A stretch of 64,000 nt of DNA from Giardia intestinalis. Its lineage: Eukaryota. The stretch is taken from the NCBI GenBank assembly GCA_000002435.2, contig CM018791.1; one strand, given 5' to 3'. The position numbers and the translations under genes are program-made. The notes under the pieces are model-generated. The model saw nothing but the letters and a program-made list of their open reading frames with translations. It was not told the origin of the DNA and made no database searches. Positions 1-64,000 of this stretch are shown here, piece after piece; position 1 is the first letter of the stretch, and each line of letters opens with the position of its first letter.

Positions 1-1214
1 ACCCAAATAAAGGAGTGGCTAATTGTGCAACCTGTACTGCAGCACAACAATGCACTAAGTGCCTTCCGGGCTTCTTTAAGACTAGTGCTACAGCTTGTGA
101 TGCTTGTGGTGATAACTGTGCCACATGTTCTGTTGCTGGTGATCCAAATAAGTGTGAAACCTGCAAGACTGGATACTTCTTGGTAACTACTACAGATCCA
201 CAGGGGAAGAAGTGTGTCCCCTGTGACAGTACAACAGATGGTGGCCGCGAAGGCTGCAGTGTCTGCTCTAGCAACGGTGGATTCAAGTGCACTGAATGTA
301 AGCCCAACTATAAGAAGCAGTCCAATGGTGATGCGGGGGATGACTATACATGTGTGAAGACCTGCGAGGACCCCACGGCTTGTGGTGGTACTTCTGGCGC
401 CTGTGATGCCATCGTAATCGACAACACAGGGAAGGAGCTTCACTACTGTTCATACTGTGGAAAGGACAGTGAGTTCCCCATTAATGGACTATGTGTTGGG
501 AATGAAAAGAAAGAGGGGAATAACTGTAACAGTCATACATGTACATCATGTACTACAGGATACTTCTTGTACATGGGAGGCTGCTATAAGTATGATACAG
601 AACCAGGAAGCCTCATGTGCAAGACCGCTGAAGGGGGCAAGTGCACAGTTGCCAATGATGGTAATAAGTACTTCGTAGTACCAGAGGCACAGACCACTGA
701 TCGGTCCGTGTTGGCCTGTGGCAACCCCCTTGGCACACTAGTAGGCACTGATAGTACCTCTAAGGCATACGTGGGGGTACTCAACTGTTCACAGTGTAAA
801 GCACCAGTAGCTCTGACAACAGTTGGTATGGCTGCCGCTGTCTGTACCTCCTGTGACAATAGTAAGAAGCCCAACAGGGATGGCAGTGGGTGCTTCCCAT
901 GTACCGTTAGTGGATGCTCGCACTGCAACAGGGATGACATGTGCGAGGCATGCAGTAGTGGTAAGAAGGTGAGCCCTGGAAGGAAGTCATGCGTGGATAG
1001 CTGCCCCAGCAACTCCACTGACACCGACTCTGTCTGTGTGTGCAACGATGGATACAGCCCTGACAGCAGTGGGACCTCCTGTGCGTCCTCTGGCACCAAC
1101 AGGAGCGGCCTCAGCACAGGGGCCATCGCGGGGATCGCCGTCGCCGTGGTCGTCGTTGTGGGGGGCCTCGTGGGCTTCCTCTGCTGGTGGTTCATATGTA
1201 GAGGGAAGGCGTGA
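1..1214 (+). CDS. VSP (variant-specific surface protein) unit 1, truncated at its 5' end by the window edge. Ends with a TM helix plus the CRGKA tail.
   Basis: Frame 0 is open from nt 3 to a TGA at 1212-1214. Numerous CXXC motifs. GGCYK motif. C-terminal '...GAIAGIAVAVVVVVGGLVGFLCWWFICRGKA*', a hydrophobic TM helix followed by the invariant 5-aa CRGKA tail. The first ~190 nt are identical to an internal segment of unit 3 (3886 onward). Confidence 0.85.
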   Translation, partial: PNKGVANCATCTAAQQCTKCLPGFFKTSATACDACGDNCATCSVAGDPNKCETCKTGYFLVTTTDPQGKKCVPCDSTTDGGREGCSVCSSNGGFKCTECKPNYKKQSNGDAGDDYTCVKTCEDPTACGGTSGACDAIVIDNTGKELHYCSYCGKDSEFPINGLCVGNEKKEGNNCNSHTCTSCTTGYFLYMGGCYKYDTEPGSLMCKTAEGGKCTVANDGNKYFVVPEAQTTDRSVLACGNPLGTLVGTDSTSKAYVGVLNCSQCKAPVALTTVGMAAAVCTSCDNSKKPNRDGSGCFPCTVSGCSHCNRDDMCEACSSGKKVSPGRKSCVDSCPSNSTDTDSVCVCNDGYSPDSSGTSCASSGTNRSGLSTGAIAGIAVAVVVVVGGLVGFLCWWFICRGKA

Positions 1215-1221
1215 CTTAGGT

Positions 1222-1228
1222 AGTGAAT
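1222..1228 (+). promoter_or_regulatory. Putative Giardia polyadenylation signal AGTGAAT (AGTRAAY class), 8 nt after the unit 1 stop.
   Basis: The motif 'cttaggtAGTGAATgct' recurs after every VSP unit. The Giardia poly(A) signal consensus is AGTRAAY, located within about 30 nt of the stop. Confidence 0.6.
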
Positions 1229-1236
1229 GCTGTACA

Positions 1237-1283
1237 GTGATAGTGATAGTGATAGTGCTATGTGGTGTGTGGGGTGATAGTGG
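1237..1283. repeat. Inter-VSP spacer microsatellite (GTGATA)3 followed by a GT-rich 'GTGTGTGGGGTGATAGTGGTGGTGTGGG' segment.
   Basis: Direct reading: gtgata gtgata gtgata gtg at 1237-1257, then gtgatagtgg at 1274-1283. The 6-nt period keeps one frame open ('VIVIVIV') while placing TGA and TAG in the other two. Confidence 0.85.
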
Positions 1284-1302
1284 TGGTGTGGGACTCCTCT
1301 TC

Positions 1303-3168
1303 ATGGGCGGGTGCTACAACAGGACAAGACCTGGCAGTGAGATATGCACAGCAGCCAGTAACGGAGTATGCACTGCTTGTAATACAAAGAACGGCCTGTT
1401 CAAGAACCCAGTTACACCTCAGAAGCCTGGTAGTGAGTGCATCCTCTGCTGGGACACGGTGGGAGATGGCGCGACGAAGGGAGTAGAGAACTGCGCACAG
1501 TGTCAGGCACCACAGAGTGCAGGAGCAGCTACATGCACTGCCTGTCAAGATGGATACTATAAGAACGCTCAGACATGTGAGAAGTGTGATCAGTCCTGTC
1601 TGACCTGTGAGACTACAGAGACCCAGTGTACCTCTTGTAAGGGAAATACGTTCCTGAAGGATAATGCATGCGTGAATAGTGATGGATGCACTGGAAACAC
1701 TTATGCTGACCCTGTGACAATGACCTGCAAGGCGTCTGCAATAACTGATTGCACCACGTGTGAGTACAACCCGGCAACTGGGGGCCCAAAGTGCACGGCA
1801 TGTAATGGAGCTAAGATAGTCAAGGAAGAGGCCGACGGGACGACTACGTGTATAGACGCCGGCACCTGCACTCAAAGCGGAGCAACTGGTGAGAACTTCT
1901 TGAGCGACGGAGATGCCGAATGCATACTATGTAGCAACGATAGCAGCAAGACAGATAATAACAAGGGAAGCCCCGGTTGCGGGACCTGCAGCAAGAACGG
2001 CGCTAAGCCAGAATGCAAGACGTGCCTCGATGGCTACTACGACAGCGGGAACGGTAACCCCGCCGTATGCGTTGCGTGCGCTGGCGATTGCGGAAAGTGC
2101 GGGCCAGGAGGCGCTATAGATACCTGTGAAAAGTGCAAGCCAGGGTTTTTCTTAAAGAATGACGGGGCCAAGAAGTGCGTCCCCTGCGACGATCCGACAG
2201 ATGGAGTGCCCGGCTGTGCAACGTGCACCTTCTCTAACTCGTTTACTTGTGACTCTTGTAAGGTGAACTACCAAAAGAAGGTAGGGGCTGGAGGAGCGGT
2301 CACGTGTGAGAAGACTTGTGAAGACCCTACTGCTTGTGGTGGTACTTCTGGCGCCTGCGATGCAATAGTGATCGACAACACAGGGAAGGAGCTTCACTAC
2401 TGTTCATACTGTGGAAAGGACAGTGAGTTCCCCATTAATGGACTATGTGTTGGGAATGAAAAGAAAGAGGGGAATAACTGTAACAGTCATACATGTACAT
2501 CATGTACTACAGGATACTTCTTGTACATGGGAGGCTGCTATAAGTATGATACAGAACCAGGAAGCCTCATGTGCAAGACCGCTGAAGGGGGCAAGTGCAC
2601 AGTTGCCAATGATGGTAATAAGTACTTCGTAGTACCAGAGGCACAGACCACTGATCGGTCCGTGTTGGCCTGTGGCAACCCCCTTGGCACACTAGTAGGC
2701 ACTGATAGTACCTCTAAGGCATACGTGGGGGTACTCAACTGTTCACAGTGTACAGCCCCAGCAGCTCCATCTGAGGGTGGCATGACTGCCGCCACGTGCA
2801 CAGCGTGTACCAACAACAACAAGCCCAACCTGGCTGGGAGCGGGTGCTTCCCATGTACCGTTAGTGGATGCTCGCACTGCAACAGGGATGACATGTGCGA
2901 GGCATGCAGTAGTGGTAAGAAGGTGAGCCCTGGAAGGAAGTCATGCGTGGATAGCTGCCCCAGCAACTCCACTGACACCGACTCTGTCTGTGTGTGCAAC
3001 GATGGATACAGCCCTGACAGCAGTGGGACCTCCTGTGCGTCCTCTGGCACCAACAGGAGCGGGCTCTCCACGGGGGCCATCGCGGGCATCTCCGTCGCTG
3101 TGGTCGTCGTCGTGGGGGGCCTCGTGGGCTTCTTGTGTTGGTGGTTCGTGTGTAGAGGGAAGGCGTGA
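1303..3168 (+). CDS. VSP unit 2, N-terminally truncated. The first in-frame ATG lies inside the GGCY motif and there is no signal peptide. Possible silent cassette or pseudogene.
   Basis: The VSP-homologous frame runs from about 1285 to a TGA at 3166-3168 and ends in CRGKA. The ORF-track extension back to 1036 merely reads unit 1's 3' end in the +1 frame. The only in-frame ATG after the previous stop is 1303, giving 'MGGCYNRTRPGSEICTAASNGVCTACN', which has no hydrophobic leader. Nearly identical to unit 6. Confidence 0.8.
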   Translation: MGGCYNRTRPGSEICTAASNGVCTACNTKNGLFKNPVTPQKPGSECILCWDTVGDGATKGVENCAQCQAPQSAGAATCTACQDGYYKNAQTCEKCDQSCLTCETTETQCTSCKGNTFLKDNACVNSDGCTGNTYADPVTMTCKASAITDCTTCEYNPATGGPKCTACNGAKIVKEEADGTTTCIDAGTCTQSGATGENFLSDGDAECILCSNDSSKTDNNKGSPGCGTCSKNGAKPECKTCLDGYYDSGNGNPAVCVACAGDCGKCGPGGAIDTCEKCKPGFFLKNDGAKKCVPCDDPTDGVPGCATCTFSNSFTCDSCKVNYQKKVGAGGAVTCEKTCEDPTACGGTSGACDAIVIDNTGKELHYCSYCGKDSEFPINGLCVGNEKKEGNNCNSHTCTSCTTGYFLYMGGCYKYDTEPGSLMCKTAEGGKCTVANDGNKYFVVPEAQTTDRSVLACGNPLGTLVGTDSTSKAYVGVLNCSQCTAPAAPSEGGMTAATCTACTNNNKPNLAGSGCFPCTVSGCSHCNRDDMCEACSSGKKVSPGRKSCVDSCPSNSTDTDSVCVCNDGYSPDSSGTSCASSGTNRSGLSTGAIAGISVAVVVVVGGLVGFLCWWFVCRGKA

Positions 3169-3175
3169 CTTAGGT

Positions 3176-3182
3176 AGTGAAT
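3176..3182 (+). promoter_or_regulatory. Putative polyadenylation signal AGTGAAT after unit 2.
   Basis: Same conserved 3' flank as the other units. Confidence 0.6.
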
Positions 3183-3194
3183 GCTATACAATGT

Positions 3195-3250
3195 GTGATA
3201 GAGGGTGATAATGGGTGATAATGGGTGATAGGGTGATAGTGGAGTGTGAT
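3195..3250. repeat. Inter-VSP spacer ~10-nt repeat GTGATARNGG, five degenerate copies.
   Basis: gtgatagagg / gtgataatgg / gtgataatgg / gtgataggg / tgatagtgg / agtgtgat. Contains TGA/TAG in all three frames. TAG at 3237-3239 closes the body frame nine nt upstream of the GTG 'start'. Confidence 0.85.
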
Positions 3251-5066
3251 ATGCACAGCAGCCAGTAATGGAGTGTGCACTGAGTGTAATACAGATAGTC
3301 AGTACATATTCCAGAACAGGGCTACACCTCAGAAACCTGGTAGTGAGTGCATTCTGTGCTGGGACACGGTGGGAGATGGCGCGACAAAGGGAGTAGAGAA
3401 CTGCGCCACATGTACAGCGCCAGCTAGTAGTCCAGGAGCTGCCACGTGCGCTGAGTGCAAGGCAGGGTACTATAAAGAGAATAACGAATGCAAACCATGC
3501 CAGGAGAACTGTGCCACATGTACCGGGGCCGGTCAGAATCAGTGTTCATCTTGTAAAGCGGGCTTCTATCTGAAGACTGACAAGTCATGCTCAGAAACCT
3601 GCGATAATAACCAGTACTCCAACCCAAGCACCGGCAAGTGCACAGCCTGTAGTGATGCAGAAGCGGGGATAGCTGATTGCGACACATGCACATACGATAC
3701 GACGCTGCAGAAGCCGAAGTGCACAGCCTGTGGTAGCAGTGGGAAAAAGGTGAAGACGGCCATCGACGGCACCACGACATGTGTTACTGTTACATCCGAT
3801 TGCGTAGACGAGAATCACTTCAAGGCAGATGATGACTCAGCTTGTTATCTATGTAGTGATACAACAGGAACAGACCCAAATAAAGGAGTGGCTAATTGTG
3901 CAACCTGTACTGCAGCACAACAATGCACTAAGTGCCTTCCGGGCTTCTTTAAGACTAGTGCTACAGCTTGTGATGCTTGTGGTGATAACTGTGCCACATG
4001 TTCTGTTGCTGGTGATCCAAATAAGTGTGAAACCTGCAAGACTGGATACTTCTTGGTAACTACTACAGATCCACAGGGGAAGAAGTGTGTCCCCTGTGAC
4101 AGTACAACAGATGGTGGCCGCGAAGGCTGCAGTGTCTGCTCTAGCAACGGTGGATTCAAGTGCACTGAATGTAAGCCCAACTATAAGAAGCAGTCCAATG
4201 GTGATGCGGGGGATGACTATACATGTGTGAAGACCTGCGAGGACCCCACGGCTTGTGGTGGTACTTCTGGCGCCTGTGATGCCATCGTAATCGACAACAC
4301 AGGGAAGGAGCTTCACTACTGTTCTTACTGTGGAAAGGACAGTGAGTTCCCTATTGATGGTATATGTAATAGTGATAAAGGAACTAATCAATGTAATCAA
4401 GGTGTATGTACATCATGTACTACGGGGTACTTTATGTACATGAATGGTTGTTACAAGGTGACAGAGGTGCCGGGTAAGTCCATGTGCACAAAGGCAGGTG
4501 ATGGTGTCTGCACAGAGGCGGCAGCTGGGTACTTCATCCCTCCCTCGCCCACCAAGGACAAGCAGTCTGTCCTCTCCTGTGGGAACCCCCTTGGGGTCGA
4601 GCTGGCTGGTCAGAAGGCATACGTAGGAGTAGATGGCTGCTCCCAGTGTAAAGCACCAGTAGCTCTGACAACAGTTGGTATGGCTGCCGCTGTCTGTACC
4701 TCCTGTGACAATAGTAAGAAGCCCAACAGGGATGGCAGTGGGTGCTTCACATGTACCGTTAGTGGATGCTCGCACTGCAACAGGGATGACATGTGCGAGG
4801 CATGCAGTAGTGGTAAGAAGGTGAGCCCTGGAAGGAAGTCATGCGTGGATAGCTGCCCCAGCAACTCCACTGACACCGACTCTGTCTGTGTGTGCAACGA
4901 TGGATACAGCCCTGACAGCAGTGGGACCTCCTGTGCGTCCTCTGGCACCAACAGGAGCGGGCTCTCCACGGGGGCCATCGCGGGCATCTCCGTGGCTGTG
5001 GTCGTTGTCGTGGGGGGCCTCGTGGGCTTCCTCTGCTGGTGGTTCATATGTAGAGGGAAGGCGTAG
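3246..5066 (+). CDS. VSP unit 3. There is no ATG; the ORF-track start is a GTG. No signal peptide; ends in CRGKA. Possible silent cassette or pseudogene.
   Basis: Positions 3246-3248 are GTG. A TAG at 3237-3239, within the GTGATA spacer, closes the frame immediately upstream. None of the five ATGs in the spacer is in the body frame, and each meets a stop within 6-16 codons. The first in-frame ATG is about 1.2 kb downstream ('GYFMYMNGCYKV'). CXXC-rich. Conserved 'CEDPTACGGTSGACDAIVID...HYCSYCG' core. TM helix plus CRGKA, TAG at 5064-5066. Confidence 0.8.
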   Translation: MICTAASNGVCTECNTDSQYIFQNRATPQKPGSECILCWDTVGDGATKGVENCATCTAPASSPGAATCAECKAGYYKENNECKPCQENCATCTGAGQNQCSSCKAGFYLKTDKSCSETCDNNQYSNPSTGKCTACSDAEAGIADCDTCTYDTTLQKPKCTACGSSGKKVKTAIDGTTTCVTVTSDCVDENHFKADDDSACYLCSDTTGTDPNKGVANCATCTAAQQCTKCLPGFFKTSATACDACGDNCATCSVAGDPNKCETCKTGYFLVTTTDPQGKKCVPCDSTTDGGREGCSVCSSNGGFKCTECKPNYKKQSNGDAGDDYTCVKTCEDPTACGGTSGACDAIVIDNTGKELHYCSYCGKDSEFPIDGICNSDKGTNQCNQGVCTSCTTGYFMYMNGCYKVTEVPGKSMCTKAGDGVCTEAAAGYFIPPSPTKDKQSVLSCGNPLGVELAGQKAYVGVDGCSQCKAPVALTTVGMAAAVCTSCDNSKKPNRDGSGCFTCTVSGCSHCNRDDMCEACSSGKKVSPGRKSCVDSCPSNSTDTDSVCVCNDGYSPDSSGTSCASSGTNRSGLSTGAIAGISVAVVVVVGGLVGFLCWWFICRGKA

Positions 5067-5076
5067 GTACTTAGGT

Positions 5077-5083
5077 AGTGAAT
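5077..5083 (+). promoter_or_regulatory. Putative polyadenylation signal AGTGAAT after unit 3.
   Basis: Same conserved 3' flank. Confidence 0.6.
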
Positions 5084-5094
5084 GCTGTACAATG

Positions 5095-5152
5095 TGTGAT
5101 AGAAGGTGATAGTGGGTGATAATGGGTGATAGAGGGTGATAGTGGAGTGTGA
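5095..5152. repeat. Inter-VSP spacer GTGATARNGG-type repeat.
   Basis: gtgatagaaggtgatagtgggtgataatgggtgatagagggtgatagtggagtgtgat. Same architecture as 3195-3250. Confidence 0.85.
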
Positions 5153-6870
5153 TATGCACAAAGGCTGAGGGAGGAGTGTGCACTGCTTGTAAGGCAGATA
5201 ACGGCCTGTTCAAGAACCCGGCTGCAGCACCGAAGCCTGGTAGTGAGTGCATACTGTGCTCTGATATCAAGGGAGCAGATGGATATACGGGGGTGGCTAA
5301 CTGCGCACAGTGTACCAAGTCAGACAGTAGTCCAGGAGCAGCCACGTGTAGTACCTGCAGAGATGGATACTACATGGACTCTCAGGCATGTGTCAAATGT
5401 AATGACGCTTGTCTGACCTGCGATGGAAGTGGTCCGAATCAGTGTACATCGTGCCCAGAGGGGAAGTACCTGAAGACTGACAAGTCATGCGTGAATAATA
5501 ATGGATGCACTGGAAACACTTATGCTGACCCTGTGACAATGACCTGCAAGGATTCTGCAATAACTGATTGCACCACGTGTGAGTACAATGCGACCGTCAG
5601 TAAGCCCCAGTGCACCGCCTGTAATAACAATAAGAAGGTGAAGACGGCCATCGACGGCACCACGACATGTGTTACTGTTACATCCGATTGCGTAGACGAG
5701 AATCACTTCAAGGCAGATGATGACTCAGCTTGTTATCTATGTAGTGATACAACAGGAACAGACCCAAATAAAGGAGTGGCTAATTGTGCAACCTGTACTG
5801 CAGCACAACAATGCACTAAGTGCCTTCCGGGCTTCTTTAAGACTAGTGCTACAGCTTGTGATGCTTGTGGTGATAACTGTGCCACATGTTCTGTTGCTGG
5901 TGATCCAAATAAGTGTGAAACCTGCAAGACTGGATACTTCTTAGTAACTACTACAGATCAACAGGGGAAGAAGTGCGTCCCATGCGATAGCGTAGACGAT
6001 AAGGGTCGCGAAGGCTGCAGTGTCTGCTCTAACAACGGTGCTTTCAAGTGCACTGACTGTAAGCCTAACTATCGCAAGGAGGGCAGTACTGGCTCTGTCA
6101 CATGCACCAAGATCTGTGAAGATGATACTGCCTGTGGAGGAACTTCTGGTGCCTGCGATGCAATAGTGATTGATGATAAGGGTGTAGAGCATCATTATTG
6201 CTCATACTGTGGAGAAGCTAATACGTATCCTATAGATGGGAAGTGTAATAGTGCTAAAGCAAATAATCAATGTGATCAAGGTGTATGTACACAATGCACT
6301 AACAACTACTTCTTGTATATGGGAGGTTGTTACAAGGTTGATACAGTACCTGGACAACATATGTGCAAGACAGCAGCCAACGGTGTCTGTACTGCTGTTA
6401 ATGCCAACAATAGGTACTTCATAGTCCCTGGGGCAACCAATCAGAATCAGTCTGTATTGGCATGTAGCAACTCCCTTGGCACACTAGTAGGCACTGGTGA
6501 TACCTCTAAGGCATATGTGGGGGTAGATGGCTGTTCGGCATGTACGGCCCCAGCAGCTCTGTCTGATGGTGGTATGACTGCCGCTGTGTGTACCTCCTGT
6601 GACAGTGGTAAGGTGCCCAACAAGGACGGCAGTGGGTGTGTGACATGCTCTGTGGGTGATTGTAAGAGCTGTGTGATGGATAATATATGTGAAGAGTGCA
6701 ACAGTGGTTTCAGCATAGACAGCAGTGGGGCCTCCTGTGTGTCTATGAGTACCAACAGGAGCGGGCTCTCCACGGGGGCCATCGCGGGGATCTCCGTCGC
6801 TGTGGTCGTTGTCGTGGGGGGCCTCGTGGGCTTCCTCTGCTGGTGGTTCATATGTAGAGGGAAGGCATGA
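5149..6870 (+). CDS. VSP unit 4, the most divergent copy. There is no ATG; the ORF-track start is a GTG. No signal peptide; ends in CRGKA.
   Basis: Positions 5149-5151 are GTG. The frame is open to a TGA at 6868-6870. Its C-terminal cysteine module is distinct ('CVTCSVGDCKSCVMDNICEECNSGFSIDSSGASCVSMSTNRSGLSTG...') but the TM helix and CRGKA tail are the same. The 5' half is shared with unit 7. Confidence 0.8.
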   Translation: MICTKAEGGVCTACKADNGLFKNPAAAPKPGSECILCSDIKGADGYTGVANCAQCTKSDSSPGAATCSTCRDGYYMDSQACVKCNDACLTCDGSGPNQCTSCPEGKYLKTDKSCVNNNGCTGNTYADPVTMTCKDSAITDCTTCEYNATVSKPQCTACNNNKKVKTAIDGTTTCVTVTSDCVDENHFKADDDSACYLCSDTTGTDPNKGVANCATCTAAQQCTKCLPGFFKTSATACDACGDNCATCSVAGDPNKCETCKTGYFLVTTTDQQGKKCVPCDSVDDKGREGCSVCSNNGAFKCTDCKPNYRKEGSTGSVTCTKICEDDTACGGTSGACDAIVIDDKGVEHHYCSYCGEANTYPIDGKCNSAKANNQCDQGVCTQCTNNYFLYMGGCYKVDTVPGQHMCKTAANGVCTAVNANNRYFIVPGATNQNQSVLACSNSLGTLVGTGDTSKAYVGVDGCSACTAPAALSDGGMTAAVCTSCDSGKVPNKDGSGCVTCSVGDCKSCVMDNICEECNSGFSIDSSGASCVSMSTNRSGLSTGAIAGISVAVVVVVGGLVGFLCWWFICRGKA

Positions 6871-6877
6871 CTCAGGT

Positions 6878-6884
6878 AGTGAAT
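6878..6884 (+). promoter_or_regulatory. Putative polyadenylation signal AGTGAAT after unit 4.
   Basis: Same conserved 3' flank ('ctcaggtagtgaat'). Confidence 0.6.
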
Positions 6885-6890
6885 GCTATA

Positions 6891-6950
6891 CAATGTGTGA
6901 TAATGGGTAATAGAGGGTGATAGTGTGATAGTGATAGTGGAGTGTGATAT
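6891..6950. repeat. Inter-VSP spacer GTGATA-type repeat (degenerate 10-nt and 6-7-nt copies).
   Basis: gtgtgataatgggtaatagagggtgatagtgtgatagtgatagtggagtgtgat. Confidence 0.8.
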
Positions 6951-8791
6951 GCACAAAGGCCAGTAGTGGACTGTGCACTGCTTGTAAGACAGATAACAAG
7001 TACATATTCCAGAACAGGGCAGACAAGGTGACTCCTGGTGGGGAGTGCATCTTGTGCTCTGATATCAAGGGAGCGAATGAGAACAAAGGAGTGGCCAACT
7101 GCCTCAAGTGCACGGCGCCAGCTAGTAGTCCAGGACCTGCCACGTGTACTGAGTGCAAGGCTGGGTACGTTAAGGATAGCGTTTCTAATACGTGTAAGAA
7201 GTGCGGAGAGGGCTGCTCAGAGAGTAATCAAAATCAATGCTCGGCATGCGTTGAGGGGAAGTACCTGAAGGGTGATAACACTTGTGTAGAGGCTAGTGGA
7301 TGCGGTGCTGGTAACTATGCAGACCCGACAACAGGCCAATGTAAGGCATGTGATCCCGACATAGCTGGGTGCACCGCATGTGAATATAATGATGCCACGG
7401 GGAAGCCAAGGTGCACCAACTGCGGGACCAATAAGACCCCCAGGACGACCCTTGATGGGACCTCGACCTGTGTGACAAAAGACTACGCTGGATGTAAAGG
7501 CGCTGACGGGGCCCTATTTATGAAGGAGGACAAAACATGTGTTTTATGCAGTACCGTTTCAGCTGGAGCCGATCCAAATGACCAGGGCATTGCCGGGTGT
7601 AAGAAGTGTACCAAGGACTCGGCGACACCGCCAACCTGCTCGGAGTGCCTCGACGGATATTACAATAGCGCAACTGGTGGTAGTGGTACGGCTACATGTG
7701 AAGCTTGTGGTGATAATTGTGCCACCTGTGCTAAGGATACAAAAGACCAATGCATGACCTGTAAGCCCGGGTTCTTCATGAAAGGTAGTGGTCCTGGCAC
7801 ATGCGTCCCCTGTGATGACCAAACAGATGGAGTGCCTGGCTGTGCAACGTGCACCTTCTCTAGCTCGTTGACCTGCAACTCCTGTAAGCCCAACTACAAG
7901 CAGAGTGGTACCGGTCCTTTTACATGCACCAAGACTTGTGAAGACCCCACTGCCTGCGGGGGCACTTCTGGTGCCTGCGATGCCATGATAATTGATGATC
8001 AGGGCACCACAAAGCACTACTGTTCCTACTGTGGAGAGACCAATAAGATACCAATTGATGGGAAGTGTGTTGATAGTGGTAGTATAAATGGTAATACTTG
8101 TGCTAAAGGTGTATGTACACAGTGTGCTCAAGGATACTTCTTATACATGGGAGGCTGTTATAAGGTAGCAAGTCCACCCGGTAACCTCATGTGCACTGAA
8201 GCAACAACAGCTGGTGTCTGTGATACACCCAATGCCAATAATAAGTACTTCGTAGTCCCAGAAGCAAAGCCTACTCAACAGTCTGTGTTGGCTTGTGGTA
8301 ACCCCCTGGGCACACTAGTAGGCACTGATAGTACCGCTAAGGCATATGTGGGGGTGGATGGCTGCTCCCAGTGTACAGCCCCAACAGCTCCATCTGAGGG
8401 TGGCATGACTGCCGCCACGTGCACAGCGTGTACCAACAACAACAAGCCCAACCTGGCTGGGAGCGGGTGCTTCCCATGTACCGTTAGTGGATGCTCGCAC
8501 TGCAACAGGGATGACATGTGCGAGGCATGCAGTAGTGGTAAGAAGGTGAGCCCTGGAAGGAAGTCATGCGTGGATAGCTGCCCCAGCAACTCCACTGATG
8601 ATAACTCTGTCTGTGTGTGCAACGATGGATACAGCCCTGACAGCAGTGGGACCTCCTGTGTGTCCTCTGGCGCCAACAGGAGCGGCCTCAGCACAGGGGC
8701 CATCGCGGGGATCGCCGTCGCCGTGGTCGTCGTTGTGGGGGGCCTCGTGGGCTTCCTCTGCTGGTGGTTCATATGTAGAGGGAAGGCGTGA
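6944..8791 (+). CDS. VSP unit 5. There is no ATG; the ORF-track start is a GTG. No signal peptide; ends in CRGKA.
   Basis: Positions 6944-6946 are GTG. TGA at 8789-8791. CXXC-rich with a GGCYK motif. The C-terminal 100 aa are nearly identical to the other units. The 3' end plus the following spacer are identical to the unit 1 to unit 2 junction. Confidence 0.8.
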   Translation: MICTKASSGLCTACKTDNKYIFQNRADKVTPGGECILCSDIKGANENKGVANCLKCTAPASSPGPATCTECKAGYVKDSVSNTCKKCGEGCSESNQNQCSACVEGKYLKGDNTCVEASGCGAGNYADPTTGQCKACDPDIAGCTACEYNDATGKPRCTNCGTNKTPRTTLDGTSTCVTKDYAGCKGADGALFMKEDKTCVLCSTVSAGADPNDQGIAGCKKCTKDSATPPTCSECLDGYYNSATGGSGTATCEACGDNCATCAKDTKDQCMTCKPGFFMKGSGPGTCVPCDDQTDGVPGCATCTFSSSLTCNSCKPNYKQSGTGPFTCTKTCEDPTACGGTSGACDAMIIDDQGTTKHYCSYCGETNKIPIDGKCVDSGSINGNTCAKGVCTQCAQGYFLYMGGCYKVASPPGNLMCTEATTAGVCDTPNANNKYFVVPEAKPTQQSVLACGNPLGTLVGTDSTAKAYVGVDGCSQCTAPTAPSEGGMTAATCTACTNNNKPNLAGSGCFPCTVSGCSHCNRDDMCEACSSGKKVSPGRKSCVDSCPSNSTDDNSVCVCNDGYSPDSSGTSCVSSGANRSGLSTGAIAGIAVAVVVVVGGLVGFLCWWFICRGKA

Positions 8792-8798
8792 CTTAGGT

Positions 8799-8805
8799 AG
8801 TGAAT
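8799..8805 (+). promoter_or_regulatory. Putative polyadenylation signal AGTGAAT after unit 5.
   Basis: Same conserved 3' flank. Confidence 0.6.
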
Positions 8806-8813
8806 GCTGTACA

Positions 8814-8860
8814 GTGATAGTGATAGTGATAGTGCTATGTGGTGTGTGGGGTGATAGTGG
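8814..8860. repeat. Inter-VSP spacer (GTGATA)3 plus a GT-rich segment, identical to 1237-1283.
   Basis: The whole 88-nt junction 8792-8879 is identical to 1215-1302. Confidence 0.85.
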
Positions 8861-8879
8861 TGGTGTGGGACTCCTCTTC

Positions 8880-10748
8880 ATGGGCGGGTGCTACAAGGCA
8901 GGACAAGATCCTGGCAGTGAGATATGCACAGCAGCCAGTAACGGAGTATGCACTGCTTGTAATACAAAGAACGGCCTGTTCAAGAACCCAGTTACACCTC
9001 AGAAGCCTGGTAGTGAGTGCATCCTCTGCTGGGACACGGTGGGAGATGGCGCGACGAAGGGAGTAGAGAACTGCGCACAGTGTCAGGCACCACAGAGTGC
9101 AGGAGCAGCTACATGCACTGCCTGTCAAGATGGATACTATAAGAACGCTCAGACATGTGAGAAGTGTGATCAGTCCTGTCTGACCTGTGAGACTACAGAG
9201 ACCCAGTGTACCTCTTGTAAGGGAAATACGTTCCTGAAGGATAATGCATGCGTGAATAGTGATGGATGCACTGGAAACACTTATGCTGACCCTGTGACAA
9301 TGACCTGCAAGGCGTCTGCAATAACTGATTGCACCACGTGTGAGTACAACCCGGCAACTGGGGGCCCAAAGTGCACGGCATGTAATGGAGCTAAGATAGT
9401 CAAGGAAGAGGCCGACGGGACGACTACGTGTATAGACGCCGGCACCTGCACTCAAAGCGGAGCAACTGGTGAGAACTTCTTGAGCGACGGAGATGCCGAA
9501 TGCATACTATGTAGCAACGATAGCAGCAAGACAGATAATAACAAGGGAAGCCCCGGTTGCGGGACCTGCAGCAAGAACGGCGCTAAGCCAGAATGCAAGA
9601 CGTGCCTCGATGGCTACTACGACAGCGGGAACGGTAACCCCGCCGTATGCGTTGCGTGCGCTGGCGATTGCGGAAAGTGCGGGCCAGGAGGCGCTATAGA
9701 TACCTGTGAAAAGTGCAAGCCAGGGTTTTTCTTAAAGAATGACGGGGCCAAGAAGTGCGTCCCCTGCGACGATCCGACAGATGGAGTGCCCGGCTGTGCA
9801 ACGTGCACCTTCTCTAACTCGTTTACTTGTGACTCTTGTAAGGTGAACTACCAAAAGAAGGTAGGGGCTGGAGGAGCGGTCACGTGTGAGAAGACTTGTG
9901 AAGACCCTACTGCTTGTGGTGGTACTTCTGGCGCCTGCGATGCAATAGTGATCGACAACACAGGGAAGGAGCTTCACTACTGTTCATACTGTGGAAAGGA
10001 CAGTGAGTTCCCCATTAATGGACTATGTGTTGGGAATGAAAAGAAAGAGGGGAATAACTGTAACAGTCATACATGTACATCATGTACTACAGGATACTTC
10101 TTGTACATGGGAGGCTGCTATAAGTATGATACAGAACCAGGAAGCCTCATGTGCAAGACCGCTGAAGGGGGCAAGTGCACAGTTGCCAATGATGGTAATA
10201 AGTACTTCGTAGTACCAGAGGCACAGACCACTGATCGGTCCGTGTTGGCCTGTGGCAACCCCCTTGGCACACTAGTAGGCACTGATAGTACCTCTAAGGC
10301 ATACGTGGGGGTACTCAACTGTTCACAGTGTACAGCCCCAGCAGCTCCATCTGAGGGTGGCATGACTGCCGCCACGTGCACAGCGTGTACCAACAACAAC
10401 AAGCCCAACCTGGCTGGGAGCGGGTGCTTCCCATGTACCGTTAGTGGATGCTCGCACTGCAACAGGGATGACATGTGCGAGGCATGCAGTAGTGGTAAGA
10501 AGGTGAGCCCTGGAAGGAAGTCATGCGTGGATAGCTGCCCCAGCAACTCCACTGACACCGACTCTGTCTGTGTGTGCAACGATGGATACAGCCCTGACAG
10601 CAGTGGGACCTCCTGTGCGTCCTCTGGCACCAACAGGAGCGGGCTCTCCACGGGGGCCATCGCGGGGATCTCCGTCGCCGTGGTCGTTGTCGTGGGGGGC
10701 CTCGTGGGCTTCCTCTGCTGGTGGTTCATATGTAGAGGGAAGGCGTGA
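8880..10748 (+). CDS. VSP unit 6, a near-duplicate of unit 2. The first in-frame ATG lies inside the GGCY motif and there is no signal peptide.
   Basis: ATG at 8880-8882 giving 'MGGCYKAGQDPGSEICTAAS...'. The remainder is identical to unit 2 at the protein level apart from one 3-nt indel with adjacent substitutions near the start. It lies 7577-7580 nt downstream of unit 2. TGA at 10746-10748. The ORF-track start at 8598 is an out-of-frame read-through of unit 5's 3' end. Confidence 0.8.
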   Translation: MGGCYKAGQDPGSEICTAASNGVCTACNTKNGLFKNPVTPQKPGSECILCWDTVGDGATKGVENCAQCQAPQSAGAATCTACQDGYYKNAQTCEKCDQSCLTCETTETQCTSCKGNTFLKDNACVNSDGCTGNTYADPVTMTCKASAITDCTTCEYNPATGGPKCTACNGAKIVKEEADGTTTCIDAGTCTQSGATGENFLSDGDAECILCSNDSSKTDNNKGSPGCGTCSKNGAKPECKTCLDGYYDSGNGNPAVCVACAGDCGKCGPGGAIDTCEKCKPGFFLKNDGAKKCVPCDDPTDGVPGCATCTFSNSFTCDSCKVNYQKKVGAGGAVTCEKTCEDPTACGGTSGACDAIVIDNTGKELHYCSYCGKDSEFPINGLCVGNEKKEGNNCNSHTCTSCTTGYFLYMGGCYKYDTEPGSLMCKTAEGGKCTVANDGNKYFVVPEAQTTDRSVLACGNPLGTLVGTDSTSKAYVGVLNCSQCTAPAAPSEGGMTAATCTACTNNNKPNLAGSGCFPCTVSGCSHCNRDDMCEACSSGKKVSPGRKSCVDSCPSNSTDTDSVCVCNDGYSPDSSGTSCASSGTNRSGLSTGAIAGISVAVVVVVGGLVGFLCWWFICRGKA

Positions 10749-10755
10749 CTTAGGT

Positions 10756-10762
10756 AGTGAAT
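10756..10762 (+). promoter_or_regulatory. Putative polyadenylation signal AGTGAAT after unit 6.
   Basis: Same conserved 3' flank. Confidence 0.6.
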
Positions 10763-10774
10763 GCTGTACAATGT

Positions 10775-10830
10775 GTGATAGAAGGTGATAGTGGGTGATA
10801 ATGGGTGATAGAGGGTGATAGTGGAGTGTG
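10775..10830. repeat. Inter-VSP spacer GTGATARNGG-type repeat.
   Basis: gtgatagaaggtgatagtgggtgataatgggtgatagagggtgatagtggagtgtgat, identical to the 5095-5152 spacer. Confidence 0.85.
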
Positions 10831-12633
10831 ATATGCACAAAGGCTGAGGGAGGAGTGTGCACTGCTTGTAAGGCAGATAACGGCCTGTTCAAGAACCCAG
10901 TTACACCTCAGAAGCCTGGTGGGGAGTGCATACTGTGCTCTGATATCAAGGGAGCAGATGGATATACGGGGGTGGCTAACTGCGCACAGTGTACCAAGTC
11001 AGACAGTAGTCCAGGAGCAGCCACGTGTAGTACCTGCAGAGATGGATACTACATGGACTCTCAGGCATGTGTCAAATGTAATGACGCTTGTCTGACCTGC
11101 GATGGAAGTGGTCCGAATCAGTGTACATCGTGCCCAGAGGGGAAGTACCTGAAGACTGACAAGTCATGCGTGAATAATAATGGATGCACTGGAAACACTT
11201 ATGCTGACCCTGTGACAATGACCTGCAAGGATTCTGCAATAACTGATTGCACCACGTGTGAGTACAATGCGACCGTCAGTAAGCCCCAGTGCACCGCCTG
11301 TAATAACAATAAGAAGGTGAAGACGGCCATCGACGGCACCACGACATGTGTTACTGTTACATCCGATTGCGTAGACGAGAATCACTTCAAGGCAGATGAT
11401 GACTCAGCTTGTTATCTATGTAGTGATACAACAGGAACAGACCCAAATAAAGGAGTGGCTAATTGTGCAACCTGTACTGCAGCACAACAATGCACTAAGT
11501 GCCTTCCGGGCTTCTTTAAGACTAGTGCTACAGCTTGTGATGCTTGTGGTGATAACTGTGCCACATGTTCTGTTGCTGGTGATCCAAATAAGTGTGAAAC
11601 CTGCAAGACTGGATACTTCTTGGTAACTACTACAGATCCACAGGGGAAGAAGTGTGTCCCCTGTGACAGTACAACAGATGGTGGCCGCGAAGGCTGCAGT
11701 GTCTGCTCTAGCAACGGTGGATTCAAGTGCACTGAATGTAAGCCCAACTATAAGAAGCAGTCCAATGGTGATGCGGGGGATGACTATACATGTGTGAAGA
11801 CCTGCGAGGACCCCACGGCTTGTGGTGGTACTTCTGGCGCCTGTGATGCCATCGTAATCGACAACACAGGGAAGGAGCTTCACTACTGTTCTTACTGTGG
11901 AAAGGACAGTGAGTTCCCTATTGATGGTATATGTAATAGTGATAAAGGAACTAATCAATGTAATCAAGGTGTATGTACATCATGTACTACGGGGTACTTT
12001 ATGTACATGAATGGTTGTTACAAGGTGACAGAGGTGCCGGGTAAGTCCATGTGCACAAAGGCAGGTGATGGTGTCTGCACAGAGGCGGCAGCTGGGTACT
12101 TCATCCCTCCCTCGCCCACCAAGGACAAGCAGTCTGTCCTCTCCTGTGGGAACCCCCTTGGGGTCGAGCTGGCTGGCCAGAAGGCATACGTAGGAGTAGA
12201 TGGCTGTTCACAGTGTACAGCACCAAAACAGCTAGAGGCTCCTGGCATGACTCCTGCTATATGTACCTCTTGTGACAGTAGTAAGAAGCCCAACAGGGAT
12301 GGCAGTGGGTGCTTCCCATGTACCGTTAGTGGATGCTCGCACTGTGATATGGACAACATGTGCGAGGCATGCAGTAGTGGTAAGAAGGTGAGCCCTGGAA
12401 GGAAGTCATGCGTGGATAGCTGCCCCAGCAACTCCACTGATGATAACTCTGTCTGTGTGTGCAACGATGGATATAGCCCTGACAGCAGTGGGACCTCCTG
12501 TGTGTCCTCTGGCGCCAACAGGAGCGGCCTCAGCACAGGGGCCATCGCGGGGATCTCCGTCGCTGTGGTCGTCGTCGTGGGGGGCCTCGTCGGCTTCCTC
12601 TGCTGGTGGTTCGTGTGCAGGGGGAAGGCGTAG
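10828..12633 (+). CDS. VSP unit 7, the terminal unit. It is a chimera of the unit 4 5' half and the unit 3 3' half. There is no ATG; the ORF-track start is a GTG. Ends in CRGKA.
   Basis: Positions 10828-10830 are GTG. The N-terminal ~270 aa match unit 4 ('MICTKAEGGVCTACKADNGLFKNP...'). From 'DPQGKKCVPCDSTTDGGREGCSVCSSNGGFKCTECKPNYKKQSNGDAGDDY' onward it matches unit 3. TAG at 12631-12633. Its 3' flank differs from the others: a duplicated 'acttag', AGTAAAC instead of AGTGAAT, and no GTGATA repeat. Confidence 0.8.
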   Translation: MICTKAEGGVCTACKADNGLFKNPVTPQKPGGECILCSDIKGADGYTGVANCAQCTKSDSSPGAATCSTCRDGYYMDSQACVKCNDACLTCDGSGPNQCTSCPEGKYLKTDKSCVNNNGCTGNTYADPVTMTCKDSAITDCTTCEYNATVSKPQCTACNNNKKVKTAIDGTTTCVTVTSDCVDENHFKADDDSACYLCSDTTGTDPNKGVANCATCTAAQQCTKCLPGFFKTSATACDACGDNCATCSVAGDPNKCETCKTGYFLVTTTDPQGKKCVPCDSTTDGGREGCSVCSSNGGFKCTECKPNYKKQSNGDAGDDYTCVKTCEDPTACGGTSGACDAIVIDNTGKELHYCSYCGKDSEFPIDGICNSDKGTNQCNQGVCTSCTTGYFMYMNGCYKVTEVPGKSMCTKAGDGVCTEAAAGYFIPPSPTKDKQSVLSCGNPLGVELAGQKAYVGVDGCSQCTAPKQLEAPGMTPAICTSCDSSKKPNRDGSGCFPCTVSGCSHCDMDNMCEACSSGKKVSPGRKSCVDSCPSNSTDDNSVCVCNDGYSPDSSGTSCVSSGANRSGLSTGAIAGISVAVVVVVGGLVGFLCWWFVCRGKA

Positions 12634-12653
12634 ACTTAGCTGTGTACTTAGGT

Positions 12654-12660
12654 AGTAAAC
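12654..12660 (+). promoter_or_regulatory. Putative polyadenylation signal AGTAAAC (the canonical Giardia form) after the terminal unit 7.
   Basis: 'tacttaggtAGTAAACgc'. The flank differs from the internal junctions and marks the array boundary. Confidence 0.6.
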
Positions 12661-15600
12661 GCATCGCCTATTGCACCTGTCCACTCCATGGCCGTTGCGC
12701 CGTCATTCCATAAAACCGTTGGACCACCTGTCTCCGAGCATCCGTCGAATCCTGCGGTAGGACCGCGCCTCCATGTTTTGCCGTGCCCGCTTCTGTATGG
12801 CAATGAGCACCCCCTACTATTGTACAACTATTCCACCCAGAGGCAGGCGACATACATGGATCTTGACTCTAATATGCGCCTCTGTGCACCACCTCTCGCA
12901 CCTTAGCAGCCCGACTACAACATCGTGGGGTCTGGGCACTCCCAAGCGGCGTGTGTCGGGCACCTGATCGACTATGCACAAGGCCCGTGGCAGTCAAGGC
13001 GTGCAGCGCTGGACTATCATCTTAAGTACCCGGCGCATCCAAAGAGACGATAGCTGGAAGAACGGCTAGCCACACTTTTCAACCATTGGTGTCTTGCAGC
13101 ATCTCCAACATAAGCCTCTAGGCAGCGGTTCGCAGTGATACATGAGCTACAGGGGAGCTTGCCGCCAAACATGATCTGTGTGCATAGACCGGTTACCGTT
13201 ACTTGATGAAGTAGACGCTTCTCAGTTCGGGCACGTCTGGTCCGCGTGATCTCCTTGCCCGGGGCTCTTTTCTATAGCTATTACCGTGTGCGGGGTCCAA
13301 GAGGGCAGCCATCGATTTTCAAATGCGCGCTTGGCTCTGCCTTTCCCGGGATGCGCAGTGCTAAGCGTTGACGAACCACGCTCTGGCCACAGGATTTCCT
13401 TCGTGGGAAGGAAGCTCCTCCACAGTCCTGTAATCACATCCTAGAAGTGCCTGACTCCAGCTCCAATGTCATTATGGGTGACTCAGCCATGGAATGAATA
13501 CCACAGGACATCATGGTTAATGACATATGCTGCGGATCTTCCGACGGTTCTGCTGAGCCCTGTGCCGCTATCCGCAAACATCTACCCCAGGGATATAGAA
13601 ATCAGAGTCTGCAGAGGGATCCCTGGGGCTGTGAGCAGGGTGGTCTTCAGGGACGACCGGCGGCATCCACGGACATGGGCGCTCCCAACTGTGGTCGGCT
13701 CGAAGGCAGTGCTTGTTGGCTCATGCAAGGGCGATGCGGCTCTCCGGTAGGTCCCAGTGTCCGGCTGCATAATCTCTGTTAGATTCCTGGACGGGCTGAG
13801 ATTTTAGCCACGGCATCTGCAGGCAAGCCCGCACTGTGGCCTCCTCCAGCAGGAGCCAATCTGTCTCATCTCCGATGCCACCCTTCGCCGGGCCTTCGGT
13901 GGGACACCCATACACGTCAGCCATTGCACAATATACAGTATGAATCTCTAACAGTCTCTGACACATCGCACAGCTCCCTCAGCCGCCAGTTCGGCCATCC
14001 TACGGCGGAAACTCCTTAACTCGTTCCGAATTAAGAAGAGAAGCGCCGTCAGGCCCCGCCAGTACTGCGATCGGAGACGTCGTGGGAACACGGGGTGCCG
14101 AACCTTCTGCCGTTGACTGTCAGCCCCCGCACACGGGGATTCCGGCTGCATCCCACTACGCACTCTCGTGGAGCGACAGCGCAGACACTAAAGGGTGGCT
14201 TGGGGTCGTTCACTGGGCGTCGGCCACCTCATCGAGACCCCCGCAAATTGCTCCCGAGGAGTCTGCCGCCGACATGCGTTATAGGTGGGCACTTAGTGCG
14301 CTCTGCGAGGACAGGCCGGCCAGTATGAAGGACCTCACAGACAAAGAGCCTGAGGGCCTATAGCGGACTTCTACAGGCCAGTTCAACAACAGAGACGTCG
14401 GATGGCAGGCGCTAACAAGGATTGCTCGGCTCGACCCGCTAACGTAGATCCTCCAGATTGCATGCGCAAGACTGTTGCACTTACAACGGAGACCGACCTG
14501 GGTCGAGGCTCACATAAGGACAGCAACGTCGTGGATCATGGAAGCAACACGTGCATGGCGTTTATCCGTGCCTCCTGTCCATCCAGTGCTTGGGCCAGAC
14601 GCTGACCCTGGCAGTCAAGCAGAGAATGCACAGCAGCCGGCCCCAGACTGGGCGACCCAGAACTGCTTGTAAAATGGTCAACATGTCGCTGGGCCAGTTG
14701 TGGAGTGCGAAACTAAGAACGAGGCTCCTCCATGCTGCTGGTCAGCTCGGTCTCCAGGGAGCAGCTCCAAAAGAGACTACACGACGAACGAGGGCCAGCA
14801 AGGGGCCAGAAGGAGCAGTCGTTCGACAAATGAGGAAGAGCCAGAGATGCAACAACATGCAGGCGGCAGAGAAGAAGCAGGCACACCTAGCTCCGGTCAC
14901 TTTTCCACTTATTGGGTGCTGAGGGATGCACTCAGTAAGGACAGCCTGTACCAGCAACGTCGCAGCTTCAGCCTGAGCACTCCCTCCCGGGCTTCTTGTA
15001 CACTGCTGGAGAGAGCGTCCACTTGGGCCTGCTAGGAGCAGACCCGCTCGATGAGGCCCTGGGACCTTCTCGTACTCTTCGCTGCCATCGGTGTATCCAG
15101 GTAGCGTACCGGTACTTCGTGGCACCAGTGGGGAATGCTCTTCCTATCTACGCCTAGTTCCTGGAATCTCCTGCCAGTGAAGGACGCTTTGAACATAGGC
15201 TCACACGGAGCTTAGGGCGTCTGTGTGTCCGCCCAGCAGGTAGCACAGCACCAGGCGGGCAGTCGTCATGCCGCGCTGGATGCCAGCTTCTTTAATCAAG
15301 GAGCCATTCGACGCGAAGCTCTTCCGGATACACGGCTCGCTGGACGAGCTGGCTCAGCAGACCCGCCTGCAGGGGACCTCGTTGGGCATGGCTGGCGGTC
15401 GTCGGCTCCTGAGCAGGGGAGCTCATCCATTTCTCGGCGGTGGGCAGTGCATCTCCTCCGGCGCACCCACTCGTGCCAGGAGGCGTGTACAAGACGATCA
15501 GAGATGTAGTTGTGCCTGATGGCCACATCCAGGATGCAGACATGGAGGTAATAGTATACCTGTCAAGACAGCACACGACTTCCCTACAGCTCCTTGGCGT

Positions 15601-16542
15601 ATCGGCGCACGCAGGCAGAGGGCCAGCCAGGGTGAATGTCGTGGCCGGCCAGCTGCGCATCAGCCCTAGCTCACGGCCCAGAGAGCATTCAGTCGCCTGT
15701 TACCGGACGGGCCTGTCTGGTAGATCGTTGGCCCAGACCGCGGTGTTCGAGTCGTCTGCGCACACGGGAGAGACCTGCCTTCTCCTGCTGTGTGTGGTCT
15801 CTTCAACGATGTGTAAGCTGCGTCTGGTGGGCCCTGCGCTGTGCCGTGGTTGAGCATGCTGCACGCTCTAGGCATGACGGTCTCGCCACTGACCAGGACT
15901 TCAACTATTAGCTGCTCCTACCGACCACTCTTCGATGCCCCTCGACGACCACCAGACAAGCCGAGCTCTCCAGTCTTCAGCCCTTACTGGGGTATGTATC
16001 AGCGCACCCAGGCACGCCCCCGTAGCCCGCAGGGGGGAAGCATGGCACGCATGCGAAGGAAGTGGGCGGCCCGAGAAGATCCTGGCCCGTCTGGAGCGAG
16101 AGGGTGCCGGGCCCAGGAACGACCCCGGGCGGGAGGGCGAGGACGAGGCACCCCGGCGTGCGCGGGGGCAGAAGCGCAGAGACCGCGCCCGGAGCCACAA
16201 AGACCGGCCCCCCAACGGGCGGCACCAGCGGAGGCGCGGCGCAACCAAGAACGCAGGGGGGCGAAGAGTTTGGTCAGAGTGTACAATCGTGTATGTGAGG
16301 AAGCTACAAACGGAGATATCAAAGGTAGAAAGAGTGGCCCAGTTATATACCCTCATTGGGCCCCAATTTATCAGAACACTAGCTCTATAACTGGCATCAG
16401 CTTGTTACTCCATGCATGTACGCAGTACTGCAAGAGTGTTACTAAGAATTGGCAAACCTGTCCATGATACAGTGGAAATTGTACCTTCTAAAACGGCTCA
16501 GAAAGGTGATCATTCCAAGACTTCTTACCATGTGTTGCCTAC
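12661..16542. other. GC-rich (~57-60%) non-repetitive region of about 3.9 kb with no convincing ORF. Candidates are an ORF desert, a degenerate element, or the edge of the array.
   Basis: Only short overlapping ORFs (208 aa or less) on all six strands, with a length distribution like random sequence. No CXXC, ankyrin or RT motifs were noticed. The composition is unlike the flanking Giardia coding DNA. Confidence 0.5.
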
Positions 16543-17421
16543 CTAGCTTTCTGCAGGAGAAGGGGGGCAGATATTAGCTGGCGGCTCTACCAGGATCAGG
16601 GAAATGTACGCCATTTGAGCATTAGTGTTGAAGGGAATCGTCGTCGCTTGCGGATTGAGCAAGACAAACACTGGAGGGTACTGTATGGGGTTTTGGACAA
16701 GAGCATGGATGGGAGTGTCAGAATGGGAAGACGTGGTGTCAGTCCTCGCGTCATCTGGTACGGTGTTGGGTTCAGAAGAAAGGGTCGATGCTTCTAGTGG
16801 GAGCTTGTGTGAACTCAAAGGATAGAGATCTTCTTTGCTGATGGAGGTCGGTTGAAGATCAGGGGTTGAGTTAGACACGTGGCCCGCGGCTAGTGGAGAA
16901 GTAGCTCTGGGAGAGTCAGGTGTGTGCTCTTTGTGTTTTGATCCGCTCATCTTTCGTCGTCTTACTGGACGCTGAACATTGCATTCTGTGAGGACACTCC
17001 GTATGCAACGGCTATTGAGCATGTTGTTGTACGTCATTCGCAATTCTTGACGCGAATACCTTGTCCCAAAGCGCTTATGTATCTCCTTATAGAGTTGCTC
17101 ATCCAGAACCCGCCGGTGCTTGATCCAGTTGATGAGCATGTTGCGGATCTCTTCGCGGTCGTCATCAGTCATCTTAATGGTCAGGATATGCCGTGAGTGC
17201 GTCTCGCGGTACCAGTGATAGATCCTTTTCCTGTCCGCACCGACCTCCTTGGCGATTCTCTGCCAGTCGATGGGTGTCTTAACCACATACGCATAGAGTC
17301 TGCACGGGCTGGCAACAAGGTCGTCGACTGTCTCTTCCAACTGTTTTATGTCTATTACTTCCTTCGCCAGCCGATGCAGCACACCGGACTGGACCTCTAT
17401 CGTCAGACAAGGACTTACCAT
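16543..17421 (-). CDS. Myb/SANT-like DNA-binding domain protein (hypothetical).
   Basis: ATG confirmed (cat at 17419-17421). Two Myb-like helix-turn-helix repeats: 'WQRIAKEVGADRKRIYHWYRETH' (compare Myb R2 'IAKHLKGRIGKQCRERWHNHL') and 'IHKRFGTRYSRQELRMTYNNML' (R3-like). S/T/P-rich low-complexity C-terminus. Confidence 0.5.
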   Translation of the reverse strand: MVSPCLTIEVQSGVLHRLAKEVIDIKQLEETVDDLVASPCRLYAYVVKTPIDWQRIAKEVGADRKRIYHWYRETHSRHILTIKMTDDDREEIRNMLINWIKHRRVLDEQLYKEIHKRFGTRYSRQELRMTYNNMLNSRCIRSVLTECNVQRPVRRRKMSGSKHKEHTPDSPRATSPLAAGHVSNSTPDLQPTSISKEDLYPLSSHKLPLEASTLSSEPNTVPDDARTDTTSSHSDTPIHALVQNPIQYPPVFVLLNPQATTIPFNTNAQMAYISLILVEPPANICPPSPAES

Positions 17422-18166
17422 ATCACTACAAAATCAAAAATTTCAATTAAATGTACTAAATCAGTGATAGAATTCTGCTAAATACGCTAATCTATGTACT
17501 GATCAGCTTGAAGCTAACCATCCACGAGCTTTCTGAAACTCCTATGCTGATGGTGCGTAGACAAACTTAGCCATGATTGGTAGCATTTTCCATTAGCCAG
17601 ATAACCAACAGAGCCCTTCTAGCTTGTTTAATTATATATGAGCATTGCATGTAAAAAGAAACAGTTATGGACCGGAGCTTAAATTTACAAGTCTGTATGT
17701 ATGTTACAGTACTTGACCAGGTATGCATAATATAAAAGAGCCTTAGGAGTAAACATAGACTGCAACTGGTCATCACACCTCTTATAAACAGCGCAGCAAG
17801 CTTTTTCTAGTAGTGGGTTCTACGCAAAGTTAGCGTGTAGTGCTAATAGTGACACACTGAATGAGGAGAGGTAAACTGTAATAGGACCACGTGCCAGTAA
17901 GTATTTCATTCTATAGCTGAAAAAACCAGCTGAGTTACTATGATATAGCAATAGCATTACATTTCATTTTCCTGAGTGTAAGGGTTTAACGTTTAACGAT
18001 TTCAGTACGTTATCATAGACGATGCACAGTGAGTGAAGTATCAAGTAAAAAGAATCGAATAACAATACACGTTCCATCAGTGCAATTGTATCTCAAAAAC
18101 TATCATGAAAGTCATCATTGATGTGCGGTTGTAGTCGGTTTGTAAAAGTACTCCCTGAAACCGAGC

Positions 18167-21100
18167 CTAAGACCTGGAACTGGCTACATATTGATCAATC
18201 AGTGCTCTTAGTGGACCATGGATGGCTCTCCGCATGTAGAGGTATATTTCAGAGCCAAGAATGGAGCATAGTTCCTCCACAAAGCTAGTCATATTTTGAG
18301 AAAGGGCAGAGCATGACGTACCTGCATCAGCTAAGCAAAATACGTTTAGTGCTAACAGAATATCCTCCAGAACCAAAACAGTCGATTGCATACCTTTTTG
18401 GTCTAGGATATCCGGGACAGTTGTAGTCATGATACAGGTGTTTGTGCCAACAGCGGTGATAAACTCTGGATACTCTTTCGCAACCTTCTTCCAGTATATA
18501 GCCGGAGTGGTTGAGGCTTCGGAAGTCTTGTAAAGTGACTCCTGATTAACCAAATCGCTGCACTTAAAGATGTGAGTTGCCACATCCAGCCTGCATCCAT
18601 GCGCCAACGAAATCAGCTGCATGAAAGGTGTCCTCATCTTAGCCCAAAGCCTTACAAGGACGTTACTAAGAATGGCCAGAGCAGGTCCATTTGATGAGAG
18701 CATTTCGCTAACCTCAGAACGGACCAAGTGGACACTCTGCAAAAGATGGAGCTCTTGAAGCAAAGACTTCTCTGGGTCTTTTGCGCAAGCGTTAACTTTC
18801 ATAAACAAAATGATCAAGCAGGTCATTACATCTGTTATATTCGCTGATCGCATTAAATCGATAAGCGCACTATAGCAACAAGATGCAGATTGGATGTGGC
18901 TATCGGCGAATAGAATCATAAACACAAGCATATCTGTGATCGCCGATAAGATACAGGATCTTGGTGCGCATAGGATGGTTCCCCGTGGACCACAAAGTGC
19001 GTGGAGAAACTGCGCATAAATAATGAGCAACCGCAACTTTCTTTCAGGTCTCTCCGAGGATTCTTCACAAAGAAAGAAAAAGTGACAAATGTTGGACGCT
19101 GCGTTAATAAATCTTGGAAGCAGTGTAGCAACATTGATTTGATTTGTGTTAGCTAGATAGACAGCTCGCTTCAAGGCGAGCACGTGGTTCTCGAGTTCTG
19201 CAAGTTGGAGGTGTCCTTGATTCTCAAGCTGATGCAAGGCCTCTTCAGAAAGGACATCATCAAATGGATGAACCTCTGCAAGATTCCGTGGTTGAAACTG
19301 CCGGGTTGTAGTTGGTGTCCTAGTAGAGTCAATACTATAGTGACGGTCAGTATAACTTGTCTCTGGCGAAATGAGGGTGATGCTTCCAAAGTCCACAAGT
19401 GGTGGGAAAGAATCAGTAAGTCTGGAGGTAGGGCTAGCAACCTTGTTTGTAAGAACATGTGTGGGTGAAGTACCGGTGAGCGTAACTGGAGAAGGCATGT
19501 CAGCTACACTGGGATTAGCGGCGGCTGTCTTAAGGTAGCTAGTAACGTAGTTTTTCTGGAGTTGCGGGGGTCCGTGCGGCGGTAAAGGATGACCTAATTG
19601 ATCGGCTGGGACGATCTGGGGGGATAATTGCTGACTAAACGAAGTATTGTTTGATTGCATACTTGTATTTTGACACAGTGAGGGACCCGTGAGAAGAGAT
19701 GGCCCTTGTAAGCTTGCTTGGGTCATACTCTGCATACTCTTCTGGGATTGGAAGACTTGCGCTCCAAGTTGGCCACGCATACTGGTGTTCGCATAGTGTT
19801 CTGCGGGACTAAATCCATCCAGTGGATCGACTGGTGCAGGGGGATTTTCTGGAGCAACTTGAGTCATGTAGCTCTGTTGATCATCAACTTGATTAGCCAT
19901 ACAAGGAAGGATGAGAGCGCGAAAGTCTTGAAGATCTTTGTCGTGTAGTGTCTTCTCAATAAGTGGCATCAACTTTGTCCGCACAAGAGCATCACACGCG
20001 TTAATAATGGAGGCAAGACATGTAATAAAGATCGTTCGTGCGCTTCCTCCACGGAGTTTTGGATAGTTTTCGCTTATGTGCCCTTCAGAAAATGCATACG
20101 TATCTGTATTAACGCTAGTTTTGTAAATGGATAGCAATGACTGAATAGGAGCAAGGCTAAGCTCAAGACAATGGTCATTGTCTCGAGACGCCTCTGCCAT
20201 CACCGAGACAAGTCTTATGATTGCAAACTTAGTAGGCATTTGGCGTATCTGAATTCTAGCATTGCGGCCCAAAAGATGCATGAGCGCTACATTTATGATA
20301 TTCTCAAACGACGTTAAATGTACGTGTCTTTCTGCCAGAGACGTAATCTGCACCTTCAACTGCGTCATATTGAACTGCTCCAATCTTGCCAGAATAGCCG
20401 GGAAAAGATAATCGAGGTCTGAAATGGTTAAAACAACCTCATTGTCTATTAGAATATTGATGAGATCCTCCGTTATTTGGCACGCAGCCTTGACCTGTGT
20501 TGTGTTAGGAGTTGCGGGGGCAGCAAAGCCGTCACAAAAAAGCAGAGATATGTACTTCATTAGAACATCTCTCTGGGCCACAACTCCCTGGTGGTTCCCA
20601 AGCATAGCATTGCGAAGGAGACTAACGGTATCCACGATTGTTTTGCTTGTTCCTGTGAACTTGGCGTCTATCCCTCTAGGAATGCCCTGTTGACCAGATA
20701 ACAGTGCTGGAGCATTAGAAGAGGCCTTCTTAAGGAACATGTCAGCTACGTAGCTTGACGGTATGATTTGACAGAGTTGATTGTAGAGCTCGTCTCTCGC
20801 TGGAAGGGAAACAGGGGCATCGGCATTAAATGGGTCGATAATCCACTTGATAGTAGACATTTTCCGTTGGTCATAGAGATTGGGGTTTGTGCTTATCGTC
20901 AGTTCCTGATCCTTCTGGTCTCGTGGCTCCTTGGGGGCTATGCCTGGCTTGATACCTCTTTGGGCAGACAGCTTATTTTTAGACGAGTTTGCTTGCTCTA
21001 AACCGGTTAATTGAGAATGAACAAAGTTATGTCCTGGGCCCCCAACACCAGCGTTAATTGTATGTGCTCCTTGCGAAGGCTGCTGATGACTTGGTGGCAT

Positions 21101-23179
21101 AAACAGTTTACCATGACTCTGTGGCGCAGTGGCTGGAGCTGCTGAAGCAGAGTCTGAGTGTGGATATGAATGTAGTGTGTCATGATCTGCTGCATCAAGT
21201 GAAGGTTTTTGCTGTCCAACAACTGGAACAACACGTCCTTCCAAAATATCAAGAATATCACTCCTTCCTACGGAAATACAGACCTTCTTGATGAGGTCCA
21301 TAAGCTCTGCTTGTTTCCTAGCGTCTTTAGCTCCAAATCTGGCCTTTAAATTGACGAGTAAGTTAAATGCCGTTTGAGAAATCCCATCAGTAACTCTGGT
21401 AAAGAAGGCAAGGATCTCGGATATGTGGGCAACTATCCCAAATGCGTAAGCCTTCAAAGCTGGCGCCCGGATAACGGCAGAAGAATCGCCCAGCAGCTTG
21501 TCGAGACTATCGAAGACTAGGTTTAGTCCAGAGAAGTCACCGGGATCCTGAGGATTCTGCTGAGAGGGTGTAACATCAATAAGCATGGAATTGAAGCTCA
21601 CACGCTCTCTATGGACTCTAGACTTAAGCTGAATTCCAGGAGAAAGCTCTCCTGATACTGGCGTGCCTTCAGGAAGGGCCTTTTGAGCCCCAGGAAAGCC
21701 ATCGTTTAACAGGTAATTAATGACCACGTCTTCAAGCTCCTTGTACCGGGCGTAGTCTACAGAATTGGACCCTAATGTCTGTCCTGAAGGAGTCTGGCCA
21801 ATGGCTGACTGCAGGATCTGATTGGGAAGCTGGACACTAAGCTTTGTCTTTCCAAGATAATAAACAGTATTATATACTATAGCGCTTGCCCAGATAGTTC
21901 GGAGGAGTCGGCAGCTATCTTCCTTGACCTCAGAGTTTTTGTGTGGGATAGCTACAGCCCACATGTCTGCAGATATATCCGATAGTCGATGGGAGTGAAC
22001 TAAAAGAGAGTGCATGAAGAGATTATACCCGGCTATTACTGGTGCCTTGCGCTCCTTGAGCCGATTGGTGCAGGCCACAACGAGTAGCTTGCTTGTCGAG
22101 GAATATGGACCCATGGGACCAATAAGTACAGCGAGTGATGCAGCAAAGCGCATGGTGGCACTAACCACAGCAACACTTAGGTCAGAGTCTACTATAGTCT
22201 TTAATTGCTTGAAAATCTGGGGCAGGGAGAGCTGGGCACGATCTATCCGTGTAAGAGAAGAAAGAGCCTTGATTTGATCATCTAAAATCTGTTTCCGCTC
22301 CTTCCAATTCTTATCAGTAATCATCTTATCCCAATTCTTAGGCAAATGAAAGGAGGCAGGGACGCAATCATCAAATGGATCGTATGTAAAGCGTTGCACA
22401 ACAATCGGTGGAGAAATTGCACGTTTTCCCTCTGATGCTACCATTACCTTGCCATCCTGCGCCGACGATGAGTCACCGGCACCTTCCTGTTGCTTTTGGA
22501 GATCCTGAATGACCTCTTCCATGACGCCTTCAAAGGCGGTGATGTACTGTTTCGGAGTGTTGGGCCCAAGCATTCCCTTGATGGGTTCGACACCGACCTT
22601 CATGGCCAGGAGAGCAGCAATCTTCATGGCAGAACGGCGAACTTTCAGGTCCTTGTTTTGAAACACCGGGGCCACGAGGCGAACAAAAGGAGGCACATCC
22701 ATGCCAAAGATACCATACTTCTCCACGATAGCCTGAAGACAAAGAGCACTTTCGCTGAGCACCTTGGGGCTCTTTGCTGACAGTCCCGCTAATAGAGACT
22801 GGATAACAACATTGGGTTGCCCAGGAGCACTGTGCAGGCTTGCTCGAGCAGATAAAGCCACGAGAATGCCCTTGGCTTGATCCTTGAGGGCGGGCTTAGT
22901 ATTGGAGAGGCCCTTTTCAATCAAGACAGTGGCTATAGACTGAAACTGGTTCGCATCGAGCATATCTTGCCGCAACAATTCTTCTAACGCAGTGTACAGC
23001 TTCTTGAGCGCAAGAGGGTTTATCTCTCCAAGAAGAGACGGAAGGACGCCGGCAACAAGGCGTAGATGGGATTGGCAAACGGGGGCATCGTCCGGTACAA
23101 GGATCGCAAGGGCATCAAGGCGCTGCTTGGCATCCGCACTTCTTAACTTGGCAAGAAAGTCAGATTCGGCGTCTGCCAT
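18167..23179 (-). CDS. Large TOG-domain protein, XMAP215/Dis1/ch-TOG-like microtubule-associated protein (putative).
   Basis: 1670-aa ORF with ATG confirmed (cat at 23177-23179) and TAG stop. N-terminal 'LAKLRSADAKQRLDALAIL' and 'LPKNWDKMITDKNWKERKQILDDQIKALSSL' match the TOG-domain signature (compare Stu2 'YKLWKARLEAYKEL' and 'SSKWKDRVEALEEF'). HEAT-like helical repeats follow. Confidence 0.5.
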   Translation of the reverse strand: MADAESDFLAKLRSADAKQRLDALAILVPDDAPVCQSHLRLVAGVLPSLLGEINPLALKKLYTALEELLRQDMLDANQFQSIATVLIEKGLSNTKPALKDQAKGILVALSARASLHSAPGQPNVVIQSLLAGLSAKSPKVLSESALCLQAIVEKYGIFGMDVPPFVRLVAPVFQNKDLKVRRSAMKIAALLAMKVGVEPIKGMLGPNTPKQYITAFEGVMEEVIQDLQKQQEGAGDSSSAQDGKVMVASEGKRAISPPIVVQRFTYDPFDDCVPASFHLPKNWDKMITDKNWKERKQILDDQIKALSSLTRIDRAQLSLPQIFKQLKTIVDSDLSVAVVSATMRFAASLAVLIGPMGPYSSTSKLLVVACTNRLKERKAPVIAGYNLFMHSLLVHSHRLSDISADMWAVAIPHKNSEVKEDSCRLLRTIWASAIVYNTVYYLGKTKLSVQLPNQILQSAIGQTPSGQTLGSNSVDYARYKELEDVVINYLLNDGFPGAQKALPEGTPVSGELSPGIQLKSRVHRERVSFNSMLIDVTPSQQNPQDPGDFSGLNLVFDSLDKLLGDSSAVIRAPALKAYAFGIVAHISEILAFFTRVTDGISQTAFNLLVNLKARFGAKDARKQAELMDLIKKVCISVGRSDILDILEGRVVPVVGQQKPSLDAADHDTLHSYPHSDSASAAPATAPQSHGKLFMPPSHQQPSQGAHTINAGVGGPGHNFVHSQLTGLEQANSSKNKLSAQRGIKPGIAPKEPRDQKDQELTISTNPNLYDQRKMSTIKWIIDPFNADAPVSLPARDELYNQLCQIIPSSYVADMFLKKASSNAPALLSGQQGIPRGIDAKFTGTSKTIVDTVSLLRNAMLGNHQGVVAQRDVLMKYISLLFCDGFAAPATPNTTQVKAACQITEDLINILIDNEVVLTISDLDYLFPAILARLEQFNMTQLKVQITSLAERHVHLTSFENIINVALMHLLGRNARIQIRQMPTKFAIIRLVSVMAEASRDNDHCLELSLAPIQSLLSIYKTSVNTDTYAFSEGHISENYPKLRGGSARTIFITCLASIINACDALVRTKLMPLIEKTLHDKDLQDFRALILPCMANQVDDQQSYMTQVAPENPPAPVDPLDGFSPAEHYANTSMRGQLGAQVFQSQKSMQSMTQASLQGPSLLTGPSLCQNTSMQSNNTSFSQQLSPQIVPADQLGHPLPPHGPPQLQKNYVTSYLKTAAANPSVADMPSPVTLTGTSPTHVLTNKVASPTSRLTDSFPPLVDFGSITLISPETSYTDRHYSIDSTRTPTTTRQFQPRNLAEVHPFDDVLSEEALHQLENQGHLQLAELENHVLALKRAVYLANTNQINVATLLPRFINAASNICHFFFLCEESSERPERKLRLLIIYAQFLHALCGPRGTILCAPRSCILSAITDMLVFMILFADSHIQSASCCYSALIDLMRSANITDVMTCLIILFMKVNACAKDPEKSLLQELHLLQSVHLVRSEVSEMLSSNGPALAILSNVLVRLWAKMRTPFMQLISLAHGCRLDVATHIFKCSDLVNQESLYKTSEASTTPAIYWKKVAKEYPEFITAVGTNTCIMTTTVPDILDQKGMQSTVLVLEDILLALNVFCLADAGTSCSALSQNMTSFVEELCSILGSEIYLYMRRAIHGPLRALIDQYVASSRS

Positions 23180-23252
23180 TGCGAGCTCCCGACGATTCTC
23201 TGTAGATTTGATAATTTAAAAAGTAAAATTAAAAAGTTGCTTCGTCCTATTT
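23180..23252. promoter_or_regulatory. AT-rich 73-bp bidirectional promoter region between the divergent genes 18167..23179 (-) and 23253..24350 (+).
   Basis: 'ttgataatttaaaaagtaaaattaaaaagttg' lies immediately upstream of both ATGs. This is typical of Giardia short AT-rich initiator-type promoters. Confidence 0.6.
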
Positions 23253-24350
23253 ATGCCCGGTCTTCCTTGGTTGGTTAATTGTGTGCTCCTATCGGTATTT
23301 ATACCATCTCACTCTGAGATTGTAAAACTAGAACCATTAAGCAATATGTCTTTGAAAACTACACTAACTCTTCCGCCCCCCACCTCCAAGGGCTCGTTGA
23401 ACATTTCTCAAATTAAGCTAACTTTCCCACGCCCCCACGGATCAGTTTTTACAACACTAAAGCCATTCGATGGAACCCTGGAGTCCAGTGGTACTTCTCT
23501 TCAATTGATTTTTTCTTGCCAATCACCCAATTCGGTTAACAATTGCACCGTTCTCGTTGGTGAGCTTTTCAGCCAAGACTCGCCCCTTACAGACATCTCT
23601 CTCGACCTTGTAACGCCAGAATACTCCATTTTGTTTTCCAAATGTACCCTCGACATGGGCTCTAGTGGTGTAGTTGCCTGGAAGTCATCCGTCACAACTT
23701 TTAGCCCGGACTCTTCATTGGTTATTAACATCTCGACGTCGTCTAGCACAAGTGTTTCAGCCTGCACTAGTTTCACTATATCCTATGACGCTAAGTCTTT
23801 CACGTGCACCTCCACATCTAACAGTTTGTCCGCTACTAAAATTGGAGATAAGGAAATATCTATTTCACTGACTACAGCTAACTGTCCAGAGCTATCAGAG
23901 CATGCCAAAGGTATGCAGAAAGCACGGGCGATTCTTTACTCGTGTACATGCACTGTTTCGGGATCTGGTAGTAGTAGCCAGTCATCGACGCCATTTACAG
24001 TTCTCGAGCTTAGGAAGCCTCTGAATGTGGGTATTATCGTGTTGGATGTGTTCTTTATTGCAGGCATTATTGCATGCATTGTGCTGATTGTCATTGGGCT
24101 CCTGAAGTTCAGGGAGCCAAACAGTTGCAAATGCTTATCTAAATCGTGTACGCGAAAACGCACACATTCTGGCGCATTAAAGGATAGACAAGAGCAGACA
24201 CTGGCATCTGTGCCCGGTACTAACGACACCTTTTCCGTTGTGGAACCTTCTGTGCTGGGAGAGATACGGTCAGATAATGACCTTACTCAGATGAGTCATC
24301 ACGCCAATATAAGTGGGCCCAGGTTACTTTCCACCAACAGAGTCTCATAA
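23253..24350 (+). CDS. Hypothetical type I membrane protein, Ser/Thr-rich and not cysteine-rich.
   Basis: ATG confirmed. Hydrophobic N-terminus 'LPWLVNCVLLSVFIPSHS' (signal-peptide-like). S/T-rich ectodomain. One TM helix 'IIVLDVFFIAGIIACIVLIVIGLL' near the C-terminus, then a basic cytoplasmic tail. Confidence 0.7.
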   Translation: MPGLPWLVNCVLLSVFIPSHSEIVKLEPLSNMSLKTTLTLPPPTSKGSLNISQIKLTFPRPHGSVFTTLKPFDGTLESSGTSLQLIFSCQSPNSVNNCTVLVGELFSQDSPLTDISLDLVTPEYSILFSKCTLDMGSSGVVAWKSSVTTFSPDSSLVINISTSSSTSVSACTSFTISYDAKSFTCTSTSNSLSATKIGDKEISISLTTANCPELSEHAKGMQKARAILYSCTCTVSGSGSSSQSSTPFTVLELRKPLNVGIIVLDVFFIAGIIACIVLIVIGLLKFREPNSCKCLSKSCTRKRTHSGALKDRQEQTLASVPGTNDTFSVVEPSVLGEIRSDNDLTQMSHHANISGPRLLSTNRVS

Positions 24351-24759
24351 CAGTTTTCCCAGAGCATGCTTAATTGGTATAGAATACTATTAACAACTAT
24401 CATTAAACAAGTTGACCTAGATGTTGCAATGTTAGAATCTTTTAGAATGTAAATTGTTAGCTGAATGGTCAACTGTCATAAGAGCGTTGTTGTGTGGGTT
24501 TGGTGTCTGATTGTCGATGAAGGCTTCAGACCCACGTGTCACAACCAGAAGCGATGACTAGGTTGTGAGCCCTGAGCAATCAACATATATTGAAGACGCT
24601 TGTCGCTTGCTATATATTGCATTTCAATAGTGGATAGCCTAAACGGAATTAGTATCTAAAGGTTCATCTACTATACGTCAAGATAGGCCGTAAGTTAAAC
24701 ATTTTGATTGATAAAATAAAAGGTCTAGCAAACGTCATCAACCGAATTGCTTCATACTC

Positions 24760-27700
24760 ATGCTTATGCTTTTAATATGCTTGTGCTTATGTTTATCAAC
24801 GTTTCCTTTTCCCTCTCCGCCCGATCCTGTGACTCTCAACTTTAAATATCTCTCGCTTTTCACAGCTATTAAGCCCTTCTACGTACTTGGTGACAGAGCT
24901 CAGTATCCACAAGAACTGATAGAGAAATACCTAAAATCTTTGTCGCAATATGCAAAGGGTTACGCTTCTTTATTTAGTGCAAATAAACAGGGCTGGGATG
25001 ACATGCTCCCGCTGACAAGTGCCCCGACGATGCGAGGGCACATAAGCAGGATGCTGATGATGTCTATTGCATATCAGACAGAGGGGTCTGCTCTTTACAA
25101 AGACGAGTCATGCTTTCACAAGATTTTATCAGCATTTGTTACTCTATCGCAGCATTACACGGCAGGAATACCATGCACACCGGACGAATACTTGTGGAGC
25201 TTGGTTATCCCTGATGAAATCATCAATCTTTTGATTGTTCTAAACAATATTTATATACCCACCAACAATGTCGAATATGAAAAAGGTCTCCGCGCGATCC
25301 TACAAGGCTTGTTCACGATCCCTGCCAAGTCTCAGCTAGTGCAGGAGTGCACAGGAGATCCCACCGAATGGTATGATGATACCAGGTGTCCCGTGAGTGC
25401 CGTTCTCATGGAGCTCTGTGCAGCGAAGATTGTGATTTTCAGCTCCTTAATGGTCGGCGACCTCAGCTCCATGACCAAATACTACAACAGAGTGAGCGCA
25501 CTCCTTGAAGCACGTGACCCTGACTACGACGTCGTCCCTCAACCTGTCCTCTATGACGGGTTCCGCACTGATGGCACCTTTGTTGAATATTATTCCAGCG
25601 TGATTTTTGGGTCCACCGGGCAATCGCTGCTCTACCTGCTTTCCTGCATCCTTGCCCCGGCCAAGCAGATCGAGGAGGCTCTACTTTCAAACAAGAGCCC
25701 GGGCGACGTTGTCAAGATTACATCCCAGGTCTCAACCATTTTGCAGGAGGTTGCCACATACTTCACTGGCACAATCCTGCCCTTTGTGGCGAACTGTGGA
25801 TTTGTCGACTCCTTGTCTGGAGCAGAGGTGGCATCAGGGGTTGACAATCCATACAAGCGCCTAGGTAATATACTCATTGGACTGTTTCAGATTGTCTCCG
25901 TCGCCAACTCCAGTGGATACAGCCTCCATGCATCCTACGAACGCATCTACAAGCACTGCAACTACTTCATACTCAACTGCCCACAACTTAAGGTTCACCT
26001 GATTTCTCACCTAAACTTTCCTACTCTCGGACTGTGGAACAAGGTCACGGGGGTCTTTCTATCTTCTCCCGCGTACCCTGGCGAACTCATGGTTGGGCAC
26101 TATCCGCTCATTCACGGAGACCACTATGCCTACCAGGCAAGGCATTTCTCCCTGATAATCGCCATGAACTCGTATCGTACGCGGAACTTTCAGTGCATTA
26201 ATGATCTCAACAAGCTCGGGTTCTATCAGGCGGCAGGGGCAGTCTTTCCCTTTGTCAGAGACCACCCGAAGCAATATGAGGACTATGTTCTGCTGGCATC
26301 ATCGCATGATTATGCAGGCATTATATATGATTCGGGCTATCTGCCAGATTGCTCATCTCAATCCCATCTCTATGGAACACTTTCACCTGGACGCTTTGTC
26401 TCTAGCATAACAGATGGCACGCATGGGAGCGCAACGATGGATTACTATAATGCCTACTCCAACACCATCCGTTATAAGACCATCTACCTCATGGAGTCTC
26501 TCAGTGAAGGGCTCCATGTGGCTCAGCTGACTTCCACCAAGACGAGATCTATTACCCTAATAGCAAATCTGGCTACTATTCCACTTGGTGAGAAAGATAC
26601 GAAAGAAGTGTACGTTGATGGAATTAAACAAACTTCCGTCGGGAACTATTCGTTCTTGCTGGCAAGAAAGATTCTCTTTAAGATAACCCCACATTCTGGC
26701 AAAGCATATGCTGCAGCTCTTATTTTCCCTGTAAGCTTAAGCGGAATCATTAGTGACATGGCAGTAATACGATCGTACAACTATGTTGGGGGGAAAGCAC
26801 ATATCACAAAATCCTTCCATGTCCTTATTGTCACAACAACCTTACAGAGGGCTTCACCCTCTCCAGGCAGCGGCCAGTGGCAGCCTTTTCAGTCTCTTGT
26901 GTATTCCTACTATCCCTATCTTCCTATAGACACTACAGACGATCAACTTAATGGTTTGATGAATAGCTACACTCTATCCTTTGGTGGTGGCTCTCAAGCT
27001 GAGCACACAGTCGACGACAATACTGGAATGCTTTCCTACACACAGGGAGACAATAGGATCATCGCCCTTAACTTCTATAGTGCCGGCACAGCCACACTCT
27101 ATGGCTCAACTACTATCCAGTCTAGTGTCATCTCGCAAGTGCTCTTTGTGCAGGCTCCAGGAAAGTACACCATCACCGTCAGAAATCCTGTGTCTTCCAC
27201 AGCTACCGAAATCAGACTAGAACTTAACGGCCTTGCAGACATGGTGAGCGTTCAGCACTGGTGCACCACCGGGGGATCGACGGGAGCAAACAATCTGTAC
27301 GTTGTGGCACGCCTTAGCAGAATAGCCACGTGTCAAATAGTTGTCACGCGTGGCGCGTCTCCTGCGCCTCTGCCCTCCAACATTCCTCCTTCCACAGGTC
27401 GCCCGCCGTATGTGCCACCTTCTGAACCGCTAGATGACCTGTTGTATGACACATCTACCGATATAATCAAGATACTCACTCCCAATGGAAATAGAATGCG
27501 CGATGATTGGATAATAGCAACCTCTGTTATAGTTGTCATCGTATTCATGGCAATCTGCGTAGGAATTGGTACCTGGAAGTGTAGGGTGATGCGTAAAGCC
27601 TTGATGCATGTACACAATAAGTCGCACAGGTTTGAGCCCATTAACATTTCTGAGACCATTACTCATCTCAACAATCAGGCATCAGATGTTGATGTGGCAC

Positions 27701-27834
27701 AAAGTCAGGGATCTCCTAGATTCAATATCACTAATAGCCACATGACTCTTGAAGAGGCTATACAAATATCAAAAGCAATTGATGGTTCTAGAAGCTGGAC
27801 ATTTGAAAGCTCTAGGAGGCAAAAGCTCGAATGA
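24760..27834 (+). CDS. Hypothetical large type I membrane protein (1024 aa).
   Basis: ATG confirmed at 24760. Hydrophobic leader 'MLMLLICLCLCLSTFPFPS'. Single C-terminal TM helix 'WIIATSVIVVIVFMAICVGIGTW' followed by a basic tail. No recognisable catalytic motifs. Confidence 0.75.
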   Translation: MLMLLICLCLCLSTFPFPSPPDPVTLNFKYLSLFTAIKPFYVLGDRAQYPQELIEKYLKSLSQYAKGYASLFSANKQGWDDMLPLTSAPTMRGHISRMLMMSIAYQTEGSALYKDESCFHKILSAFVTLSQHYTAGIPCTPDEYLWSLVIPDEIINLLIVLNNIYIPTNNVEYEKGLRAILQGLFTIPAKSQLVQECTGDPTEWYDDTRCPVSAVLMELCAAKIVIFSSLMVGDLSSMTKYYNRVSALLEARDPDYDVVPQPVLYDGFRTDGTFVEYYSSVIFGSTGQSLLYLLSCILAPAKQIEEALLSNKSPGDVVKITSQVSTILQEVATYFTGTILPFVANCGFVDSLSGAEVASGVDNPYKRLGNILIGLFQIVSVANSSGYSLHASYERIYKHCNYFILNCPQLKVHLISHLNFPTLGLWNKVTGVFLSSPAYPGELMVGHYPLIHGDHYAYQARHFSLIIAMNSYRTRNFQCINDLNKLGFYQAAGAVFPFVRDHPKQYEDYVLLASSHDYAGIIYDSGYLPDCSSQSHLYGTLSPGRFVSSITDGTHGSATMDYYNAYSNTIRYKTIYLMESLSEGLHVAQLTSTKTRSITLIANLATIPLGEKDTKEVYVDGIKQTSVGNYSFLLARKILFKITPHSGKAYAAALIFPVSLSGIISDMAVIRSYNYVGGKAHITKSFHVLIVTTTLQRASPSPGSGQWQPFQSLVYSYYPYLPIDTTDDQLNGLMNSYTLSFGGGSQAEHTVDDNTGMLSYTQGDNRIIALNFYSAGTATLYGSTTIQSSVISQVLFVQAPGKYTITVRNPVSSTATEIRLELNGLADMVSVQHWCTTGGSTGANNLYVVARLSRIATCQIVVTRGASPAPLPSNIPPSTGRPPYVPPSEPLDDLLYDTSTDIIKILTPNGNRMRDDWIIATSVIVVIVFMAICVGIGTWKCRVMRKALMHVHNKSHRFEPINISETITHLNNQASDVDVAQSQGSPRFNITNSHMTLEEAIQISKAIDGSRSWTFESSRRQKLE

Positions 27835-28248
27835 CTTGCGAAGACGTGCAAAAAAGTAGACAAAGTGCCTACAGAATAAAACCCCTTTACCAAGATTGGT
27901 CGTGACTTTTATTGTAAATTTATGAAGGCTAAAAGTGCAATCAGCTATGTCTCAATAAGTGTAAAAGGCATAGCGACGAAGCGTGAGAATAGCAACTTTG
28001 AAAAGCCTCATTACCATACAGATAAAGATAGACTTCTTTGGCGATCAGAGAACGGAAGACACTGCGAGTGTGAACATAGCCGTTAACGCCCGGCGAAGTG
28101 AGTGTAGCATACATGCACACTATAGAACGAAAGCCATAGTTAGTTTGCAGCGCACATGACTCCGTACAACTCCCTTAGCACCTGTACTTGACGTTGGACG
28201 GTCTTTGATACTTTTATTAATGCAGTGAAAATAGTAAAAGTTCCTGGG

Positions 28249-31200
28249 ATGGTTATGGGCCGGCGCAGGCCTAAATATTATCTTTATATTGATGGATGTT
28301 ACTCCAAAAAGGGCCACGTGTGCTCCCTAAACAACAAAGCACTCAATCGACTGCTGGACTATGCAAGAACAACCTCCGAAAATATCTCCTTCATCTTTCA
28401 GTACCTCGGCAGTTGCACAAAGAAGTATGCTCACAAGAATAAAATACCCCATTTACAAGTCAGTTGCGAGGTGTACAAGCGCTTATTCTATGAATGCTTT
28501 TCATTTATATCCTCCAGCTGGTATACACTTCTCATAGATGTCTCTCTGTTTCTCTTAGCATCCTCTGGCTTCACTATCAGATGTATCGGGCTAGATCTCT
28601 TTGCCACGTTCTATGCAATCCCTATAAATATTTCCCAGATATCTCGTACAGTCAGTCAAGGTAGAAAGCTCACTACATCATCGCTTCAGTATATTGATTT
28701 ACCACTAGATAGGTCTGATGCAGTGGCTACCTTTCTTCGCAACAACCAGGAACGCTTGCTGCGTGGAATTAACAGCCTAGCGGCAAGCCTTACGCGATTC
28801 AATCCTGCATTTCCTTTTCTCGACATGCTCGCCATTCACTTTGCATCAACCCTTTGCTTCCTGTGGCTGTATTTTACATACTGTACATTGTTGTTGAACG
28901 TAGGTGAGGCCAACATCAACTACCGCAATCTAGCGGGCGCGCTTTTGGTTGCATATACAATTTCAAGGAATATCGGTGTACTTGATAATCTTGCAGGTGC
29001 AATCCAAGTTTCTATCAATAGTGGTCAGATACTACTCCAACGCAACGTAGAAATTCTATTAGACTATTACAATCTTTACCATAGAGTTCTGAGCAACGCT
29101 CTCAGCAACAAAGATGTCATGCTACGTGGCCCCATGGCTACTCCGCGTGGGTTACCCAGCAGCTTCGCGGAAACTGAAAAGGGCACCCCGTGGTCCAGTC
29201 TCCTCGCTGTGTTAGAGTGTTCCGCCGGTTTGTCTACTAATGCTATGGTGGTCAATGACATTAACTTCCTCTTCGACAAAGATCGGACTCGATCGTTTCC
29301 AGAACAAGGTGTCCTCTGCTACTGGCGTCTGATTATTAAATCTCTATCACTGGTATTCCAGGAGCAAGTGGAAGATGCAACTAAGCCTCTCCTTACAGAG
29401 GATAAAAGCTCTACCTCACTCATGTTGATTGAAAAGCCAGCGTCGGTACTGGACTCCAACGCAGCCCGTGTTCTAGCCCTTTTTTCGAAGACGCGTACTG
29501 AGATATTGTTTAGGTTGATTAATGGTGTCTCCGATGGTAGCCACGTTCTTGTACACGCACCGTCCATCTTCCACTGGGCTCAGCACCATATACTAACGTC
29601 TCGGGTTGTCTCGGCAACAATGCTTAGGCTTCTCGTTCTGGAACTAGTTAAGTTCCGCCAGATGTGCCTTTTGGCGGGGACCAACATACAGATCTCTAAT
29701 GTTTATTTGCACGGGATCGCAACAGTGCTCTTGATGGACTGTCCCTACGCGCTCTTTAATCTCATTTTGGCTATGATAATGTCGCAGCAATCCTCTAAAG
29801 ATATTGAGCCAGACGTGGTAAGACAGCTGTTTATTCACTGTGCCGAGCCTGATACTCTAGAGGCAAGCTTTTTGGCTGACTTTCTCCTCCCAGCTGACGC
29901 AGAGAAGGTGGTCAGCGATTCCTTGCTTCTTCAGATGCGTGATGATATCTCTATTATTGCAATCGAGCTTCTAGGAGCTCTCCCGTACCTAAATAACGAG
30001 CTATCACGAATTTTTCTCAAGCGCCTCTACAAGTTACTGTACCACCTGCGCACGTTTTTCTTTACTAAAATCATTGCGCTTGAGCCATCAGTTCAAGCTG
30101 CATACGACACTTTCTTATCTAAAATACATGATATGCTTCTTCAGCATGCAATGGTAATAGTTTCCTCTGGGTTTTCTAATGCGCAAATTCAACTAGACGT
30201 GATACTGAAAGCCCAAGTCAATAACCTATCACTCAGTACAGAAATGGAGAGGCGAGAATTTCCTCAGGGCAGTACTGATAGACTCCATGATGAGCCCTCC
30301 AACCAAAGCAAGTGCACTGCTGTTCGGCAAGCAGATAAGCACAAGAGACTTACTAGTACCTTAACAAATATGACTTTATACGACCACAGAGTATCTTGTA
30401 CCGACGATGCTGACCTATTAAGCTTTACATCTCTTCAGTCGTTGCAGTCAAAGTGTGGTCAATACGACTCACGACCATATATTTTTGAGTGCATAAAGGC
30501 TTCTCGTTTCTGGGAAGTATTAATAACAGTTACTTCCAGCTGTTTTCGTGACAGGCTTTCTAACGTTAAGTATGGGGTAGACCATTTAGTCACTGACTTC
30601 CTCTGCTGCTCGTGCTTCCGAGCGCTTGTCAACATTCTTCACGAATCACCTTCAAGTAACTATGCTTGCCCTCCCACTCTAACGATTAGAAGGCCGTCAT
30701 CTTCAGCACACGTCCATCCTTACAGTCCCTTTGAGTCCAATATTACTAACTCGGCTTTTTTTCACGATGCCTCAGTCAACTTGTTTGAACAAATGCCATT
30801 TCAAGACCATGAGGTGAGTGCTGGGGCGTATTATAACACTGGAGATCCTAACGATACTACTGATAATGCTGGGTCAAGCCTTTCTCTAGGGAAATCAACT
30901 ATAAGTGTAATAGGATCTCAGGCCGTGCGCCTTTCGGCTTACTTGACTGCTATTTCGATGACGCCACTTGAGCCTCAGGCGCCCTCCCAGTCAATAAAAG
31001 ACGAGCCTTATCATACTCTGGCATTTGCTGCAAAGAACCGTGAGCCAGGGATAGATATACCCCAAGCGTTTCTGGCACAGCAGGAAACAGGTTCCTCGGA
31101 GCCTGCACTGCTTCGCTCACCAATAAGCACGTATACCCTTATTGCAACGATTCTTTCGGAGACAACCCTTATGAAGACGCTACTCTCTTGTGTGCGGGGG

Positions 31201-33522
31201 CAGGCCATCTTTTATTTGCTGCTCATTTACAGCAATCTGATGGGAGACGTGTTACGGCTAAATGCAAATCAAGGAGGCTTTTTATCTATCGACTTTTGGA
31301 AGGCCTTCAGCCATCTTGTAGGGAATCTCCTCACAGGAGGAACCTTTACCCACAGGTACCACGAAGGCTCTACTAGCTCGAGAGCTATCCCTGTCTTCCT
31401 TTTATATGAAAACGCGCTCAGAGCAAAGGACTCGAAGCAAATAGCCTCTGACCATGATTCGGATCTTGGATCTGCACCTGCCCCAATGCCCTCTGCAGAT
31501 TCCTCTCTGGGTGAACTAGAGGCTTTTAGGAATGCTTTGTTTATGGACAACAAGACATGCAGTCTACGTCCCTATGCACTGTCTATCTTTGAGCGTGTCT
31601 TAGAGGAATTACCTAAGACGTCTAGCTATGATATTCTACCACACATTATTCATACTGTATACCCCGATGCAGTTATACCCTTGCCACTTGGATACACTCT
31701 GGGCATAATCCTGGCCTCCAGCCCTGCCTTTGACGAGACCCCCACCGCTGCTAAGTGGGGCTCCATCCCACTCCCATCCGTCTCCGTGACTGACCAAATA
31801 TCATCTGGTTTCCCTTTCGTTAAGCATAGTAGCCTAGAGAGGAGTACCGCCTCCAACACTACCTTAGATGATGGCTACTTTTCAGACTATGGTTGTTTGA
31901 ACGCTATCAGGAAGGATATGCGTACACAACCCTATGCATTACTATCTAAGAGCATATATGAATCTGTGACTCAACTACGTCGGTCGATTTCGACTGTTAA
32001 TAACGCATCTTTCGCTGTTACAAAATCTAGTCTCAAGAAGAGCCCAACTAAGGACATTGTATCTGACCCTGTTCTGCAAGTGAGTGGTCGGGTTAACGAT
32101 GATAGCTACATATCTAGAAGCCTTCTAACAGGCATAGATACCAATTATTCTCGCCTACCACATGGAAGCAGTTCTCTCTCTTCCTCTGCAAGAGGGTCTA
32201 CCGATAAATCATTTTCTGTTGAGGCTCTTCAAGAGAACGTTATGTTAATTGCAAAAACCTACGTTTCGCTAGTGACAGTGATTTCCTTCGCTAAGACTAG
32301 TGGCAGAGAGCTTATCAATGACTTGTATGTGAAGGTACCGCTGTCTACCATTGCCCTCTGGATCTTTCACAATAAGGCAGTATCCGGAGACTCTGTTCTT
32401 GCTTGCTTTATCATATTATTCATATACATTTGTGGTAGAGATCCACCTGATGATAATGCGCTTTTCCTTGCTTGCCAGCGCCCCCCACTTCACCTGAAAA
32501 AGGATACACTCACAGGCGACCCCTCCTTCAAGGTGATGCTGCCCGGACCATCGCCCACTGTAGATTCTAAGCCGAGGCATGGCAAGTGGACAGACATGTT
32601 TGAACTGTCCGAGGTTAAAGCGTTTATCACTGAATTATGTAAGCGATACAAGACGCTGAGGTACTTCTTCCGAACGAACGTTTCCAAGCTTTTGTCTGTC
32701 CTTTTCGAGGCGTTGTATAAGCATGCAGAGCTTTCGGGGAAGTTGGACAGCTATGTCATCGACGGCCTTTCCGCTCTCAGCTCTCGTATGACTATATGCT
32801 GCAGCTTTCTAGATTGCACGGACCGTACACATCTCGAAACGCTCATTTTATCCACTCCGCCGCACGTAGGTTGGGAGGAGCTTTTGCGTTTAGCTGAGAA
32901 GCTGTCAAAGCTACGGGTCTCGTCTGCAGAAGCATATTTCAAACAACTAGAGGACTCAGGAGATTACTTCAATTTTAGTGAGGAGGCAAGAGTCATCCGG
33001 AACAAGCTTATGTCCGGATCCATCTACCGGGCAGATAACCCAATTAGTCTTTCTAAGCTCTACTTTGAGTACTACCTCCTCCCTGGTATGGTAGTAAAAA
33101 GGATGCTTATAGATCAGCTCTCCTGTGTAGGCACGATCATTACTCAACCCTCCGTCGAGTTTGTCAACTCCTCTTCTCTCCTGTTAGACAAGAGCTTTCC
33201 AACGTACGTACTACCTAACAAGCGGTCTCTTATCAACGAGATGTTAGGCAGGGTCGCGAAGCTACCGTTTAACAATCCCCTCTACATCCTCTCTATTCTC
33301 ACAGGTCTGGAACTCACGTTCCAGCTCTCAGGCGAGCTTTATGCCTACGCCAATTTACAGATAACTGAGGCGAGACACACACAGACAACCGACAAAGCGT
33401 TCCCGCAAGTACCCCCTCGTGATGCCATACTTTCATCCATTCCTATAGAAGCCAGTGATTACACCTTAGCTCAGGAGACCTACGCATTTATCCTCAGCTT
33501 TGGCTCTCAAACCAGTGACTAG
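28249..33522 (+). CDS. Large hypothetical protein (about 1757 aa).
   Basis: The ORF-track start at 28225 is a GTG. The first ATG is at 28249 ('MVMGRRRPKYY...'), preceded by the AT-rich 'cttttattaatgcagtgaaaatagtaaaag'. The frame stays open to a TAG at 33520-33522. No family recognised. Confidence 0.75.
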   Translation: MVMGRRRPKYYLYIDGCYSKKGHVCSLNNKALNRLLDYARTTSENISFIFQYLGSCTKKYAHKNKIPHLQVSCEVYKRLFYECFSFISSSWYTLLIDVSLFLLASSGFTIRCIGLDLFATFYAIPINISQISRTVSQGRKLTTSSLQYIDLPLDRSDAVATFLRNNQERLLRGINSLAASLTRFNPAFPFLDMLAIHFASTLCFLWLYFTYCTLLLNVGEANINYRNLAGALLVAYTISRNIGVLDNLAGAIQVSINSGQILLQRNVEILLDYYNLYHRVLSNALSNKDVMLRGPMATPRGLPSSFAETEKGTPWSSLLAVLECSAGLSTNAMVVNDINFLFDKDRTRSFPEQGVLCYWRLIIKSLSLVFQEQVEDATKPLLTEDKSSTSLMLIEKPASVLDSNAARVLALFSKTRTEILFRLINGVSDGSHVLVHAPSIFHWAQHHILTSRVVSATMLRLLVLELVKFRQMCLLAGTNIQISNVYLHGIATVLLMDCPYALFNLILAMIMSQQSSKDIEPDVVRQLFIHCAEPDTLEASFLADFLLPADAEKVVSDSLLLQMRDDISIIAIELLGALPYLNNELSRIFLKRLYKLLYHLRTFFFTKIIALEPSVQAAYDTFLSKIHDMLLQHAMVIVSSGFSNAQIQLDVILKAQVNNLSLSTEMERREFPQGSTDRLHDEPSNQSKCTAVRQADKHKRLTSTLTNMTLYDHRVSCTDDADLLSFTSLQSLQSKCGQYDSRPYIFECIKASRFWEVLITVTSSCFRDRLSNVKYGVDHLVTDFLCCSCFRALVNILHESPSSNYACPPTLTIRRPSSSAHVHPYSPFESNITNSAFFHDASVNLFEQMPFQDHEVSAGAYYNTGDPNDTTDNAGSSLSLGKSTISVIGSQAVRLSAYLTAISMTPLEPQAPSQSIKDEPYHTLAFAAKNREPGIDIPQAFLAQQETGSSEPALLRSPISTYTLIATILSETTLMKTLLSCVRGQAIFYLLLIYSNLMGDVLRLNANQGGFLSIDFWKAFSHLVGNLLTGGTFTHRYHEGSTSSRAIPVFLLYENALRAKDSKQIASDHDSDLGSAPAPMPSADSSLGELEAFRNALFMDNKTCSLRPYALSIFERVLEELPKTSSYDILPHIIHTVYPDAVIPLPLGYTLGIILASSPAFDETPTAAKWGSIPLPSVSVTDQISSGFPFVKHSSLERSTASNTTLDDGYFSDYGCLNAIRKDMRTQPYALLSKSIYESVTQLRRSISTVNNASFAVTKSSLKKSPTKDIVSDPVLQVSGRVNDDSYISRSLLTGIDTNYSRLPHGSSSLSSSARGSTDKSFSVEALQENVMLIAKTYVSLVTVISFAKTSGRELINDLYVKVPLSTIALWIFHNKAVSGDSVLACFIILFIYICGRDPPDDNALFLACQRPPLHLKKDTLTGDPSFKVMLPGPSPTVDSKPRHGKWTDMFELSEVKAFITELCKRYKTLRYFFRTNVSKLLSVLFEALYKHAELSGKLDSYVIDGLSALSSRMTICCSFLDCTDRTHLETLILSTPPHVGWEELLRLAEKLSKLRVSSAEAYFKQLEDSGDYFNFSEEARVIRNKLMSGSIYRADNPISLSKLYFEYYLLPGMVVKRMLIDQLSCVGTIITQPSVEFVNSSSLLLDKSFPTYVLPNKRSLINEMLGRVAKLPFNNPLYILSILTGLELTFQLSGELYAYANLQITEARHTQTTDKAFPQVPPRDAILSSIPIEASDYTLAQETYAFILSFGSQTSD

Positions 33523-33742
33523 TAAGGCTAGTCCAATCGGGATTTTAGGATTTAGAACTTTTCATCGAAACCAGATTGCAGTATCACGCAGCCTTAGAAA
33601 ATAAAGTATTAATATAAGTATTAGCAAAATCCTGAAAAGAAGTTCAAAATGGTTCCCGTCTGCCCGAAGTCCTGGAGTGTCACTTGTTGACGATTCCTCC
33701 GTCTCTTTGGCCGAGTCGGACGGTCTCCCCGGACGGGCATGT

Positions 33743-35587
33743 CTACATAAACCCCCGAAAAAGCTGTGATATGTCCATACCTATACCACCTCCACCAGTG
33801 GTACAGTGGACCTTGAACTGGACATTGCCTGACCGGCCGCCCATGCCGCCCATCCTCGAGAACATATTGAAGATCTGGGAGACGTCCATCCCGGCCATGC
33901 TGCCCATATCCATACTCATGCCACCGCCAGCACTTCCAGCAGCAGGGTTCCCACCGGCCTCATAGATCTGCCGCTTCTGGGGGTTCTTGAGCACTTCGTC
34001 AGCCTCTTGGAGCTTTCTGAACTTCAGTTGAGCAAAGCGCTTCTTGACGGGATCTCTGTGTCGATCAGGGTGCCACTTGAGACAAGCCTTTTTGTAAGCA
34101 CTAGCATATTCCTGAGATGACGGGTCAACCGACTTACCCACCCCAAGCATTTTATAGTAATCGGGTCGCGCATACTTTTCTGCGCCACTCTGACAAGACT
34201 TTGCGAGTTCTTGGCAGCCCTTGGTGTCTGCCTCGTTTATTGAAACAGCTATACCACACTCGCGGATGCACTCCAGATACATGCTCTGGTCCTTGTAGAT
34301 ATTCGCTGCACGCACATGTGCCTTGTAATACGTGGGATCGAGAAGGGACGCAGCCCTCAAGTAGGAGAGAGCGCTTCCATTGTCGCCTAGCTTGTTGAGC
34401 GTCATCCCCAAGTTGCTAGTGATGATAGCAGCGTTTGCTCGCAATGCAAGAAAGAGAAGGGCAAGAGGACCCTTGATGGTGTCTGCCTCCAAGAGAGCAG
34501 GCTGAACAATGCCTGCTAGCCCAGCACTGAAGGCGTCAAATGCGGCCTTGTGCTGATTGTTTTTGAAAGAATTAGAACCTTGTTCTTTTTTAGTCAAGAA
34601 CTGTGCGTAGCCCGCTGAGAGCTTCGACAGACCATAGTTAGTTCCAGAGTTCTGATCGATCTGAGCAGCCTGATTCAAAGCGGCGCTCACCTGTTCTGGA
34701 GACGCGTTGGAAAGTAGCAAAAGCGCCACAGTGAATATTGCATACTCAGTCGATTGCTTCGCTTTGATCGCTGTTAGCTCCTTTTTCGCAATTCCCAAGT
34801 AGTCTGGGAGGGGCTTAGCATTACCCTTGTCATCCATCTCCTGACCAGGATACGGGTCCATGCCGACTCGGATGCCGACCAAGCAAAAATCTCGGAGGCA
34901 GATGAGAAGGAGATAGTAATAGACTGTCAATAAGGGATCGCTCCGAAAGCCCAGCATAACTGTAGTGCTAAACTTGTAGTCACTAGACAACTGGTTATAC
35001 ATAGCTGTCACATGCTCGCGTATCACGTAGATGGCCTCTGTGATCTCACAGTTGGCCAGGTCCGCCTCGTCTTCCTTGGCCTCGTCTTTGTGGCGCTCTT
35101 CGGTGCTATACGTCAGCGTCTTCTTCCGCGACACGTTGGCAGCCATCTCAATCCATTCGCGTGCAAGAGAAATGGCCGCAGCGTTGAGATGGTCCTCAAA
35201 CCTGGCGTTATCGCTGCAGGCTAGGGCCTGACACTTCTGGGCATCGTCGAGAAGGTTGTGATGCTTCGTGCTGCTCTCTGCATTGTAGACCTCCTGGGCA
35301 TAGCGAACAGCGTCGTCGCCCTGACCAAGCTTAATAAGTGCCTCTACGTGTCTGGCCTTCCCTTTAATGTATCCAGGATCTAGTTGTACAGAGCGCGTCG
35401 TGTCCTCCAGAGCCTTCTGCCAAAGCTGTAGCTTCATGTAACAAGCAGCCCTGTTGGAGTAGTAGATAGCCGAGGGGACCAGGTTTATCGCGTTGGTGTA
35501 AAGGGATATCGCGTTCTGGTACTGTCCACTTGCATACGCCGTGTTGGCCTTCGCCTTGAACTCTTCTGCCTTCGCTTCCTTCGACAT
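33743..35587 (-). CDS. TPR-repeat plus J-domain co-chaperone (DnaJ subfamily C, DNAJC7/p58IPK-like).
   Basis: ATG confirmed. N-terminal TPR repeats ('AEEFKAKANTAYASGQYQNAISLYTNAINL...'). C-terminal J domain 'DYYKMLGVGKSVDPSSQEYASAYKKACLKWHPDRHRDPVKKRFAQLKFRKLQEADEVLKNPQKRQIY' with an HPD motif, followed by a Gly/Met-rich tail. Confidence 0.8.
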   Translation of the reverse strand: MSKEAKAEEFKAKANTAYASGQYQNAISLYTNAINLVPSAIYYSNRAACYMKLQLWQKALEDTTRSVQLDPGYIKGKARHVEALIKLGQGDDAVRYAQEVYNAESSTKHHNLLDDAQKCQALACSDNARFEDHLNAAAISLAREWIEMAANVSRKKTLTYSTEERHKDEAKEDEADLANCEITEAIYVIREHVTAMYNQLSSDYKFSTTVMLGFRSDPLLTVYYYLLLICLRDFCLVGIRVGMDPYPGQEMDDKGNAKPLPDYLGIAKKELTAIKAKQSTEYAIFTVALLLLSNASPEQVSAALNQAAQIDQNSGTNYGLSKLSAGYAQFLTKKEQGSNSFKNNQHKAAFDAFSAGLAGIVQPALLEADTIKGPLALLFLALRANAAIITSNLGMTLNKLGDNGSALSYLRAASLLDPTYYKAHVRAANIYKDQSMYLECIRECGIAVSINEADTKGCQELAKSCQSGAEKYARPDYYKMLGVGKSVDPSSQEYASAYKKACLKWHPDRHRDPVKKRFAQLKFRKLQEADEVLKNPQKRQIYEAGGNPAAGSAGGGMSMDMGSMAGMDVSQIFNMFSRMGGMGGRSGNVQFKVHCTTGGGGIGMDISQLFRGFM

Positions 35588-35741
35588 TTCACTTTTCTAT
35601 TTCTCATCTATCGCAATAAATTTGAATCAATTATTAAAATCAATTTCCATTGTAATTACTAATTGCAATTCAAATATGGATGACCAACCGACTTCCATTC
35701 CATCTTACACTTTTTTATGATTTCTGGTTTTTCATTTCTGC
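35588..35741. promoter_or_regulatory. AT-rich bidirectional promoter region between the divergent genes 33743..35587 (-) and 35742..37751 (+).
   Basis: 154 bp, strongly AT-rich ('aataaatttgaatcaattattaaaatcaatttccattgtaattactaattgcaattcaaat'). Confidence 0.6.
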
Positions 35742-37751
35742 ATGTCTATGCCGCCTGGCATTGCTGACCTGGATGAAAGCGTAGACGCGCCGCTTAGCCA
35801 CGCTACGGATCAGGATGCTGCATCTGGTATCAAGCTGGACGATAGGGCTGAAGAAGAGCAGCTTAGTCGGTCAGATCCACCCACAATGGAGCCTGCCCCC
35901 CCGGCGGGTTCTGGTAGTAGAACAGGTACACCTGTTGATGCGGCTGTCTATGATAAGATGACTGTACGATCGGCTCAGCCTTCTTTCGAGGAGGTTTCGG
36001 TGAATAAGAACACTTTGGTTAACCTGCTCCGAGCTCTTTCATATTCTTACAAATCTGCTGAGTCGCTCCGCCTAATAACTGGTCTTGTTGTGGAAGGCTT
36101 CCATCTTCAAGGGATACGACAGCTGAAGTCGAGCTCTTCAAAAGCTATTAGCCCCGAGATGCTTAAAGCGGTGTACGCAGATATAGGTGAGATGTCTATA
36201 TTACGACCCCCGCCACTGGTGGCAGAGCTCACTGCCTCTCGGAGGGAGGGGAAGCTATTAGACACACTCTATGAGCATATCCTGACAAGCTACCTTGAGC
36301 TGCTTCAGCAAATAAGTTGCTTCAAGAATGCACGCGAAGATATCCTGTTAACCCTTGGGAAGTCCGCAGATATAAATCTAGAAACTCCAATAGAAGAGAT
36401 TGCAGACGAAATTATAAAATTAAAAGGCCTTCCAGACTACAGCGATGGCAAATTCATTCTCGTGGGACCTTCTGCAGTTAGTGCACTGGATATTGTCAGG
36501 AAAAGCGATAACCTAACTGACGCGCAGCATGAAAATGAGATGCTCCGCGCGACCATTGATTCATTGAGGAAGGAATTGTCGGAGTCTGCTAACGCTGCGA
36601 CCCTAATGCGAAGGGAGACTGCAAATGGCACGATGGAGGCAGAAAAACTTAAGGTAGAGTTAGAGAAGCTTCGGGCGCAGAACCAGCGCCTAAAGCATGT
36701 GGCAGACGACGCAAAGGCAGAGACAGCGGCAACACGCACAAGCAACGCAGCACTGCGCCAGCAGCTCGAGGCTTTGAAGACAACAAGTACTACTGTTGCT
36801 GGGGAACCTTCTAAATCGAATCAAAGCACAGCAAAGCCCCGTAGTAAGTCAGCACGCGATGCTAATGACCTCCTTACGACTGCTGACCTGAGCCACACTG
36901 GAACAGGATATACAGGACCACCATCTCATGCAGCAGCTCGGCAACACAGGCCTTCGCGACCAGCAAGTGCGACACAGCAGCGTATCCTTTCTGGAAAGGT
37001 CGCTCCGGCGCGTGTAGAAATAAATAACTCAAGCTACTACGCCATACACGGGCAGAACGGAGAGGTGAACAACACTGGAATACCCACAACAACGGCACGT
37101 GTCGTGAAGAGAAGTGTGGCTGTCACAGACAATTGCCTAGTGTGCATCGGTCCGCGGCACTCTTCTCCGTCAGCTAGGTCAAAAAGCCCACAGAGATACA
37201 TACAAGACATGAAAGCTACTAGTCCTGAAGTTCGCAAACTTGCTTCGGTCCCTGGTAACACTCGCATCGGCAAAAATAATCAGTTGTGCAGCTCGTACTA
37301 CGAGTCGCAGAGGGCAGTGACACCTAATAAGAAGTCAACCCAGGCTGGTCCCGTGTCCAAAACTACACCAAGGAGACCAACTAGTTCACGGCCACAGGTC
37401 TCATCAGCAAGAACGCCTGTAGCTAAGACACCGTCACGTGATCAGCACTATTCTCAGACGACCCATAGCAAGGGCGCTACGAAAATGTATACATCCGTTA
37501 TGCCCTTGGACGGCACCAGAACTCCCCGCAGCAAAACACCGGTAGATGACCTGTACAACCAAATAGACCGTCTCTCTGTTGAGCTGGCAGCAGAAAAGGA
37601 AAAAAGACATGTTCTTCTGGACGAAAATAGAAACCTGAAAAGCACTCTAACATCAATGGAGCGTCAAACTAGGCAGCAAATGAACAACATTGAATCCAAG
37701 TATCGTGCTATTCTGGAGCACACTATAAAGAAGCTGACAAATCGTGCATAG
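35742..37751 (+). CDS. Hypothetical coiled-coil protein with a basic S/T/P-rich region.
   Basis: ATG confirmed. Heptad-like segment 'LRATIDSLRKELSES...EAEKLKVELEKLRAQNQRLKHVADDAKAETAATR...LRQQLEALK' and a second coiled-coil near the C-terminus. Low-complexity basic region between them. Confidence 0.7.
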   Translation: MSMPPGIADLDESVDAPLSHATDQDAASGIKLDDRAEEEQLSRSDPPTMEPAPPAGSGSRTGTPVDAAVYDKMTVRSAQPSFEEVSVNKNTLVNLLRALSYSYKSAESLRLITGLVVEGFHLQGIRQLKSSSSKAISPEMLKAVYADIGEMSILRPPPLVAELTASRREGKLLDTLYEHILTSYLELLQQISCFKNAREDILLTLGKSADINLETPIEEIADEIIKLKGLPDYSDGKFILVGPSAVSALDIVRKSDNLTDAQHENEMLRATIDSLRKELSESANAATLMRRETANGTMEAEKLKVELEKLRAQNQRLKHVADDAKAETAATRTSNAALRQQLEALKTTSTTVAGEPSKSNQSTAKPRSKSARDANDLLTTADLSHTGTGYTGPPSHAAARQHRPSRPASATQQRILSGKVAPARVEINNSSYYAIHGQNGEVNNTGIPTTTARVVKRSVAVTDNCLVCIGPRHSSPSARSKSPQRYIQDMKATSPEVRKLASVPGNTRIGKNNQLCSSYYESQRAVTPNKKSTQAGPVSKTTPRRPTSSRPQVSSARTPVAKTPSRDQHYSQTTHSKGATKMYTSVMPLDGTRTPRSKTPVDDLYNQIDRLSVELAAEKEKRHVLLDENRNLKSTLTSMERQTRQQMNNIESKYRAILEHTIKKLTNRA

Positions 37752-37778
37752 GGCGTTCAAATTTCCCCTGTCAGCCGA

Positions 37779-37785
37779 AGTAAAT
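37779..37785 (+). promoter_or_regulatory. Putative poly(A) signal AGTAAAT for the gene 35742..37751, inside a 60-bp intergenic region.
   Basis: 'ccgaAGTAAATgg' lies 28 nt after the TAG stop. It is followed by the AT-rich 'ttacaatttaaatagaatttc' immediately upstream of the CCT zeta ATG. Confidence 0.5.
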
Positions 37786-37811
37786 GGTTCTTACAATTTA
37801 AATAGAATTTC

Positions 37812-39491
37812 ATGTCTGCTATCCACGCCCTGAACCAGAAGGCTGAGCATCTCCGCCGCGGGGAGGCGCTTGATATGAACATTGACGCCGCAGAGAAGCT
37901 AACAAAGCTTATTCGCACTAATTTTGGGCCCGCAGGAACGTATAAGATGCTTGTCTCTGGAGCCGGGGACATTAAGATAACCAAGGATGGAGCTGTCCTC
38001 TTGAGCGAGCTTCCAATTAACCACCCCATCGCTGCGTTCATAGCTACGGCGGCAACAGCCCAGGATGACATTGTTGGCGATGGCACGACAACAATGGTTC
38101 TCCTCGTCGGGGAGCTTCTCCGTCAAGCTGCCAGATGGTTAGCAGAAGATGTGCACCCACGTGTGCTGGTGGATGGCTTTGAACTGGCGAAAGCAAGGGT
38201 AATTAGCTTCTTGGACAGTTACAAACAGCCCCTGCCCACTGAGGAACGTGCTCGCTATGACACTCTCCGCTCAATTGCTCATACCTCTCTCGTGACTAAG
38301 GTGCATGCGGACCTGGCAAATCTCCTCTCGGATATTGTCACTGAGGCTGTTCTGATCGTTGAGAAGGCTGCAGAATCCAAGGAGCAGTCCTTTATCGACC
38401 TACACATGGTTGAGCTCATGCTAATGCCTAGCCGCCTAGATGTGGACACCACTTTGATCAAGGGACTTGTCATGGATCACGGTAGCCGCCAATCTGAGCT
38501 CACCTGTGCAACCATGAGGAGCTGCTTTATTCTGACGCTTAACGTGTCTCTTGAGTATGAGAAGGCAGAGGCAAACACGGGATTTTTCTACAAGAACGCC
38601 GAGGAGATGCAAGAGCTAGCCAAGAAGGAAAGAGACTATGTAGACAACAAGTGCCGTAAGATCATCCAGTTGAAGGAGCAAGCGTTTGCTTCATATAGGG
38701 AAACTCATGGGGCCGATGCAGAGTGCAATTTTGTGGTCCTCAACCAAAAAGGCATAGATGGCGTCTCCTTGGACATGCTTGCTGCAAATGGAATATTTGC
38801 CCTTCGCAGAGTGAAGCGTCGCAATATGGAGCGGATTACGCTCTGCTGCGGTGGTTCTGCAGTCTGCGCCCTGGATGAGTTGAAGGTTTCTGACCTTGGT
38901 TGGGCCGATAAAATCCATGAGGAGATGCTTGGTGAGGAAAAGTATACATTTATCGAAGACATTCTTGATCCCAAATCGTGTACAATACTGATTCGAGGAC
39001 CAACAAGGCATACTCTCGAGCAGATCAAGGATGCCGTGCGTGATGGCCTTCGTGCAGTCAAGAACGCTATAACAGATAAGCACTATGTCGCCGGCGCCGC
39101 TGCTTTCGAAGTGGCTGCCGCTGCAGACCTGGAGGCCTATGCAAAGACTGTCACTGGGAAAACCAAGCTTGGGATCCAAGCCTTCGCAGATGCAATCTGT
39201 GCCATTCCTAAGACACTTGCAAAGAGCGCTGGGCTCGATCCCCAAGAGTGCTGCATTGCTGTAAGTGAGGCAGCCACAGGGTCATCAATCAATTATGGGA
39301 TCTGCCTCAAGACTGGAAAACCGTGTGACGCTGTGGCCAGCGGGATTCTGGACAATGTTTGTGTGAAGCATCAGCTCTACCACTCTTCAACAGTCATAAC
39401 GACCCAACTCCTTTTGACCGATGAGATTCTAAAAGCAGGGCGCAGCCTGAAAACAGACAATGCAGTAGATGACGCTGTGCCAGACGAGTAA
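37812..39491 (+). CDS. CCT6: T-complex protein 1 (CCT/TRiC chaperonin) subunit zeta.
   Basis: Strong similarity to CCT zeta over the whole length. '[38 protein letters not shown]...[25 protein letters not shown]' matches human '[38 protein letters not shown]...[25 protein letters not shown]'. '[22 protein letters not shown]', '[17 protein letters not shown]' and '[21 protein letters not shown]' match as well. The stop TAA sits inside AGTAAAT at 39487-39493. Confidence 0.93.
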   Translation: [559 protein letters not shown]

Positions 39492-39570
39492 ATCAGTTCC
39501 CAGATACCACGTTCTGAGCAATGTAACACAGTGTAGCACGGTACAAAAAAGTCTGGTGCCTTTGCAGGGG

Positions 39571-41190
39571 ATGAGTACAGAGACCACGCCTCCTACATCT
39601 TGGGGGGATTCGCCAGTGAGTCTCTTGAGCATAATACCCTCTTATAACGATCAATCTACAGCTGGTGAGCAGAATCCCTCCTCATACACTCAAGTTGAAA
39701 CCTTTTCGTCTACTGACGTGGGCGTGGGAACGCGGCGGTTAAAGTCCCGAGACGTTCAGGTCAAGATAGTCGAACCCACGCTCTCTTTAGGAAAGACCAA
39801 GGAGTCTCCGGAGAATAGGGAAGAGACAGATTTTGATAAAGATGCTGTTCTGCTCCTGCTGAACAAACTGTATAATCTTCTTGTTTCAACTGCGAATGAG
39901 CGAGCTATGATAACGAACTTCCTGGTTAGCAAACGTTATGAACGAGGGATCGAGGTGTGTGGGAACACCTATAGTTTGGAGGCCCTTTCAAAAACGTTGC
40001 TGAATAGGGAAGCTAGCATATACTGTCACTATTGCTATGGAAAGCTATTTCTGTTTGGCGAGAAGCTCAACATCCTCTCCTCTTTCTGGTCCACGGGCCC
40101 TTCAACAGCGGGGGCTCTAGCCACCTTTACAGCCTCTGACATCATTCCCTTTAATTCTACCGACTATGTCACAGCCGTTGTCCCACATCCCTCGCTTTCA
40201 AACAAGCTTGCAGTAGGAACCATCAAGGGCACTGTCTCGATCCTGACACTAAACTTCACAGAGCGCACCATCAGCGTTATATCTGCAATAAATAAGGATA
40301 TCTCCCATACTGGGCGCATCGTCTTCATTCAATGGTTTAATATGAACCAACTACTTGGCATCATAACTGCCGGCACTGATGGTAGAATACTTGTCTGGGA
40401 AGTGGCGCGCAGCGACCCCAATGAGAGCGGCTTCCTGCGCCTCTGCTCAGGGGTGGGCTTCCTGATCCGGCCCAAGAACGTGACAACGGGCAGCAGCCTC
40501 AGCAAATCACAAATTTACAAAAGCATCTCCTCTGTGCAGTTGCTTCAAGGCTTAAGTACGCCTAAGTCCCTTGGTTTCATTGTTGCATTTGATGGTGGGG
40601 TAGTACAGGAGGTCTCGTTCTTTCTGAAGCCAGCGACGGCCCCGAAGTTCTACGAGGATCTGCTAGACACACACAAGACTGGCCTAAAGACCCTTCGGCA
40701 GTATAGTCTCATGCCAGGGACACGCTCTGTGCAGGGCCTTCCGCAGACCCTCCTGAAATCAGTGACCAACAAGGCGCAGCTTATCTACCTCAGCACATGC
40801 CGATTGATACTTCAAGGCAATGGGTCTCTTATTATGTCAGAGCTGCAATCTAATACAGCGATCCAGAAGCTTATCTTTAAATCAGAGCATCCCCTAACAG
40901 ATTTCATTGTGTTTGACAAGACAATCATAGCAATAGATATACATGGTAGCGTGTCTGTGTTTTCCTTTTTAGCCGACGATGTCGTAGTGCTTCCTGTAGC
41001 TCATGCAAAGTACTCAATCTCTGCCCAGGACTGGGCCATCACGCTCTGCAGCTACCAGATGGAGCGTTCTGCGATCATCTTAGCTAAGTGCAGAAAGGAG
41101 GCTCGTGTACTAGAAGTCCCGTTGATCAATTCTATACTCACCGACGAGCGCTACATGGCTCGATTGTACATGCATACCTTCTCTCCATAA
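39571..41190 (+). CDS. Hypothetical protein, possibly a WD-repeat/beta-propeller type.
   Basis: The ORF-track start at 39469 is a CTG that overlaps the 3' end of CCT6. The first in-frame ATG is at 39571 ('MSTETTPP...'), preceded by 'acaaaaaagtc'. 'GTVSILTL', 'GRILVWEV' and 'HGSVSVFSF' resemble WD repeats. TAA at 41188-41190. Confidence 0.55.
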   Translation: MSTETTPPTSWGDSPVSLLSIIPSYNDQSTAGEQNPSSYTQVETFSSTDVGVGTRRLKSRDVQVKIVEPTLSLGKTKESPENREETDFDKDAVLLLLNKLYNLLVSTANERAMITNFLVSKRYERGIEVCGNTYSLEALSKTLLNREASIYCHYCYGKLFLFGEKLNILSSFWSTGPSTAGALATFTASDIIPFNSTDYVTAVVPHPSLSNKLAVGTIKGTVSILTLNFTERTISVISAINKDISHTGRIVFIQWFNMNQLLGIITAGTDGRILVWEVARSDPNESGFLRLCSGVGFLIRPKNVTTGSSLSKSQIYKSISSVQLLQGLSTPKSLGFIVAFDGGVVQEVSFFLKPATAPKFYEDLLDTHKTGLKTLRQYSLMPGTRSVQGLPQTLLKSVTNKAQLIYLSTCRLILQGNGSLIMSELQSNTAIQKLIFKSEHPLTDFIVFDKTIIAIDIHGSVSVFSFLADDVVVLPVAHAKYSISAQDWAITLCSYQMERSAIILAKCRKEARVLEVPLINSILTDERYMARLYMHTFSP

Positions 41191-41261
41191 AAGATAGTAA
41201 GCTGTGCAGCTCGTAAAGCAAGCTGCTCCTCCTGGATTCTGCTCCATATTCATATAGATAT

Positions 41262-44200
41262 CTATTCTTGTGTCAGCTTCACACACATTGCACGTAGCTT
41301 ACTAACTTCCAGCTCCCGTGCCGCAAGCAGCCTGTTACGCTTTTCAAGCTCAAGCTTTAATGTTTCTATCTTGTATTCATAAGACTTGGCTTTGTTCTCC
41401 AAGAATGCGAGCTTGTCCCTGATATCTTTATTTTCTTTTGTCAATAGCAAAAGCTTCTTATTGAGCGTCTCATTCTGGTTGTATGCTCGCCCAAGCTGAG
41501 CATCCTTGGTTGCTGCATCGATGTGGAGCTTCGAAACAGTCTCTTTCATCTCGTTGTTTTCGCTGACCAGCGACGCCGTTTTCCCTAGCGCATCTCCTTT
41601 AATGGCCATCAGATTATCGAGGTCTGTCTTCAGTCGTAGGTTTTCGTTAATCAAATTAACCACGTTATCACCCCTGTAATTGTCCTTCACCTCTTCTATG
41701 AATTTCATCATGCGATCGTTTTGGAATATCAGCTCCTGTATCCGCAACTGCTTATCTTCCACGTCCTGTGTCTGGTTCGTGTACTTGGCAGAAAGGTGAT
41801 CAAATTCCTGCTGAAGCTTTCGCAGAGCGTCTCCGTCAGTTCCCTTGTCCAGCCGGAGATTTTCGTTCTCCTTTCGAAGATAGTCTAGTTCGCCGCTAAG
41901 GACTTCAGATGACTTAATGAGCTTTGCGTTCTCTGCCTCCAGACTGTCCTGCCTAAGTTTGCTTGTCTCGTAGTTCAACTTCAGCTCGGCGATGGTGCTC
42001 TGCGTCTTCAAATAGGTATTATGAAGGTCGATCCTCTGGTTTTCTGTGTCCTCCAACATCTTTTTCTGATCAGTGTACAGAAGCTCATGATAGGATATCT
42101 TTTCCTTGGCAATGGCCACTTGATTTATTAGATGCTCCTTTTCCGTCGTTATAGCAGCGTTTTCCTTACGGACAGAGGAAAGCTCCTCCTTAAGCTCTGC
42201 AATTTGCTGCCTAAGTTCTGATTTGTCGCTCTCAAGTTGCTGCACCCGATCGTTGAGAGCAGCAACCGTTACAATCCTCTGCTGGTTGTCTAAAGAGTTG
42301 ACCGTGACGTCATGGAACATATCTGCTTTTTCTTTCATTTCCTGCCGTAAATTGCTCAGTTCCTGCTTGTACAGCTCCAGCTGCTGCTCCAGATTGTTAA
42401 TTCTGGCTTCTTTATAGTTAAAATCGGCGGATATCGCCTCGAACTCCTCTTTCATCCTGTTATACTCGACCTTAAACTCTTTGAGCTCGCCTTCTCGCGT
42501 CTTCAAGGTGCCTTTTAATGTTTTGCCGATTTCTTGCATTTTCTCCAACTTTGCAGCAGTTTCCTTTAACTCTGTCGTGACTCGCAGCTTGTCTTCTCGA
42601 AGCCTTCGGACCCGTTCTCTCAGACGAATCAGTGCACCAAGCTTGTCCTCTGTGGTCATCAAGCTAACCTCAAGACGGTAGATAAACTTTTCGCGCTCAA
42701 TAACCAGTGCTTGGTTGATAGAGGTAAGTTTCGAAACGCGCTTTTCAAGCTTCTCAACAGCATCTGACCTATCGCGCACCTGCAGCCCTCGTTCAGCCAG
42801 CTGCTCGTTGAGAGTGTTAATCATATCGCGCATTTTTTCTACTTGTCCTTCCCGTGTGTACGTGTCAAGCTGATCCTTAAATTCACGGGCTTTTTCGACA
42901 GACTTGTTTATGCGTTGCTCTTTCTGGGCCAATTCGTCGTGTAGTGTTCTTATTTTTTCTTCAAGAAGCAGCTTCTCCGCTTTGACTGAGCTAAGTTCTT
43001 TGTCTAGCTCCTTGATCTTGTCCTGCAAACCTATGCTTTGTGTTTCCAAGGCTGTCTTTTCAGCAACCACCTTTTGCAAGTCAAAGTCTAGCATGCCGTG
43101 CATACCAAGGATCTTCTCGGCCTCTTCGCTGACCACACGAAGCTTTTCTGTCAATGCTTGATTTTCCTGGTTGAGCGTTTCCGTTGTTTCCTCATACCCC
43201 TGGATGAGAGTTTGAGCTGTCTGCATTTCTTGCAGAGTGGCAGCTCTCTCTTCATATATGTCTCTATAGATTACCTCTTTTAGATGGTTGAATCCTGCGC
43301 GCCACGCATCTGTGGAGTAAAGCAGGTCGAAAGAAAGATTAACGAAGTAGCTATCCTGCTGAAAGATTTTATAGATTTTGCTCAGTTCTGGGTTGCCACG
43401 AAGGTCCTCGAGAACCGGGTTTTTGTGCCCAAGGACCTTAGCCTGAGATGAGGTCATACTGGGCATCTTCATTTCTTCAGGCTTGGCCAGAACTATCGGC
43501 ACAGATGAGTTTGGTGAGTGCTCAGCCAACGCAACAGGCAGCCCGGGGAACTGAAGGCTAAGAGGGTCATCCGTGACCGTTTGGTTGAGCTCCATCATGG
43601 CTGACCTTTGAGGTGAGCCCTGCCGGCTTTCTCGTCTACTGACACTGTTACTTATGGAGGGAACCAGGCTGAAACGCGGAGCCGTCTGCTTGACCTGCGT
43701 TTGATAGCGAAGAAGCTCTGCAAGTGCAAGAACGTGTTCCGGGGTACCTGTGTTTGCTTGAACTCCAAAATCGGCAACCTTACGGCCATCGCCTACTCTA
43801 TACTCTCCGTCTTCACAGCTGGAATAGCTACCAGTGCTGAGTAAATCCTCATCCAACGTATTATCACGCTTACGTATAATGCTTTCCACAGTACTATAGC
43901 CTCCTGCGGGAATAACGCCCTTAGAGCTAGTGAGTTTTTCTTTATATTTAGACTGACACTCTTCCGTGTTTCTTGTGAGCGCTCTTTGGGGGCGCGGACT
44001 AAATTCTTGATCTGTGTACTCACTGTACTCGTAAGTATCACTAGAATCGTACTGGGAAGTAGTGTCATAAGCCCTTCTACGAGACTGCTCTAGGTATTGC
44101 AGATTTTCCTGTGGAGGGGGGCATGAACGTGTGGAGACTGGACGCGAGAGGCTCTGCCTCTTAGTGCGTTTTCTACTGCGTTTTGCCGGAACAGAAGTAA

Positions 44201-44504
44201 AAGACCCTATTTGCAATTTGCTCACGTCCCGGGAGCTTGCGGTTTGTGATCTCTTACGAGACTCGGTGCGATGCGCTTCGTTTGTGGAAGATGGCCGTAT
44301 ATTCTTCACAGCATCCCCTCCTACAGAATGGCTTCTATGGACATCACCCTTACTCGCGTGCTGGCGGGCCTGGAGATTTGCACGCATCCGGGCGAGGACA
44401 TCTAGATTCATGGTATTCATCTCGGTAGTGAAGGCAGCTCTTCTCTGTCCAGCGAAAGAGGAAGGCGGAGCATTGCTGGGCTTGACGTGCCTATTAGCCT
44501 TCAT
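41262..44504 (-). CDS. Long coiled-coil protein (1080 aa), hypothetical. The N-terminal 300 aa are basic and S-rich; the rest is heptad-repeat coiled-coil.
   Basis: ATG confirmed (cat at 44502-44504). Extended E/K/L/Q-rich heptad segments ('LEKMQEIGKTLKGTLKTREGELKEFKVEYNRMKEEFEAI...LEQQLELYKQELSNLRQEMKEK'). No motor or ATPase motifs. Confidence 0.75.
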   Translation of the reverse strand: MKANRHVKPSNAPPSSFAGQRRAAFTTEMNTMNLDVLARMRANLQARQHASKGDVHRSHSVGGDAVKNIRPSSTNEAHRTESRKRSQTASSRDVSKLQIGSFTSVPAKRSRKRTKRQSLSRPVSTRSCPPPQENLQYLEQSRRRAYDTTSQYDSSDTYEYSEYTDQEFSPRPQRALTRNTEECQSKYKEKLTSSKGVIPAGGYSTVESIIRKRDNTLDEDLLSTGSYSSCEDGEYRVGDGRKVADFGVQANTGTPEHVLALAELLRYQTQVKQTAPRFSLVPSISNSVSRRESRQGSPQRSAMMELNQTVTDDPLSLQFPGLPVALAEHSPNSSVPIVLAKPEEMKMPSMTSSQAKVLGHKNPVLEDLRGNPELSKIYKIFQQDSYFVNLSFDLLYSTDAWRAGFNHLKEVIYRDIYEERAATLQEMQTAQTLIQGYEETTETLNQENQALTEKLRVVSEEAEKILGMHGMLDFDLQKVVAEKTALETQSIGLQDKIKELDKELSSVKAEKLLLEEKIRTLHDELAQKEQRINKSVEKAREFKDQLDTYTREGQVEKMRDMINTLNEQLAERGLQVRDRSDAVEKLEKRVSKLTSINQALVIEREKFIYRLEVSLMTTEDKLGALIRLRERVRRLREDKLRVTTELKETAAKLEKMQEIGKTLKGTLKTREGELKEFKVEYNRMKEEFEAISADFNYKEARINNLEQQLELYKQELSNLRQEMKEKADMFHDVTVNSLDNQQRIVTVAALNDRVQQLESDKSELRQQIAELKEELSSVRKENAAITTEKEHLINQVAIAKEKISYHELLYTDQKKMLEDTENQRIDLHNTYLKTQSTIAELKLNYETSKLRQDSLEAENAKLIKSSEVLSGELDYLRKENENLRLDKGTDGDALRKLQQEFDHLSAKYTNQTQDVEDKQLRIQELIFQNDRMMKFIEEVKDNYRGDNVVNLINENLRLKTDLDNLMAIKGDALGKTASLVSENNEMKETVSKLHIDAATKDAQLGRAYNQNETLNKKLLLLTKENKDIRDKLAFLENKAKSYEYKIETLKLELEKRNRLLAARELEVSKLRAMCVKLTQE

Positions 44505-44542
44505 GCCTAAGACTTAAAAAATCTGGATTTCTATCAAGCATA
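44505..44542. promoter_or_regulatory. 38-bp bidirectional promoter between the divergent genes 41262..44504 (-) and 44543..46564 (+).
   Basis: 'gcctaagacttaaaaaatctggatttctatcaagcata' is the complete spacer between the two ATGs. Confidence 0.55.
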
Positions 44543-46564
44543 ATGTTTGCTATTATCGACAAACTCAACCAGCAGCAGCCGGAGACGATACTCTACTCGA
44601 AGCTTTACCTTGAGTCGCCGTACTCTTGCCTGTATGTTTACCAGAATTTATCCTCGTTGGCACAGGACTTTGTGCGAAACGTTCTTTGCTACACTATTTC
44701 GGCAGACGGCCCCATCACTGCGGCTGCGCGATATCCTGCATTTCCTTTTAACCCGCTCTCCATTGTTACCGAAGAAAGCCGCCCACGCCTAGCCATCGCT
44801 GTCAGACAGCTTGCAGATCTTCAAATTATCTCTGTGGAGAAAGATAAGACGCATTATGATCTTGTCTTCTTTCATAATCTCTTTTCTGCGCTGAATAATC
44901 TGCCTTTCGTGTCAATGGGTGGATACACTTCAGAATGCATAAAGCAGCATACTATAAACCCCTTTACCTCACGGAAAAGTACCAAGATGAATGCGAAACT
45001 AATGAAAGAATTTGTTAATTACTGCGAAGAGTATCCTGCATCGCGATTTAGAAAGCTCTTAGACTCTTTGATGGAGATATCGTCTCGGAAAGGCGACAAA
45101 AGAATAGATGAGAAGGAGGAGAAGAAGCTATTGCGGTTTAAAACGATATTCTCCCTTCTTTCCTTGATAGATCAACGGTCAAGCACAAAGGTAGAGTCCC
45201 AATCATCTCTCACGGAAAATGGGTGCCAATTCATGCTCGGAAGCGATCACGATCAGCTTTCTATTATTATCTACCAGCTCCTACTGTGCTTCGCTCATGC
45301 AGGCGTGTCAACCTCTTCCAGGTTTAAGGACTTTTATTTGGCGACAGAAAGATACACCAAGCAGAAGGATCAAGAGAGCAAGTGGATCTGTTCAGACTTT
45401 AACGACATTAACAAGCCAAGCTATGTAACGCACGTGGTGGGCTTGATCATGAATCTCTGCTGCCTCGATATGCTACATCTCCACGACATTGAGACGTCTC
45501 TATTTAGGTACTACTGTCCCTTCTTCTATTGGATGCACTCGTTTGGATTGATTCTCTTGAACCACATAAAGCCAGGGGCCTACTCTCTGGCCATTTCTCC
45601 CATTCTACTTAACCTTAACGAAAAGTACGTAAGTCACAAAGACCTTAGCGGGGCATTCTACAATGCACCAGCAGAGTACTATCGTAAAACAATTCTAGGC
45701 CAGTCCACAACTCGTAAGAACGACAGCCACGAAGACGGTGACGCAGACCAGATAGACTATTCTACAGAGGACCTTTCACTGCTGCAGAACTACACCATCA
45801 CTGAGTCCACCGGTCGCATATTTGTCTATAAAACTGCAGACGAAAACAGGAATGAGAAGAACAAGAACATAATGTGCCTCTTGTGCAACAAACCCAAGTA
45901 CACCTTCCCTCATGTCGACGTGTATGAACTCGATCCACAAAACGCCAAAGCAAACCTAGCATCTGCCACCGCATCGTTTCTACAGAAGACTGCGCGCTTG
46001 ATTATTGCGCGAGACAAGCTCCCACGTGGAGAACTTGTCGTCCCTCCGACACTTGTTAATCAACTAGAGTTCCTCCAGCAGAACGTGAATAATGCAGAGG
46101 TTCTCAAGGCATCTCCTCACGTTAAGGTGTATCAATTCCAGTACATGTCAAATGGAACCATTAAGAAGAAGTTCAGTGTGTCTGGTGAAGCAATCGCAGA
46201 GTTCTCGTATGCAATAGAGAAGTGCTCCTCTGTTGCTTACTATAAAGCAGTCACTATTGCAGAGGAGCTTGGCTGTCTGATTTGGAAGCATGATTTGGCA
46301 TTTTCAGCCATGCGTTCTCGATGCAACACACTTATGACAAGCAGCTACTATCGTTCCCCCACAGTTAAGTTTCTCTCGCTTCAAGGAGACGTCCAGCGCA
46401 CCATCCTGACTTTGTGGCACAAGATAGCGTCGTTTTATCCCACAGATGATAATGACAACATTCAGGGGCTTTGGCTCCTCATTCACGCTGGTTTCCAGGA
46501 GACGTTCGAACAGGAGTTCGATGCCGAAATGATGAAGATATCTAACGAGTGGGTGCCCACATAG
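44543..46564 (+). CDS. Hypothetical protein (673 aa). Weak resemblance to TFIIH subunit p52/Tfb2.
   Basis: ATG confirmed. The N-terminal 'LYLESPYSCLYVYQNLSSLAQDFVRNVL' resembles p52 '[30 protein letters not shown]'. The remaining similarity is weak, so the assignment is tentative. Confidence 0.6.
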   Translation: MFAIIDKLNQQQPETILYSKLYLESPYSCLYVYQNLSSLAQDFVRNVLCYTISADGPITAAARYPAFPFNPLSIVTEESRPRLAIAVRQLADLQIISVEKDKTHYDLVFFHNLFSALNNLPFVSMGGYTSECIKQHTINPFTSRKSTKMNAKLMKEFVNYCEEYPASRFRKLLDSLMEISSRKGDKRIDEKEEKKLLRFKTIFSLLSLIDQRSSTKVESQSSLTENGCQFMLGSDHDQLSIIIYQLLLCFAHAGVSTSSRFKDFYLATERYTKQKDQESKWICSDFNDINKPSYVTHVVGLIMNLCCLDMLHLHDIETSLFRYYCPFFYWMHSFGLILLNHIKPGAYSLAISPILLNLNEKYVSHKDLSGAFYNAPAEYYRKTILGQSTTRKNDSHEDGDADQIDYSTEDLSLLQNYTITESTGRIFVYKTADENRNEKNKNIMCLLCNKPKYTFPHVDVYELDPQNAKANLASATASFLQKTARLIIARDKLPRGELVVPPTLVNQLEFLQQNVNNAEVLKASPHVKVYQFQYMSNGTIKKKFSVSGEAIAEFSYAIEKCSSVAYYKAVTIAEELGCLIWKHDLAFSAMRSRCNTLMTSSYYRSPTVKFLSLQGDVQRTILTLWHKIASFYPTDDNDNIQGLWLLIHAGFQETFEQEFDAEMMKISNEWVPT

Positions 46565-47090
46565 TGTCTGTCTGCTTCTCTTGTCTTCCTAAAGGCTTTC
46601 TGCGAAGACGCAAGTTGTACTCAAGAAGTAGGATCATGCTAGCTGCAGCGAGCCCCAATGTTATGACAGGAGACGTGTAATCAGCTGAATAGTCAAAGGA
46701 GAGGTACCGCACCATTCTAGCTGAGCCTTTGCTACTCTCATTCCGTGCCGGTGTTATGTGTACTAGTGGAACATTCATCCTGTTTGGAAGAGACCGGCGC
46801 AGAATGACGTGATATATAGATGTGGGAGCATTCAGATCCAGCTCTTGATACCTTGATACAGACAGATTTAACAGCCGAGGACCAGAGAGGTGTTGATCTT
46901 CACAATAGATTGCTACGCTCCTGTCAGTTGAATGCATGCGCAATGCACCTATGATGATAAAGAATAAGATACCCCCCAATACTAGTCCTACAGGCACGCT
47001 CAGCTGCACAGGCTTGCACTTCTGCAGTCTACTTTCCCTCCATGTACCTTCGCAGTGTTCACCTTCATTTGAGAGGGGAGACACACCCAT
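46542..47090 (-). CDS. Small hypothetical single-pass membrane protein (182 aa).
   Basis: ATG confirmed (cat at 47088-47090). TM helix 'LVLGGILFFIIIGAL'. It exactly fills the gap between the gene 44543..46564 (overlapping its 3' end by 23 nt) and the kinesin stop (6 nt away). Confidence 0.45.
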   Translation of the reverse strand: MGVSPLSNEGEHCEGTWRESRLQKCKPVQLSVPVGLVLGGILFFIIIGALRMHSTDRSVAIYCEDQHLSGPRLLNLSVSRYQELDLNAPTSIYHVILRRSLPNRMNVPLVHITPARNESSKGSARMVRYLSFDYSADYTSPVITLGLAAASMILLLEYNLRLRRKPLGRQEKQTDTMWAPTR

Positions 47091-47096
47091 ATAGAT

Positions 47097-50036
47097 TTAC
47101 TTTGAGGAGTAGCGACCCTTCCGACATATTAGCGAAGGGTTAGCGAACCTAGAGGAGCCCACTGTTAGTACTGGCTTCATCTCACCTGGTAATAAAACAG
47201 ATAGGCCGTGTATTTCTGGTAAGGACAGCTCAGGTCCGTCATTGCTGTATGGCATTGTCTTAAAGTACTGAAAACCTTGTGCAATAGTGTACTGGCCGTT
47301 ACAGTCTATGAAGCCGAGGCCCGAGTCACACTCTTCGTGCTTTTGCTTAGTGAAGAGTTCTCCATTGGCTAAAATCGTTCCCTTTCTGGTGACAGAATAT
47401 AACGATACCCTATTCCCAGCAACAGACGGATTCTCACCCAGGCCATCCAATATGTTGTTTTGTGCCTCTATCTTTCCTCGGAGTATGTTAATCATGTCAT
47501 CCTTATACTTAATAATCCTATTAACGCTTGTACGGGTATTCGTCAACTGGTCCAGTAGATAAGTGTTGTTGGTCTTTAGTTCAGCTATCTCAGCGGATGC
47601 TAACTTGTTACTCAGTTCTAGTTCCGTGACCTTCTCGGCCATGTGCAAAAGGTCTGCTGCTTGTAGCTTGACAGTCTTGTCAAGATATTTGTACTGCTTC
47701 AGGATTTTTGCATTATTGCAAAGAGCAGAGATCCTCTCCTCCATGGTTGCTGCCTGGAGCTCTGCCTCTACTATGGTGAAGGCATTAGATGCCAGAGCCT
47801 TCACTAGCTTCTGCACCTGAGTCTGCTTGTTAATGAGCTCGTTTCTAAGAAGCTGATAGTAGCGAATTTTATCTTCATTGGAAACGTTATCTTTTGAAAG
47901 AATGTTTTTGAGGTTGTGCGAAGTGACTTGGACCGAGCCTGACTCCCCCAGACTGATGCTGTCCTCATCTTGAGAGAAGATTGTTTCGTCAAACATTACT
48001 GAGTTATGCTGCCCTAGCTTAGTTTTTGCCGACTTCATCGCTGATTTTATATTGCCAGAGTCCACCTCCACCCCACCTACATCTCCAACTTGATAGGGGA
48101 GAGACAAGCGAGGGCTAGAGACCACTATGGAAGGTGTAGGCTGGACCATGCTCAAGGCTGCCTCTGCGATGCTAGCATTTGCCGTCTCTACTGCCTCCCC
48201 CAGCGCCTTGCACTTCTCTTCCGAAACTTGGAGCTTGCGCAAGATGTCTGCCTTCTCTATATTTAGGCTCTCCAAAGAAATGGCGAGCGAATCATACTGT
48301 GCCCTGAGCTCGTTATACTTTTGCTCTCCAAAGTCTAGCTCTGCTTTTGTGTCGGAAATCACCCCCTTAAGGTGATCTATTTCCGCAGCTTGCTCTTTCA
48401 GCTCAGAGCGAAGGGAGTTTCTTTCCTCTCGCACAACATACATCTGATTGATGGCTTGAAGGCTTTCACCGAGGGTTTTGACATACTTTTGATTTGTTTC
48501 TATAACTATGTTACGTAACTCATCCAAGCTCGTCATAGTAAGTATTATTCTGTTGAGCTCATTAGCATGTGTAATCTCTACGGCTGCCTTAGCTTCATAA
48601 GATGAAAACCCTCCCCTATCTCCAGCACTATCCTCTTTTGCGGGTGTCTCATCATTTGTCAAGGGTAAGGTAGTCGTCCTAGACACGAGCATGCCTGCAA
48701 CAGATGGGGCTCCATCTCCAACTACACTCTTCTCTAATATGCTGCGCTCCATAATGCTTTCCGTGACCATATGGGAGGCCTCAACCATGTTGGCGATTAC
48801 ACTGTTGAGTCTTGCAATCTCTGCGTTGGCTTTTTCAAGCATGGCCTTGAGCTGCTTCAGTCCGAACTCCTGATTCATTGCTATTTTGTTCTTAACGTTC
48901 TTGGCCCGTTCTCCGAAGCGTAGAGTGGACAGAGTTTCTATTTCGTTGTACTTTGAGGGGCTGCAGCATATTATAAGCGATGTCGATGAGGTGCCGCCAA
49001 GAGAGTCCTGCAGTATCCTAGTTAGCTTAGAATCTCTATAAGGAACGTGTTTAGACCTACCCTCTGAAAGAGCACTGATCACATTCCCCAGAGTAGACAG
49101 ACTCAGATTAATTAGACGTGCCTCATCCAAGCGTATCCCTTCAGCACCAGTCTTCGACGCCTTTTCGCTTCCTGCAAGATCAATAAGATACAGCTGTGAC
49201 CTTCGCTTAGCCCCAGAGAGCCTGTCCTCGGTTTCCAAGAAAATATTTAGCACCGAGTGAGAGCGTGATGACGTGTCGTTCATGTTTGTTGCGGCTGTGA
49301 CGCGATTAGCATTGCCCTTCTTCAGATATTGCAACAACTCTGTCGCAGAATCGACCCGATACGCGGTGAGATTTTCCACATACACGCCTTTTTCCTTGCT
49401 TTCCCTAATTTGGAGATTGGATGGGCCTACTGGGAGATTCGCATTAACGTTTCCACCATAGCTTATGGAAGATGGAAGCACAAAGCTTGGCTGGGTAAAC
49501 GGTGTTGCCGGAGATTGCGGGCCTGGCTCCTCGGCGAGCAGATCGCGAATCCGTTCCATATATATCTCGAAAAAGCTACACTTGACAACGTGTGTGAAGA
49601 TCTCTTGCTGCGATTCAGCAGACAACTGGTCAAATAGGTAGTTGAAAACCCGAGGCATCAGCCCCTTATCAGTAAACGAATCTATACTTGGACCTGTCAT
49701 TGTGTAAGATTTACCTGCGCCTGTCTGACCATAGCAAAAAATAGTTCCATTACACCCGGCAAGAAATTGAGTCAACACGTGACGGGCAGAGACGTCGAAG
49801 ACCGTCTCTTGTGTTGTGTCGCACTGGAAAACCCTATTGAACATAAAGGTCTTGGTGGAGTCCAGTCCCGTGAAGTTCACTTGCTGGTCTCCTTGGAATT
49901 CTACACAGGGGTTTGAAATAGGCTCGAATTTCTCATTGAAGGGACGGAATCTGCAAAAAACCTTGACACTTTCTATGTTACCGGGTTTGTTCGGGGTCTT
50001 GGTGTCTTTGGTCAAGTGACCAGGGGTCGCAGCCAT
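47097..50036 (-). CDS. Kinesin-like protein with an N-terminal motor domain and a coiled-coil stalk.
   Basis: The ORF-track start at 50066 is a TTG. The first ATG is at 50036 ('MAATPGHL...'), preceded by the AT-rich 'ttaattggatttcaaaattaaaactcaaaattct'. Motor motifs: P-loop 'GQTGAGKSYTM', switch I 'NDTSSRSHSV', switch II 'LIDLAGSEK', plus 'HVPYRDSKLTRILQDSLGG'. The stop TAA is at 47097-47099. Confidence 0.92.
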   Translation of the reverse strand: MAATPGHLTKDTKTPNKPGNIESVKVFCRFRPFNEKFEPISNPCVEFQGDQQVNFTGLDSTKTFMFNRVFQCDTTQETVFDVSARHVLTQFLAGCNGTIFCYGQTGAGKSYTMTGPSIDSFTDKGLMPRVFNYLFDQLSAESQQEIFTHVVKCSFFEIYMERIRDLLAEEPGPQSPATPFTQPSFVLPSSISYGGNVNANLPVGPSNLQIRESKEKGVYVENLTAYRVDSATELLQYLKKGNANRVTAATNMNDTSSRSHSVLNIFLETEDRLSGAKRRSQLYLIDLAGSEKASKTGAEGIRLDEARLINLSLSTLGNVISALSEGRSKHVPYRDSKLTRILQDSLGGTSSTSLIICCSPSKYNEIETLSTLRFGERAKNVKNKIAMNQEFGLKQLKAMLEKANAEIARLNSVIANMVEASHMVTESIMERSILEKSVVGDGAPSVAGMLVSRTTTLPLTNDETPAKEDSAGDRGGFSSYEAKAAVEITHANELNRIILTMTSLDELRNIVIETNQKYVKTLGESLQAINQMYVVREERNSLRSELKEQAAEIDHLKGVISDTKAELDFGEQKYNELRAQYDSLAISLESLNIEKADILRKLQVSEEKCKALGEAVETANASIAEAALSMVQPTPSIVVSSPRLSLPYQVGDVGGVEVDSGNIKSAMKSAKTKLGQHNSVMFDETIFSQDEDSISLGESGSVQVTSHNLKNILSKDNVSNEDKIRYYQLLRNELINKQTQVQKLVKALASNAFTIVEAELQAATMEERISALCNNAKILKQYKYLDKTVKLQAADLLHMAEKVTELELSNKLASAEIAELKTNNTYLLDQLTNTRTSVNRIIKYKDDMINILRGKIEAQNNILDGLGENPSVAGNRVSLYSVTRKGTILANGELFTKQKHEECDSGLGFIDCNGQYTIAQGFQYFKTMPYSNDGPELSLPEIHGLSVLLPGEMKPVLTVGSSRFANPSLICRKGRYSSK

Positions 50037-50174
50037 AGAATTTTGAGTTTTAATTTTGAAATCCAATTAAGATTGCTGTTCAACGGTTAGAAAGAAGGCT
50101 CAAAAGCGCCGTAGACCGCCCGGAGAAAACTGTAGGAAAAATTGTAGGACACTCACAGCTATGCTACGACACAA

Positions 50175-53100
50175 CTATGACATAGAATCCCTTATCTCTA
50201 TCAACGCTTTGAGGCTCCCACTTGGCTCCACAAGACTCTGCGCGACTGCATGGGCAATGTCGTCCACAATGGCTGGGCTTCCACGGGGCTCTTTCCCAAT
50301 CTCCTCTTTCTCTCCTTTCACTGTATAATTAAAATAGTACGTAAATAATTTAACAATGCAATCTGCCAGGCATGCGAACAAATCATAAACAAATGTATGA
50401 AGAAGAGTCTCCCCGCCAGTGCTGTCAAGAAGTAAGATCCTTTGATACTGATGGACAGTATAGTTGGAGAAGTGTCGGATAACTGTGCCTACAGCCGAAG
50501 AGCTTTTGTGCTTGCAAAGAGGGAGCTTGATGAGTATGTAGACCAGAAAGAAAAGCCTTAATAGAGTGTCGTGCCAATCACCCTCATCGTGCTCAATAGG
50601 CAACTCCAGGCAACTGAGGGCGGTGGAGATAAATAGAGCATCAGCATCTCTCTGCTTAGGCACCCCGATTGCATCAATTTCAAGAAACAGAAGATTATAT
50701 AAATCTGTAACTACTGCCATGGGAACCTGGATGGATTGAAGAATGGCTTCCACCTGATCCTTGCCTGCAATACTTTGCACAAGGGCCTTCCACTCGTCAG
50801 TTGTAAAGAGTAGTTGCAACGCCTTCTCAACAGCAACAACACACATGACCTGCTTAAAAACCGTTAGAGATAGAGTAAGAGTATCTAAGACATCTTCGTA
50901 GACGATGATCATCGCTGAGGGCTTATTGTGTGCATAGCATGCTGTGAGCTGAAATGCCAAAAGGTTTGGTACTATGCCTTCAGGAAGCATGAGCTTGCTC
51001 GCAATAATCTGACGCACACAGTAAAGGACGTGCACGATGGTCTTTGTAGTTATACTGCTGTCGTCTGATGAGGAGGGGAAGAGGCCTCTAAAGTAATACC
51101 TACCGAGGATTATGTGGCAGTATGGTAGTATTGTATGCACAAAGCGTTTATGGATGTGCAGACGTCTCTCCTCCACCTTGGCAGAAATGTACACACCCAC
51201 TAGCGGTCGTTCATGGTCTGTCGTGGAAGACGGTGACTTCAATGTAGAGACTGACAATGATGCCAGAGAGATTTTGGAGTCTGAATCTGTATCCTCTGAT
51301 ACAATGGAGGAGCAAACGCTAGAAGCAATATCGTCTGTGCTGAAGGTACCAAAGAACTTCCCTGTGGCATAGAAAAGTGCATCTGCGATCAATGGATGCA
51401 GTGAGGGCTGAGAGCAATCTGCTTTTAGGGTAGCGAGCATTGCAGTAGCGTCGTCAGTAGATTGGATGACCATAAGGGGAAGCGCACCCAAAAGGGTATA
51501 TTGACACACAGCTAGGAAGTGAGTCAGGTCTGGTGCCGCCATTCTAACTGTTACTAAAAGGCGAAGAACATAGGATGTTGGGGTGGAGTAAGCGATAGGC
51601 ACCCCGTCTTCTGTCGCCTTGTTGTGAAGGTGAGGAAGCAAGATCCTTATAAGTACAGCTCGAATATTCTCTTTACCTTTTTCACTGAACTGGGTGAAGC
51701 CCCGCGCCACAAGTGCCAAGAGGTATAAGTGCTTGGCAATAGACCGGGTAGTTGTGGAGGCCATGCTCATGTCATCATTCAGGTGGGCACAAATATAGGC
51801 TAACTCACTCGTCTCTTTTAAATATCCCGCTTGCACCAGCAACCTACTTGAGCTAACACAGGTTCTAGCGTATGCTTTACATAGTATGTGAAGGCTCTGT
51901 GCACCACTATGCGCAGACCCCCTATAGAATAGATCCCATCTAGCATACTGCGTAAGACACGAAACCACATGCTCAATAACGTGTACATCTGCTGCGTCGA
52001 TCATAAAGCAGAGTAGTGACATGATGCTGCTGTACTGATCAAGCAGATTTCCCGCTGTCATATGTACACCGGAACCACTCAGCTCTTTACCCTTCTCTGC
52101 ACCAAAGAGACAATGGATATGTATCCTTGCTCCCAGAGCGATGACACGGAAAGCGTATGTTTGGAAAAGTTTTCTATGCTCATCGCTTGCAATGTATGCT
52201 TCAATCCATGCTGCAGCAGACTCTGTCAGTACTGTACACTGGAGAATGTTTGGAAGAATGTCTGTAAGCATGCGTGTAATAGATAGGAGCATATTTGCAG
52301 CAGAATCTGCAGAGCAAGTAGTGGTATCAAGGCCGCGTCTAGTTTGCCGCACAAACCTTGCCTTGGGTCGCAAAACCTCAGAGCGGTTAGGCTTGCCATA
52401 AAGCGGTACGGCTTTGCATTTGACCTTCGGCTCTAGCTCAATAGGAACGTCTGTGTTGTTCCTGTTTATTAAATTGCAGGGGCACTGATCTTTCTGAGAA
52501 ACACAGAGAGGCACTACATCATCTCGGTTATCACCTAGCTCATCTGCCAGGATGATAGACAATCCGCAGAAATTAAAAAAGATAAGTGCCAGTGTAGTAT
52601 CTGAAAAGTGAGAAAATAGAATAGCATCGGCTGAAGCGCTTGCTTGATCGTGACAATTGGCAGTGCACTTGGGAAAGTTGAAGAGAAACCCGTGCAGGCG
52701 TCTCAGCACTTCTCGTTGGAGGTCTCGTAAAATTACTCTGTGCTGATCTCCTAGACTGAGCACAGCGCGGAAGAAGGAACTAAGTCTATTCTCATTTTGA
52801 CTTGTAATGCAAATCAGAAGGCCTGCAGACCTGTTAATACTATTATTACCGTGTTTCCACACTGTCCCGATGGGTGGGAGGGTCGCGCGCATGGCTGGCA
52901 GAAGTATGGAGGTTATCCCCACGGCCACTGTGCTATCTCTAGTGAAGATCACTATGCTCATTATCACGGTCATGATGGTGTTAAGCTGCACGGCCAGAGA
53001 TGCTACGGATACTTGTGACTCTACGTAGTAGCGGTCAACCAAGAGCACAAACAATTGAACGACAGACTTTATCAAGGCAAGCGATCCTGTTGTTCTGAGC

Positions 53101-55205
53101 AGATCCTTCAGCTTTGGCAGGAGGCCTAGCTTAACGATATAGTCCGGAAGAAACCGGCCGTTCTGAATGGGTTCTGCAAGAGATGTTAAGGATGCATCGA
53201 GAAGAGAAACAGACGGGCTTACGCTGCTAATCGTCCCGATGTAGATGTCCAGCAAGCAAGAGTCAATGTCCTGTAAGAGGCCTGTTGAAGTATCTAATGA
53301 TACGGAAGCGTCCGCGTGATTATTCTTAGCCAATTGTAATGCACCGGAGAGACGACTAAGCAAAGATATAATGTGAATTTGCAACTGAACATTCTTGGAG
53401 ATAATGGAGAAGAAAGACAAGAAGAAACTAAGCAGCTGGGAGCTGCACTGTTTGGCCTGCGTAGAAGAGTCATCACGCAAGGCAAGAAGAAATATAAATC
53501 CTAGCATGTCGAGCATCAGACGAATAAACGTTGTAATTGCTTGATTAGATAATTGAGCGCTACATTGTCTGTCACAGAAAGAAACAATTATTGGAGGCAG
53601 GTCTCTCCATAACACAGAGGCACCACTAGATAACAGTGCCAATTCGAACATATACTGATATGAAAGAGCGGTAAGGCCAGCCAGAGAATCCTTCATGGAA
53701 GTCTTCTGATTGGTAATGATTGCCAGCTGTTGCAGGAGTGTCTGGAGGACCACTTTTGGATGGACCGTGTGAGAGTTTTGAAAACTATTAGATGATATTA
53801 GTGTGAGAAGCTTTGTTAGCACAAGTAAAACAGGTGGGGGTTTGAAAGTAGCTTTTGGCAAAACGACAGTTCGATAAAGGAGTAGGGGCTTATATAACTC
53901 ATCTTTAACACTCACTGTTACGTCCACTGCGTGCTCTAAGATGCTCTGGATCAGCTGCTCTGCGGAAGACCTGCTTATGGTGGAATTCTTGGTACCAGCG
54001 GTGAATGGATTGAAAAGAACCTCCAGCAGAAGCATAGCCGCCTGATCATCTTCCAAGAGTAAGGAGAATATTGACGTGGCATCCGTGCACACAATTGAAG
54101 GAGTGTTTTTGTTGCCAAGAATATCTAGCAAAAGGTGAAGCTGACGATTCAGTAAGTCACAGCTGATATCTGCGATGAAGTAACGCTCATATAAAACGTC
54201 CAAAGAACGGGTTCCCAGGATTACCTGACAGGCACTGGAATAAAACATTTGAAGAGACTTAACGGCAATCTCCAATAGGGCTGACTGTTCGTCAGGGGGG
54301 CAGACAGCATTCTCAGTGTCACCAAAGATGAGCACAAGGGAATCGGTGTACTGAAGTAGCAGAGACTCGGCCTCCCTTGTCGTAAAGGTTGGTAAGAGTG
54401 GCTGATTCGCCGCAGCCTCCTGTTGCCTGAGCTGTACGTATAGCTCCATAGAAACAGAAAGATGTAAAAGATCTATAGATACAATTTTGGCTTGCAACGA
54501 TATGTTAAGTCCATCAAACACATCCTTTTCGTCCTGCTGGTGAGGATCAAGAAGGGGTTTCCACTGTGTTTGTGATAATGTTGAAGGACGATGCTGGACT
54601 ATCTCTTTCCGCAAAGATATAAGGTCTTGGAAAATCACCGTGAGTTGACTAGCAATCAAGGTCTGACTCCATTGTGAAGACACGAGCATGTCACGTACAG
54701 AGTCGATAGCATCTTCTAAGCGTTGAGCGAGAGCCTTTGGACCGCAGACCTTATTCTCTTCGGAAGTGAACCTGAAGGTAGGGGTGTCGTATTCTGTCTC
54801 GCTAAGGACAGCAATTGATACGTCGGAAGTCTGAAACCAGGCTGGTCGATAGCTTATATGTAAAGACGAGTCTTGAAGGGATACCTCAACGCGAGGTGGA
54901 GGTTGCTGTAACGCTTGAGTGCACGGTTGAAGAATTTGTGCATTCAATAGAAGGGTGCTGATGGGATCATTATCTACGTTAGCAGGTGCATGAAGTATAT
55001 ATGGCAGTGTCTGTGCAAATCTTTTCAAGCTTCCAAGGGACTGTGCAACTTGCTTGCAGCCAGCCGATACGGCTCCAGTTGGAGAGCGAGCAACGCACTC
55101 TGGAATAGGCACACTGCAGAGGGCGGGCAGGCGCAACATAGAGATTCGAGCAGGAGCCCGCAGAATAGTATCCCTACCATACACTACATTTTTAAGTATT
55201 AGCAT
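50175..55205 (-). CDS. Large hypothetical protein (about 1676 aa). The start is uncertain.
   Basis: The ORF-track start at 55211 is a GTG. In-frame ATGs are at 55205 (M3) and 55139 (M25). No family recognised. Helical, Leu-rich. Confidence 0.7.
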   Translation of the reverse strand: MLILKNVVYGRDTILRAPARISMLRLPALCSVPIPECVARSPTGAVSAGCKQVAQSLGSLKRFAQTLPYILHAPANVDNDPISTLLLNAQILQPCTQALQQPPPRVEVSLQDSSLHISYRPAWFQTSDVSIAVLSETEYDTPTFRFTSEENKVCGPKALAQRLEDAIDSVRDMLVSSQWSQTLIASQLTVIFQDLISLRKEIVQHRPSTLSQTQWKPLLDPHQQDEKDVFDGLNISLQAKIVSIDLLHLSVSMELYVQLRQQEAAANQPLLPTFTTREAESLLLQYTDSLVLIFGDTENAVCPPDEQSALLEIAVKSLQMFYSSACQVILGTRSLDVLYERYFIADISCDLLNRQLHLLLDILGNKNTPSIVCTDATSIFSLLLEDDQAAMLLLEVLFNPFTAGTKNSTISRSSAEQLIQSILEHAVDVTVSVKDELYKPLLLYRTVVLPKATFKPPPVLLVLTKLLTLISSNSFQNSHTVHPKVVLQTLLQQLAIITNQKTSMKDSLAGLTALSYQYMFELALLSSGASVLWRDLPPIIVSFCDRQCSAQLSNQAITTFIRLMLDMLGFIFLLALRDDSSTQAKQCSSQLLSFFLSFFSIISKNVQLQIHIISLLSRLSGALQLAKNNHADASVSLDTSTGLLQDIDSCLLDIYIGTISSVSPSVSLLDASLTSLAEPIQNGRFLPDYIVKLGLLPKLKDLLRTTGSLALIKSVVQLFVLLVDRYYVESQVSVASLAVQLNTIMTVIMSIVIFTRDSTVAVGITSILLPAMRATLPPIGTVWKHGNNSINRSAGLLICITSQNENRLSSFFRAVLSLGDQHRVILRDLQREVLRRLHGFLFNFPKCTANCHDQASASADAILFSHFSDTTLALIFFNFCGLSIILADELGDNRDDVVPLCVSQKDQCPCNLINRNNTDVPIELEPKVKCKAVPLYGKPNRSEVLRPKARFVRQTRRGLDTTTCSADSAANMLLSITRMLTDILPNILQCTVLTESAAAWIEAYIASDEHRKLFQTYAFRVIALGARIHIHCLFGAEKGKELSGSGVHMTAGNLLDQYSSIMSLLCFMIDAADVHVIEHVVSCLTQYARWDLFYRGSAHSGAQSLHILCKAYARTCVSSSRLLVQAGYLKETSELAYICAHLNDDMSMASTTTRSIAKHLYLLALVARGFTQFSEKGKENIRAVLIRILLPHLHNKATEDGVPIAYSTPTSYVLRLLVTVRMAAPDLTHFLAVCQYTLLGALPLMVIQSTDDATAMLATLKADCSQPSLHPLIADALFYATGKFFGTFSTDDIASSVCSSIVSEDTDSDSKISLASLSVSTLKSPSSTTDHERPLVGVYISAKVEERRLHIHKRFVHTILPYCHIILGRYYFRGLFPSSSDDSSITTKTIVHVLYCVRQIIASKLMLPEGIVPNLLAFQLTACYAHNKPSAMIIVYEDVLDTLTLSLTVFKQVMCVVAVEKALQLLFTTDEWKALVQSIAGKDQVEAILQSIQVPMAVVTDLYNLLFLEIDAIGVPKQRDADALFISTALSCLELPIEHDEGDWHDTLLRLFFLVYILIKLPLCKHKSSSAVGTVIRHFSNYTVHQYQRILLLDSTGGETLLHTFVYDLFACLADCIVKLFTYYFNYTVKGEKEEIGKEPRGSPAIVDDIAHAVAQSLVEPSGSLKALIEIRDSMS

Positions 55206-55216
55206 TTTCACATTGG

Positions 55217-56905
55217 ATGGTCCTCTGGCTACTCCTCCTCGCGCTTACTACATCTGCATACCTCCCCAGCAGGATGCTCGTCCTGTACGACGGCCCGGAG
55301 ATCGCGTCTAAAGACCTCCAGCTCATCCTGACGGGTGCTCGGATTGCTTCTCGTTCGATGCGAATGGATGACCCTAAATTTAAACTTCCGAAGCTTGTAC
55401 TTGATGGAGTCCCCCAGTACTCTCATATAGCCATCATTGGTCGGGGGAACCATCTGACTGCAGAAAATTATAATGAGCTGCTTAAATATGTGGAGGGAAC
55501 ACTCGATCCATACAGCTCCAAGTTGACGGAGGACGAGAGAATGATTCTTCCGACGTCTAGCAGCGATAGATGGACCACAGCGATGAAGTATCCTACAGAG
55601 TATGTCTATAAAGGCATCTTTGAGCCGCTGCCAGGAGCATCTATTGCAATATTCACCGACGCACATGCTTGCCAGAGGCTTCTCAACCTACTTAAAAACC
55701 TGGGTATGAAGGCCATTAGGAGCACCTCTTCTGAAATGGGGGCCCTCAAGCTCAGCACGGCTTTGAAGGAGAAGCTGTCTCGTGGGGAACAATCTGGGTG
55801 TGACATTATAGGTGACGTCAGCTATAAGCCTCTAAAACAGCCTTTGTCAGATATACTCTCATTTACCCCCAACTTCCTTTCAGATGTACAGAAGGCACAT
55901 GAAATATTCACATTTGAGAGCTCCTCCCGTGAGCTGACCGCAGGACTGGTCTGGCAAGGCCTTGAGAACAATGCCCGGGTGATTGCGATAGGCTTTCTCG
56001 GTGCCTTGGCTGACACGACCATGATGATGAGCAATGCTTCTTCAGAGCAATACTTTAAGGAGTGGAATGCTAAAGAGGGAACAAACCGCAGCATATATGA
56101 ATACAGCACCCTTCCCGAAGGCTCTATCCAGGCATTCTATCAGCTAAGTCGCTGGTTTGGGTTTGCAAAGTGCATGTTACGCGTTTCTGTTCTAGATGCG
56201 CGGCCAGTTCAAGACCCATCAGGATGTGACAACACTGTTCCGGCTCAGCACGGGGAAGCTCATGGAAACACAGCTGTGGTTGAAGGAAACCTTGTCCACT
56301 ACATTGTCAAGATAGAGGAGCTAGTTAATAATACGCTTTGGAGACCTTATGTCCCCAAAAAGACTGCGGTACGTCTGGACGAACTAGTGACAAACAACGC
56401 CCGTCGCCATCCAGAAGACTATGGCCTGTTTCCGTCTGAAACACGGCAAATCAAAAAGCAAATATCAGCGCTGTCTAGCGGCCTGTATAGCAGGTGTCTT
56501 CAATCCGCCCGCAAGGACTTGATCAATCAGACACAGGACATTACCGTGACGGACGCTCTTTCCTCCATATACACAGACATACAACTGCATGAGTCCATCA
56601 TGGGTACTTTAATATCTATGAATTTAGCCCTGCTGGACGAGAAGAAAGGTCTCTTTGATTTGGTGATCGTTCCAGATCTGGTTAGGTCCTACCACATGAG
56701 ATTAGATTACAATGTTCCTGGATATAATAGAATCAAGCTCATCCACCACCTGCACGTGAACATGGACCGCACAGATGCTTTCTATAAACACTATGCCGAT
56801 TGGCCTCTGTTTGTGGGGCTGGGGTGTGTACTTCTATTGGCCGTGTACGCAGGAATACTGCTTCTCACACACAAGGAAACGCGTACGGAAGAAAAGGAAG
56901 AGTAA
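55217..56905 (+). CDS. Type I membrane protein with similarity to the oligosaccharyltransferase 48-kDa subunit (OST48/DDOST/Wbp1).
   Basis: ATG confirmed. Signal peptide 'MVLWLLLLALTTSAYLPS'. C-terminal TM helix 'WPLFVGLGCVLLLAVYAGILLL' plus a K/E tail. Motif-level matches to human DDOST: 'RMLVLYDG' versus 'RTLVLLDN'; 'NARVIAIGFLGALAD' versus 'NARVIFSGSLDFFSD'; 'YQLSRWFGFAKCMLRV' versus 'ALSRWVFKEEGVLRV'; 'MRLDYNVPGYNRI' versus 'FKVDYNRLGYTHL'. Confidence 0.5.
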   Translation: MVLWLLLLALTTSAYLPSRMLVLYDGPEIASKDLQLILTGARIASRSMRMDDPKFKLPKLVLDGVPQYSHIAIIGRGNHLTAENYNELLKYVEGTLDPYSSKLTEDERMILPTSSSDRWTTAMKYPTEYVYKGIFEPLPGASIAIFTDAHACQRLLNLLKNLGMKAIRSTSSEMGALKLSTALKEKLSRGEQSGCDIIGDVSYKPLKQPLSDILSFTPNFLSDVQKAHEIFTFESSSRELTAGLVWQGLENNARVIAIGFLGALADTTMMMSNASSEQYFKEWNAKEGTNRSIYEYSTLPEGSIQAFYQLSRWFGFAKCMLRVSVLDARPVQDPSGCDNTVPAQHGEAHGNTAVVEGNLVHYIVKIEELVNNTLWRPYVPKKTAVRLDELVTNNARRHPEDYGLFPSETRQIKKQISALSSGLYSRCLQSARKDLINQTQDITVTDALSSIYTDIQLHESIMGTLISMNLALLDEKKGLFDLVIVPDLVRSYHMRLDYNVPGYNRIKLIHHLHVNMDRTDAFYKHYADWPLFVGLGCVLLLAVYAGILLLTHKETRTEEKEE

Positions 56906-56908
56906 AAT

Positions 56909-59287
56909 CTATCGTTTGACATTTCTCCGGAAGCTCAGTTTGGTAGTCTGCGACTCCGCCTTGGGGATCTCTTTAGAGACCTGGGAGACGACCTCAAGTG
57001 GTGTACCAATTGCTAGCCATCTGTTGAGTTTGATCATGCGCTCACTAACTTCTGTACAGCAAATGGCAGTGGCTTTGTTGGCTATTATAATGCTGTGGTT
57101 GTACACTAAGAAATTACTCGTGGTGCCTGTACATGAGGACTTGCCAGAAGGATTCACAATAGCTCCAGAGAAGAGTGTGCGAAAGCCGCTGCTGGTACGT
57201 TGAGCAACTGTCATGTGACTCGTCAGTGCAAGGCATAGTTTGATAATGTCCCCGGTCTCCGCAGCCAGGGACGTGTCGGACATAAGGTCTGGAAGCTGCA
57301 CGTATGAGCGTAGAAACTCAAATAGGGTATCTTTATGGAGCTTGAGGATCTTGTCCAAGACATCCTCCAGTTGACGAGCAACCTGATTAGCCTGGTGGTA
57401 GCTCTGGGAAGCCATACCTGTCTTTGGCAGTGGACCCACTAGAGCATATAGGAGAGAAAGGTGATCTGACCCCTGACAAAGAAGTGGCGCGCTGCTGGCA
57501 CCTAGCAAATCATCCCAGCCAACCTCAAGGCCTGCAGCAATCAGACAGGCCTCTCTCTGAACACCGTAATAGTATGCAACCATTAAGAAGAGCGCAGTCC
57601 TGGGAGAAACAGGTAACAGCGTGGCAGCAAGACCAGCTACCGAAATGCACAGTGTTGGTTTATGTGTAACTGAAGATGACCTGGCCGTCGTCAAGAGGTA
57701 AGTATAGTACAGTATCTGCTTAGTTAATGAGAGCTTAGCAGAGTCTACTAGATCAAGTAGATCGGTAGTCTCGAGACAGAATGAAAACGATGGAAAAGAC
57801 TCCTTGAATCGCTGCGAAAACGACTGCAGCATCAGATATATGTGATCTATGGGCTCGAACTGGAGCGATGAATGTGGATTGATAAGCATCTCGTTCTCAG
57901 CGACATACTTTGGATAGAGGAAGATGCATGTGCCGTGCTGAGTGCGCCCAACACGCCCTCTCCGCTGCATGTGCGATGACATGGTGATGGGTACAACCAC
58001 CAATACGCTTGTGCTGTGCTCAGGAAGATACACCATCCGCTTTTGAAGGCCCGAGTCAATCACATACCTGATTCCAGGGATTGTCACGGAGGTTTCTGCT
58101 ACATTGGTGGCCAAGATGATCCTTCGCCTGCCAGTAATTGGGCTGAAAGGATACATAGCTTGCTGAGCAGGGATTTTGGAGTGGAATGGGATGACTACCC
58201 ATGGCCTCCCACCCTGCTTTCCAGCCCCTAACACTGACAGTCGCTCCCATAGAAGGGCAAGGCAAACTGCTATGTCATCTGCACCGGAAAGAAACACCAA
58301 GATTCCATCATCCAGGGAGGTATTAGTGGTATGCAAGGTGACAATCTCGTCAACAATCTGCAAAATGTAGTCCTCTCTGCATGGTTGGAAGGATACGTCT
58401 GTTGAATACTGTGGATTGTCTAGTGAGATGGATGTAGAGGCAGTGTATCGACGAACATATTGCAGCAGCTGGACCTCATCCAAGGTTGCAGACATCAAGA
58501 TCACATGTACCCTAGGGTTGTACCTGATCACACGAAGCACTATAGCTAGAAGTAGAATCTGGTTACTGGAGCGCTCGTGGATTTCGTCCAGAATAAGATA
58601 TGATACGTTTAGCAAACATGGGTCATCCAAGAGGTATTGCAGGGTGACACCATCCGTCTGGTAGATCAGCTTGGTCTCAGGCGTAACCGTTGATTGAAAT
58701 CGGACCGCGTATGCAACAGCCTGACGAAGATTGCCCGGTAAAGCTTGCTGCTGGTATCCTGCAAGACTGATAGCAGCCACTCTGCGTGGCTCAGAGACGA
58801 TGATCCTTCCTTGTGGCTCGGTACTAAGCAAGGCAGCTGGAATACAGGTTGACTTACCAGAGCCAGTCGCCCCCTTAACAAGAACCACTTGGTTGGAAGC
58901 CAGCGCTTTTTGCAATGACGCGAAGTAGGTCCAATCCTTACCCAGCTGTGGGCCGCAGGAAAGACTTTTAACGGCCCGCACAGAGGAGGAGAGCGTACTA
59001 TTCTTACAAAGGTCTGCCAAGAGTTGCATGTTCTTGCTATAATATCGCTGTACTTTCTCTCCAAGTGCTGAAGCGTGTTGGTCAACTACGGAGCGCGAGT
59101 GTATTGACCTTTTGAGGAGCACTGATCCTGGGTCACGTATCACTTGAAGGTCGAGGTTGTGCAGTGAAAGAGACGTGTGCTCTTCCTCAAAAAGCTCATG
59201 GTCACGAATGAACTGAACGCACGGCCTCATGAGTCTGTTAAATAAAACAGGATTTGGTGAGACATGGCTCGTCCACATACCGCTCAT
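56909..59287 (-). CDS. DEAH-box (DExH) ATP-dependent RNA helicase.
   Basis: Helicase motifs: I 'GATGSGKST', II 'LDEIHERS', III 'SAT', V 'TNVAETSVTIPGIRYVIDSG', VI 'QRRGRVGR'. ATG at 59287 confirmed. The alternative M20 at 59230 is discussed in the findings. The stop is 3 nt from the stop of the convergent gene 55217..56905. Confidence 0.9.
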   Translation of the reverse strand: MSGMWTSHVSPNPVLFNRLMRPCVQFIRDHELFEEEHTSLSLHNLDLQVIRDPGSVLLKRSIHSRSVVDQHASALGEKVQRYYSKNMQLLADLCKNSTLSSSVRAVKSLSCGPQLGKDWTYFASLQKALASNQVVLVKGATGSGKSTCIPAALLSTEPQGRIIVSEPRRVAAISLAGYQQQALPGNLRQAVAYAVRFQSTVTPETKLIYQTDGVTLQYLLDDPCLLNVSYLILDEIHERSSNQILLLAIVLRVIRYNPRVHVILMSATLDEVQLLQYVRRYTASTSISLDNPQYSTDVSFQPCREDYILQIVDEIVTLHTTNTSLDDGILVFLSGADDIAVCLALLWERLSVLGAGKQGGRPWVVIPFHSKIPAQQAMYPFSPITGRRRIILATNVAETSVTIPGIRYVIDSGLQKRMVYLPEHSTSVLVVVPITMSSHMQRRGRVGRTQHGTCIFLYPKYVAENEMLINPHSSLQFEPIDHIYLMLQSFSQRFKESFPSFSFCLETTDLLDLVDSAKLSLTKQILYYTYLLTTARSSSVTHKPTLCISVAGLAATLLPVSPRTALFLMVAYYYGVQREACLIAAGLEVGWDDLLGASSAPLLCQGSDHLSLLYALVGPLPKTGMASQSYHQANQVARQLEDVLDKILKLHKDTLFEFLRSYVQLPDLMSDTSLAAETGDIIKLCLALTSHMTVAQRTSSGFRTLFSGAIVNPSGKSSCTGTTSNFLVYNHSIIIANKATAICCTEVSERMIKLNRWLAIGTPLEVVSQVSKEIPKAESQTTKLSFRRNVKR

Positions 59288-61009
59288 CCATATGTCACAG
59301 AGCTGTGCAATGGGTCGTATATGTTGCTAGAGTCGCCCCAGCTCATAATAGGTAGAAATAGTGACAAAAGTAAGCCCTGGGAATTGGCCGACAATAGGCT
59401 TCTCTTGCCCTACCAGGAGCTGAGCCGGGCACATATCGGATTATCATATGATGGTCACAATCTCGAAATAACCAACCTTGGGCGCAACAGAATTGTCATT
59501 TTACTCCAAACTTGCGACAGCAATGGTGGCAACGGTGATAGTGAGGAAGCATGTCCCAGAAAACAGCTGATAATGGAGCCCAAAAACTCTCTGGAAAGGG
59601 TGTGCTCTCCCTGCATTCTTTCTATTCATCCACACTCGTTCAAAGATCACTATGGAACATACTATTATGGATGCCCTCTTTTTCCTCCTCTATGCATCGT
59701 TCCAATAGGTGGTATGGTCGCTCGTGCATTTCAGATGTTAGAAGAGATTGATACTTTGCTGTCCTCTTCGACTTTGCAATCCAATCAATCTACTTATCTA
59801 AATATTATTTTCAATCGGTACAGCCACTCAAAGTTGGTGCTAGCGGAATTTGTCGATTGCACGAATCCGCAGATTCTTGGGCCGTTGCTGGACGGAGCCA
59901 AGAAGTTGGTTGACTTAGAGCCATATTATACTACCCTCATCGATATAACTACTTGTCTCCACGAAGCAAGAAGTGTACACGGCCTTGAGCTCCCAATAGA
60001 CCTAGATATCTATAAGTTCGAGAAGCCACCATGCTTTCCAGAGCACCAGCATGCATATGAAAAGGTGTGCCCGCAAGAGTGTCACACACCCATAGAGTCT
60101 ATAGATCATGAGCAGCTCACCGAATTTACAGACTTCTTTTTAACAGATGTAACAATTCTTTCCATAAATGCCAATCTGCAAAGTCTATTTGAGACTACCC
60201 TACAATACACTACCCTACAAGCTCCCCCCAGTATTGATGTTCTTGAGTGGGCGATCACTGGCTTGACACCTGTCCTAGAAGATGGCCGGCTTTGCTGTCA
60301 CCCGGACATAGGTCGGTTAAAGTCCTATTACAGCAGACACAAGTACCTTCTAATAGTGTACGAAGGAACCGAATCTTCAACTTGGGTAGACGCCATTCTA
60401 GAACCTGAAGCAGAAAAGAATGTATTGTTTGCTCTGATAAGGAGCTCACTAGGCACGGAAAAGCCGGTCTATATTATGTCTAAGAAGCAGTTCTCTGGGT
60501 TTCTCTACTATCAGAATTCTGGGGATATATCATATTTCCCCTTTCCACCCTCACGGGCCTACAGATCCTCCTCTAGCACACCTCCCACTTTGGTAGCAGC
60601 AGCGACAGAATCTACAACTAAGGCGATTAGCTCCGATGCTGAAGCAAGTAAGGAGCCGTGTCTCCGGCAATCAACCTCTCCGAGCATTCCACAATGTGCA
60701 AAGGAAAATGAAGAAGTAATTGATATTTCTGACAGCGAAAGCTCACAGCCCAGCTCTGAGGCTAGGGAAGCAACACGTCCATCTGCATCACAACAACCAC
60801 CCCAGCTTCTGGACTTGCCGAATTTTAGTGAGCGCAGGGTAATAAAGGTGGATCTCCCCGTAATGAGGATTATCAACGGGTACGGCGTTGTGGATTGCGA
60901 CGACATTTCGATGTCTGTCTGGCGTGCGCTTGTAGATGCCCTTAATAGCGACGGTCCAGGACCGTGCCTTGCTCTCCGGTTGCATGAGGATGACGCTGGG
61001 CAGGCGTAG
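59264..61009 (+). CDS. FHA-domain-containing protein (putative).
   Basis: ATG at 59264 confirmed, preceded by 'gttaaataaaacagg'. The N-terminal 'IIGRNSDKSKPWELADNRLLLPYQELSRAHIGLSYDGHNLEITNLGRNRIVIL' fits the FHA consensus (GR...SR.HA...N.G). Acidic S-rich C-terminus. Confidence 0.6.
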   Translation: MARPHTAHPYVTELCNGSYMLLESPQLIIGRNSDKSKPWELADNRLLLPYQELSRAHIGLSYDGHNLEITNLGRNRIVILLQTCDSNGGNGDSEEACPRKQLIMEPKNSLERVCSPCILSIHPHSFKDHYGTYYYGCPLFPPLCIVPIGGMVARAFQMLEEIDTLLSSSTLQSNQSTYLNIIFNRYSHSKLVLAEFVDCTNPQILGPLLDGAKKLVDLEPYYTTLIDITTCLHEARSVHGLELPIDLDIYKFEKPPCFPEHQHAYEKVCPQECHTPIESIDHEQLTEFTDFFLTDVTILSINANLQSLFETTLQYTTLQAPPSIDVLEWAITGLTPVLEDGRLCCHPDIGRLKSYYSRHKYLLIVYEGTESSTWVDAILEPEAEKNVLFALIRSSLGTEKPVYIMSKKQFSGFLYYQNSGDISYFPFPPSRAYRSSSSTPPTLVAAATESTTKAISSDAEASKEPCLRQSTSPSIPQCAKENEEVIDISDSESSQPSSEAREATRPSASQQPPQLLDLPNFSERRVIKVDLPVMRIINGYGVVDCDDISMSVWRALVDALNSDGPGPCLALRLHEDDAGQA

Positions 61010-61109
61010 TAGATCGGATAAACAAAAGTGTATTATTAGTTAGAGATGTCCAGGAGCGCAGATTTAGGCATAATTTCAGTTTAAATTGTCTGCGCAGATA
61101 AAGAAAGCC

Positions 61110-61484
61110 ATGAGCACCAAGCCCGTCAAGGACAACAGCAAGATGAAGAGCAGGTCCGCGCGCGCGGGGATCTCGTTCCCGATCGGGCGCATCCACCGTC
61201 ACCTGCGCGAGGGTCGCTACGCAGAGCGCATCTCGTCCGACGCGCCCGTCTACCTCGCGGCCGTCCTCGAGAACGTCGTCGCAGAGGTCTTCCGGGAGGC
61301 GTGCAACCACCGCGACAAGAAGAGCCAGAAGCGCATCGTCCCCAACCACATCCTGACTGCCCTCCGCAAGGACAAGGAGCTCGCGACCATCTTCGCCAAC
61401 GTCACAATCCGCGAGGGAGGCGTCGCCCGCTCCGCGAAGGAGGGAAGAGAGGGCAAGGGCTCCCATCGGTCGCAGGATCTTTGA
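61110..61484 (+). CDS. H2A: Histone H2A.
   Basis: The ORF-track start at 61086 is a TTG. The ATG is at 61110 ('[105 protein letters not shown]'). This matches the H2A fold (human '[89 protein letters not shown]'). Codon usage is strongly GC3-biased. Confidence 0.93.
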   Translation: [124 protein letters not shown]

Positions 61485-61747
61485 GTGTCTGTCTGTGAGT
61501 GTCTGTGAACTTATGATGTCTTTTTGTTGGTTGTGGCGCCGTAAGAGTGAGTTCTCGTTCTGACTGACTGGTATCTCGCTTGTAACAGCCGGCCCTCGGC
61601 TCAGCTCATTCCCCGTTCTATTTCAACACTCTCCATAGCATTTTGGATTGTAGCATTTCTAGGACAAAGTTCTAGGATAGCCGACATTCTATGTAAACGC
61701 CGACGTTGAGATTACAAGGGAAAGTATAAAGCCCATTTACTTTTGCC

Positions 61748-63958
61748 TCATGCGGGGTCAATATTTAGTAGAGTCTTGATTGTTTTTACGCACACCCAAT
61801 CCTCTTTTGTAAGGTCGTCGCGGTAATACTTCTTTAAGATATCAATACTTTTTCTATTCATAGCAGTGTACAGAGTCGGTGTGTCCTCCTTGCTGAATGT
61901 CCGCCCATAGGCGGTGGAGGAGTCAGCGGTCTCGATTCTGATGGCAACTTCGGTGCCTGCCTTTGCCATAGGATGGCTCTTATTATCTTTCTGAATGCTT
62001 TCCACCTTTCCTAGAAGCTTTCCTGTTGGGAAGCAGATTGGCTGCTGTGGATGAAGAGACCCTTTATCGATTCGCACCCCAATAATGAGAGGATCTTTGT
62101 GATGAAAGCAGTCTAGGATGGTCATTATGCATGGAAAGACGGTCTCCGATTTGAGCGCCTCCCGTCTCTCAAGCTTGTACTGCTTCAAGTGTTCGACAAA
62201 CATGTCATAGAGATGATAAATGATGTCCGCCCTGAAAATCTTCACCTTGTTAATCTTTGCATAGTCCTCTGTCGCTTTGTCTACTTCAATATCAAAGGCC
62301 AAGATGCAAGCATACTCTGGATTTGTACGCTCAAGCTGGAGGGCCGCCTCTTGAATAGTGTTCTTGGAGATCGGGCCTATAGCACACCCTGCGAGCGGCA
62401 CCTTTGTCTTTTCCGAACTTAGGTACGTGATGAGTGCTTCCATAGACCCCAAGGATGATGCGTTAAGATAGATGCCCACGTTAGAAAACTTGAATTGCTT
62501 TGCCATGTCATGTATATCTGCCATAACGCACTCCTTAAGGTCCTCAAGGTTATCTCCAGGATCCTCTCGCAGTACAGTGCTCCCAGGAATGGCAGTTTCA
62601 AGATCTGTCGCATAAATCTTGAATCCAATCGAAGCGCGCAGCTTATCATTACGCTTGTAATTGGCGGTTCCCTTTTCGCGGATCTCACGAGCTTCTTGGG
62701 GAGTAAGAAGCTCTCTAATCTTGGTAACAATGGGTCCATTTAGCCCAGCCAAAACGATCGTGTCGCCTCTGTGCAACTCTCCGTTGACAAGGATGCAATC
62801 GATTGTGTACCCAAAGCCATCCTCTTTTCTGAGCTCCAGGACTGTGCACTGCATCTTCTCTTCTCCGCTATCACTGTAATGTACAGCAATCTTATCTTCC
62901 ATTAATAGCTGAGTGAATCCAACAAGGACGGCGAGTAGGTCAGGGACCCCTTCCTCGGTGAATGCGCTCGTGGGGACAACGGGTATAACCCTCTTGAGGT
63001 CAGCGATATTCCACCAGAGATCCACGTCAAGTTCGAGCTCAGCAAACTGGTTTCTAACGTCCAGATACTTCTTTTCAAAGTCGTCCAACGTTGCTTTGTC
63101 CTGCTTGCACGGGTTGTCCTTTACCACCCCCGCACTTGTCATCTCAGGACCACTGCCCATGGTTCCCTCTAGCGCACGCTTGGAAGAGCGTCCCTGGACA
63201 GACTTCCAATTGTATAACCTGTCAATCTTGTTCAGCGCAACGATGAACGGGCAATTCCGCGCTCTAAGCAGATTAATGCTCTCTATTGTTTGTCGCTCTA
63301 GCCCATGCATGAGGTCGACCACGAGGATGGCGATATCTGCAAGGCTGCTGCCACGGCTCCTCAGATTGGCAAACGACTCGTGCCCAGGCGTGTCGACAAT
63401 CAAAAGGCCTGGTATTTTGTACTTCACTTTCATGGGGAACTCCTTTGTCCGCTCACTGAGATACTCGTAAGAGAAGAATGTGCTGCCGATCTGCTGTGTT
63501 ATACCACCGACTTCTTTTCCTTGTATGTTCGTAGATCTGATTTTATCGAGCAGAGATGTCTTTCCTGTGTCGACGTGTCCCAGAATCGCGCAGATCGGGC
63601 TTCTGAGATTCTCCTGGATCTTATCGGCACGCATCTTAGCATGGTAATCTAGCTCCTGCTGCCGGCTAAGCTCCGCCAACTTCTGCGTATGCGTCACTTT
63701 GGCCTTTGCTTTTGAAGAAGCTGTATGCTTACTATTGTCTATTTCAAAACTGGAGTCACTGTCCGCATCATCCTCCCACGAGCGTTTGGCAGCCTTGGAG
63801 ACTTCCTCTGCAGCCTGCTGCACACTTTCCTGCTCCTTTGCTCTTTGTTCCGCTCGAATCTGCTCCTGCTTTAACTTCCGCTCCTCTTCTTCCTGGCGAG
63901 ACTCTGCTATTCGGGCACGCAGCATGTCCATCGCCTCTCTGCGCTCCTCCTCGCTCAT
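61748..63958 (-). CDS. EIF5B: Eukaryotic translation initiation factor 5B (eIF5B/IF2-type GTPase).
   Basis: G domain: 'ICAILGHVDTGKTSLLDKIR' (G1), 'DTPGHESF' (G3), 'NKIDR' (G4). K/E-rich N-terminal region. The ORF-track start at 63982 is a TTG. The first ATG is at 63958 ('MSEEERREAMDM'). The frame may continue beyond the window end, so the feature may be 5'-partial. Confidence 0.88.
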   Translation of the reverse strand: MSEEERREAMDMLRARIAESRQEEEERKLKQEQIRAEQRAKEQESVQQAAEEVSKAAKRSWEDDADSDSSFEIDNSKHTASSKAKAKVTHTQKLAELSRQQELDYHAKMRADKIQENLRSPICAILGHVDTGKTSLLDKIRSTNIQGKEVGGITQQIGSTFFSYEYLSERTKEFPMKVKYKIPGLLIVDTPGHESFANLRSRGSSLADIAILVVDLMHGLERQTIESINLLRARNCPFIVALNKIDRLYNWKSVQGRSSKRALEGTMGSGPEMTSAGVVKDNPCKQDKATLDDFEKKYLDVRNQFAELELDVDLWWNIADLKRVIPVVPTSAFTEEGVPDLLAVLVGFTQLLMEDKIAVHYSDSGEEKMQCTVLELRKEDGFGYTIDCILVNGELHRGDTIVLAGLNGPIVTKIRELLTPQEAREIREKGTANYKRNDKLRASIGFKIYATDLETAIPGSTVLREDPGDNLEDLKECVMADIHDMAKQFKFSNVGIYLNASSLGSMEALITYLSSEKTKVPLAGCAIGPISKNTIQEAALQLERTNPEYACILAFDIEVDKATEDYAKINKVKIFRADIIYHLYDMFVEHLKQYKLERREALKSETVFPCIMTILDCFHHKDPLIIGVRIDKGSLHPQQPICFPTGKLLGKVESIQKDNKSHPMAKAGTEVAIRIETADSSTAYGRTFSKEDTPTLYTAMNRKSIDILKKYYRDDLTKEDWVCVKTIKTLLNIDPA

Positions 63959-64000
63959 GGAGTTAAAGTCTATTCCCAACAAACCTGGCCCACCGGCGGC

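Follow-up and report, generated by a model that had tools for sequence, protein, structure and literature searches.

The first 12.6 kb of the window (the whole 64,000-nt stretch of DNA that was analysed) are the distal part of a VSP linear array, which lies on chromosome 3 (NC_051858.1) of Giardia intestinalis WB and is read on the + strand. The units are pseudo-VSPs, arranged head-to-tail and devoid of start codon and signal peptide. The array is already known, both as pseudo-VSPs in the WB reference annotation and from the literature; it is real but ordinary. The following features were mapped:

1..1214, + strand: unit 1, 3' 1214 nt only; pseudo-VSP GL50803_0050320, frame open from the window edge to CRGKA-TGA
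1215..1302, + strand: type A junction; extended VSP poly(A) signal CTTAGGTAGTGAAT, (GTGATA)3, and a relic of the ...GLLF of the GYFLFMGGCY motif
1303..3168, + strand: unit 2; pseudo-VSP GL50803_0050321, ATG at 1303 (MGGCYNRTRPGSE...), 621 aa, no signal peptide; 1866 nt and sequence match in Table S7
3169..3239, + strand: type B junction; poly(A) signal and GTGATA(N)GG 10-nt repeat, in-frame TAG at its end
3240..5066, + strand: unit 3; pseudo-VSP GL50803_0050322, open frame from WSVICTAAS..., first in-frame ATG at 4434 (codon 399)
5067..5142, + strand: type B junction
5143..6870, + strand: unit 4; pseudo-VSP GL50803_0050323, first in-frame ATG at 5374; Pfam VSP match of 142.7 bits
6871..6937, + strand: type B junction, CTCAGG variant; degenerate mix
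6938..8791, + strand: unit 5; pseudo-VSP GL50803_0050324, first in-frame ATG at 7520
8792..8879, + strand: type A junction, identical to 1215-1302
8880..10748, + strand: unit 6; pseudo-VSP GL50803_0050325, 1869 nt, 622 aa from ATG 8880, 99.6% identical to unit 2
10749..10821, + strand: type B junction
10822..12633, + strand: unit 7, the last; pseudo-VSP GL50803_0050326, 1812 nt; 5' third equal to unit 4, rest close to unit 3
12647..12662, + strand: terminal extended poly(A) signal, CTTAGGTAGTAAACGC; AGTAAAC variant, typical of stand-alone or terminal VSPs, marking the array end
13987-14106: 5S rRNA gene

Re-translation bore out the initial annotation in its basic description of seven consecutive cysteine-rich + strand frames, each with a TM helix and a CRGKA tail (7/7); the motif TGYAGRGGGAAGGCRTRR occurs seven times, against 0.00 expected. 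The stops that it placed at 1214, 3168, 5066, 6870, 8791, 10748 and 12633 are exact, and the unit spacing, given as 1.80-1.96 kb, was measured at 1804-1957 nt. Cysteine makes up 11.6-12.2% of residues, with 25-26 CXXC per complete unit and the GGCY motif alongside; unit 4 scores 142.7 bits against profile PF03302 (cutoff 31.4), and 238 VSP homologues were found. The cassettes have kept the complete cysteine-rich ectodomain, from the first GGCY motif on in units 2 and 6 and from just after it in units 3, 4, 5 and 7 (unit 1 runs past the window edge), together with TM helix, CRGKA tail and a poly(A) signal specific to VSPs.

A conserved flank had been noted after each unit, and it is there (CTYAGGTAGTRAAYGC, n = 7 against 0.01 expected); just 3' of the stop, the extended poly(A) signal ACTYAGRTAGTRAAY is present in 7/7 units (0.01 by chance). 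The spacers at the six internal junctions measure 67-88 nt and are GTGATA-rich. The description of these as a GTGATA-type microsatellite is right for two junctions, which contain a true (GTGATA)3, but not for three others, which carry a 10-nt GTGATAGAGG-like repeat, nor for 6871-6937, where the repeat is a degenerate mix. Junctions 1215-1302 and 8792-8879 are identical as claimed; exact identity goes on for another 119 nt upstream and 105 nt downstream. Read-through or fusion of units can be rejected, as not all successive units keep one frame (that of unit 2 overlaps the 3' end of unit 1 in another frame) and type B spacers have an in-frame TAG at their end.

What is missing from the units lies at the 5' end. 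Compared with a full VSP, 90-105 codons are missing from the start of each, comprising the signal peptide and first module; a tblastn search with the intact VSP P0001 covered residues 91-720 in units 2 and 6, and residues 106-720 in units 3, 4, 5 and 7. The unit N-termini show no hydrophobic signal peptide by a hydropathy heuristic, unlike MFQLIPLFVASALMAAC of P0001, and this absence agrees with two published annotations. The PyAATGTT initiator (Inr) is absent from the + strand over positions 1-17000. In units 2 and 6 the frame has an ATG right at its 5' end, while in units 3, 4, 5 and 7 (4/6 complete units) the first in-frame ATG comes only 77-398 codons in. The term "VSP genes" first given to these units, in the sense of intact genes, thus has to be withdrawn: they are 5'-truncated, without signal peptide or Inr, and are annotated as pVSP pseudogenes.

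Units 2-7 correspond to the annotated pVSP pseudogenes GL50803_0050321-0050326 on NC_051858.1, their unit-specific 5'-end strings matching, and the annotated lengths of 1866, 1869 and 1812 nt agree with units 2, 6 and 7, the three for which lengths were checked. Unit 1 has no sequence match inside the window because the listed 5' end of GL50803_0050320 falls outside it; the unit was assigned by its position in the numbering before 0050321 and by its junction-type 3' flank, and from the annotated length of 1833 nt it starts ~619 nt before the window. The array does not start in the window, whose edge runs through unit 1. Upstream, the array continues through 0050319 and, on indirect evidence, probably reaches as far as the intact VSP GL50803_00114674, a candidate array head with a signal peptide, a start ATGTT and a junction-type 3' flank; protein accessions are consecutive there (KAE8303325, then KAE8303326). 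The number 114674 is absent from the text supplements of Adam 2010 (PMC2996952). An exact look-up of the unit proteins, taken from the first ATG, gave no match in the protein collection, which is consistent with the pseudogene annotation.

On the other side, the array was said to end abruptly against a GC-rich ORF desert. The composition holds, with 58% G+C and only short ORFs over 12661-16540, but the region is not empty, as it contains the 5S rRNA gene, the only hit of a tRNA scan and a permissive Rfam scan of the flank. Some 50 kb of ordinary genes follow the array on the window side, with no telomeric features seen, and flanking proteins match exactly GL50803_0010241, XMAP215, 0010239 and 0010232 of the WB contig. 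Neither self-BLASTN nor tblastn found other VSP-like sequence in the rest of the window.

The dot-plot has the diagonals anticipated at ~1.9 kb and ~7.58 kb (the latter at 7.57-7.58 kb). In self-BLASTN, offset 7577 pairs 662-3448 with 8239-11027 (95.2%) and offset 7569 pairs 3708-5074 with 11277-12639 (95.3%); a further offset of 5682 and many diagonals of ~1.9 kb were also found. Units 2 and 6 are near-identical (99.6%), as reported, with a 1757-nt identical stretch and differences confined to two patches, 1319-1329 and 3087-3150. The 7.58-kb diagonal of the proposed four-unit higher-order repeat is therefore real, but it is not a clean four-unit duplication, since unit 4 and most of unit 5 have no partner there. 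A sliding-window comparison showed the 5' third of unit 7 to equal unit 4, not unit 3, and revealed 100%-identical blocks that change partners at offsets of one, two, three and four units. Because identical blocks occur at several offsets, the 7.58-kb repeat is one mosaic layer rather than a simple block duplication, and such a patchwork of 100% blocks is what duplication plus gene conversion is expected to give. The mosaic also extends to an intact gene: translated, the last 483 codons of unit 5 equal the C-terminal 483 aa of GL50803_00114674 residue for residue, with a sharp breakpoint.

The reading frames are intact. No in-frame stop occurs in 4093 codons, against 9-72 per unit in other frames, and neutral simulation at 10% divergence gives P(no stop) = 0.0015. 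Between units dN/dS values lie at 0.27-0.44, and 67/69 Cys columns are invariant. Selection on the cassettes need not be the cause of the low dN/dS and intact frames, which may instead come from functional ancestors or have been brought in by conversion.

We are rather confident in reading this as the distal part of a psiVSP linear array that would have grown by duplication and been reshuffled by gene conversion, and that would serve as a silent archive for expression-competent VSPs. The array would have grown via unequal crossing-over or segmental duplication, the 7.58-kb offset being one such layer, and segmental gene conversion would reshuffle it continually. The cassettes would not be expressed on their own; as a silent archive they would exchange sequence with expression-competent VSPs, foremost GL50803_00114674, the probable array head, and the outcome would be a surface-antigen repertoire diversified over evolutionary time.

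The same anatomy might instead belong to inert by-products of unequal crossing-over, the relics of cast-off vsp genes that Adam 2010 offered as an alternative (PMC2996952), with frames left intact by youth or passive homogenisation and no reservoir role. We regard this as possible but doubtful. Very recent duplication is evident in units 2 and 6, with their 1757-nt identical stretch, and start codons are absent. Against it, units with one and the same truncated junction stand at dS ~1, yet have no stop or frameshift in the 4093 codons and dN/dS ~0.3, and over 483 aa an intact VSP is identical to unit 5; both observations indicate exchange with functional genes.

A stronger version of the archive, in which selection keeps the start-less cassettes translatable and they actively donate long tracts to the head gene GL50803_00114674 on the timescale of clonal lines or infections, seems unlikely. 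The absence of stops, the dN/dS of ~0.3 and the 67/69 Cys columns give support to selection on the cassettes, and the 483-aa identity to unit 5 is consistent with tract donation. If true, active donation would put a recombinational layer on Giardia antigenic variation, which otherwise counts as purely epigenetic or post-transcriptional; as a hypothesis this has already been published, so only its demonstration would be new.

It is improbable that the higher-order repeat and 100% blocks are partly an assembly artefact, i.e. a chimeric consensus or the collapse or expansion of near-identical repeats. An older assembly is broken at VSP arrays, the Logan short-read contigs that carry the flanking gene stop at ~window position 16000, ~3.4 kb short of the array's right end, and do not reach it, and the 2007 models are slightly unlike the window units (P0044). 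The reference, however, comes from 200x PacBio plus optical mapping, and boundaries, frames and junctions are internally consistent.

Still harder to credit is a non-canonical use of the units, through translation from a non-AUG or upstream ATG, or through sense or antisense RNA feeding an RNAi-type VSP silencing. The (GTGATA)n spacer does read VIVIVIVLCGVW in the frame of units 2 and 6, a hydrophobic stretch (KD 3.6), the frame of unit 6 is open back to ATG 8598, and every unit keeps its poly(A) signal; but the psiVSPs of G. muris are essentially untranscribed (PMC7641422), and an in-frame TAG ends the type B spacers. Least credible of all are seven intact, independently expressible tandem VSP genes, for which one could cite the long uninterrupted frames, the TM helix, CRGKA and poly(A) signal of each unit, the 5'-end in-frame ATG of units 2 and 6, and the name "VSP" given to comparable array members in the 2007 annotation (P0002, P0003, P0005), but which are strongly disfavoured by the lack of signal peptides, and further by the lack of an Inr, spacers of only 67-88 nt, four units without a usable ATG, and the designation pVSP, given both by the reference annotation now in use and by a dedicated reclassification.

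Linear arrays consist of at least three adjacent head-to-tail VSP units with a mean intergenic distance of ~60 bp, range 0-241 (PMC2996952; PMC7641422), and often start with a typical VSP that has an Inr and a non-coding region upstream. This array counts seven units, 67-88 nt apart, and its downstream members lack Inr, proper start and signal peptide. Accounts of such arrays are given by Adam et al. 2010 (PMC2996952), as linear arrays, and by Xu et al. 2020 (PMC7000408), as psiVSP arrays; the role proposed for them is that of silent cassettes for recombination. Our locus resembles the G. intestinalis WB linear arrays (PMC2996952, PMC7000408) in its head-to-tail order, intergenic distances of ~60 bp, and downstream members without Inr or proper start; as in those, a unit often has its nearest relatives within its own array, with long 100%-identical tracts in common. 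There is no essential difference, since the locus is itself one of these arrays. What is added here is the truncation point (~residue 91 or 106), the two junction types, the block mosaic map, the dN/dS values, and the tract of 483 aa in common with GL50803_00114674.

Silent antigen-cassette archives that exchange mosaic tracts are found in other organisms: the VSG pseudogene arrays of T. brucei, vls of Borrelia and pilS of Neisseria are promoterless, 5'-truncated, in-frame tandem cassettes whose ends are shared with the expressed gene. To our knowledge, recombination from the arrays during infection has not been shown in Giardia, and we know of no dedicated expression site there. VSP switching in Giardia is regarded as epigenetic or post-transcriptional (PMC2996952). 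Closer at hand are the psiVSP arrays of G. muris, likewise pseudogene arrays without signal peptides, for which there is evidence of recombination or gene conversion with intact VSPs (PMC7641422); they are essentially untranscribed (Xu et al. 2020, PMC7641422), and the same paper draws the parallel to Pneumocystis and T. brucei. The G. muris arrays differ in being almost all telomere-adjacent and in having a GCRGK tail, whereas the array in our window has CRGKA and ordinary genes on the window side.

As a discovery the locus has little value, being annotated and of a structure class described since 2010. Its residual value is that of a clean worked example, with two junction types, a sharp truncation point and a block-level conversion map. 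Since an intact VSP and a silent cassette share an identical tract equivalent to 1.45 kb, it is also a convenient place to test whether psiVSPs feed expressed VSPs. P0004 and P0015, which lie on one contig, were examined as a possible array in another isolate and rejected: P0004 is a stand-alone VSP between ordinary genes.

The seven-unit tandem array is confirmed. Seven cysteine-rich frames on the + strand, each closing with a hydrophobic helix and CRGKA, appear in the ORF list as in the initial annotation, with their stops at the same positions.

Units of the array and their pVSP (pseudo-VSP) matches
Stop at 1214, + strand: unit 1, cut by the window edge
Stop at 3168, + strand: unit 2, GL50803_0050321 (1866 nt, 621 aa, ending ...WWFV CRGKA)
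Stop at 5066, + strand: unit 3, GL50803_0050322
Stop at 6870, + strand: unit 4, GL50803_0050323
Stop at 8791, + strand: unit 5, GL50803_0050324
Stop at 10748, + strand: unit 6, GL50803_0050325 (1869 nt)
Stop at 12633, + strand: unit 7, GL50803_0050326 (10822-12633, 1812 nt; 3' flank TACTTAGGTAGTAAACGCAT)
12647-12662, + strand: terminal poly(A) signal, end of the array

Across the 64-kb window there are seven copies of the codon string TGYAGRGGGAAGGCRTRR, where shuffles predict 0.00, and seven of the downstream motif CTYAGGTAGTRAAYGC, where 0.01 is expected. The spacers at the six internal junctions are rich in GTGATA and measure 67-88 nt; in three of them TRF reports a 10-nt GTGATAGAGG-like repeat, and two (type A) carry plain (GTGATA)3. 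These two, 1215-1302 and 8792-8879, are identical as claimed, both lying within a 224-nt exact run. The diagonals anticipated at ~1.9 and ~7.58 kb are present in self-BLASTN (many at about 1.8-1.96 kb, others at offsets 7577 and 7569); neither missing diagonals nor missing CRGKA tails, the outcomes named in advance as refuting, occurred. The array does end at 12660: beyond it, no VSP matches were found in the window by self-BLASTN or by tblastn of P0001, the intact 720-aa VSP GL50803_00114674. The same type A junction also occurs in arrays of another chromosome (GL50803_0050264, NC_051859.1, Table S7; ATGCTGTACAGTGATAGTGATAGTGCT...CTCCTCTTCATGGGCGGGTGCTAC).

The frames belong to the VSP family, as proposed, but they are 5'-truncated cassettes and not intact genes, with signal peptide, initiator (Inr, PyAATGTT) and start missing. 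Unit 4 scores 142.7 bits against Pfam PF03302 (Giardia VSP), and the homologues of unit 5 are 238 VSPs, every one from Giardia. The complete P0001 begins with the signal peptide MFQLIPLFVASALMAAC, followed by an N-terminal module of ~90 aa ending GYFLFMGGCY. In tblastn against the window, units 2 and 6 align to it only from residue 91, and units 3, 4, 5 and 7 only from residue 106. The latter four have an in-frame TAG at the spacer end, then directly an open frame reading WSVICT..., and their first in-frame ATGs (4434, 5374, 7520 and 11053) lie 77 to 398 codons into the frame; units 2 and 6 do possess an ATG (MGGCY...), but what follows it is not a hydrophobic leader. The + strand of 1-17000 contains no PyAATGTT. 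The cassette reading follows from these alignment starts, the late or leaderless ATGs and the absent initiator. Each cassette retains the ectodomain (from the first GGCY motif in units 2 and 6, from just after it in units 3, 4, 5 and 7), TM helix, CRGKA tail and poly(A) signal, and is without promoter or Inr, start codon and signal peptide. Two other VSP-family proteins, P0002 and P0005, have an in-frame ATG that overlaps the upstream poly(A) signal (AGTGAATG); at the window junctions this ATG is out of frame, through a 2-nt difference.

Arrays of this class are well described, and this one is already known: the reference genome carries an annotation for each of its units. The flanking ORFs correspond exactly to G. 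intestinalis WB C6 proteins on one common contig, namely GL50803_0010241, GL50803_0010239, GL50803_0010232 and the XMAP215-family protein. Unit-specific 5'-end strings of units 2-7 were found among the pVSP sequences for NC_051858.1 in Table S7 of Rodriguez-Walker et al. (bioRxiv 10.1101/2022.03.07.483299), as GL50803_0050321 to GL50803_0050326; unit 1 should therefore be GL50803_0050320 (1833 nt), starting ~619 nt before the window. Further upstream, the table places GL50803_0050319, a unit-2/6-like pVSP. Linear arrays, with spacers averaging ~60 bp and Inr absent from every downstream member, were described by Adam et al. 2010 (PMC2996952), who put forward two hypotheses for the downstream members: unexpressed cassettes serving recombination, or discarded remains. 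Xu et al. 2020 (PMC7000408) also cover the class, and the G. muris genome paper (PMC7641422) reports equivalent psiVSP arrays with evidence of gene conversion and essentially no transcription.

Alignment of all seven units reveals a mosaic. Units 2 and 6, described as nearly identical, are so (99.6%), differing only at 1319-1329 and 3087-3150 (8896-8909 and 10667-10730 in unit 6), with the 1757 nt between identical. The 5' patch is a 3-nt indel cluster and the 3' patch comprises eight substitutions in the TM-coding end; the pattern resembles micro-conversion acting on the conserved ends of a duplicate that arose very recently. The first ~700 alignment columns of unit 7 equal unit 4 (100%) and the next ~900 are identical to units 3 and 1; unit 1 passes from U3-like through U2-like to U5-like; unit 5 is the most divergent, at 67-74% identity to the others. 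Self-BLASTN pairs 662-3448 with 8239-11027 (offset 7577, 95.2%), 3708-5074 with 11277-12639 (offset 7569, 95.3%) and 4716-6338 with 10398-12026 (offset 5682, 92.3%). Thus the 7.58-kb offset is real, but the proposed four-unit duplication is one layer of a patchwork: it pairs the 3' end of unit 1, unit 2 and part of unit 3 with the 3' end of unit 5, unit 6 and part of unit 7, leaving unit 4 and most of unit 5 partnerless, beside strong three-unit and one-unit offsets. Since GL50803_0050319 is unit-2/6-like, a two-unit offset is added. Such a patchwork is the signature expected of unequal crossing-over with segmental gene conversion, not of a single clean four-unit duplication.

GL50803_00114674 (KAE8303325.1) has a signal peptide and the start ATGTT. 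Its C-terminal 483 residues equal unit 5 (100%), with a sharp breakpoint at residue ~240 and ~50% identity upstream, which points to a recent long conversion tract with either one as recipient. We infer that this gene probably heads the array from the unit 5 identity, the shared chromosome, its 3' flank (the array-junction variant GACTTAGGTAGTGAATGCTG) and accession order, KAE8303325.1 directly preceding KAE8303326.1 (GL50803_0010241). In P0004, a stand-alone homologue from another Giardia assembly (ENA ERZ28528424), CCTTTCTACTG (NODE_39, 9980-10010) replaces the start ATGTTCCAACTG of GL50803_00114674, so that the called ORF begins at a downstream Met within the signal peptide. Pseudo-VSPs may thus also arise by this independent route.

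None of the 4093 in-frame codons is a stop, against 9-72 stops per unit in the other two frames; in neutral simulation of unit 5, the probability of no stop was 0.026 at 5% divergence and 0.0015 at 10%. Pairwise dN/dS between units is 0.27-0.44, with dS up to ~1.1, and Cys is invariant in 67 of 69 Cys-containing columns. Because units with the same truncated junction differ so much, either protein-level constraint must have acted as they diverged following truncation, or their bodies must have been overwritten from functional VSPs with junctions homogenised. Either case implies an exchange of sequence with functional genes, and neither amounts to proof of selection acting today or of a donor role.

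Taken together, the evidence best supports a silent psiVSP linear array. Its anatomy and mosaic are observed directly; silence and a reservoir function, previously proposed in the literature, are inferred. Unequal crossing-over and gene conversion would expand and reshuffle the array, and its cassettes would exchange tracts with expression-competent VSPs. That the units are inert by-products of crossing-over is a less likely but plausible alternative. Non-canonical use, by translation through the spacer or as a regulatory RNA source, is conceivable but unlikely. Read in frame with units 2 and 6, the (GTGATA)3 spacer gives VIVIVIVLCGVW, which is strongly hydrophobic (1237-1272, 8814-8849). The unit 6 frame also extends upstream without a stop as far as an ATG at 8598, which lies within unit 5 (ORF of 716 aa). 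We know of no evidence that this ORF or the hydrophobic spacer frame is used. A partial assembly artefact is unlikely, the reference having been built from 200x PacBio and an optical map, and the lack of signal peptide, ATG and Inr contradicts a reading as intact, independently expressed genes.

The 3.9 kb past the array (12661-16540) has 58% G+C, against 47% in the rest of the window, and only short ORFs, none with family matches. The description of a GC-rich ORF desert holds to that extent, but a full-length 5S rRNA gene lies inside, probably annotated already since Xu et al. 2020 (PMC7000408) count ten in the WB assembly. Ordinary Giardia genes follow from 16543 onward. Among the GL50803_0010239-bearing Logan short-read contigs shown, the longest (L001 and L002) have left ends at ~15997-16060 and others stop further right; the former suggest that the G+C-rich stretch is repetitive or hard to assemble.

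Other features of the window
13987-14106, + strand: 5S rRNA gene, full-length (Rfam RF00001, 85.3 bits)
24760-27834, + strand: 1024-aa ORF with three Pfam polysaccharide lyase family 8 domains, Lyase_8 (2e-15), Lyase_8_N and Lyase_8_C
584-1195, 2538-3191, 4610-5161, 6447-6956, 8275-8772, 10118-10840 and 12018-12545, - strand: antisense ORFs of 165-240 aa

The putative glycosaminoglycan-lyase-like protein could interest work on host interaction or gene transfer. The antisense ORFs lie opposite the conserved 3' third in every unit and probably result from nothing more than the codon composition of VSPs.

Follow-up and report, generated by a model that had tools for sequence, protein, structure and literature searches.

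The 64,000 nt window of Giardia intestinalis DNA analysed here opens on a psiVSP linear array, the units of which lack the 5′ end of a complete VSP, keep an intact 3′ end and have been reshuffled with one another and with GL50803_00114674, a complete VSP that apparently heads the array. It is most likely that this array is a silent archive, diversifying the VSP repertoire over evolutionary time, and not a device for switching the expressed VSP. The window is from the WB C6 GL2.1 assembly (contig NC_051858.1, 1,973,847 bp), and the WB proteins KAE8303326 to KAE8303336 are exact matches to window proteins. Seven VSP units, six whole and one cut, lie head-to-tail on the + strand at 1-12633, with 3′ ends at 1214, 3168, 5066, 6870, 8791, 10748, and 12633. 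Units 2 to 7 are the annotated pseudogenes GL50803_0050321 to 0050326, matched by sequence start and length, and at least one further pVSP (0050319) lies between the window and GL50803_00114674. The whole array has at least eight copies with 5′ truncation, GL50803_0050319 to 0050326. Its features are as follows.

1..1214, + strand: unit 1, incomplete because the window begins inside it; last 399 codons, including the TM segment, CRGKA, and stop; probably pVSP GL50803_0050320, from the numbering of the neighbouring locus tags
1215..1302, + strand: type-A junction; poly(A) signal CTTAGGTAGTGAAT, (GTGATA)3 repeat of period 6, and GT-rich remnant
1303..3168, + strand: unit 2, pVSP GL50803_0050321; annotated ORF from the M of MGGCY, 621 aa
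3169..3245, + strand: type-B junction; poly(A) signal, Inr-like CAATGTG, and GTGATARNGG decamer repeats
3246..5066, + strand: unit 3, pVSP GL50803_0050322; annotated 3240-5066, 1827 nt; ORF codon 1 is GTG
5067..5148, + strand: type-B junction; decamer repeats at 5096-5142
5149..6870, + strand: unit 4, pVSP GL50803_0050323; 5′ 870 nt exactly as in unit 7
6871..6943, + strand: type-B junction
6944..8791, + strand: unit 5, pVSP GL50803_0050324; annotated 6938-8791, 1854 nt
7340..8788, + strand: tract within unit 5; 483 residues identical to residues 238-720 of GL50803_00114674 (KAE8303325.1)
8792..8879, + strand: type-A junction; copy identical to 1215-1302
8880..10748, + strand: unit 6, pVSP GL50803_0050325; 622 aa when read from the MGGCY methionine
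10749..10827, + strand: type-B junction; decamer repeats at 10775-10821
10828..12633, + strand: unit 7, pVSP GL50803_0050326; final array unit, mosaic
12634..12667, + strand: array-terminal extended poly(A) signal (ACTTAGCTGTGTACTTAGGTAGTAAACGCAT); also the S6 table entry for GL50803_0050326

The unit bodies have the features of the VSP family. Pfam PF03302 VSP is matched by the units (E=1e-30 to 1e-43), and the full units have a Cys content of 11.8-12.2 %, 25-26 CXXC motifs each, and an internal FLYMGGCY or YMNGCY motif. A VSP 3′ end, taken to be a TM segment, CRGKA, and then the extended poly(A) signal ACTYAGRTAGTRAAY, is present in the units; all seven end in ...GLVGFLCWWF[I/V]CRGKA and a stop codon, which is followed by the poly(A) signal ACTYAGGTAGTRAAY, with the variants CT[T/C]AGGTAGTGAAT or TACTTAGGTAGTAAAC. 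There are no in-frame stops in the 4037 unit codons, whereas each unit has 9-72 stops in the remaining forward frames, and dN/dS is 0.19-0.41 in the divergent parts of the units. Such low values and intact frames could come from functional donors, with no need for selection on the array. A collection of 15 billion proteins contains none of the unit ORFs.

At the 5′ ends, the first-pass annotation had reported cassettes with no ATG start and no signal peptide, and this is borne out for all seven units by a scan of in-frame ATGs and hydropathy; searching the junction frames for ATG ORFs that reach a unit body found no ATG with a hydrophobic leader before any unit. As reported there, the first ORF codon in units 3, 4, 5, and 7 is GTG (3246, 5149, 6944, and 10828), with a stop in the body frame just 5′ of each (3237, 5140, 6935, and 10819); the first in-frame ATG is 305-1266 nt downstream of the stop of the preceding unit. 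Spacer ATGs do terminate early, but they are not all out of frame as had been described, since those at 5092, 5122, 6893, 10771, and 10801 share the body frame and reach a stop after five codons. Likewise, in units 2 and 6 the ATG of MGGCY has no leader, but it is not the single in-frame ATG: the body frame is open across the spacer, back to 973 and 8550, and further in-frame ATGs within the 3′ end of the preceding unit (1048 for unit 2, 8598/8625 for unit 6) give an extension of 85-94 residues without an N-terminal leader. A signal peptide of 14-17 residues after the ATG, the form seen in VSPs and judged here by hydropathy scan, is absent from the units. The maximum 9-residue Kyte-Doolittle mean at the candidate unit N-termini is ≤1.9, where real VSP leaders score 2.3-3.3 by identical scoring. 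The poly(A)-signal ATG (1227 and 8804) is out of frame in the window, at 1227 by +1 nt. In WB paralogues it is in frame, giving old gene models that start ‘MLYSDSDS..GGCY’; this start is no signal peptide either.

Each body begins 73-88 nt after the stop of the preceding unit, and the only elements in these junctions are a poly(A) signal and simple repeats rich in GT. The units are therefore without an initiator, a start codon, or an export signal, and are unable to make a surface VSP. In the type-B junction at 3169-3245, the TGATAG stops of the decamer repeat rotate through all three frames. The initiator PyAATGTT, which is found at the start codon of many expressible VSPs, does not occur in the junctions; type B has only CAATGTG, heading a 5-codon ORF, and type A has nothing comparable. 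Nor is there an AT-rich initiator in the junctions, in which the longest A/T run is 3-5 nt, whereas an 8-12 nt A/T run is found upstream of 11 of the 12 housekeeping genes in the window. The earlier description of 5′-truncated cassettes with intact 3′ ends is thus supported, and transcriptional silence would be expected.

GL50803_00114674 (KAE8303325.1) is, by accession order, the protein-coding gene directly before KAE8303326 on the same contig. It encodes a complete VSP, with the Inr TAATGTT, the signal peptide MFQLIPLFVASALMAAC, a TM segment, and a CRGKA tail, and is transcribed at a low level. Its place at the head of the array follows apparently from accession order, not from DNA; the DNA compared was its first 399 nt, and its adjacency, its strand, and the nucleotide identity of the 483-residue tract we infer. 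DNA homology to this gene begins at codon 91 in units 2 and 6 and at codon 107 in units 3, 4, 5, and 7 (nt 272 or 321 of the CDS), starting at 1295 in the type-A junction. The units are therefore without the first 90 or 105 codons of their complete paralogue, and its residues 1-90 are absent from the window. Similarity of the unit 5′ end to an internal GGCY module, to which it had been attributed, does exist (about 35 % identity, E about 1e-12); its true counterpart is however the GGCY module that lies N-proximal in complete VSPs.

Against a background identity of 55-75 %, the units share exact tracts of 100-1757 nt. In unit 1, stretches matching units 3/7, 2/6, and 5 form a mosaic, while unit 7 combines the 5′ part of unit 4, the middle of unit 3, and a tail resembling that of unit 5. 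Identity between units 2 and 6 is 99.6 %, and multi-unit duplications are present at offsets of 7577 and 5682. Comparison with the VSP repertoire, which the first-pass annotation had proposed as a check, does find tracts in common with the units: the last 483 residues of GL50803_00114674 are identical to unit 5, and unit 4 has exact tracts of 113 aa and 200 aa in two former VSP models of WB (XP_001705783 and XP_001705784, whose consecutive accession numbers make them probable neighbours), with the middle of unit 4 identical to XP_001705784 over the 200 aa. This supports recombination among the array units, and also with GL50803_00114674, on an evolutionary timescale, which does not in itself demonstrate recombinational switching. 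Each unit begins at its first GGCY module, with 90-105 codons missing. In the favoured explanation, unequal crossing-over in one-, three-, and four-unit registers, together with segmental gene conversion, expands and reshuffles the array, and through these events sequence is also swapped with the head gene.

Arrays of this kind have been described before. Linear vsp arrays were proposed to be unexpressed recombination cassettes in the relevant passages of Adam et al. (2010; BMC Genomics 11:424, PMC2996952), and those of the article on the genome of G. muris (Xu et al., 2020, Microb Genom 6:mgen000402, PMC7641422) compare psiVSP arrays with the silent reservoirs of trypanosomes and Pneumocystis. 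The silent-donor interpretation, printed in the former and taken up again for G. muris, thus stands in the literature as a hypothesis yet to be proven, and the array is already known. In the passages on WB linear arrays (Adam et al., 2010; Xu et al., 2020, Sci Data 7:38) the same object is described: head-to-tail members with spacers of tens of bp (mean about 60 bp, 73-88 nt in the window), a first member that is a typical complete VSP, preceded by non-coding DNA and equipped with an Inr (here apparently GL50803_00114674), downstream members without Inr, proper start codon, or signal peptide, as in the window units annotated as pseudogenes, and long identical regions common to members, with no categorical difference from the array in the window. 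The suggestion of a notable arrangement does not hold, because the reference genome already lists these very units as pVSP pseudogenes, and the finding itself adds nothing to that annotation and the three papers. Added here are the extent of the truncation, the identity of 483 residues between GL50803_00114674 and unit 5, the mosaics, and the open frames with dN/dS of 0.2-0.4; the passages of Adam et al. (2010) and Xu et al. (2020) on these arrays do not mention a truncation point at the first GGCY module, two junction types, or the 483-residue identity.

In G. muris, the passages on psiVSP arrays likewise describe tandem VSP copies without signal peptides, with evidence of recombination or segmental conversion with intact VSPs, for which a silent reservoir is proposed as in WB (Xu et al., 2020, Microb Genom). 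The arrays there are telomere-adjacent, whereas in WB the array lies inside a chromosome with housekeeping genes on its flanks; the G. muris tail is CRGK rather than CRGKA, and there are 26 intact VSPs as opposed to 133-136 in WB. Several percent of the Giardia genome consists of psiVSPs, approximately 200 in number, perhaps either as an archive for new antigens or as debris, and the window holds one clean, fully assembled example. As a complete, Inr-bearing VSP apparently heads the array and has two-thirds of its coding sequence in common with one silent unit, this is a convenient locus for the cassette hypothesis of 2010.

It is rather unlikely that the array is a neutral by-product without use, in which frames are open only from youth or from repeated overwriting by functional VSPs. 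The near-identity of units 2 and 6 and the multi-unit duplications do look recent, the array is absent at the syntenic position in A2 strains and is thus dispensable there, and the surroundings of VSPs are gene-poor and variable in the WB account (Xu et al., 2020). However, distinct units have diverged to a dS of ~0.8-2 with no stop or frameshift in ~600 codons, of 76 Cys columns 67 show no variation among the five distinct units, and overwriting from functional genes is the very exchange that a reservoir requires.

Beyond the silent archive favoured here, it is improbable that the array is an active donor, with conversion at a measurable rate from units such as GL50803_0050324 into GL50803_00114674 or other complete VSPs, clonally or during infection. 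The GT-rich, G-run repeats of the junctions could then mark tract boundaries, and may be likened to the 70-bp repeats of VSG and the G4 motif of pilE. If true, this would add recombinational diversification on top of the epigenetic/RNAi switch.

A role at the RNA level, with read-through or antisense array transcripts feeding RNAi or antisense silencing of non-selected VSPs, is very improbable. Similarity to many VSPs would here be the useful trait; VSP antisense is abundant, sense reads exceed antisense in only 12-20 % of VSP genes, and long tracts are common to the units and several complete or formerly annotated VSPs. On the other hand, the + strand of the junctions has no promoter-like AT-rich element, psiVSP arrays are essentially untranscribed in the G. 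muris account (PMC7641422), and such a role gives no reason for keeping a protein reading frame and cysteines.

Highly unlikely is the recombinational antigenic variation that had been suggested for this array, in which the head gene or some other active VSP would receive copies of units in the course of an infection, giving real-time mosaics as for VSG, vlsE, pilS, and msp2; the cassette structure on which the suggestion was based stands, but exchange is evidenced on an evolutionary timescale only. The VSG pseudogene arrays of T. brucei, Borrelia vls, Neisseria pilS, and Anaplasma msp2 are promoter-less, 5′-truncated, in-frame tandem copies with a mosaic history, next to or apart from an expressible gene, and at the level of sequence the window array is alike; the 483 residues held in common with unit 5 and the low-level transcription of GL50803_00114674 are also in keeping with switching. 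Unlike in those systems, switching in Giardia is reported to occur without DNA change, with vsp sequence and location unchanged in work cited by Adam et al. (2010; PMC2996952), and conservation of VSP genes in the AI isolates WB and Be-2 is reported in the title of PMC11169602. In the systems named above, cassettes go to one or a few dedicated expression sites, with conversion experimentally shown during switching, whereas conversion in the WB array is historical, read from one genome state. WB has 136 complete VSPs scattered over its chromosomes, 130 with transcription evidence, and one of these intact genes is expressed per clonal line; GL50803_00114674 is only one of >130 independently expressible VSPs.

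Translation of the units from unconventional starts, be it the upstream ATGs (1048 and 8598), the MGGCY methionine, or a GTG in (GTGATA)n, is scarcely credible; one point against it is that mRNA leaders in Giardia are very short, with initiation at the first AUG. The (GTGATA)n repeat in the body frame does encode a hydrophobic (Val-Ile)n stretch, the open type-A junction frame reads ...CCTVIVIVIVLCGVWG..., the old WB model P0011 begins with the leader-like MIVLCGVLCSVG.. from the same repeat, and a passage in 10.1101/2022.03.07.483299 mentions membrane localisation of ‘VSPs’ without signal peptides; however, no ATG precedes the hydrophobic stretch in the window, the upstream ATGs first add at least 60 hydrophilic residues, and the junctions of units 3, 4, 5, and 7 are stopped in all three frames.

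Seven gene copies for variant-specific surface proteins (VSPs) lie head to tail on the + strand at window 1-12633, the first of them cut at the window edge. All seven encode the C-terminus ...GLVGFLCWWF[I/V]CRGKA, followed a few bases on by the extended VSP poly(A) signal, and the three full units tested matched Pfam PF03302 (VSP) at E=1e-30 to 1e-43. Between units, the distance from the stop to the first body codon is 73-88 nt, and these junctions contain nothing but the poly(A) signal followed by simple GT-rich repeats. Units 2 to 7 match, exactly in first bases and length, pseudo-VSP genes without a start (pVSPs or psiVSPs) on NC_051858.1 that are listed in Tables S6 and S7 of Rodriguez-Walker et al. 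(bioRxiv 10.1101/2022.03.07.483299).

Gene copies of the array, with the position of each stop on the + strand.
Unit 1, + strand, stop at 1214: presumably GL50803_0050320
Unit 2, + strand, stop at 3168: pVSP GL50803_0050321
Unit 3, + strand, stop at 5066: pVSP GL50803_0050322
Unit 4, + strand, stop at 6870: pVSP GL50803_0050323
Unit 5, + strand, stop at 8791: pVSP GL50803_0050324
Unit 6, + strand, stop at 10748: pVSP GL50803_0050325
Unit 7, + strand, stop at 12633: pVSP GL50803_0050326

One more copy resembling unit 2, GL50803_0050319, is outside the window. Five long housekeeping proteins in the window are exact matches to WB C6 (ATCC 50803) proteins (KAE8303327, KAE8303329, KAE8303335, KAE8303336, and XP_001704717.1), as are KAE8303326 and KAE8303328; the KAE-numbered proteins are on a 1,973,847-bp contig of the GL2.1 assembly. 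The unit ORFs were not found as proteins in a collection of 15 billion sequences, because they are annotated as pseudogenes. The feature is real, and at the sequence level its description in the first-pass annotation is correct apart from small errors.

No hidden start was found in any junction when all frames were re-scanned. The GTG openings reported for units 3, 4, 5, and 7 are present at 3246, 5149, 6944, and 10828, and the stop said to lie directly upstream of each is a TAG in the body frame, the reading frame of the following unit, two codons before the GTG. The first in-frame ATG in these units is 305-1266 nt past the preceding unit's stop. Spacer ATGs had been described as all out of frame and as terminating within a few codons. 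The latter mostly holds, with ORFs from junction ATGs of 4-16 codons and a single exception, a 42-codon ORF that opens at an out-of-frame ATG just within the 5′ end of unit 3; the former does not, since the ATGs at 5092, 5122, 6893, 10771, and 10801 are in frame, with a stop after five codons. Nor do units 2 and 6 have only one in-frame ATG, as had been proposed: the body frame is open across the whole junction and there are more ATGs at 1048 and 8598/8625. These sit within the preceding unit and give an extension of 85-94 residues with no leader. It was likewise borne out that no unit combines an ATG with a signal peptide, as no candidate start leads into a hydrophobic segment: hydropathy averaged over 9 residues peaks at no more than 1.9 at candidate starts, versus 2.3-3.3 in genuine VSP leaders under identical scoring.

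The ATG within the poly(A) signal (1227, 8804) is one base out of frame here and in frame in WB paralogues, where it has led to old gene models beginning 'MLYSDSDS...GGCY', an N-terminus that is not a signal peptide. A sequencing frameshift hiding the start of units 2 and 6 was rejected, the restored N-terminus (MLYSDSDS...) being hydrophilic and the base identical in both units. The GT/G run at window 1264-1275 reads TGGTGTGTGGGG here versus TGGTGTGGGGG in the paralogue GL50803_0050264 (Table S7), a one-base difference in length. The length of this run would set the frame of the poly(A)-signal ATG relative to the psiVSP body, making it a putative slippage-prone toggle of ORF status.

Two types of junction are present. 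Type A, before units 2 and 6, contains a (GTGATA)3 repeat of period 6 in which two frames stay open, Val-Ile and Asp-Ser. Read in the body frame, the copies at 1236-1256 (unit 2) and 8813-8833 (unit 6) give Val-Ile-Val-Ile (...CCTVIVIVIVLCGVWG...), and one GTG mutated to ATG would supply a start with a hydrophobic, leader-like segment behind it. Such a change apparently gave rise to the old WB model XP_001707663 (P0011), which starts MIVLCGVLCSVG..LLFMGGCY. Type B, before units 3, 4, 5, and 7, contains 4-5 copies of GTGATARNGG with a period of 10, a spacing that brings the TGATAG double stop into each of the three frames in turn. Type B junctions also have CAATGTG, resembling the initiator element (Inr), at the head of a 5-codon ORF. 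G-runs are in register within the junction repeats of both type B (3203-3242, 5105-5145, 10784-10824) and type A (1264-1292, 8841-8869). In the type B decamers, GG or GGG every 10 nt gives four or five G-runs with 7-nt loops, which may amount to a weak pattern of G-quadruplex type in the coding strand; loops are shorter in the type A stretches, and the pattern is missing from the junction before unit 5.

The 5′ end of each unit had been considered homologous to an internal VSP module. The similarity exists (~35 % identity), but that module is a paralogue only, and the unit ends correspond to the N-proximal GGCY module found in complete VSPs. Complete VSPs of the same clade (P0005, P0020, P0034) have a signal peptide and then an N-terminal module of ~80 residues ending FLFMGGCYK, after which they run on into the sequence that opens the units. 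When the first 399 nt of the complete VSP gene GL50803_00114674 (P0034), taken from a supplementary table, were aligned to each junction, homology extended from nt 272 (codon 91) onwards for units 2 and 6, whereas for units 3, 4, 5, and 7 it started at nt 321 (codon 107). No counterpart of residues 1-90 was found anywhere in the window. Transcription in Giardia is driven by AT-rich initiators, and its genes typically carry a short one. The junctions have none, their longest A/T run being 3-5 nt; 11 of the 12 housekeeping genes in the same window have an A/T run of 8-12 nt no more than 60 nt upstream. Retroposition of 5′-truncated cDNAs was rejected as an origin of the units, there being no A-tract after the poly(A) site.

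GL50803_00114674 (KAE8303325.1, XP_001703945.1) is one of 136 complete VSPs, with an Inr (TAATGTT), a signal peptide (MFQLIPLFVASALMAAC), a TM segment, and CRGKA; its TPM values are low but non-zero. KAE8303325.1 is on the contig of the array, and its accession immediately precedes that of KAE8303326 (16543-17421), the gene closest to the array on its right side that is not a VSP. Pseudogenes are given no protein accession, therefore GL50803_00114674 is probably the closest protein-coding gene on the left side, and from this accession order we infer that it heads the array. A complete first gene is described for many arrays by Adam et al. 2010 (PMC2996952). Over 483 residues (238-720), GL50803_00114674 is identical to unit 5 (window 7340-8788), and its first 237 residues differ from that unit.

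Pairwise nucleotide identity between units is 67 % to 99.6 % and is uneven along them. Stretches of 55-75 % identity are interspersed with exact tracts of 100-1757 nt, and each unit is therefore a patchwork of other units. For example, unit 7 combines the 5′ part of unit 4 (~870 nt) with an exact 863-nt tract that it shares with unit 3 and ends in a tail of different sequence; in unit 1, blocks resembling units 3, 2, and 5 alternate. There are also larger duplications in multi-unit register, in which 662-3448 matches 8239-11027 (offset 7577), 3708-5074 matches 11277-12639, and 4716-5981 matches 10398-11660 (offset 5682). Unit 4 also shares exact tracts with the old WB models XP_001705783 (113 residues) and XP_001705784 (200 residues), whose consecutive accession numbers suggest that they are neighbours. 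Together, these tracts and duplications carry the hallmarks of unequal crossing-over and of gene conversion by segments. A solitary VSP in an A2-like assembly (L013, ENA ERZ28528424 NODE_39) shares with the array only the conserved 3′ end, at 84-90 % identity, and no long identical tracts.

The reading frames are preserved. Not one of 4037 codons is an in-frame stop, while the two other forward frames hold 9-72 stops per unit. A full unit carries 25-26 CXXC motifs, and among the five distinct units 67 of 76 cysteine columns do not vary. In the divergent parts, dN/dS is 0.19-0.41 at dS ~0.8-2. The truncated junction architecture is common to all units, therefore the divergence was either generated in situ, under constraint on the protein, or brought in from functional VSPs by conversion. 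Under either origin, the array is not simply decaying.

This is an already annotated psiVSP linear array, and its proposed role, as silent cassettes for recombinational antigenic variation, is a hypothesis from 2010. According to Adam et al. 2010 (PMC2996952), more than half of WB vsp genes are in linear arrays with spacers of ~60 bp, downstream members never have an Inr, and long 100 %-identical regions are common to members. Xu et al. count 133 VSPs and 208 psiVSPs in WB, and arrays of start-less pVSPs are restated by Rodriguez-Walker et al. (bioRxiv 10.1101/2022.03.07.483299). In G. muris, psiVSP arrays are essentially untranscribed, recombination or conversion with intact VSPs was inferred, and the authors of the genome paper likened the system to those of Pneumocystis and T. 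brucei (PMC7641422). Given these earlier papers, both the observation and the interpretation are already published. Historical mosaicism does not demonstrate a real-time donor role during switching. Switching of vsp genes occurs without change in sequence or location, according to work cited in Adam et al. 2010 (PMC2996952), and instead of a single expression site WB has 136 VSPs that can be expressed. It is very unlikely that the array converts the head gene in real time.

To the right, the 3.4 kb from the array to the first housekeeping gene (12634-16015) is 58 % GC, with no convincing gene and no internal repeats. In the A2 strains (DH and ENA assembly ERZ28528424), synteny stops ~530 nt past the flanking gene, at window ~15998-16015, and it is likewise lost there in all short-read contigs. 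No VSP tail was found within 10 kb of this break in DH, ERZ28528424, or the short-read contigs; past it, DH has an ankyrin gene and a reverse-transcriptase gene in place of the array. The array is therefore a strain-variable insertion at the synteny break, which is consistent with rapid turnover and is uninformative as to function.

The solitary VSP of the A2-like contig (P0006; L013:9878-10001) has an in-frame leader-like ...FLLIPLFAVSTIAVTC upstream of its called start and no ATG at the site where WB paralogues read MFQLIPLF, which could be due to a lost start codon or an assembly error. In the WB window, the gene at 24760-27834 encodes domains of polysaccharide lyase family 8 and carries the annotation 'glycosaminoglycan polysaccharide lyase', an unusual enzyme in a protist and likely to be a lateral transfer. 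The TCP-1/cpn60 gene (37812-39491) overlaps the longest ORF of the next gene (39469-41190) by 23 nt (39469-39491); in other assemblies a later start is called for this downstream gene (2780-2825, locus coordinates).

Follow-up and report, generated by a model that had tools for sequence, protein, structure and literature searches.

We have analyzed a stretch of 64,000 nucleotides (the window) from a 1.97-Mb chromosome contig of Giardia intestinalis WB. Positions 1-12633 of the window contain seven VSP units arranged head to tail, and the window also includes exact matches to WB GL50803_0010232 and to WB TCP-1 zeta. At its C-terminus each of the seven units has a transmembrane domain and then CRGKA before the stop codon (at 1214, 3168, 5066, 6870, 8791, 10748 and 12633), giving six internal joints. 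The cysteine-rich CXXC ectodomain fits the VSP family profile, with matches to the Pfam Giardia VSP profile PF03302 at E = 3.9e-43 for unit 3 and E = 6.4e-34 for the ORF of unit 2. There are 328 homologues; those with names are Giardia VSPs or other cysteine-rich proteins, together with a few VSP-like proteins under other names.

Units 2-7 have no in-frame ATG near the start, no VSP initiator (Inr) PyAATGTT and no signal peptide. They open at GTG or inside a motif, and the first in-frame ATG lies 77-398 codons in, or falls within a spurious upstream extension. The only Inr-like element in the joints is CAATGTG. Since both Inr and signal peptide are absent, units 2-7 are pseudogenes (psiVSPs) and not functional VSPs. 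The joints are 76-85 nt in length and all lie on one strand, in agreement with the linear psiVSP arrays described by Adam (2010, PMC2996952), where intergenic regions average 60 bp with a maximum of 241 bp and the downstream members lack the Inr. The features of the array are collected in Table 1.

Table 1. Units, leaders and repeat tracts of the psiVSP array (window positions)
Feature	Positions	Strand	Remarks
psiVSP unit 1	1..1214	+	clipped by window start; ends CRGKA then TGA; mosaic of unit-3-like and unit-2-like blocks
joint 1>2 leader, CTTAGGTAGTGAATGCTGTACA	1215..1236	+	extended VSP polyadenylation signal
type-A repeat tract, joint 1>2	1237..1290	+	(GTGATA)3, GT-rich stretch, then GTGATAGTGGTGGTGTG; downstream frame open
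psiVSP cassette 2	1291..3168	+	begins within ..GLLFMGGCY motif; neither proper start codon nor signal peptide; identity to cassette 6 99.8%; PF03302
joint 2>3 leader	3169..3194	+	polyadenylation signal and Inr-like CAATGT
type-B repeat tract, joint 2>3	3195..3245	+	GTGATA x5, spacing 10/10/10/8 nt; sole joint with canonical G3x4 quadruplex motif
psiVSP cassette 3	3246..5066	+	opens GTG ATA TGC (V-I-C-T); PF03302
joint 3>4 leader	5067..5095	+	3-nt insertion after TAG stop
type-B repeat tract, joint 3>4	5096..5148	+	GTGATA x5, spacing 10 nt
psiVSP cassette 4	5149..6870	+	5' 900 nt match cassette 7
joint 4>5 leader	6871..6896	+	
hybrid repeat tract, joint 4>5	6897..6943	+	GTGATA / GTAATA / GTGATA x3, spacing 10/10/8/6 nt
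psiVSP cassette 5	6944..8791	+	
joint 5>6 leader	8792..8813	+	
type-A repeat tract, joint 5>6	8814..8867	+	duplicate of 1237-1290
psiVSP cassette 6	8868..10748	+	99.8% identical to cassette 2
joint 6>7 leader	10749..10774	+	
type-B repeat tract, joint 6>7	10775..10827	+	identical to 5096-5148
psiVSP cassette 7, final array unit	10828..12633	+	
3' flank of terminal unit 7	12634..12665	+	AGTAAA-type polyadenylation signal, then no GTGATA repeats

Anatomy of the joints

All six joints contain repeats based on GTGATA. The upstream stop codon is followed by the extended VSP polyadenylation signal (CTTAGGTAGTGAATGCTRTACA), then in joints of the 10-nt type by the Inr-like CAATGT, and finally by the tandem repeat. 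The sequence CTTAGGTAGTGAATGC is found 0-3 nt past each stop, and the extended signal, for which the consensus ACUUAGRUAGURAAYRY has been published (bioRxiv 10.1101/2022.03.07.483299), is present in all units. The repeat has a period of 6 nt before units 2 and 6 and of 10 nt before units 3, 4 and 7, and ahead of unit 5 there is a hybrid of 10-, 8- and 6-nt spacings. A division into two spacer classes, as proposed in an earlier sequence-only reading, holds, with the correction that the hybrid joint of unit 5 has only two strict copies of GTGATARNGG; the unit-3 joint includes one 8-nt step. In the 10-nt type the final GTGATA doubles as codons 1-2 (GTG ATA TGC) of the next truncated cassette, at 3246, 5149, 6944 and 10828.

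With Tandem Repeats Finder, 3.7 copies of a 6-nt unit were detected at both 1236-1257 and 8813-8834, and 4.6-4.7 copies of a 10-nt unit at each of 3195-3238, 5096-5142 and 10775-10821. There is also a weaker 10-nt array (6892-6922), after which come arrays of 8 nt and 6 nt (6917-6939). The 10-nt pattern GTGATARNGGGTGATA, allowing up to one mismatch, is matched 13 times compared with 0.01 expected, and all 13 matches lie in joints. For the 6-nt pattern GTGATAGTGATA there are nine one-mismatch matches against 0.30 expected; two of these (GTAATAGTGATA at 4366 and 11933) are within cassettes 3 and 7. Short units are thus repeated head to tail in tandem above chance, as in a micro- or minisatellite. 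No secondary structure was found in the spacers, with MFE near zero and non-negative z-scores.

The repeats have been duplicated together with the cassettes. Identity is 99.8% between units 2 and 6, with 99.3-99.8% for 1027-3132 against 8604-10712, and it reaches 100%, spacer included, between units 4 and 7 in their 5' portions; 5069-5219 is likewise matched at 100% by 10748-10898. The partner of unit 1 changes near 378-478 and near 792-798, and unit 7 changes from unit-4-like to unit-3-like within 11314-11660. Most of the clear exchange breakpoints are located inside cassettes; one identity tract starts at a joint, and the similar 3' ends mask the left-hand limits of the tracts. The spacer variant had been suggested to track the type of the downstream unit. 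This is so in the window, where it is accounted for by copying of the repeats with the adjoining cassette, i.e., linkage by descent, but it fails as a rule, as isolate DH has a 10-nt-repeat joint before a cassette of the unit-2/6 type.

The four spacers of the 10-nt type (before units 3, 4, 5 and 7) contain 2-6 stops in every frame, and our frame analysis agrees with the suggestion that the 10-nt period rotates the stops through all three frames. In the two spacers of the 6-nt type the downstream VSP frame is free of stops, which gives rise to the ORFs 1036-3168 and 8598-10748, so that their spurious upstream extensions are explained as had been proposed. The statement that the 6-nt class leaves one frame open is correct for the whole spacer, but a pure (GTGATA)n tract leaves two (VI and DS). 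Moreover, the TGA and TAG of GTGATAG, previously said to overlap, are adjacent codons in a single frame. Related WB joints have been annotated as ORFs starting within the spacer, with N-termini such as MLYSDSDS.

Distribution and copy number

We surveyed about 220 kb of Giardia DNA, covering arrays of the assemblage-A type. Clusters of exact GTGATA were found only at array-internal joints, with six in the window, one at the DH locus L007 and four in the ENA contigs L010 and L011. A relaxed pattern used in the survey additionally caught the two-copy GTAATAGTGATA at 4366 and 11933, within cassettes 3 and 7. Within the same DNA they were absent from the 3' flanks of at least 12 singleton or terminal VSPs, and none was seen upstream of complete VSP genes in the small sample of L007, L008, L009, L019, L020 and L021. 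The one head-to-tail pair checked in assemblage B was without repeats.

Isolate DH and two metagenome contigs have the same joints with differing copy numbers. There are 3+1 copies in L010 and L011 compared with 5+1 in the window, and the DH joint is a hybrid of 10-nt and 6-nt repeats. Spacer-derived N-termini in the old WB annotations contain DS twice (P0004, P0006) or three times (P0019), and an extra GT in the window changes which frame remains open. When the window is taken together with DH, the ENA contigs and the old WB annotations, the tracts comprise 1-5 copies in mixed registers, as compared between paralogous sites and between isolates. By the test that the sequence-only reading set itself, it is not refuted: other loci and other isolates have the repeats too, their length varies, and they always lie beside VSP pseudogenes.

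Possible roles and origin of the repeats

The GTGATA tracts are probably a slippage-prone, non-coding filler of the joints between silent 5'-truncated psiVSP cassettes, the stops not being a selected insulator. The sequence-only reading had seen them differently, as stop-codon traps selected to insulate each cassette from translational read-through from upstream. All three frames are indeed closed in the four 10-nt-type spacers, and 13 stops in 80 nt exceed the number in composition-matched shuffles (P about 0.0006). However, the repeated motif itself accounts for the excess, and 76% of mononucleotide shuffles of a spacer close all three frames anyway. Before any repeat is reached the upstream frame has already been shut by the VSP stop and by in-frame TAG and TGA in the polyadenylation signal, and the downstream cassettes, with no start codon, Inr or signal peptide, cannot initiate translation. 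In type-A joints the downstream frame stays open, in the window as well as in other arrays of WB. Between the stop codon and the AGTGAA signal there are 7-12 nt, and cleavage in Giardia typically occurs 13-15 nt beyond the signal (bioRxiv 10.1101/2022.03.07.483299). The mRNA is thus predicted to be cleaved where the leader meets the repeats, which would leave the repeats outside the message. Thus the frames are not all shut at every joint, the repeats are not predicted to be present in the transcript, and selection as a stop trap is highly improbable. The stop codons are most likely a by-product of TGATAG and TGATAA in the motif. A cis-acting DNA or RNA signal is also very unlikely, whether a downstream GU-rich 3'-end element, an array for a WGATAR-type factor silencing the psiVSPs, or a G-quadruplex. 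The repeats do start at the predicted cleavage point and are G/T-rich, TGATAG and TGATAA fit the WGATAR consensus on inspection, and joint 2>3 has a canonical G3x4 motif with a quadruplex in its predicted minimum-energy fold. Yet complete expressed-type VSPs and terminal units share the polyadenylation signal without such repeats, and we know of no GATA-type factor in Giardia. The G3x4 motif is present in one of the six joints: four G3+ runs with 1-7-nt loops are not conserved across joints, joint 2>3 alone qualifying, and the DH and ENA joints have two or three GGG runs.

Could the repeats be recombination boundary elements at the 5' edges of the silent cassettes, promoting or delimiting gene conversion and unequal crossover, with the conserved VSP 3' end as the other boundary? 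GT-rich repeats promote recombination in other organisms. In the present case the repeats are found at every array-internal joint examined and nowhere else, conservation extends over WB, DH and the metagenome contigs, and the array is strongly mosaic. The 100%-identity tract shared by units 4 and 7 begins at the joint and takes in the spacer, and it has been proposed in the literature that psiVSP arrays serve as recombination reservoirs. Nevertheless, by our analysis such a role is unlikely. No GTGATA cluster is located upstream of any complete VSP gene examined, and therefore the repeats cannot supply homology between donor and acceptor as the trypanosome 70-bp repeats do. Clear mosaic breakpoints sit within cassettes (units 1 and 7), and by each joint there are 200-300 nt of near-identical coding sequence from the VSP 3' end, on which homologous recombination could act far more readily than on a repeat of 50 nt. 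Furthermore, an epigenetic mechanism has been described for VSP switching in G. intestinalis (PMC2996952). It is likewise quite unlikely that the tracts are functional 5' boundary elements, fragile or recombination-prone, at which segmental gene conversion and the expansion of the array would begin or be bounded. If this were true, they would be the Giardia counterpart of the trypanosome 70-bp repeats, and there would be a DNA-level route to new VSPs beside epigenetic switching.

As joint filler, the repeats behave like an ordinary micro- or minisatellite that would change by slippage between 1 and 5 copies and between 6-, 8- and 10-nt registers, with gain or loss of GT. They travel with the adjoining cassette during unit duplication or mutual conversion. 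The anatomy of the joints, the confinement of the repeats to joints inside arrays, the variation in copy number, the duplication along with cassettes and the lack of folding are shown directly; that slippage is the mechanism, and that no function has been selected, we infer. One observation argues against filler: the leader and GTGATA are kept across WB, DH and unrelated metagenome contigs despite diverged coding flanks, which could reflect constraint instead of repeated conversion.

The origin of the tracts may lie in a relic VSP start (CAATGTTGTTGATAG, a canonical start that is present in L020) joined to an internal ..GTGAGATATGC.. through a deletion at GATA microhomology, and the repeat tract would have expanded after this fusion. 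CAATGTG matches the Inr CAATGTT at six of seven positions, and YAATGT occurs in the background at 4.5e-4 per nt; according to published work the Inr CAATGTT is near-exclusive to VSPs. Such an origin is suggested by short similarities that were spotted post hoc.

Relation to known systems

Linear arrays of VSP pseudogenes in WB have already been published (Adam 2010, PMC2996952; Xu 2020, PMC7000408; Rodriguez-Walker preprint, 10.1101/2022.03.07.483299), and the locus in the window is one of these. It has in common with them the head-to-tail order, CRGKA with the extended polyadenylation signal, short stop-bearing joints (76-85 nt), downstream members without Inr, ATG or signal peptide, and mosaic, recently duplicated units. 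No description of the sequence content of the joints was found in the searched text of these three sources, the string GTGATA being absent from that of Adam 2010 (PMC2996952), and among the matches listed for Giardia and GTGATA in the literature no title concerned VSP arrays or joints. The telomere-adjacent psiVSP arrays of Giardia muris are similar in that they comprise tandem VSP pseudogenes without signal peptides; they are transcriptionally silent, with phylogenetic signs of exchange with intact VSPs (Xu 2020, PMC7641422). They differ from the array in the window in species, in their GCRGK cytoplasmic tail and in being almost exclusively telomere-adjacent (PMC7641422). The three-part anatomy of the joints and the variation in copy number are a minor undescribed detail of a known system, and not a new system.

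The GTGATA tracts may also be compared with repeats of other kinds. The 70-bp repeats of Trypanosoma brucei lie upstream of VSG cassettes, including the expressed VSG, and provide upstream homology or a boundary for gene conversion. They resemble the GTGATA repeats as imperfect short repeats at the 5' boundary of arrayed silent antigen cassettes. However, no GTGATA repeats lie upstream of complete VSPs in the small sample examined, so that within it they are not shared with expressed or acceptor genes, and the observed exchange breakpoints are intra-cassette. The likeness to ordinary micro- and minisatellites includes tandem units of 6-10 nt, imperfect copies, mixed registers, a copy number varying by paralogous site and isolate, and no secondary structure. 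What sets the GTGATA repeats apart is that they are tied to one genomic setting, psiVSP array joints, and that their register agrees with the codons opening the cassette that follows.

Truncated cassettes of the VSP array

The units of the VSP array (1-12633) in Giardia intestinalis WB match the VSP family of Pfam (PF03302), and unit 1 is incomplete, the start of the window cutting into it. When the VSP frame is traced back from the stop codon in units 3, 4, 5 and 7, it is found to open just 2-4 codons before the sequence ...V-I-C-T, with the first in-frame methionine lying 77-398 codons inside. For units 2 and 6 the opening is ..GLLFMGGCY; upstream of it the frame stays free of stops across the spacer and on into the preceding unit, which is read in a different frame. 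Complete VSPs start MLLIA..., with GGCY near residue 95 and a second EICT near residue 106. From the positions of these landmarks it follows that the array cassettes are missing about 90-107 residues at the N-terminus, signal peptide included.

Unit 3 as query gave 328 homologues, the named ones being Giardia VSPs or other cysteine-rich proteins, together with a few VSP-like proteins bearing other names. The top homologue is only 64% identical, indicating that these particular units are absent from the protein databases. Two housekeeping ORFs in the window are exact matches to WB GL50803_0010232 and the TCP-1 chaperonin subunit zeta. The array stops at 12633, and is followed by about 3.6 kb of G+C-rich, ORF-poor DNA (12640-16300; 56-60% G+C, compared with 45-50% in the remaining window).

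Features of the VSP array and of the DNA downstream
Feature	Position	Strand	Evidence or remark
CRGKA + stop, end of unit 1	1214	+	
CRGKA + stop, end of unit 2	3168	+	
CRGKA + stop, end of unit 3	5066	+	
CRGKA + stop, end of unit 4	6870	+	
CRGKA + stop, end of unit 5	8791	+	
CRGKA + stop, end of unit 6	10748	+	
CRGKA + stop, end of unit 7	12633	+	
Period-6 array	1236-1257		Tandem Repeats Finder
Period-6 array	8813-8834		Tandem Repeats Finder
Period-10 array	3195-3238		Tandem Repeats Finder
Period-10 array	5096-5142		Tandem Repeats Finder
Period-10 array	10775-10821		Tandem Repeats Finder
Mixed 10/8/6-nt array	6892-6939		Tandem Repeats Finder
Full-length 5S rRNA gene	13987-14106	+	Rfam RF00001, 85 bits; inside 12640-16300
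208-aa ORF	15841-16467	+	No Pfam match; border of G+C-rich and normal gene-dense regions
292-aa ORF	16543-17421	-	No Pfam match; border of G+C-rich and normal gene-dense regions
1024-aa ORF, polysaccharide lyase family 8	24760-27834	+	Pfam Lyase_8_N, Lyase_8 and Lyase_8_C, all three domains

A polysaccharide lyase of family 8 seems unexpected in a Giardia genome, and a lateral origin of the gene is conceivable.

Anatomy, variation and distribution of the joints

The presence of GTGATA-type repeats at the joints between units, noted in the sequence-only reading, is confirmed by Tandem Repeats Finder and by counts far above chance, and such repeats are also found at other loci and in other isolates. 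The 10-nt pattern has 13 matches where 0.01 are expected, all of them in joints. The 6-nt pattern has nine (0.30 expected), two of which, each with one mismatch, lie inside cassettes 3 and 7 (4366, 11933), where a relaxed pattern picks up the two-copy GTAATAGTGATA. The joint before unit 5, previously thought to contain four to five 10-mers, is a hybrid.

Alignment of ten joints reveals an invariant leader, followed by a variable repeat tract and then the cassette. The leader runs from the stop codon through CT(T/C)AGGTAGTGAATGCT(G/A)TACA, and is the extended VSP polyadenylation signal, for which the consensus is ACUUAGRUAGURAAYRY (bioRxiv 10.1101/2022.03.07.483299). Cleavage in Giardia typically occurs 13-15 nt past the hexamer (bioRxiv 10.1101/2022.03.07.483299), so that cleavage is predicted at the boundary of leader and repeats. 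All array-internal joints have AGTGAA followed by TGCTRTACA. AGTAAA (GGTAGTAAACG) is mostly used by the terminal unit (12634-12665) and by singleton VSPs, two of which (at loci L008 and L009) carry GGTAGTGAATG instead; the terminal flank also holds a partial second copy of the signal (ACTTAGCTGTGTACTTAGG).

Joints of the 10-nt type extend the leader by CAATGT-GTGATAG. This sequence agrees at six of seven positions with the near-VSP-exclusive initiator (Inr) CAATGTT, the background rate of YAATGT being 4.5e-4 per nt, and it is also similar to the canonical gene start CAATGTTGTTGATAGC (M-L-L-I-A) at the P15 locus L020. An extra GTGATA opens each type-B cassette, as GTG ATA TGC. The tract of two metagenome contigs is CAATGT GTGATAATGG GTGATAGAAG GTGATAGAGG GTGATA/TGCACA, so that the final repeat copy doubles as the start of the cassette. 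The homologous internal sequence of type-A cassettes is ..CAGTGAGATATGCACA... From the sequences of joints, gene starts and cassettes we infer that a relic VSP start may have been fused to the gene body by deletion at GATA microhomology, and that the joint would then have expanded by slippage.

The tracts differ in length and register. There are 5+1 copies in the window compared with 3+1 in the metagenome contigs L010 and L011, and in isolate DH a pair of 10-nt copies precedes a pair of 6-nt copies. Other WB joints were covered here through old protein annotations; in those beginning at the ATG of the signal (GTGAATGCTG) the type-A spacers read MLYSDSDSAMWCGG (P0004, P0006) or MLYSDSDSDSAMWCGG (P0019). 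The type-A joints of the window have an extra GT, and as a result the frame left open reads VI instead of DS. Such differences appear to be the behavior of a slippage-prone short tandem repeat.

In a survey of about 220 kb of Giardia DNA, all clusters of exact GTGATA copies fell at joints internal to arrays. The window has six of these, DH one, and L010 and L011 four together. None follows the terminal unit of the array in the window or in DH, none lies in the 3′ flanks of singleton VSPs in DH, P15, GS-type and metagenome contigs, and none was found upstream of complete VSP genes at the loci surveyed. The one head-to-tail pair of assemblage B has a 110-nt joint without such repeats. This pair, singletons and one P15 pseudogene make up the sample for assemblages B and E, which is too small to judge specificity for assemblage A. 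Scanning JGI metagenomes with the leader AGGTAGTGAATGCTRTACA gave five matches, all unrelated chance matches and none from Giardia.

G-quadruplex and hairpin structure was rejected: the spacers have no predicted structure, with MFEs near 0 and z-scores that are not negative, and a canonical G3x4 motif is present in only one of the six joints. Inspection of the joints by eye revealed neither GTATGT nor a 3′ splice motif of the Giardia type. An Rfam scan found nothing within the array, its sole match being the 5S rRNA downstream.

Read-through, recombination and cassette duplication

It had been proposed that the stop codons of the repeats insulate each cassette from read-through. Frame counts bear out part of the premise: all four 10-nt-type joints stop all three frames, and both 6-nt-type joints leave the downstream VSP frame without a stop, which accounts for the ORFs 1036-3168 and 8598-10748. 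The TGA and TAG of GTGATAG are adjacent codons in one frame, however, and do not overlap. The 13 stop codons observed exceed the number in composition-matched shuffles (P about 0.0006), but this arises because the motif itself is repeated, and all three frames are closed anyway in 76% of the shuffles. Moreover, a TAG and a TGA in the polyadenylation signal already close the upstream frame before the repeats are reached, the repeats start no earlier than the predicted cleavage site, translation cannot initiate in the downstream cassettes, and the type-A joints are open. The insulation interpretation is thus not supported.

The repeats might alternatively mark recombination boundaries, for which the 70-bp repeats of trypanosomes provide an analogue. 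The analogy makes this idea attractive, but it is weakly supported: the complete VSPs surveyed lack the repeats upstream, and the near-identical 3′ coding stretches of 200-300 nt adjoining each joint offer a far larger substrate for homologous recombination. Most of the clear mosaic breakpoints fall within cassettes, near 378-478 and 792-798 in unit 1 and within 11314-11660 in unit 7, and one identity tract begins at a joint. For this mosaicism the list of BLAST blocks is the cleaner evidence, the nearest-neighbor map from the multiple alignment being noisy from gap columns. Were the repeats to promote recombination they would be relevant to diversification of the Giardia surface-antigen repertoire, but nothing found points in that direction.

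Across 1.8 kb, units 2 and 6 share 99.8% identity, which extends past the joint upstream of each and into the unit before it, and in units 4 and 7 the spacer and first 900 nt are 99-100% identical. These identities reduce the six joints to about four independent lineages, and indicate that each spacer was inherited along with the adjoining 5′ end. The suggestion that the spacer variant tracks the downstream unit therefore holds within the window, by joint inheritance, but is not a rule, since in DH 10-nt repeats precede a type-A (LLFMGGCY) cassette. We consider it probable that the GTGATA tracts, as joints in a psiVSP array of known kind, are neutral and prone to slippage, and that they travel with the cassettes in duplication or conversion.

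The array as a whole is a patchwork. Unit 1 comprises alternating unit-3-like and unit-2-like blocks, unit 7 combines the 5′ part of unit 4 with the middle part of unit 3, and units 1-2-3 and 5-6-7 resemble a segmental duplication offset by about 7.57 kb. These features point to unequal crossover or gene conversion having occurred repeatedly, the breakpoints lying within cassettes.

Annotation and relation to known VSP arrays

The practical value of the joints lies mainly in annotation, where they account for spurious VSP ORFs. One class reaches upstream into the previous unit (1036, 8598). Four VSP proteins of the old WB annotation (P0004, P0006, P0010, P0019) bear joint-translated N-termini (MLYSDSDS..., ..GDSDSVG..), starting from the ATG of the polyadenylation signal; database VSPs of this kind appear to be artefacts of annotating pseudogenes internal to arrays. 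The singleton VSP at L020 9722-10000 (G. intestinalis P15, ACVC01000194) is annotated from an internal methionine (MGGCY...). Its Inr, start and signal peptide are intact 280 nt upstream, and a single in-frame TAG (..EICT*CRAGG..) interrupts it; it is therefore a VSP that was inactivated recently and not a truncation of the array type. The combination of CTTAGGTAGTGAATGCTRTACA and GTGATA repeats provides a simple marker by which psiVSP cassettes internal to arrays can be recognized in genomes of assemblage A, and the repeats could double as length-variable typing markers.

VSP linear arrays are arranged head to tail with intergenic regions averaging 60 bp, and their downstream members, which lack the PyAATGTT initiator, have been proposed to be non-expressed recombination cassettes (Adam et al. 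2010, PMC2996952). No description of the sequence content of the joints was found in the literature searched. The array in the window is a linear array of this published kind (see also Xu et al. 2020, PMC7000408), and what its joints contain is a small addition, undescribed in the literature searched, to a known system.

What the first reader, a model, noticed from the sequence alone, without database searches (positions are those of the whole stretch)
3745..11640. Segmental mosaicism between units: unit 7 is the unit 4 5' half joined to the unit 3 3' half, with the switch inside a ~330-nt segment identical in units 3, 4 and 7
Unit 7 (10828-12633) matches unit 4 from its start through '...CSVAGDPNKCETCKTGYFLVTTTD'. 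It then follows unit 3 ('PQGKKCVPCDSTTDGGREGCSVCSSNGGFKCTECKPNYKKQSNGDAGDDY...EFPIDGICNSDKGTNQCNQGVCTSCTTGYFMYMNGCYKVTEVPGKSMCTKAGDGVC...') rather than unit 4 ('QQGKKCVPCDSVDDKGREGCSVCSNNGAFKCTDC...'). The switch falls within the block 'KVKTAIDGTTTCVTVTSDCVDENHFKADDDSACYLCSDTTGTDPNKGVANCATC...KTGYFLVTTTD', which is identical at the nucleotide level in unit 3 (~3745-4070), unit 4 (~5633-5958) and unit 7 (~11312-11640).

Unit 1 is also mosaic: a unit-3-like middle, a unit-2-like 'EFPINGLCVGNEKKEGNNCNSHTCTSCTTGYFLYMGGCYKYDTEPGSLMCKTAEGGKCTVANDGNKYF...' segment, then a unit-3-like 'KAPVALTTVGMAAAVCTSCDNSKKPNRDGSGCF' segment. Patchwork identity like this indicates repeated gene conversion or unequal crossing-over among cassettes.
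Basis: seen in the sequence. Interest (0 to 1): 0.75.

Follow-up and report, generated by a model that had tools for sequence, protein, structure and literature searches.

The report
Mosaic Giardia VSP pseudogene cassette array
Seven head-to-tail, "headless" copies of the Giardia surface-antigen (VSP) gene have exchanged perfectly identical blocks of a few hundred bases with each other; this is real, but it is an already-described way in which this parasite reshuffles its antigen gene repertoire.

Summary
Window 1-12633 is a head-to-tail array of seven Giardia intestinalis WB VSP units that all lack a start codon and signal peptide (pseudo-VSP cassettes).

- **Unit 7:** it equals unit 4 over 10748-11621, apart from one 8-nt micro-patch, and equals unit 3 over 11314-12176 with no differences. 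Outside these tracts the pairs differ at 24-30% of sites.
- **Three-way block:** it is 308 nt (3747-4054 = 5635-5942 = 11314-11621), not about 330 nt.
- **Unit 1:** it is a clean mosaic of unit 3, unit 2, unit 3 and unit 5 with no private substitutions.
- **Statistics:** a GENECONV-style permutation test gives global p ≤ 0.0005.

Recent homologous recombination, mainly non-reciprocal gene conversion, is the best explanation. Unit 7's neighbours do not fit a single unequal crossover. The direction is unresolved: unit 7 could equally be the donor to units 3 and 4.

The phenomenon is published. VSP linear arrays with short spacers, proposed as recombination cassettes and tested with GENECONV, were described by Adam et al. 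2010. Pseudo-VSP arrays were described by Xu et al. 2020. This is therefore a clean new example of a known kind.

One extra: the intact VSP GL50803_00114674, the next coding gene upstream of the window, is identical to cassette 5 over 483 residues.

The parts
1..1214 (+). Unit 1 (U1), 3' part of a pseudo-VSP cassette cut by the window start. It is a mosaic: 1-416/451 = U3 and U7; 417/452-791/798 = U2 and U6; 792-1095 = U3 (1 mismatch); 1096-1214 = U5.
   Evidence: Exact matches. Triplet sites (168 U3-type, 124 U2-type, 32 U3-type, 0 private). Painting. Ends in CRGKA*.
1215..3168 (+). Unit 2 (U2), a pseudo-VSP cassette with the longer head (in-frame MGGCY..., no signal peptide). It is 99.6% identical to U6; 1330-3086 equals 8910-10666 exactly.
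3169..5066 (+). Unit 3 (U3), a pseudo-VSP cassette. 3747-4609 is identical to U7 11314-12176. 4750-4993 is identical to U2 2852-3095.
   Evidence: Pfam PF03302, E = 3.9e-43.
5067..6870 (+). Unit 4 (U4), a pseudo-VSP cassette. 5069-5219 and 5245-5942 are identical to U7 10748-10898 and 10924-11621.
6871..8791 (+). Unit 5 (U5), the most divergent cassette in its 5' two-thirds. Residues 133-615 of its translation are identical to residues 238-720 of the intact VSP GL50803_00114674 (KAE8303325.1), which lies outside the window.
8792..10748 (+). Unit 6 (U6), a near-duplicate of U2. Together with the U5 tail it forms a repeat of 1096-3086 at an offset of about 7.58 kb.
10749..12633 (+). Unit 7 (U7), the last cassette of the array and the mosaic unit of the finding.
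   Evidence: Pfam PF03302, E = 5e-41.
10748..11621 (+). U4-type tract in U7: 873 nt with 8 differences, all of them in the micro-patch.
10899..10923 (+). Micro-patch inside the U4-type tract. It carries U2/U6-type bases (CCAGTTACACCTCAGAAGCCTGGT) followed by U5-type GGGGAG.
   Evidence: Alignment. It shows as the 'bbbb' run.
11314..11621 (+). U7 copy of the 308-nt block identical in U3, U4 and U7. Its last 181 nt are also in U1 (1-181).
3747..4054 (+). U3 copy of the 308-nt three-way identical block.
5635..5942 (+). U4 copy of the 308-nt three-way identical block.
11314..12176 (+). U3-type tract in U7: 863 nt with 0 differences.
12177..12633 (+). Distinct 3' end of U7. 12177-12306 is private to U7. 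12307-12633 is closest to U5 (94.8%). It has its own stop context and 3' flank.
1096..1319 (+). Unit-boundary-spanning exact repeat (U1 tail + spacer + U2 head), equal to 8673-8896 (U5 tail + spacer + U6 head). It marks the 7.58-kb higher-order repeat.
5067..5148 (+). Example spacer. It has an AGTGAA polyadenylation-type signal 8-11 nt after the stop, then 4-5 copies of the decamer GTGATAGNGG. There is no in-frame ATG and no PyAATGTT initiator. Equivalent spacers follow each CRGKA stop (1215-1305, 3169-3245, 6871-6943, 8792-8882, 10749-10827).

Best explanation
The region is the distal part of a 'linear array' of variant-specific surface protein (VSP) pseudogene cassettes on the 1.97-Mb chromosome of Giardia intestinalis WB (assemblage AI).

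Each cassette is an open, cysteine-rich VSP reading frame of about 600 codons. It has the transmembrane segment, the CRGKA tail and a poly(A) signal. It lacks the first ~100 codons: no start codon, signal peptide or initiator. Cassettes are separated by spacers of only 73-91 nt.

The patchwork of perfectly identical blocks (308-1757 nt, plus micro-patches of about 20 nt) among cassettes that are otherwise 67-76% identical was produced by recent mitotic homologous recombination between misaligned paralogous cassettes. This was mainly non-reciprocal gene conversion: a break in one cassette repaired by copying from another, with resolution in stretches of shared sequence. At least one multi-unit duplication or long tract is superimposed (1096-3086 = 8673-10666).

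Shown:
- The mosaic structure.
- Its statistical significance.
- Absence of any private substitution in the tracts.
- The headless anatomy of the cassettes.
- The genomic origin of the window.

Inferred:
- The mechanism (conversion rather than crossover).
- Recency.
- Direction. U4 and U3 may have donated to U7, or U7 may have donated to U4 and to U3; the latter explains the three-way block as the overlap of two tracts.

The likely consequence is continual reshuffling of an archive of silent VSP segments, which can also exchange with intact VSP genes.
For: - **Family:** all seven units end in CRGKA*, match Pfam PF03302 VSP and have about 25 CXXC motifs each.
- **Origin:** ten flanking ORFs are exact matches to WB proteins KAE8303326-3340 on the 1,973,847-bp contig.
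- **No expression signals:** there is no PyAATGTT initiator. In-frame ATGs occur only in U2 and U6, and without a signal peptide.
- **Exact tracts:**
- **Triplet analysis:** U7 has 185/189 U4-type sites, then 170/170 U3-type sites. U1 has 0 private differences at 334 sites.
- **Copying-model painting:**
- **Permutation test:** global p <= 0.0005 for the key pairs.
- **Divergence contrast:** divergence is 18-30% outside the tracts and 0 inside.
- **Not selection:** synonymous divergence between units is about 0.7-1.1 elsewhere, so identity at all sites in the tracts cannot be due to selection on the protein.
- **Against a single crossover:** U7 lies between a U2 copy and the array end and keeps a private 3' end.
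- **Assembly quality:** the assembly is from PacBio reads (N50 12.7 kb, 200x), which span several 1.9-kb units.
- **Published precedent:**
Against: - Only one genome copy was examined.
- Neither the direction nor the number of events can be fixed.
- Non-reciprocity cannot be demonstrated from a single haplotype.
- Illumina 75-bp reads were used to correct the assembly. In a tandem array this could erase or add isolated differences and make tracts look cleaner than they are.
- VSP positions are reported as conserved between the AI strains WB and Be-2. This argues that such events are not extremely frequent.
Confidence: 0.85

Rival explanations
1. Unequal crossing-over alone. Reciprocal exchange between misaligned sister chromatids or homologues generated the hybrid units and expanded the array, with no gene conversion.
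For: The 7.58-kb higher-order repeat is what an unequal crossover in the conserved 3' ends would produce. It is seen as 1096-1319 = 8673-8896, U2 = U6, and U3 3747-4609 = U7 11314-12176 at nearly the same offset. All units share the same headless structure and spacer, so the array did grow by duplication.
Against: A U4 x U3 crossover predicts the order U3-[5'U4/3'U3]-U4. U7 is instead preceded by U6 (a U2 copy) and followed by non-array DNA. Its U3-type tract ends at 12176, inside the unit. U1 needs three switches within 1.2 kb. The 25-nt micro-patch (10899-10923) and the clustered differences between U2 and U6 are patch-like. Patches bounded on both sides need conversion or double crossovers.
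Confidence: 0.08
2. Assembly or polishing artefact. The consensus of a tandem array in a tetraploid genome is chimeric, and the 'mosaic' units do not exist as such on any chromosome.
For: Tandem paralogues are the classic place for consensus chimeras. The assembly was corrected with 75-bp Illumina reads mapped by BWA. None of the unit proteins is on record in any independent assembly. Short-read Logan contigs all stop before the array.
Against: PacBio reads with N50 12.7 kb at 200x span several 1.9-kb units and every identical block, the longest being 1757 nt. Chimeric consensus would not give sharp, clean switches with zero noise at several hundred informative sites in two different units. 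Proteins from the older Sanger assembly independently contain long exact stretches of the same sequences, for example 200 aa of U4 in XP_001705784.
Confidence: 0.05
3. The identical blocks are simply the most conserved parts of the VSP fold, kept identical by purifying selection rather than by recombination.
For: The VSP 3' ends and some motifs (GGCY, CXXC, the TM segment) are conserved family-wide. 67 of 76 cysteine columns are invariant.
Against: The blocks are identical at every synonymous site, whereas dS between the same units elsewhere is 0.7-1.1. The blocks are shared by only particular pairs or triplets of units, and in the same columns the other units are about 30% different.
Confidence: 0.01

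Closest known systems
Giardia lamblia WB vsp 'linear arrays' (Adam et al. 2010, BMC Genomics 11:424, PMC2996952)
   Same: - Head-to-tail vsp units with very short spacers: mean 60 bp in the paper, 73-91 nt here.
- Downstream members lack the PyAatgTT initiator.
- The authors proposed them as non-expressed cassettes for recombination.
- GENECONV gave evidence of recombination.
- They noted 'long regions of 100% identity' between array members (vsp61/64).
- It is the same organism and strain.
   Different: That work used the fragmented Sanger assembly. Recombination tests were restricted to the 3' 234-657 bp, and arrays mostly sat on contigs under 10 kb. The seven units here have no protein record from that assembly. 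The breakpoint-level map given here (tracts of 300-1750 nt, micro-patches, 7.58-kb higher-order repeat) was not found in that paper.
Pseudo-VSP arrays in the PacBio WB genome and in Giardia muris (Xu et al. 2020, Sci Data PMC7000408; Microb Genom PMC7641422; Rodriguez-Walker et al. 2022, bioRxiv 10.1101/2022.03.07.483299)
   Same: [quoted passage not shown] They lack signal peptides. The arrays are regarded as reservoirs for recombination or segmental gene conversion with intact VSPs.
   Different: In G. muris the arrays are telomere-adjacent and the tail is CRGK. The evidence there is phylogenetic (relaxed clustering), not tract-level. The array here is chromosome-internal, next to a 5S rRNA gene and housekeeping genes.
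Silent-cassette segmental gene conversion systems: Trypanosoma brucei mosaic VSGs, Borrelia vlsE/vls, Neisseria pilE/pilS, Anaplasma msp2
   Same: There is an archive of promoter-less, 5'-truncated, in-frame cassettes arranged in tandem. Short-tract exchange produces mosaics. An intact gene nearby shares a long identical segment with one cassette.
   Different: In those systems, conversion into a single expression site is the switching mechanism during infection. In Giardia, switching among intact VSPs is attributed to post-transcriptional/RNAi and epigenetic control. No expression site, targeted break or infection-time conversion has been shown, and none can be shown from this window.
Concerted evolution of tandem multigene families by ectopic gene conversion (for example rDNA, primate globins, P. 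falciparum var mitotic recombination)
   Same: Homogenised 3' ends and patchy identity among tandem paralogues, with tract lengths of tens to about 1000 nt. This is established knowledge.
   Different: Here homogenisation is partial. It coexists with strongly diverged (dS about 1), open, cysteine-conserving reading frames, so diversity is retained rather than erased.

Membership tests
Giardia variant-specific surface protein (VSP, Pfam PF03302) | C-terminal transmembrane segment followed by the invariant CRGKA cytoplasmic tail | tested here: met
   All seven units end ...GLVGFLCWWF(I/V)CRGKA*.
Giardia variant-specific surface protein (VSP, Pfam PF03302) | Cysteine-rich ectodomain with many CXXC motifs and GGCY motif(s), and a significant match to the family profile | tested here: met
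   69-74 Cys and 25-26 CXXC per full unit. GGCY is present. PF03302 E-values are 5e-41 and 3.9e-43. The best database hits are all G. duodenalis VSPs.
Giardia variant-specific surface protein (VSP, Pfam PF03302) | ATG start with an N-terminal signal peptide (required for an intact, expressible VSP) | tested here: not met
   Five of the six complete units have no in-frame ATG before the VSP frame. U2 and U6 start at MGGCY..., with no hydrophobic leader. Alignment to the intact VSP P0009 shows the first ~94-106 residues are missing. These are therefore pseudo-VSPs, not VSP genes.
VSP linear array / pseudo-VSP array (Adam 2010; Xu 2020) | Two or more (Xu et al.: more than three) adjacent vsp units, head to tail, with very short intergenic spacers | tested here: met
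   Seven units lie on the + strand, with 73-91 nt from each stop to the next VSP-frame codon.
VSP linear array / pseudo-VSP array (Adam 2010; Xu 2020) | Downstream members lack the PyAatgTT initiator | tested here: met
   No YAATGTT occurs anywhere in 1-12700 on the + strand.
VSP linear array / pseudo-VSP array (Adam 2010; Xu 2020) | The first member is often an intact VSP with normal upstream sequence | tested here: inconclusive
   The next annotated CDS upstream on the same contig is the intact VSP GL50803_00114674 (KAE8303325.1, directly preceding KAE8303326.1, which is window 16543-17421). Its N-terminus is not in the window. Its distance and orientation are unknown.
Ectopic (interparalogue) gene conversion | Tracts of identity significantly longer than expected from the overall divergence, bounded by divergent sequence | tested here: met
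   (global p <= 0.0005).
Ectopic (interparalogue) gene conversion | Non-reciprocal transfer: the donor is unchanged and flanking markers are not exchanged | tested here: inconclusive
   The flanking units of U7 do not match the product of a single crossover. That favours conversion. Non-reciprocity itself cannot be shown from one haplotype.
Programmed antigenic variation by segmental conversion from silent cassettes (vls / pilS / mosaic VSG type) | Silent, promoter-less, truncated in-frame cassettes | tested here: met
   There are no stop codons in 7 x ~600 codons despite dS of about 1, and dN/dS is about 0.3.
Programmed antigenic variation by segmental conversion from silent cassettes (vls / pilS / mosaic VSG type) | Unidirectional transfer of cassette segments into an expressed gene during infection | not testable with these tools
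   Only a static protein-level identity is available: 483 aa between cassette 5 and the intact VSP GL50803_00114674. There are no time-series or expression data.

The most novel reading that the evidence does not exclude
The array may be an active donor archive. Cassette segments would be copied by segmental gene conversion into the adjacent intact VSP gene GL50803_00114674 (483 residues identical to cassette 5) and into other intact VSPs, on time scales short enough to matter within an infection or a clonal lineage. The supposedly asexual AI Giardia would then diversify its expressed antigens by DNA-level mosaic formation, as T. brucei does, on top of RNAi/epigenetic switching.

Two observations are compatible with cassettes being kept usable rather than decaying. 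The reading frames stay open with dN/dS of about 0.3 and dS of about 1. The tracts carry no substitutions at all.
Probability: 0.12. Interest if true: 0.8.

Novelty: new member of a known kind. Interest (0 to 1): 0.3.

Why it matters
Giardia antigenic variation is usually explained purely by choice among intact VSP genes through RNAi and epigenetic control. The 208 pseudo-VSPs, which outnumber the 133 intact VSPs in WB, have no demonstrated role.

This array gives an unusually clean, breakpoint-resolved example. Headless cassettes exchange tracts of 0.3-1.8 kb with one another with no subsequent mutation. One cassette shares two-thirds of its length with the neighbouring intact VSP.

That makes the 'cassette reservoir' hypothesis of Adam et al. 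concretely testable at one defined locus. The tests would be long-read comparison of WB sublines or Be-2, and a Cas9-induced break in the intact gene.

As a discovery it is incremental. The kind of locus, and recombination within it, are already in the literature.

Tried and rejected
- **Independent assemblies:** exact-product look-ups for U7 and U6 returned nothing. The mosaic junctions could therefore not be confirmed in independent assemblies.
- **DNA of the intact VSP:** the look-up for P0009 failed. The U5/intact-VSP identity is therefore known only at the protein level.
- **Supplementary tables:** Adam 2010 has no entry for 114674 in the files held.
- **Short-read contigs:** WB-like Logan contigs all end near window 15998, before the array, so they are uninformative.
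- **Other isolates:** the syntenic locus in isolate DH (assemblage AII) and in an ENA assembly loses homology at window 16015. It carries an ankyrin gene and a reverse transcriptase instead, so no orthologous array was available for comparison.
- **Stretch 12634-16500:** Pfam on its ORFs found nothing. There are no repeats of 60 nt or more in 12634-64000, and no further VSP-like sequence beyond 12700.
- **Rejected explanations:** selection-maintained identity, because synonymous sites are identical inside the tracts but dS is about 1 elsewhere; a single unequal crossover for U7, because the flanks do not fit.
- **The ORF listing artefacts:** the long ORFs 1036-3168 and 8598-10748 are mechanical. 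Their 5' ends run in another frame through the previous unit.

Full report
**What is there**

Window 1-12633 (+ strand) contains seven head-to-tail units. Each ends in the Giardia VSP signature ...CRGKA followed by a stop.

- **Family.** The units match Pfam PF03302 (VSP) at E about 1e-41 to 1e-43. Their best database relatives are all Giardia duodenalis VSPs, at no more than 65-70% identity, except unit 5.
- **Boundaries (stop to stop).** U1 1-1214 (cut by the window start), U2 1215-3168, U3 3169-5066, U4 5067-6870, U5 6871-8791, U6 8792-10748, U7 10749-12633.
- **Spacers.** Only 73-91 nt separate each stop from the next VSP-frame codon. Each spacer holds an AGTGAA poly(A)-type signal 8-11 nt after the stop and 4-5 copies of the decamer GTGATAGNGG.
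- **No expression signals.** No unit has a start codon with a signal peptide. Five of the six complete units have no in-frame ATG at all. U2 and U6 begin at MGGCY. The VSP initiator PyAATGTT does not occur anywhere in the array.
- **Missing head.** Aligned with an intact VSP, the units lack roughly the first 94-106 residues.

The units are therefore pseudo-VSP cassettes, not genes.

**Where it comes from**

Ten flanking ORFs (16543-56905) are exact matches to Giardia intestinalis WB (ATCC 50803) proteins KAE8303326 to KAE8303340, on the 1,973,847-bp contig of the PacBio reference assembly. That assembly used reads with N50 12.7 kb at 200x, followed by Illumina correction. [quoted passage not shown]

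**Checking the observation**

| Comparison | Coordinates | Result | Divergence outside the tract |
|---|---|---|---|
| U7 vs U4 | 10748-11621 | identical except a patch with 8 differences at 10899-10923 | 28% |
| U7 vs U3 | 11314-12176 | identical, 863 nt, 0 differences | 24% |
| U3 vs U4 | the 308-nt block only | identical | 29.5% |

- **Three-way block.** It is 308 nt: 3747-4054 = 5635-5942 = 11314-11621.
- **Informative sites in U7.** Where U3 and U4 differ, U7 reads U4-type at 185 of 189 sites and then U3-type at 170 consecutive sites.
- **U1.** It is U3-type at 1-416/451, U2/U6-type to 791/798, U3-type to 1095 and U5-type to 1214. It has no private substitution at 334 informative sites.
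- **Significance.** A GENECONV-style permutation of polymorphic sites gives global p <= 0.0005 for U3-U7, U4-U7, U3-U4, U1-U2 and U1-U3. Under uniform divergence the zero-difference tracts have log10 P between about -40 and -101.
- **Not selection.** Synonymous divergence between units is 0.7-1.1 elsewhere, so identity at every site within the tracts cannot be due to selection on the protein.

- The micro-patch 10899-10923 inside the U4-type tract is U2/U6-type.
- U7's last 457 nt are not U3-like. 12177-12306 is private to U7, and the rest is closest to U5.
- U1 also carries the last 181 nt of the block.
- U2 and U6 are identical over 1757 nt. An exact 224-nt match spans the U1/U2 and U5/U6 boundaries (1096-1319 = 8673-8896). 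The array therefore has a higher-order repeat of about 7.58 kb, or four units. U3 and U7 are positional counterparts in it.

**Mechanism**

The pattern requires homologous recombination among paralogous cassettes.

A single unequal crossover between U4 and U3 would place the hybrid between U3 and U4. U7 instead follows a U2 copy and is the last unit. Its donor-type sequence starts at the unit boundary and stops inside the unit at 12176. U1 needs three switches within 1.2 kb, and there are patches of about 20 nt. These are conversion-type patches: tracts bounded on both sides.

Unequal exchange or a long tract probably produced the 7.58-kb higher-order repeat and the array expansion itself, since all units share the same truncation and spacer.

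Direction is open. There are two readings.

- U7 donated two overlapping tracts, one to U4 (873 nt) and one to U3 (863 nt). This makes the 308-nt three-way block simply their overlap and needs no pre-existing shared segment.

The tracts are recent. About 4.1 kb of paralogous tract carries no difference, whereas the flanking single-copy DNA differs by 3.7% between WB and the assemblage-AII isolate DH. This dating is an inference.

**State of the cassettes**

Despite lacking expression signals, the seven frames have no stop codon in about 4000 codons. Between-unit dN/dS is about 0.3 with dS about 1, and 67 of 76 cysteine columns are invariant. Two explanations are possible. The diverged segments accumulated their differences while part of functional VSPs and were imported. 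Alternatively, the cassettes are kept usable by continuing exchange with expressed genes.

**Link to an intact VSP**

P0009 is KAE8303325.1, locus GL50803_00114674. It is 720 aa with a signal peptide, and Rodriguez-Walker et al. count it among the 136 complete WB VSPs. It is the coding gene numbered immediately before KAE8303326.1 (window 16543-17421) on the same contig. Its N-terminal 105 residues are not encoded in the window.

It therefore lies upstream of the window start with only pseudogenes in between. Most simply it is the head of this array, or sits within it, but its orientation and distance are unknown. Its residues 238-720 are identical to residues 133-615 of U5. Its DNA could not be retrieved.

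Proteins from the old assembly also share long exact stretches with the units. Examples are 200 aa of U4 in XP_001705784 and 140 aa of U2 in XP_001707661.

**Comparison with what is known**

- Adam et al. 2010 described WB vsp linear arrays. Spacers averaged 60 bp and downstream members lacked the initiator. [quoted passage not shown] They found GENECONV evidence of recombination and 'long regions of 100% identity' between array members.
- Xu et al. 2020 annotated 208 pseudo-VSPs in WB. [quoted passage not shown]
- A 2025 population study found VSPs enriched among gene-conversion events in assemblage A and considers AI asexual.
- VSP switching itself is attributed to RNAi and epigenetic control.

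The finding is therefore a correct, particularly clean, breakpoint-level instance of a published phenomenon, in an array that the older assembly had not resolved.

**Verdict**

- Novelty: a new member of a known kind. Interest: about 0.3.
- The most novel reading still open is ongoing cassette-to-intact-gene conversion as part of antigenic diversification. It is suggested by the U5/GL50803_00114674 identity and by the maintained reading frames. Nothing here demonstrates it.

Noticed in passing
window 13987-14106 (+): A complete 5S rRNA gene (Rfam RF00001, 85 bits, E = 2.5e-17). It sits in the ORF-poor, GC-rich (56-60%) stretch between the end of the VSP array (12633) and GL50803_0010241 (16543-17421). 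Pfam finds nothing in the ORFs of this stretch.
   Followed up: partly
window ~16015; L007 11375 onward; L008: Synteny with the assemblage-AII isolate DH (AHGT01000031.1) and with an ENA assembly runs at 96.3% identity from window 27420 down to 16015 and then stops. DH carries an ankyrin-repeat gene and a reverse-transcriptase (RVT_1) gene where WB has the 5S gene and the VSP array. All WB-like short-read Logan contigs also end at about 15998.
   Followed up: partly
window 7340-8788 (U5 residues 133-615) versus P0009: The intact VSP GL50803_00114674 (KAE8303325.1) is the next annotated CDS upstream of the window on the same 1.97-Mb contig. It is identical to cassette U5 over 483 residues, to the end of the protein. 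Its N-terminal third is different and includes a signal peptide. Only protein-level comparison was possible.
   Followed up: partly
window 1096-3086 versus 8673-10666: A higher-order repeat of about 7.58 kb (four units). The U1-tail/spacer/U2 sequence equals U5-tail/spacer/U6 except for a 10-nt indel patch at 1320-1329. The U2/U6 differences are confined to that patch and to the last 82 nt.
   Followed up: yes
window 3190-3239, 5096-5142, 10775-10821 (and 1235-1290, 8812-8867): Every spacer contains 4-5 tandem copies of a G-rich decamer (GTGATAGNGG, or GTGATA hexamers in U2/U6). The same motif, read as 'SDSDS', forms the spurious N-termini of VSP models from the old annotation, such as XP_001703902 and XP_001707663. 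The spacer type is therefore shared by other WB arrays. Its role, if any, is unknown.
   Followed up: partly
window 1-12633, all units: The cassettes have no expression signals, yet there is no stop codon in about 4000 codons. dN/dS is about 0.3 at dS of about 1, and 67 of 76 Cys columns are invariant. This is not the decay expected of old neutral pseudogenes.
   Followed up: partly
window 1036-3168 and 8598-10748 (+): The mechanical ORF list extends U2 and U6 upstream by about 90 codons, in a different frame through the 3' end of the preceding unit (translation ...TALTAVGPPV...). This is an overlap artefact, not a real N-terminus.
   Followed up: yes
P0015, P0061, P0074 (XP_001705783, XP_001705784, XP_001707661) versus U4, U7, U2: VSP models from the 2007 WB assembly share exact stretches of 113-200 residues with window units and then diverge, in one case inside the 308-nt block region. 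They are either collapsed versions of this array in the old assembly or further paralogues with breakpoints in the same region.
   Followed up: no
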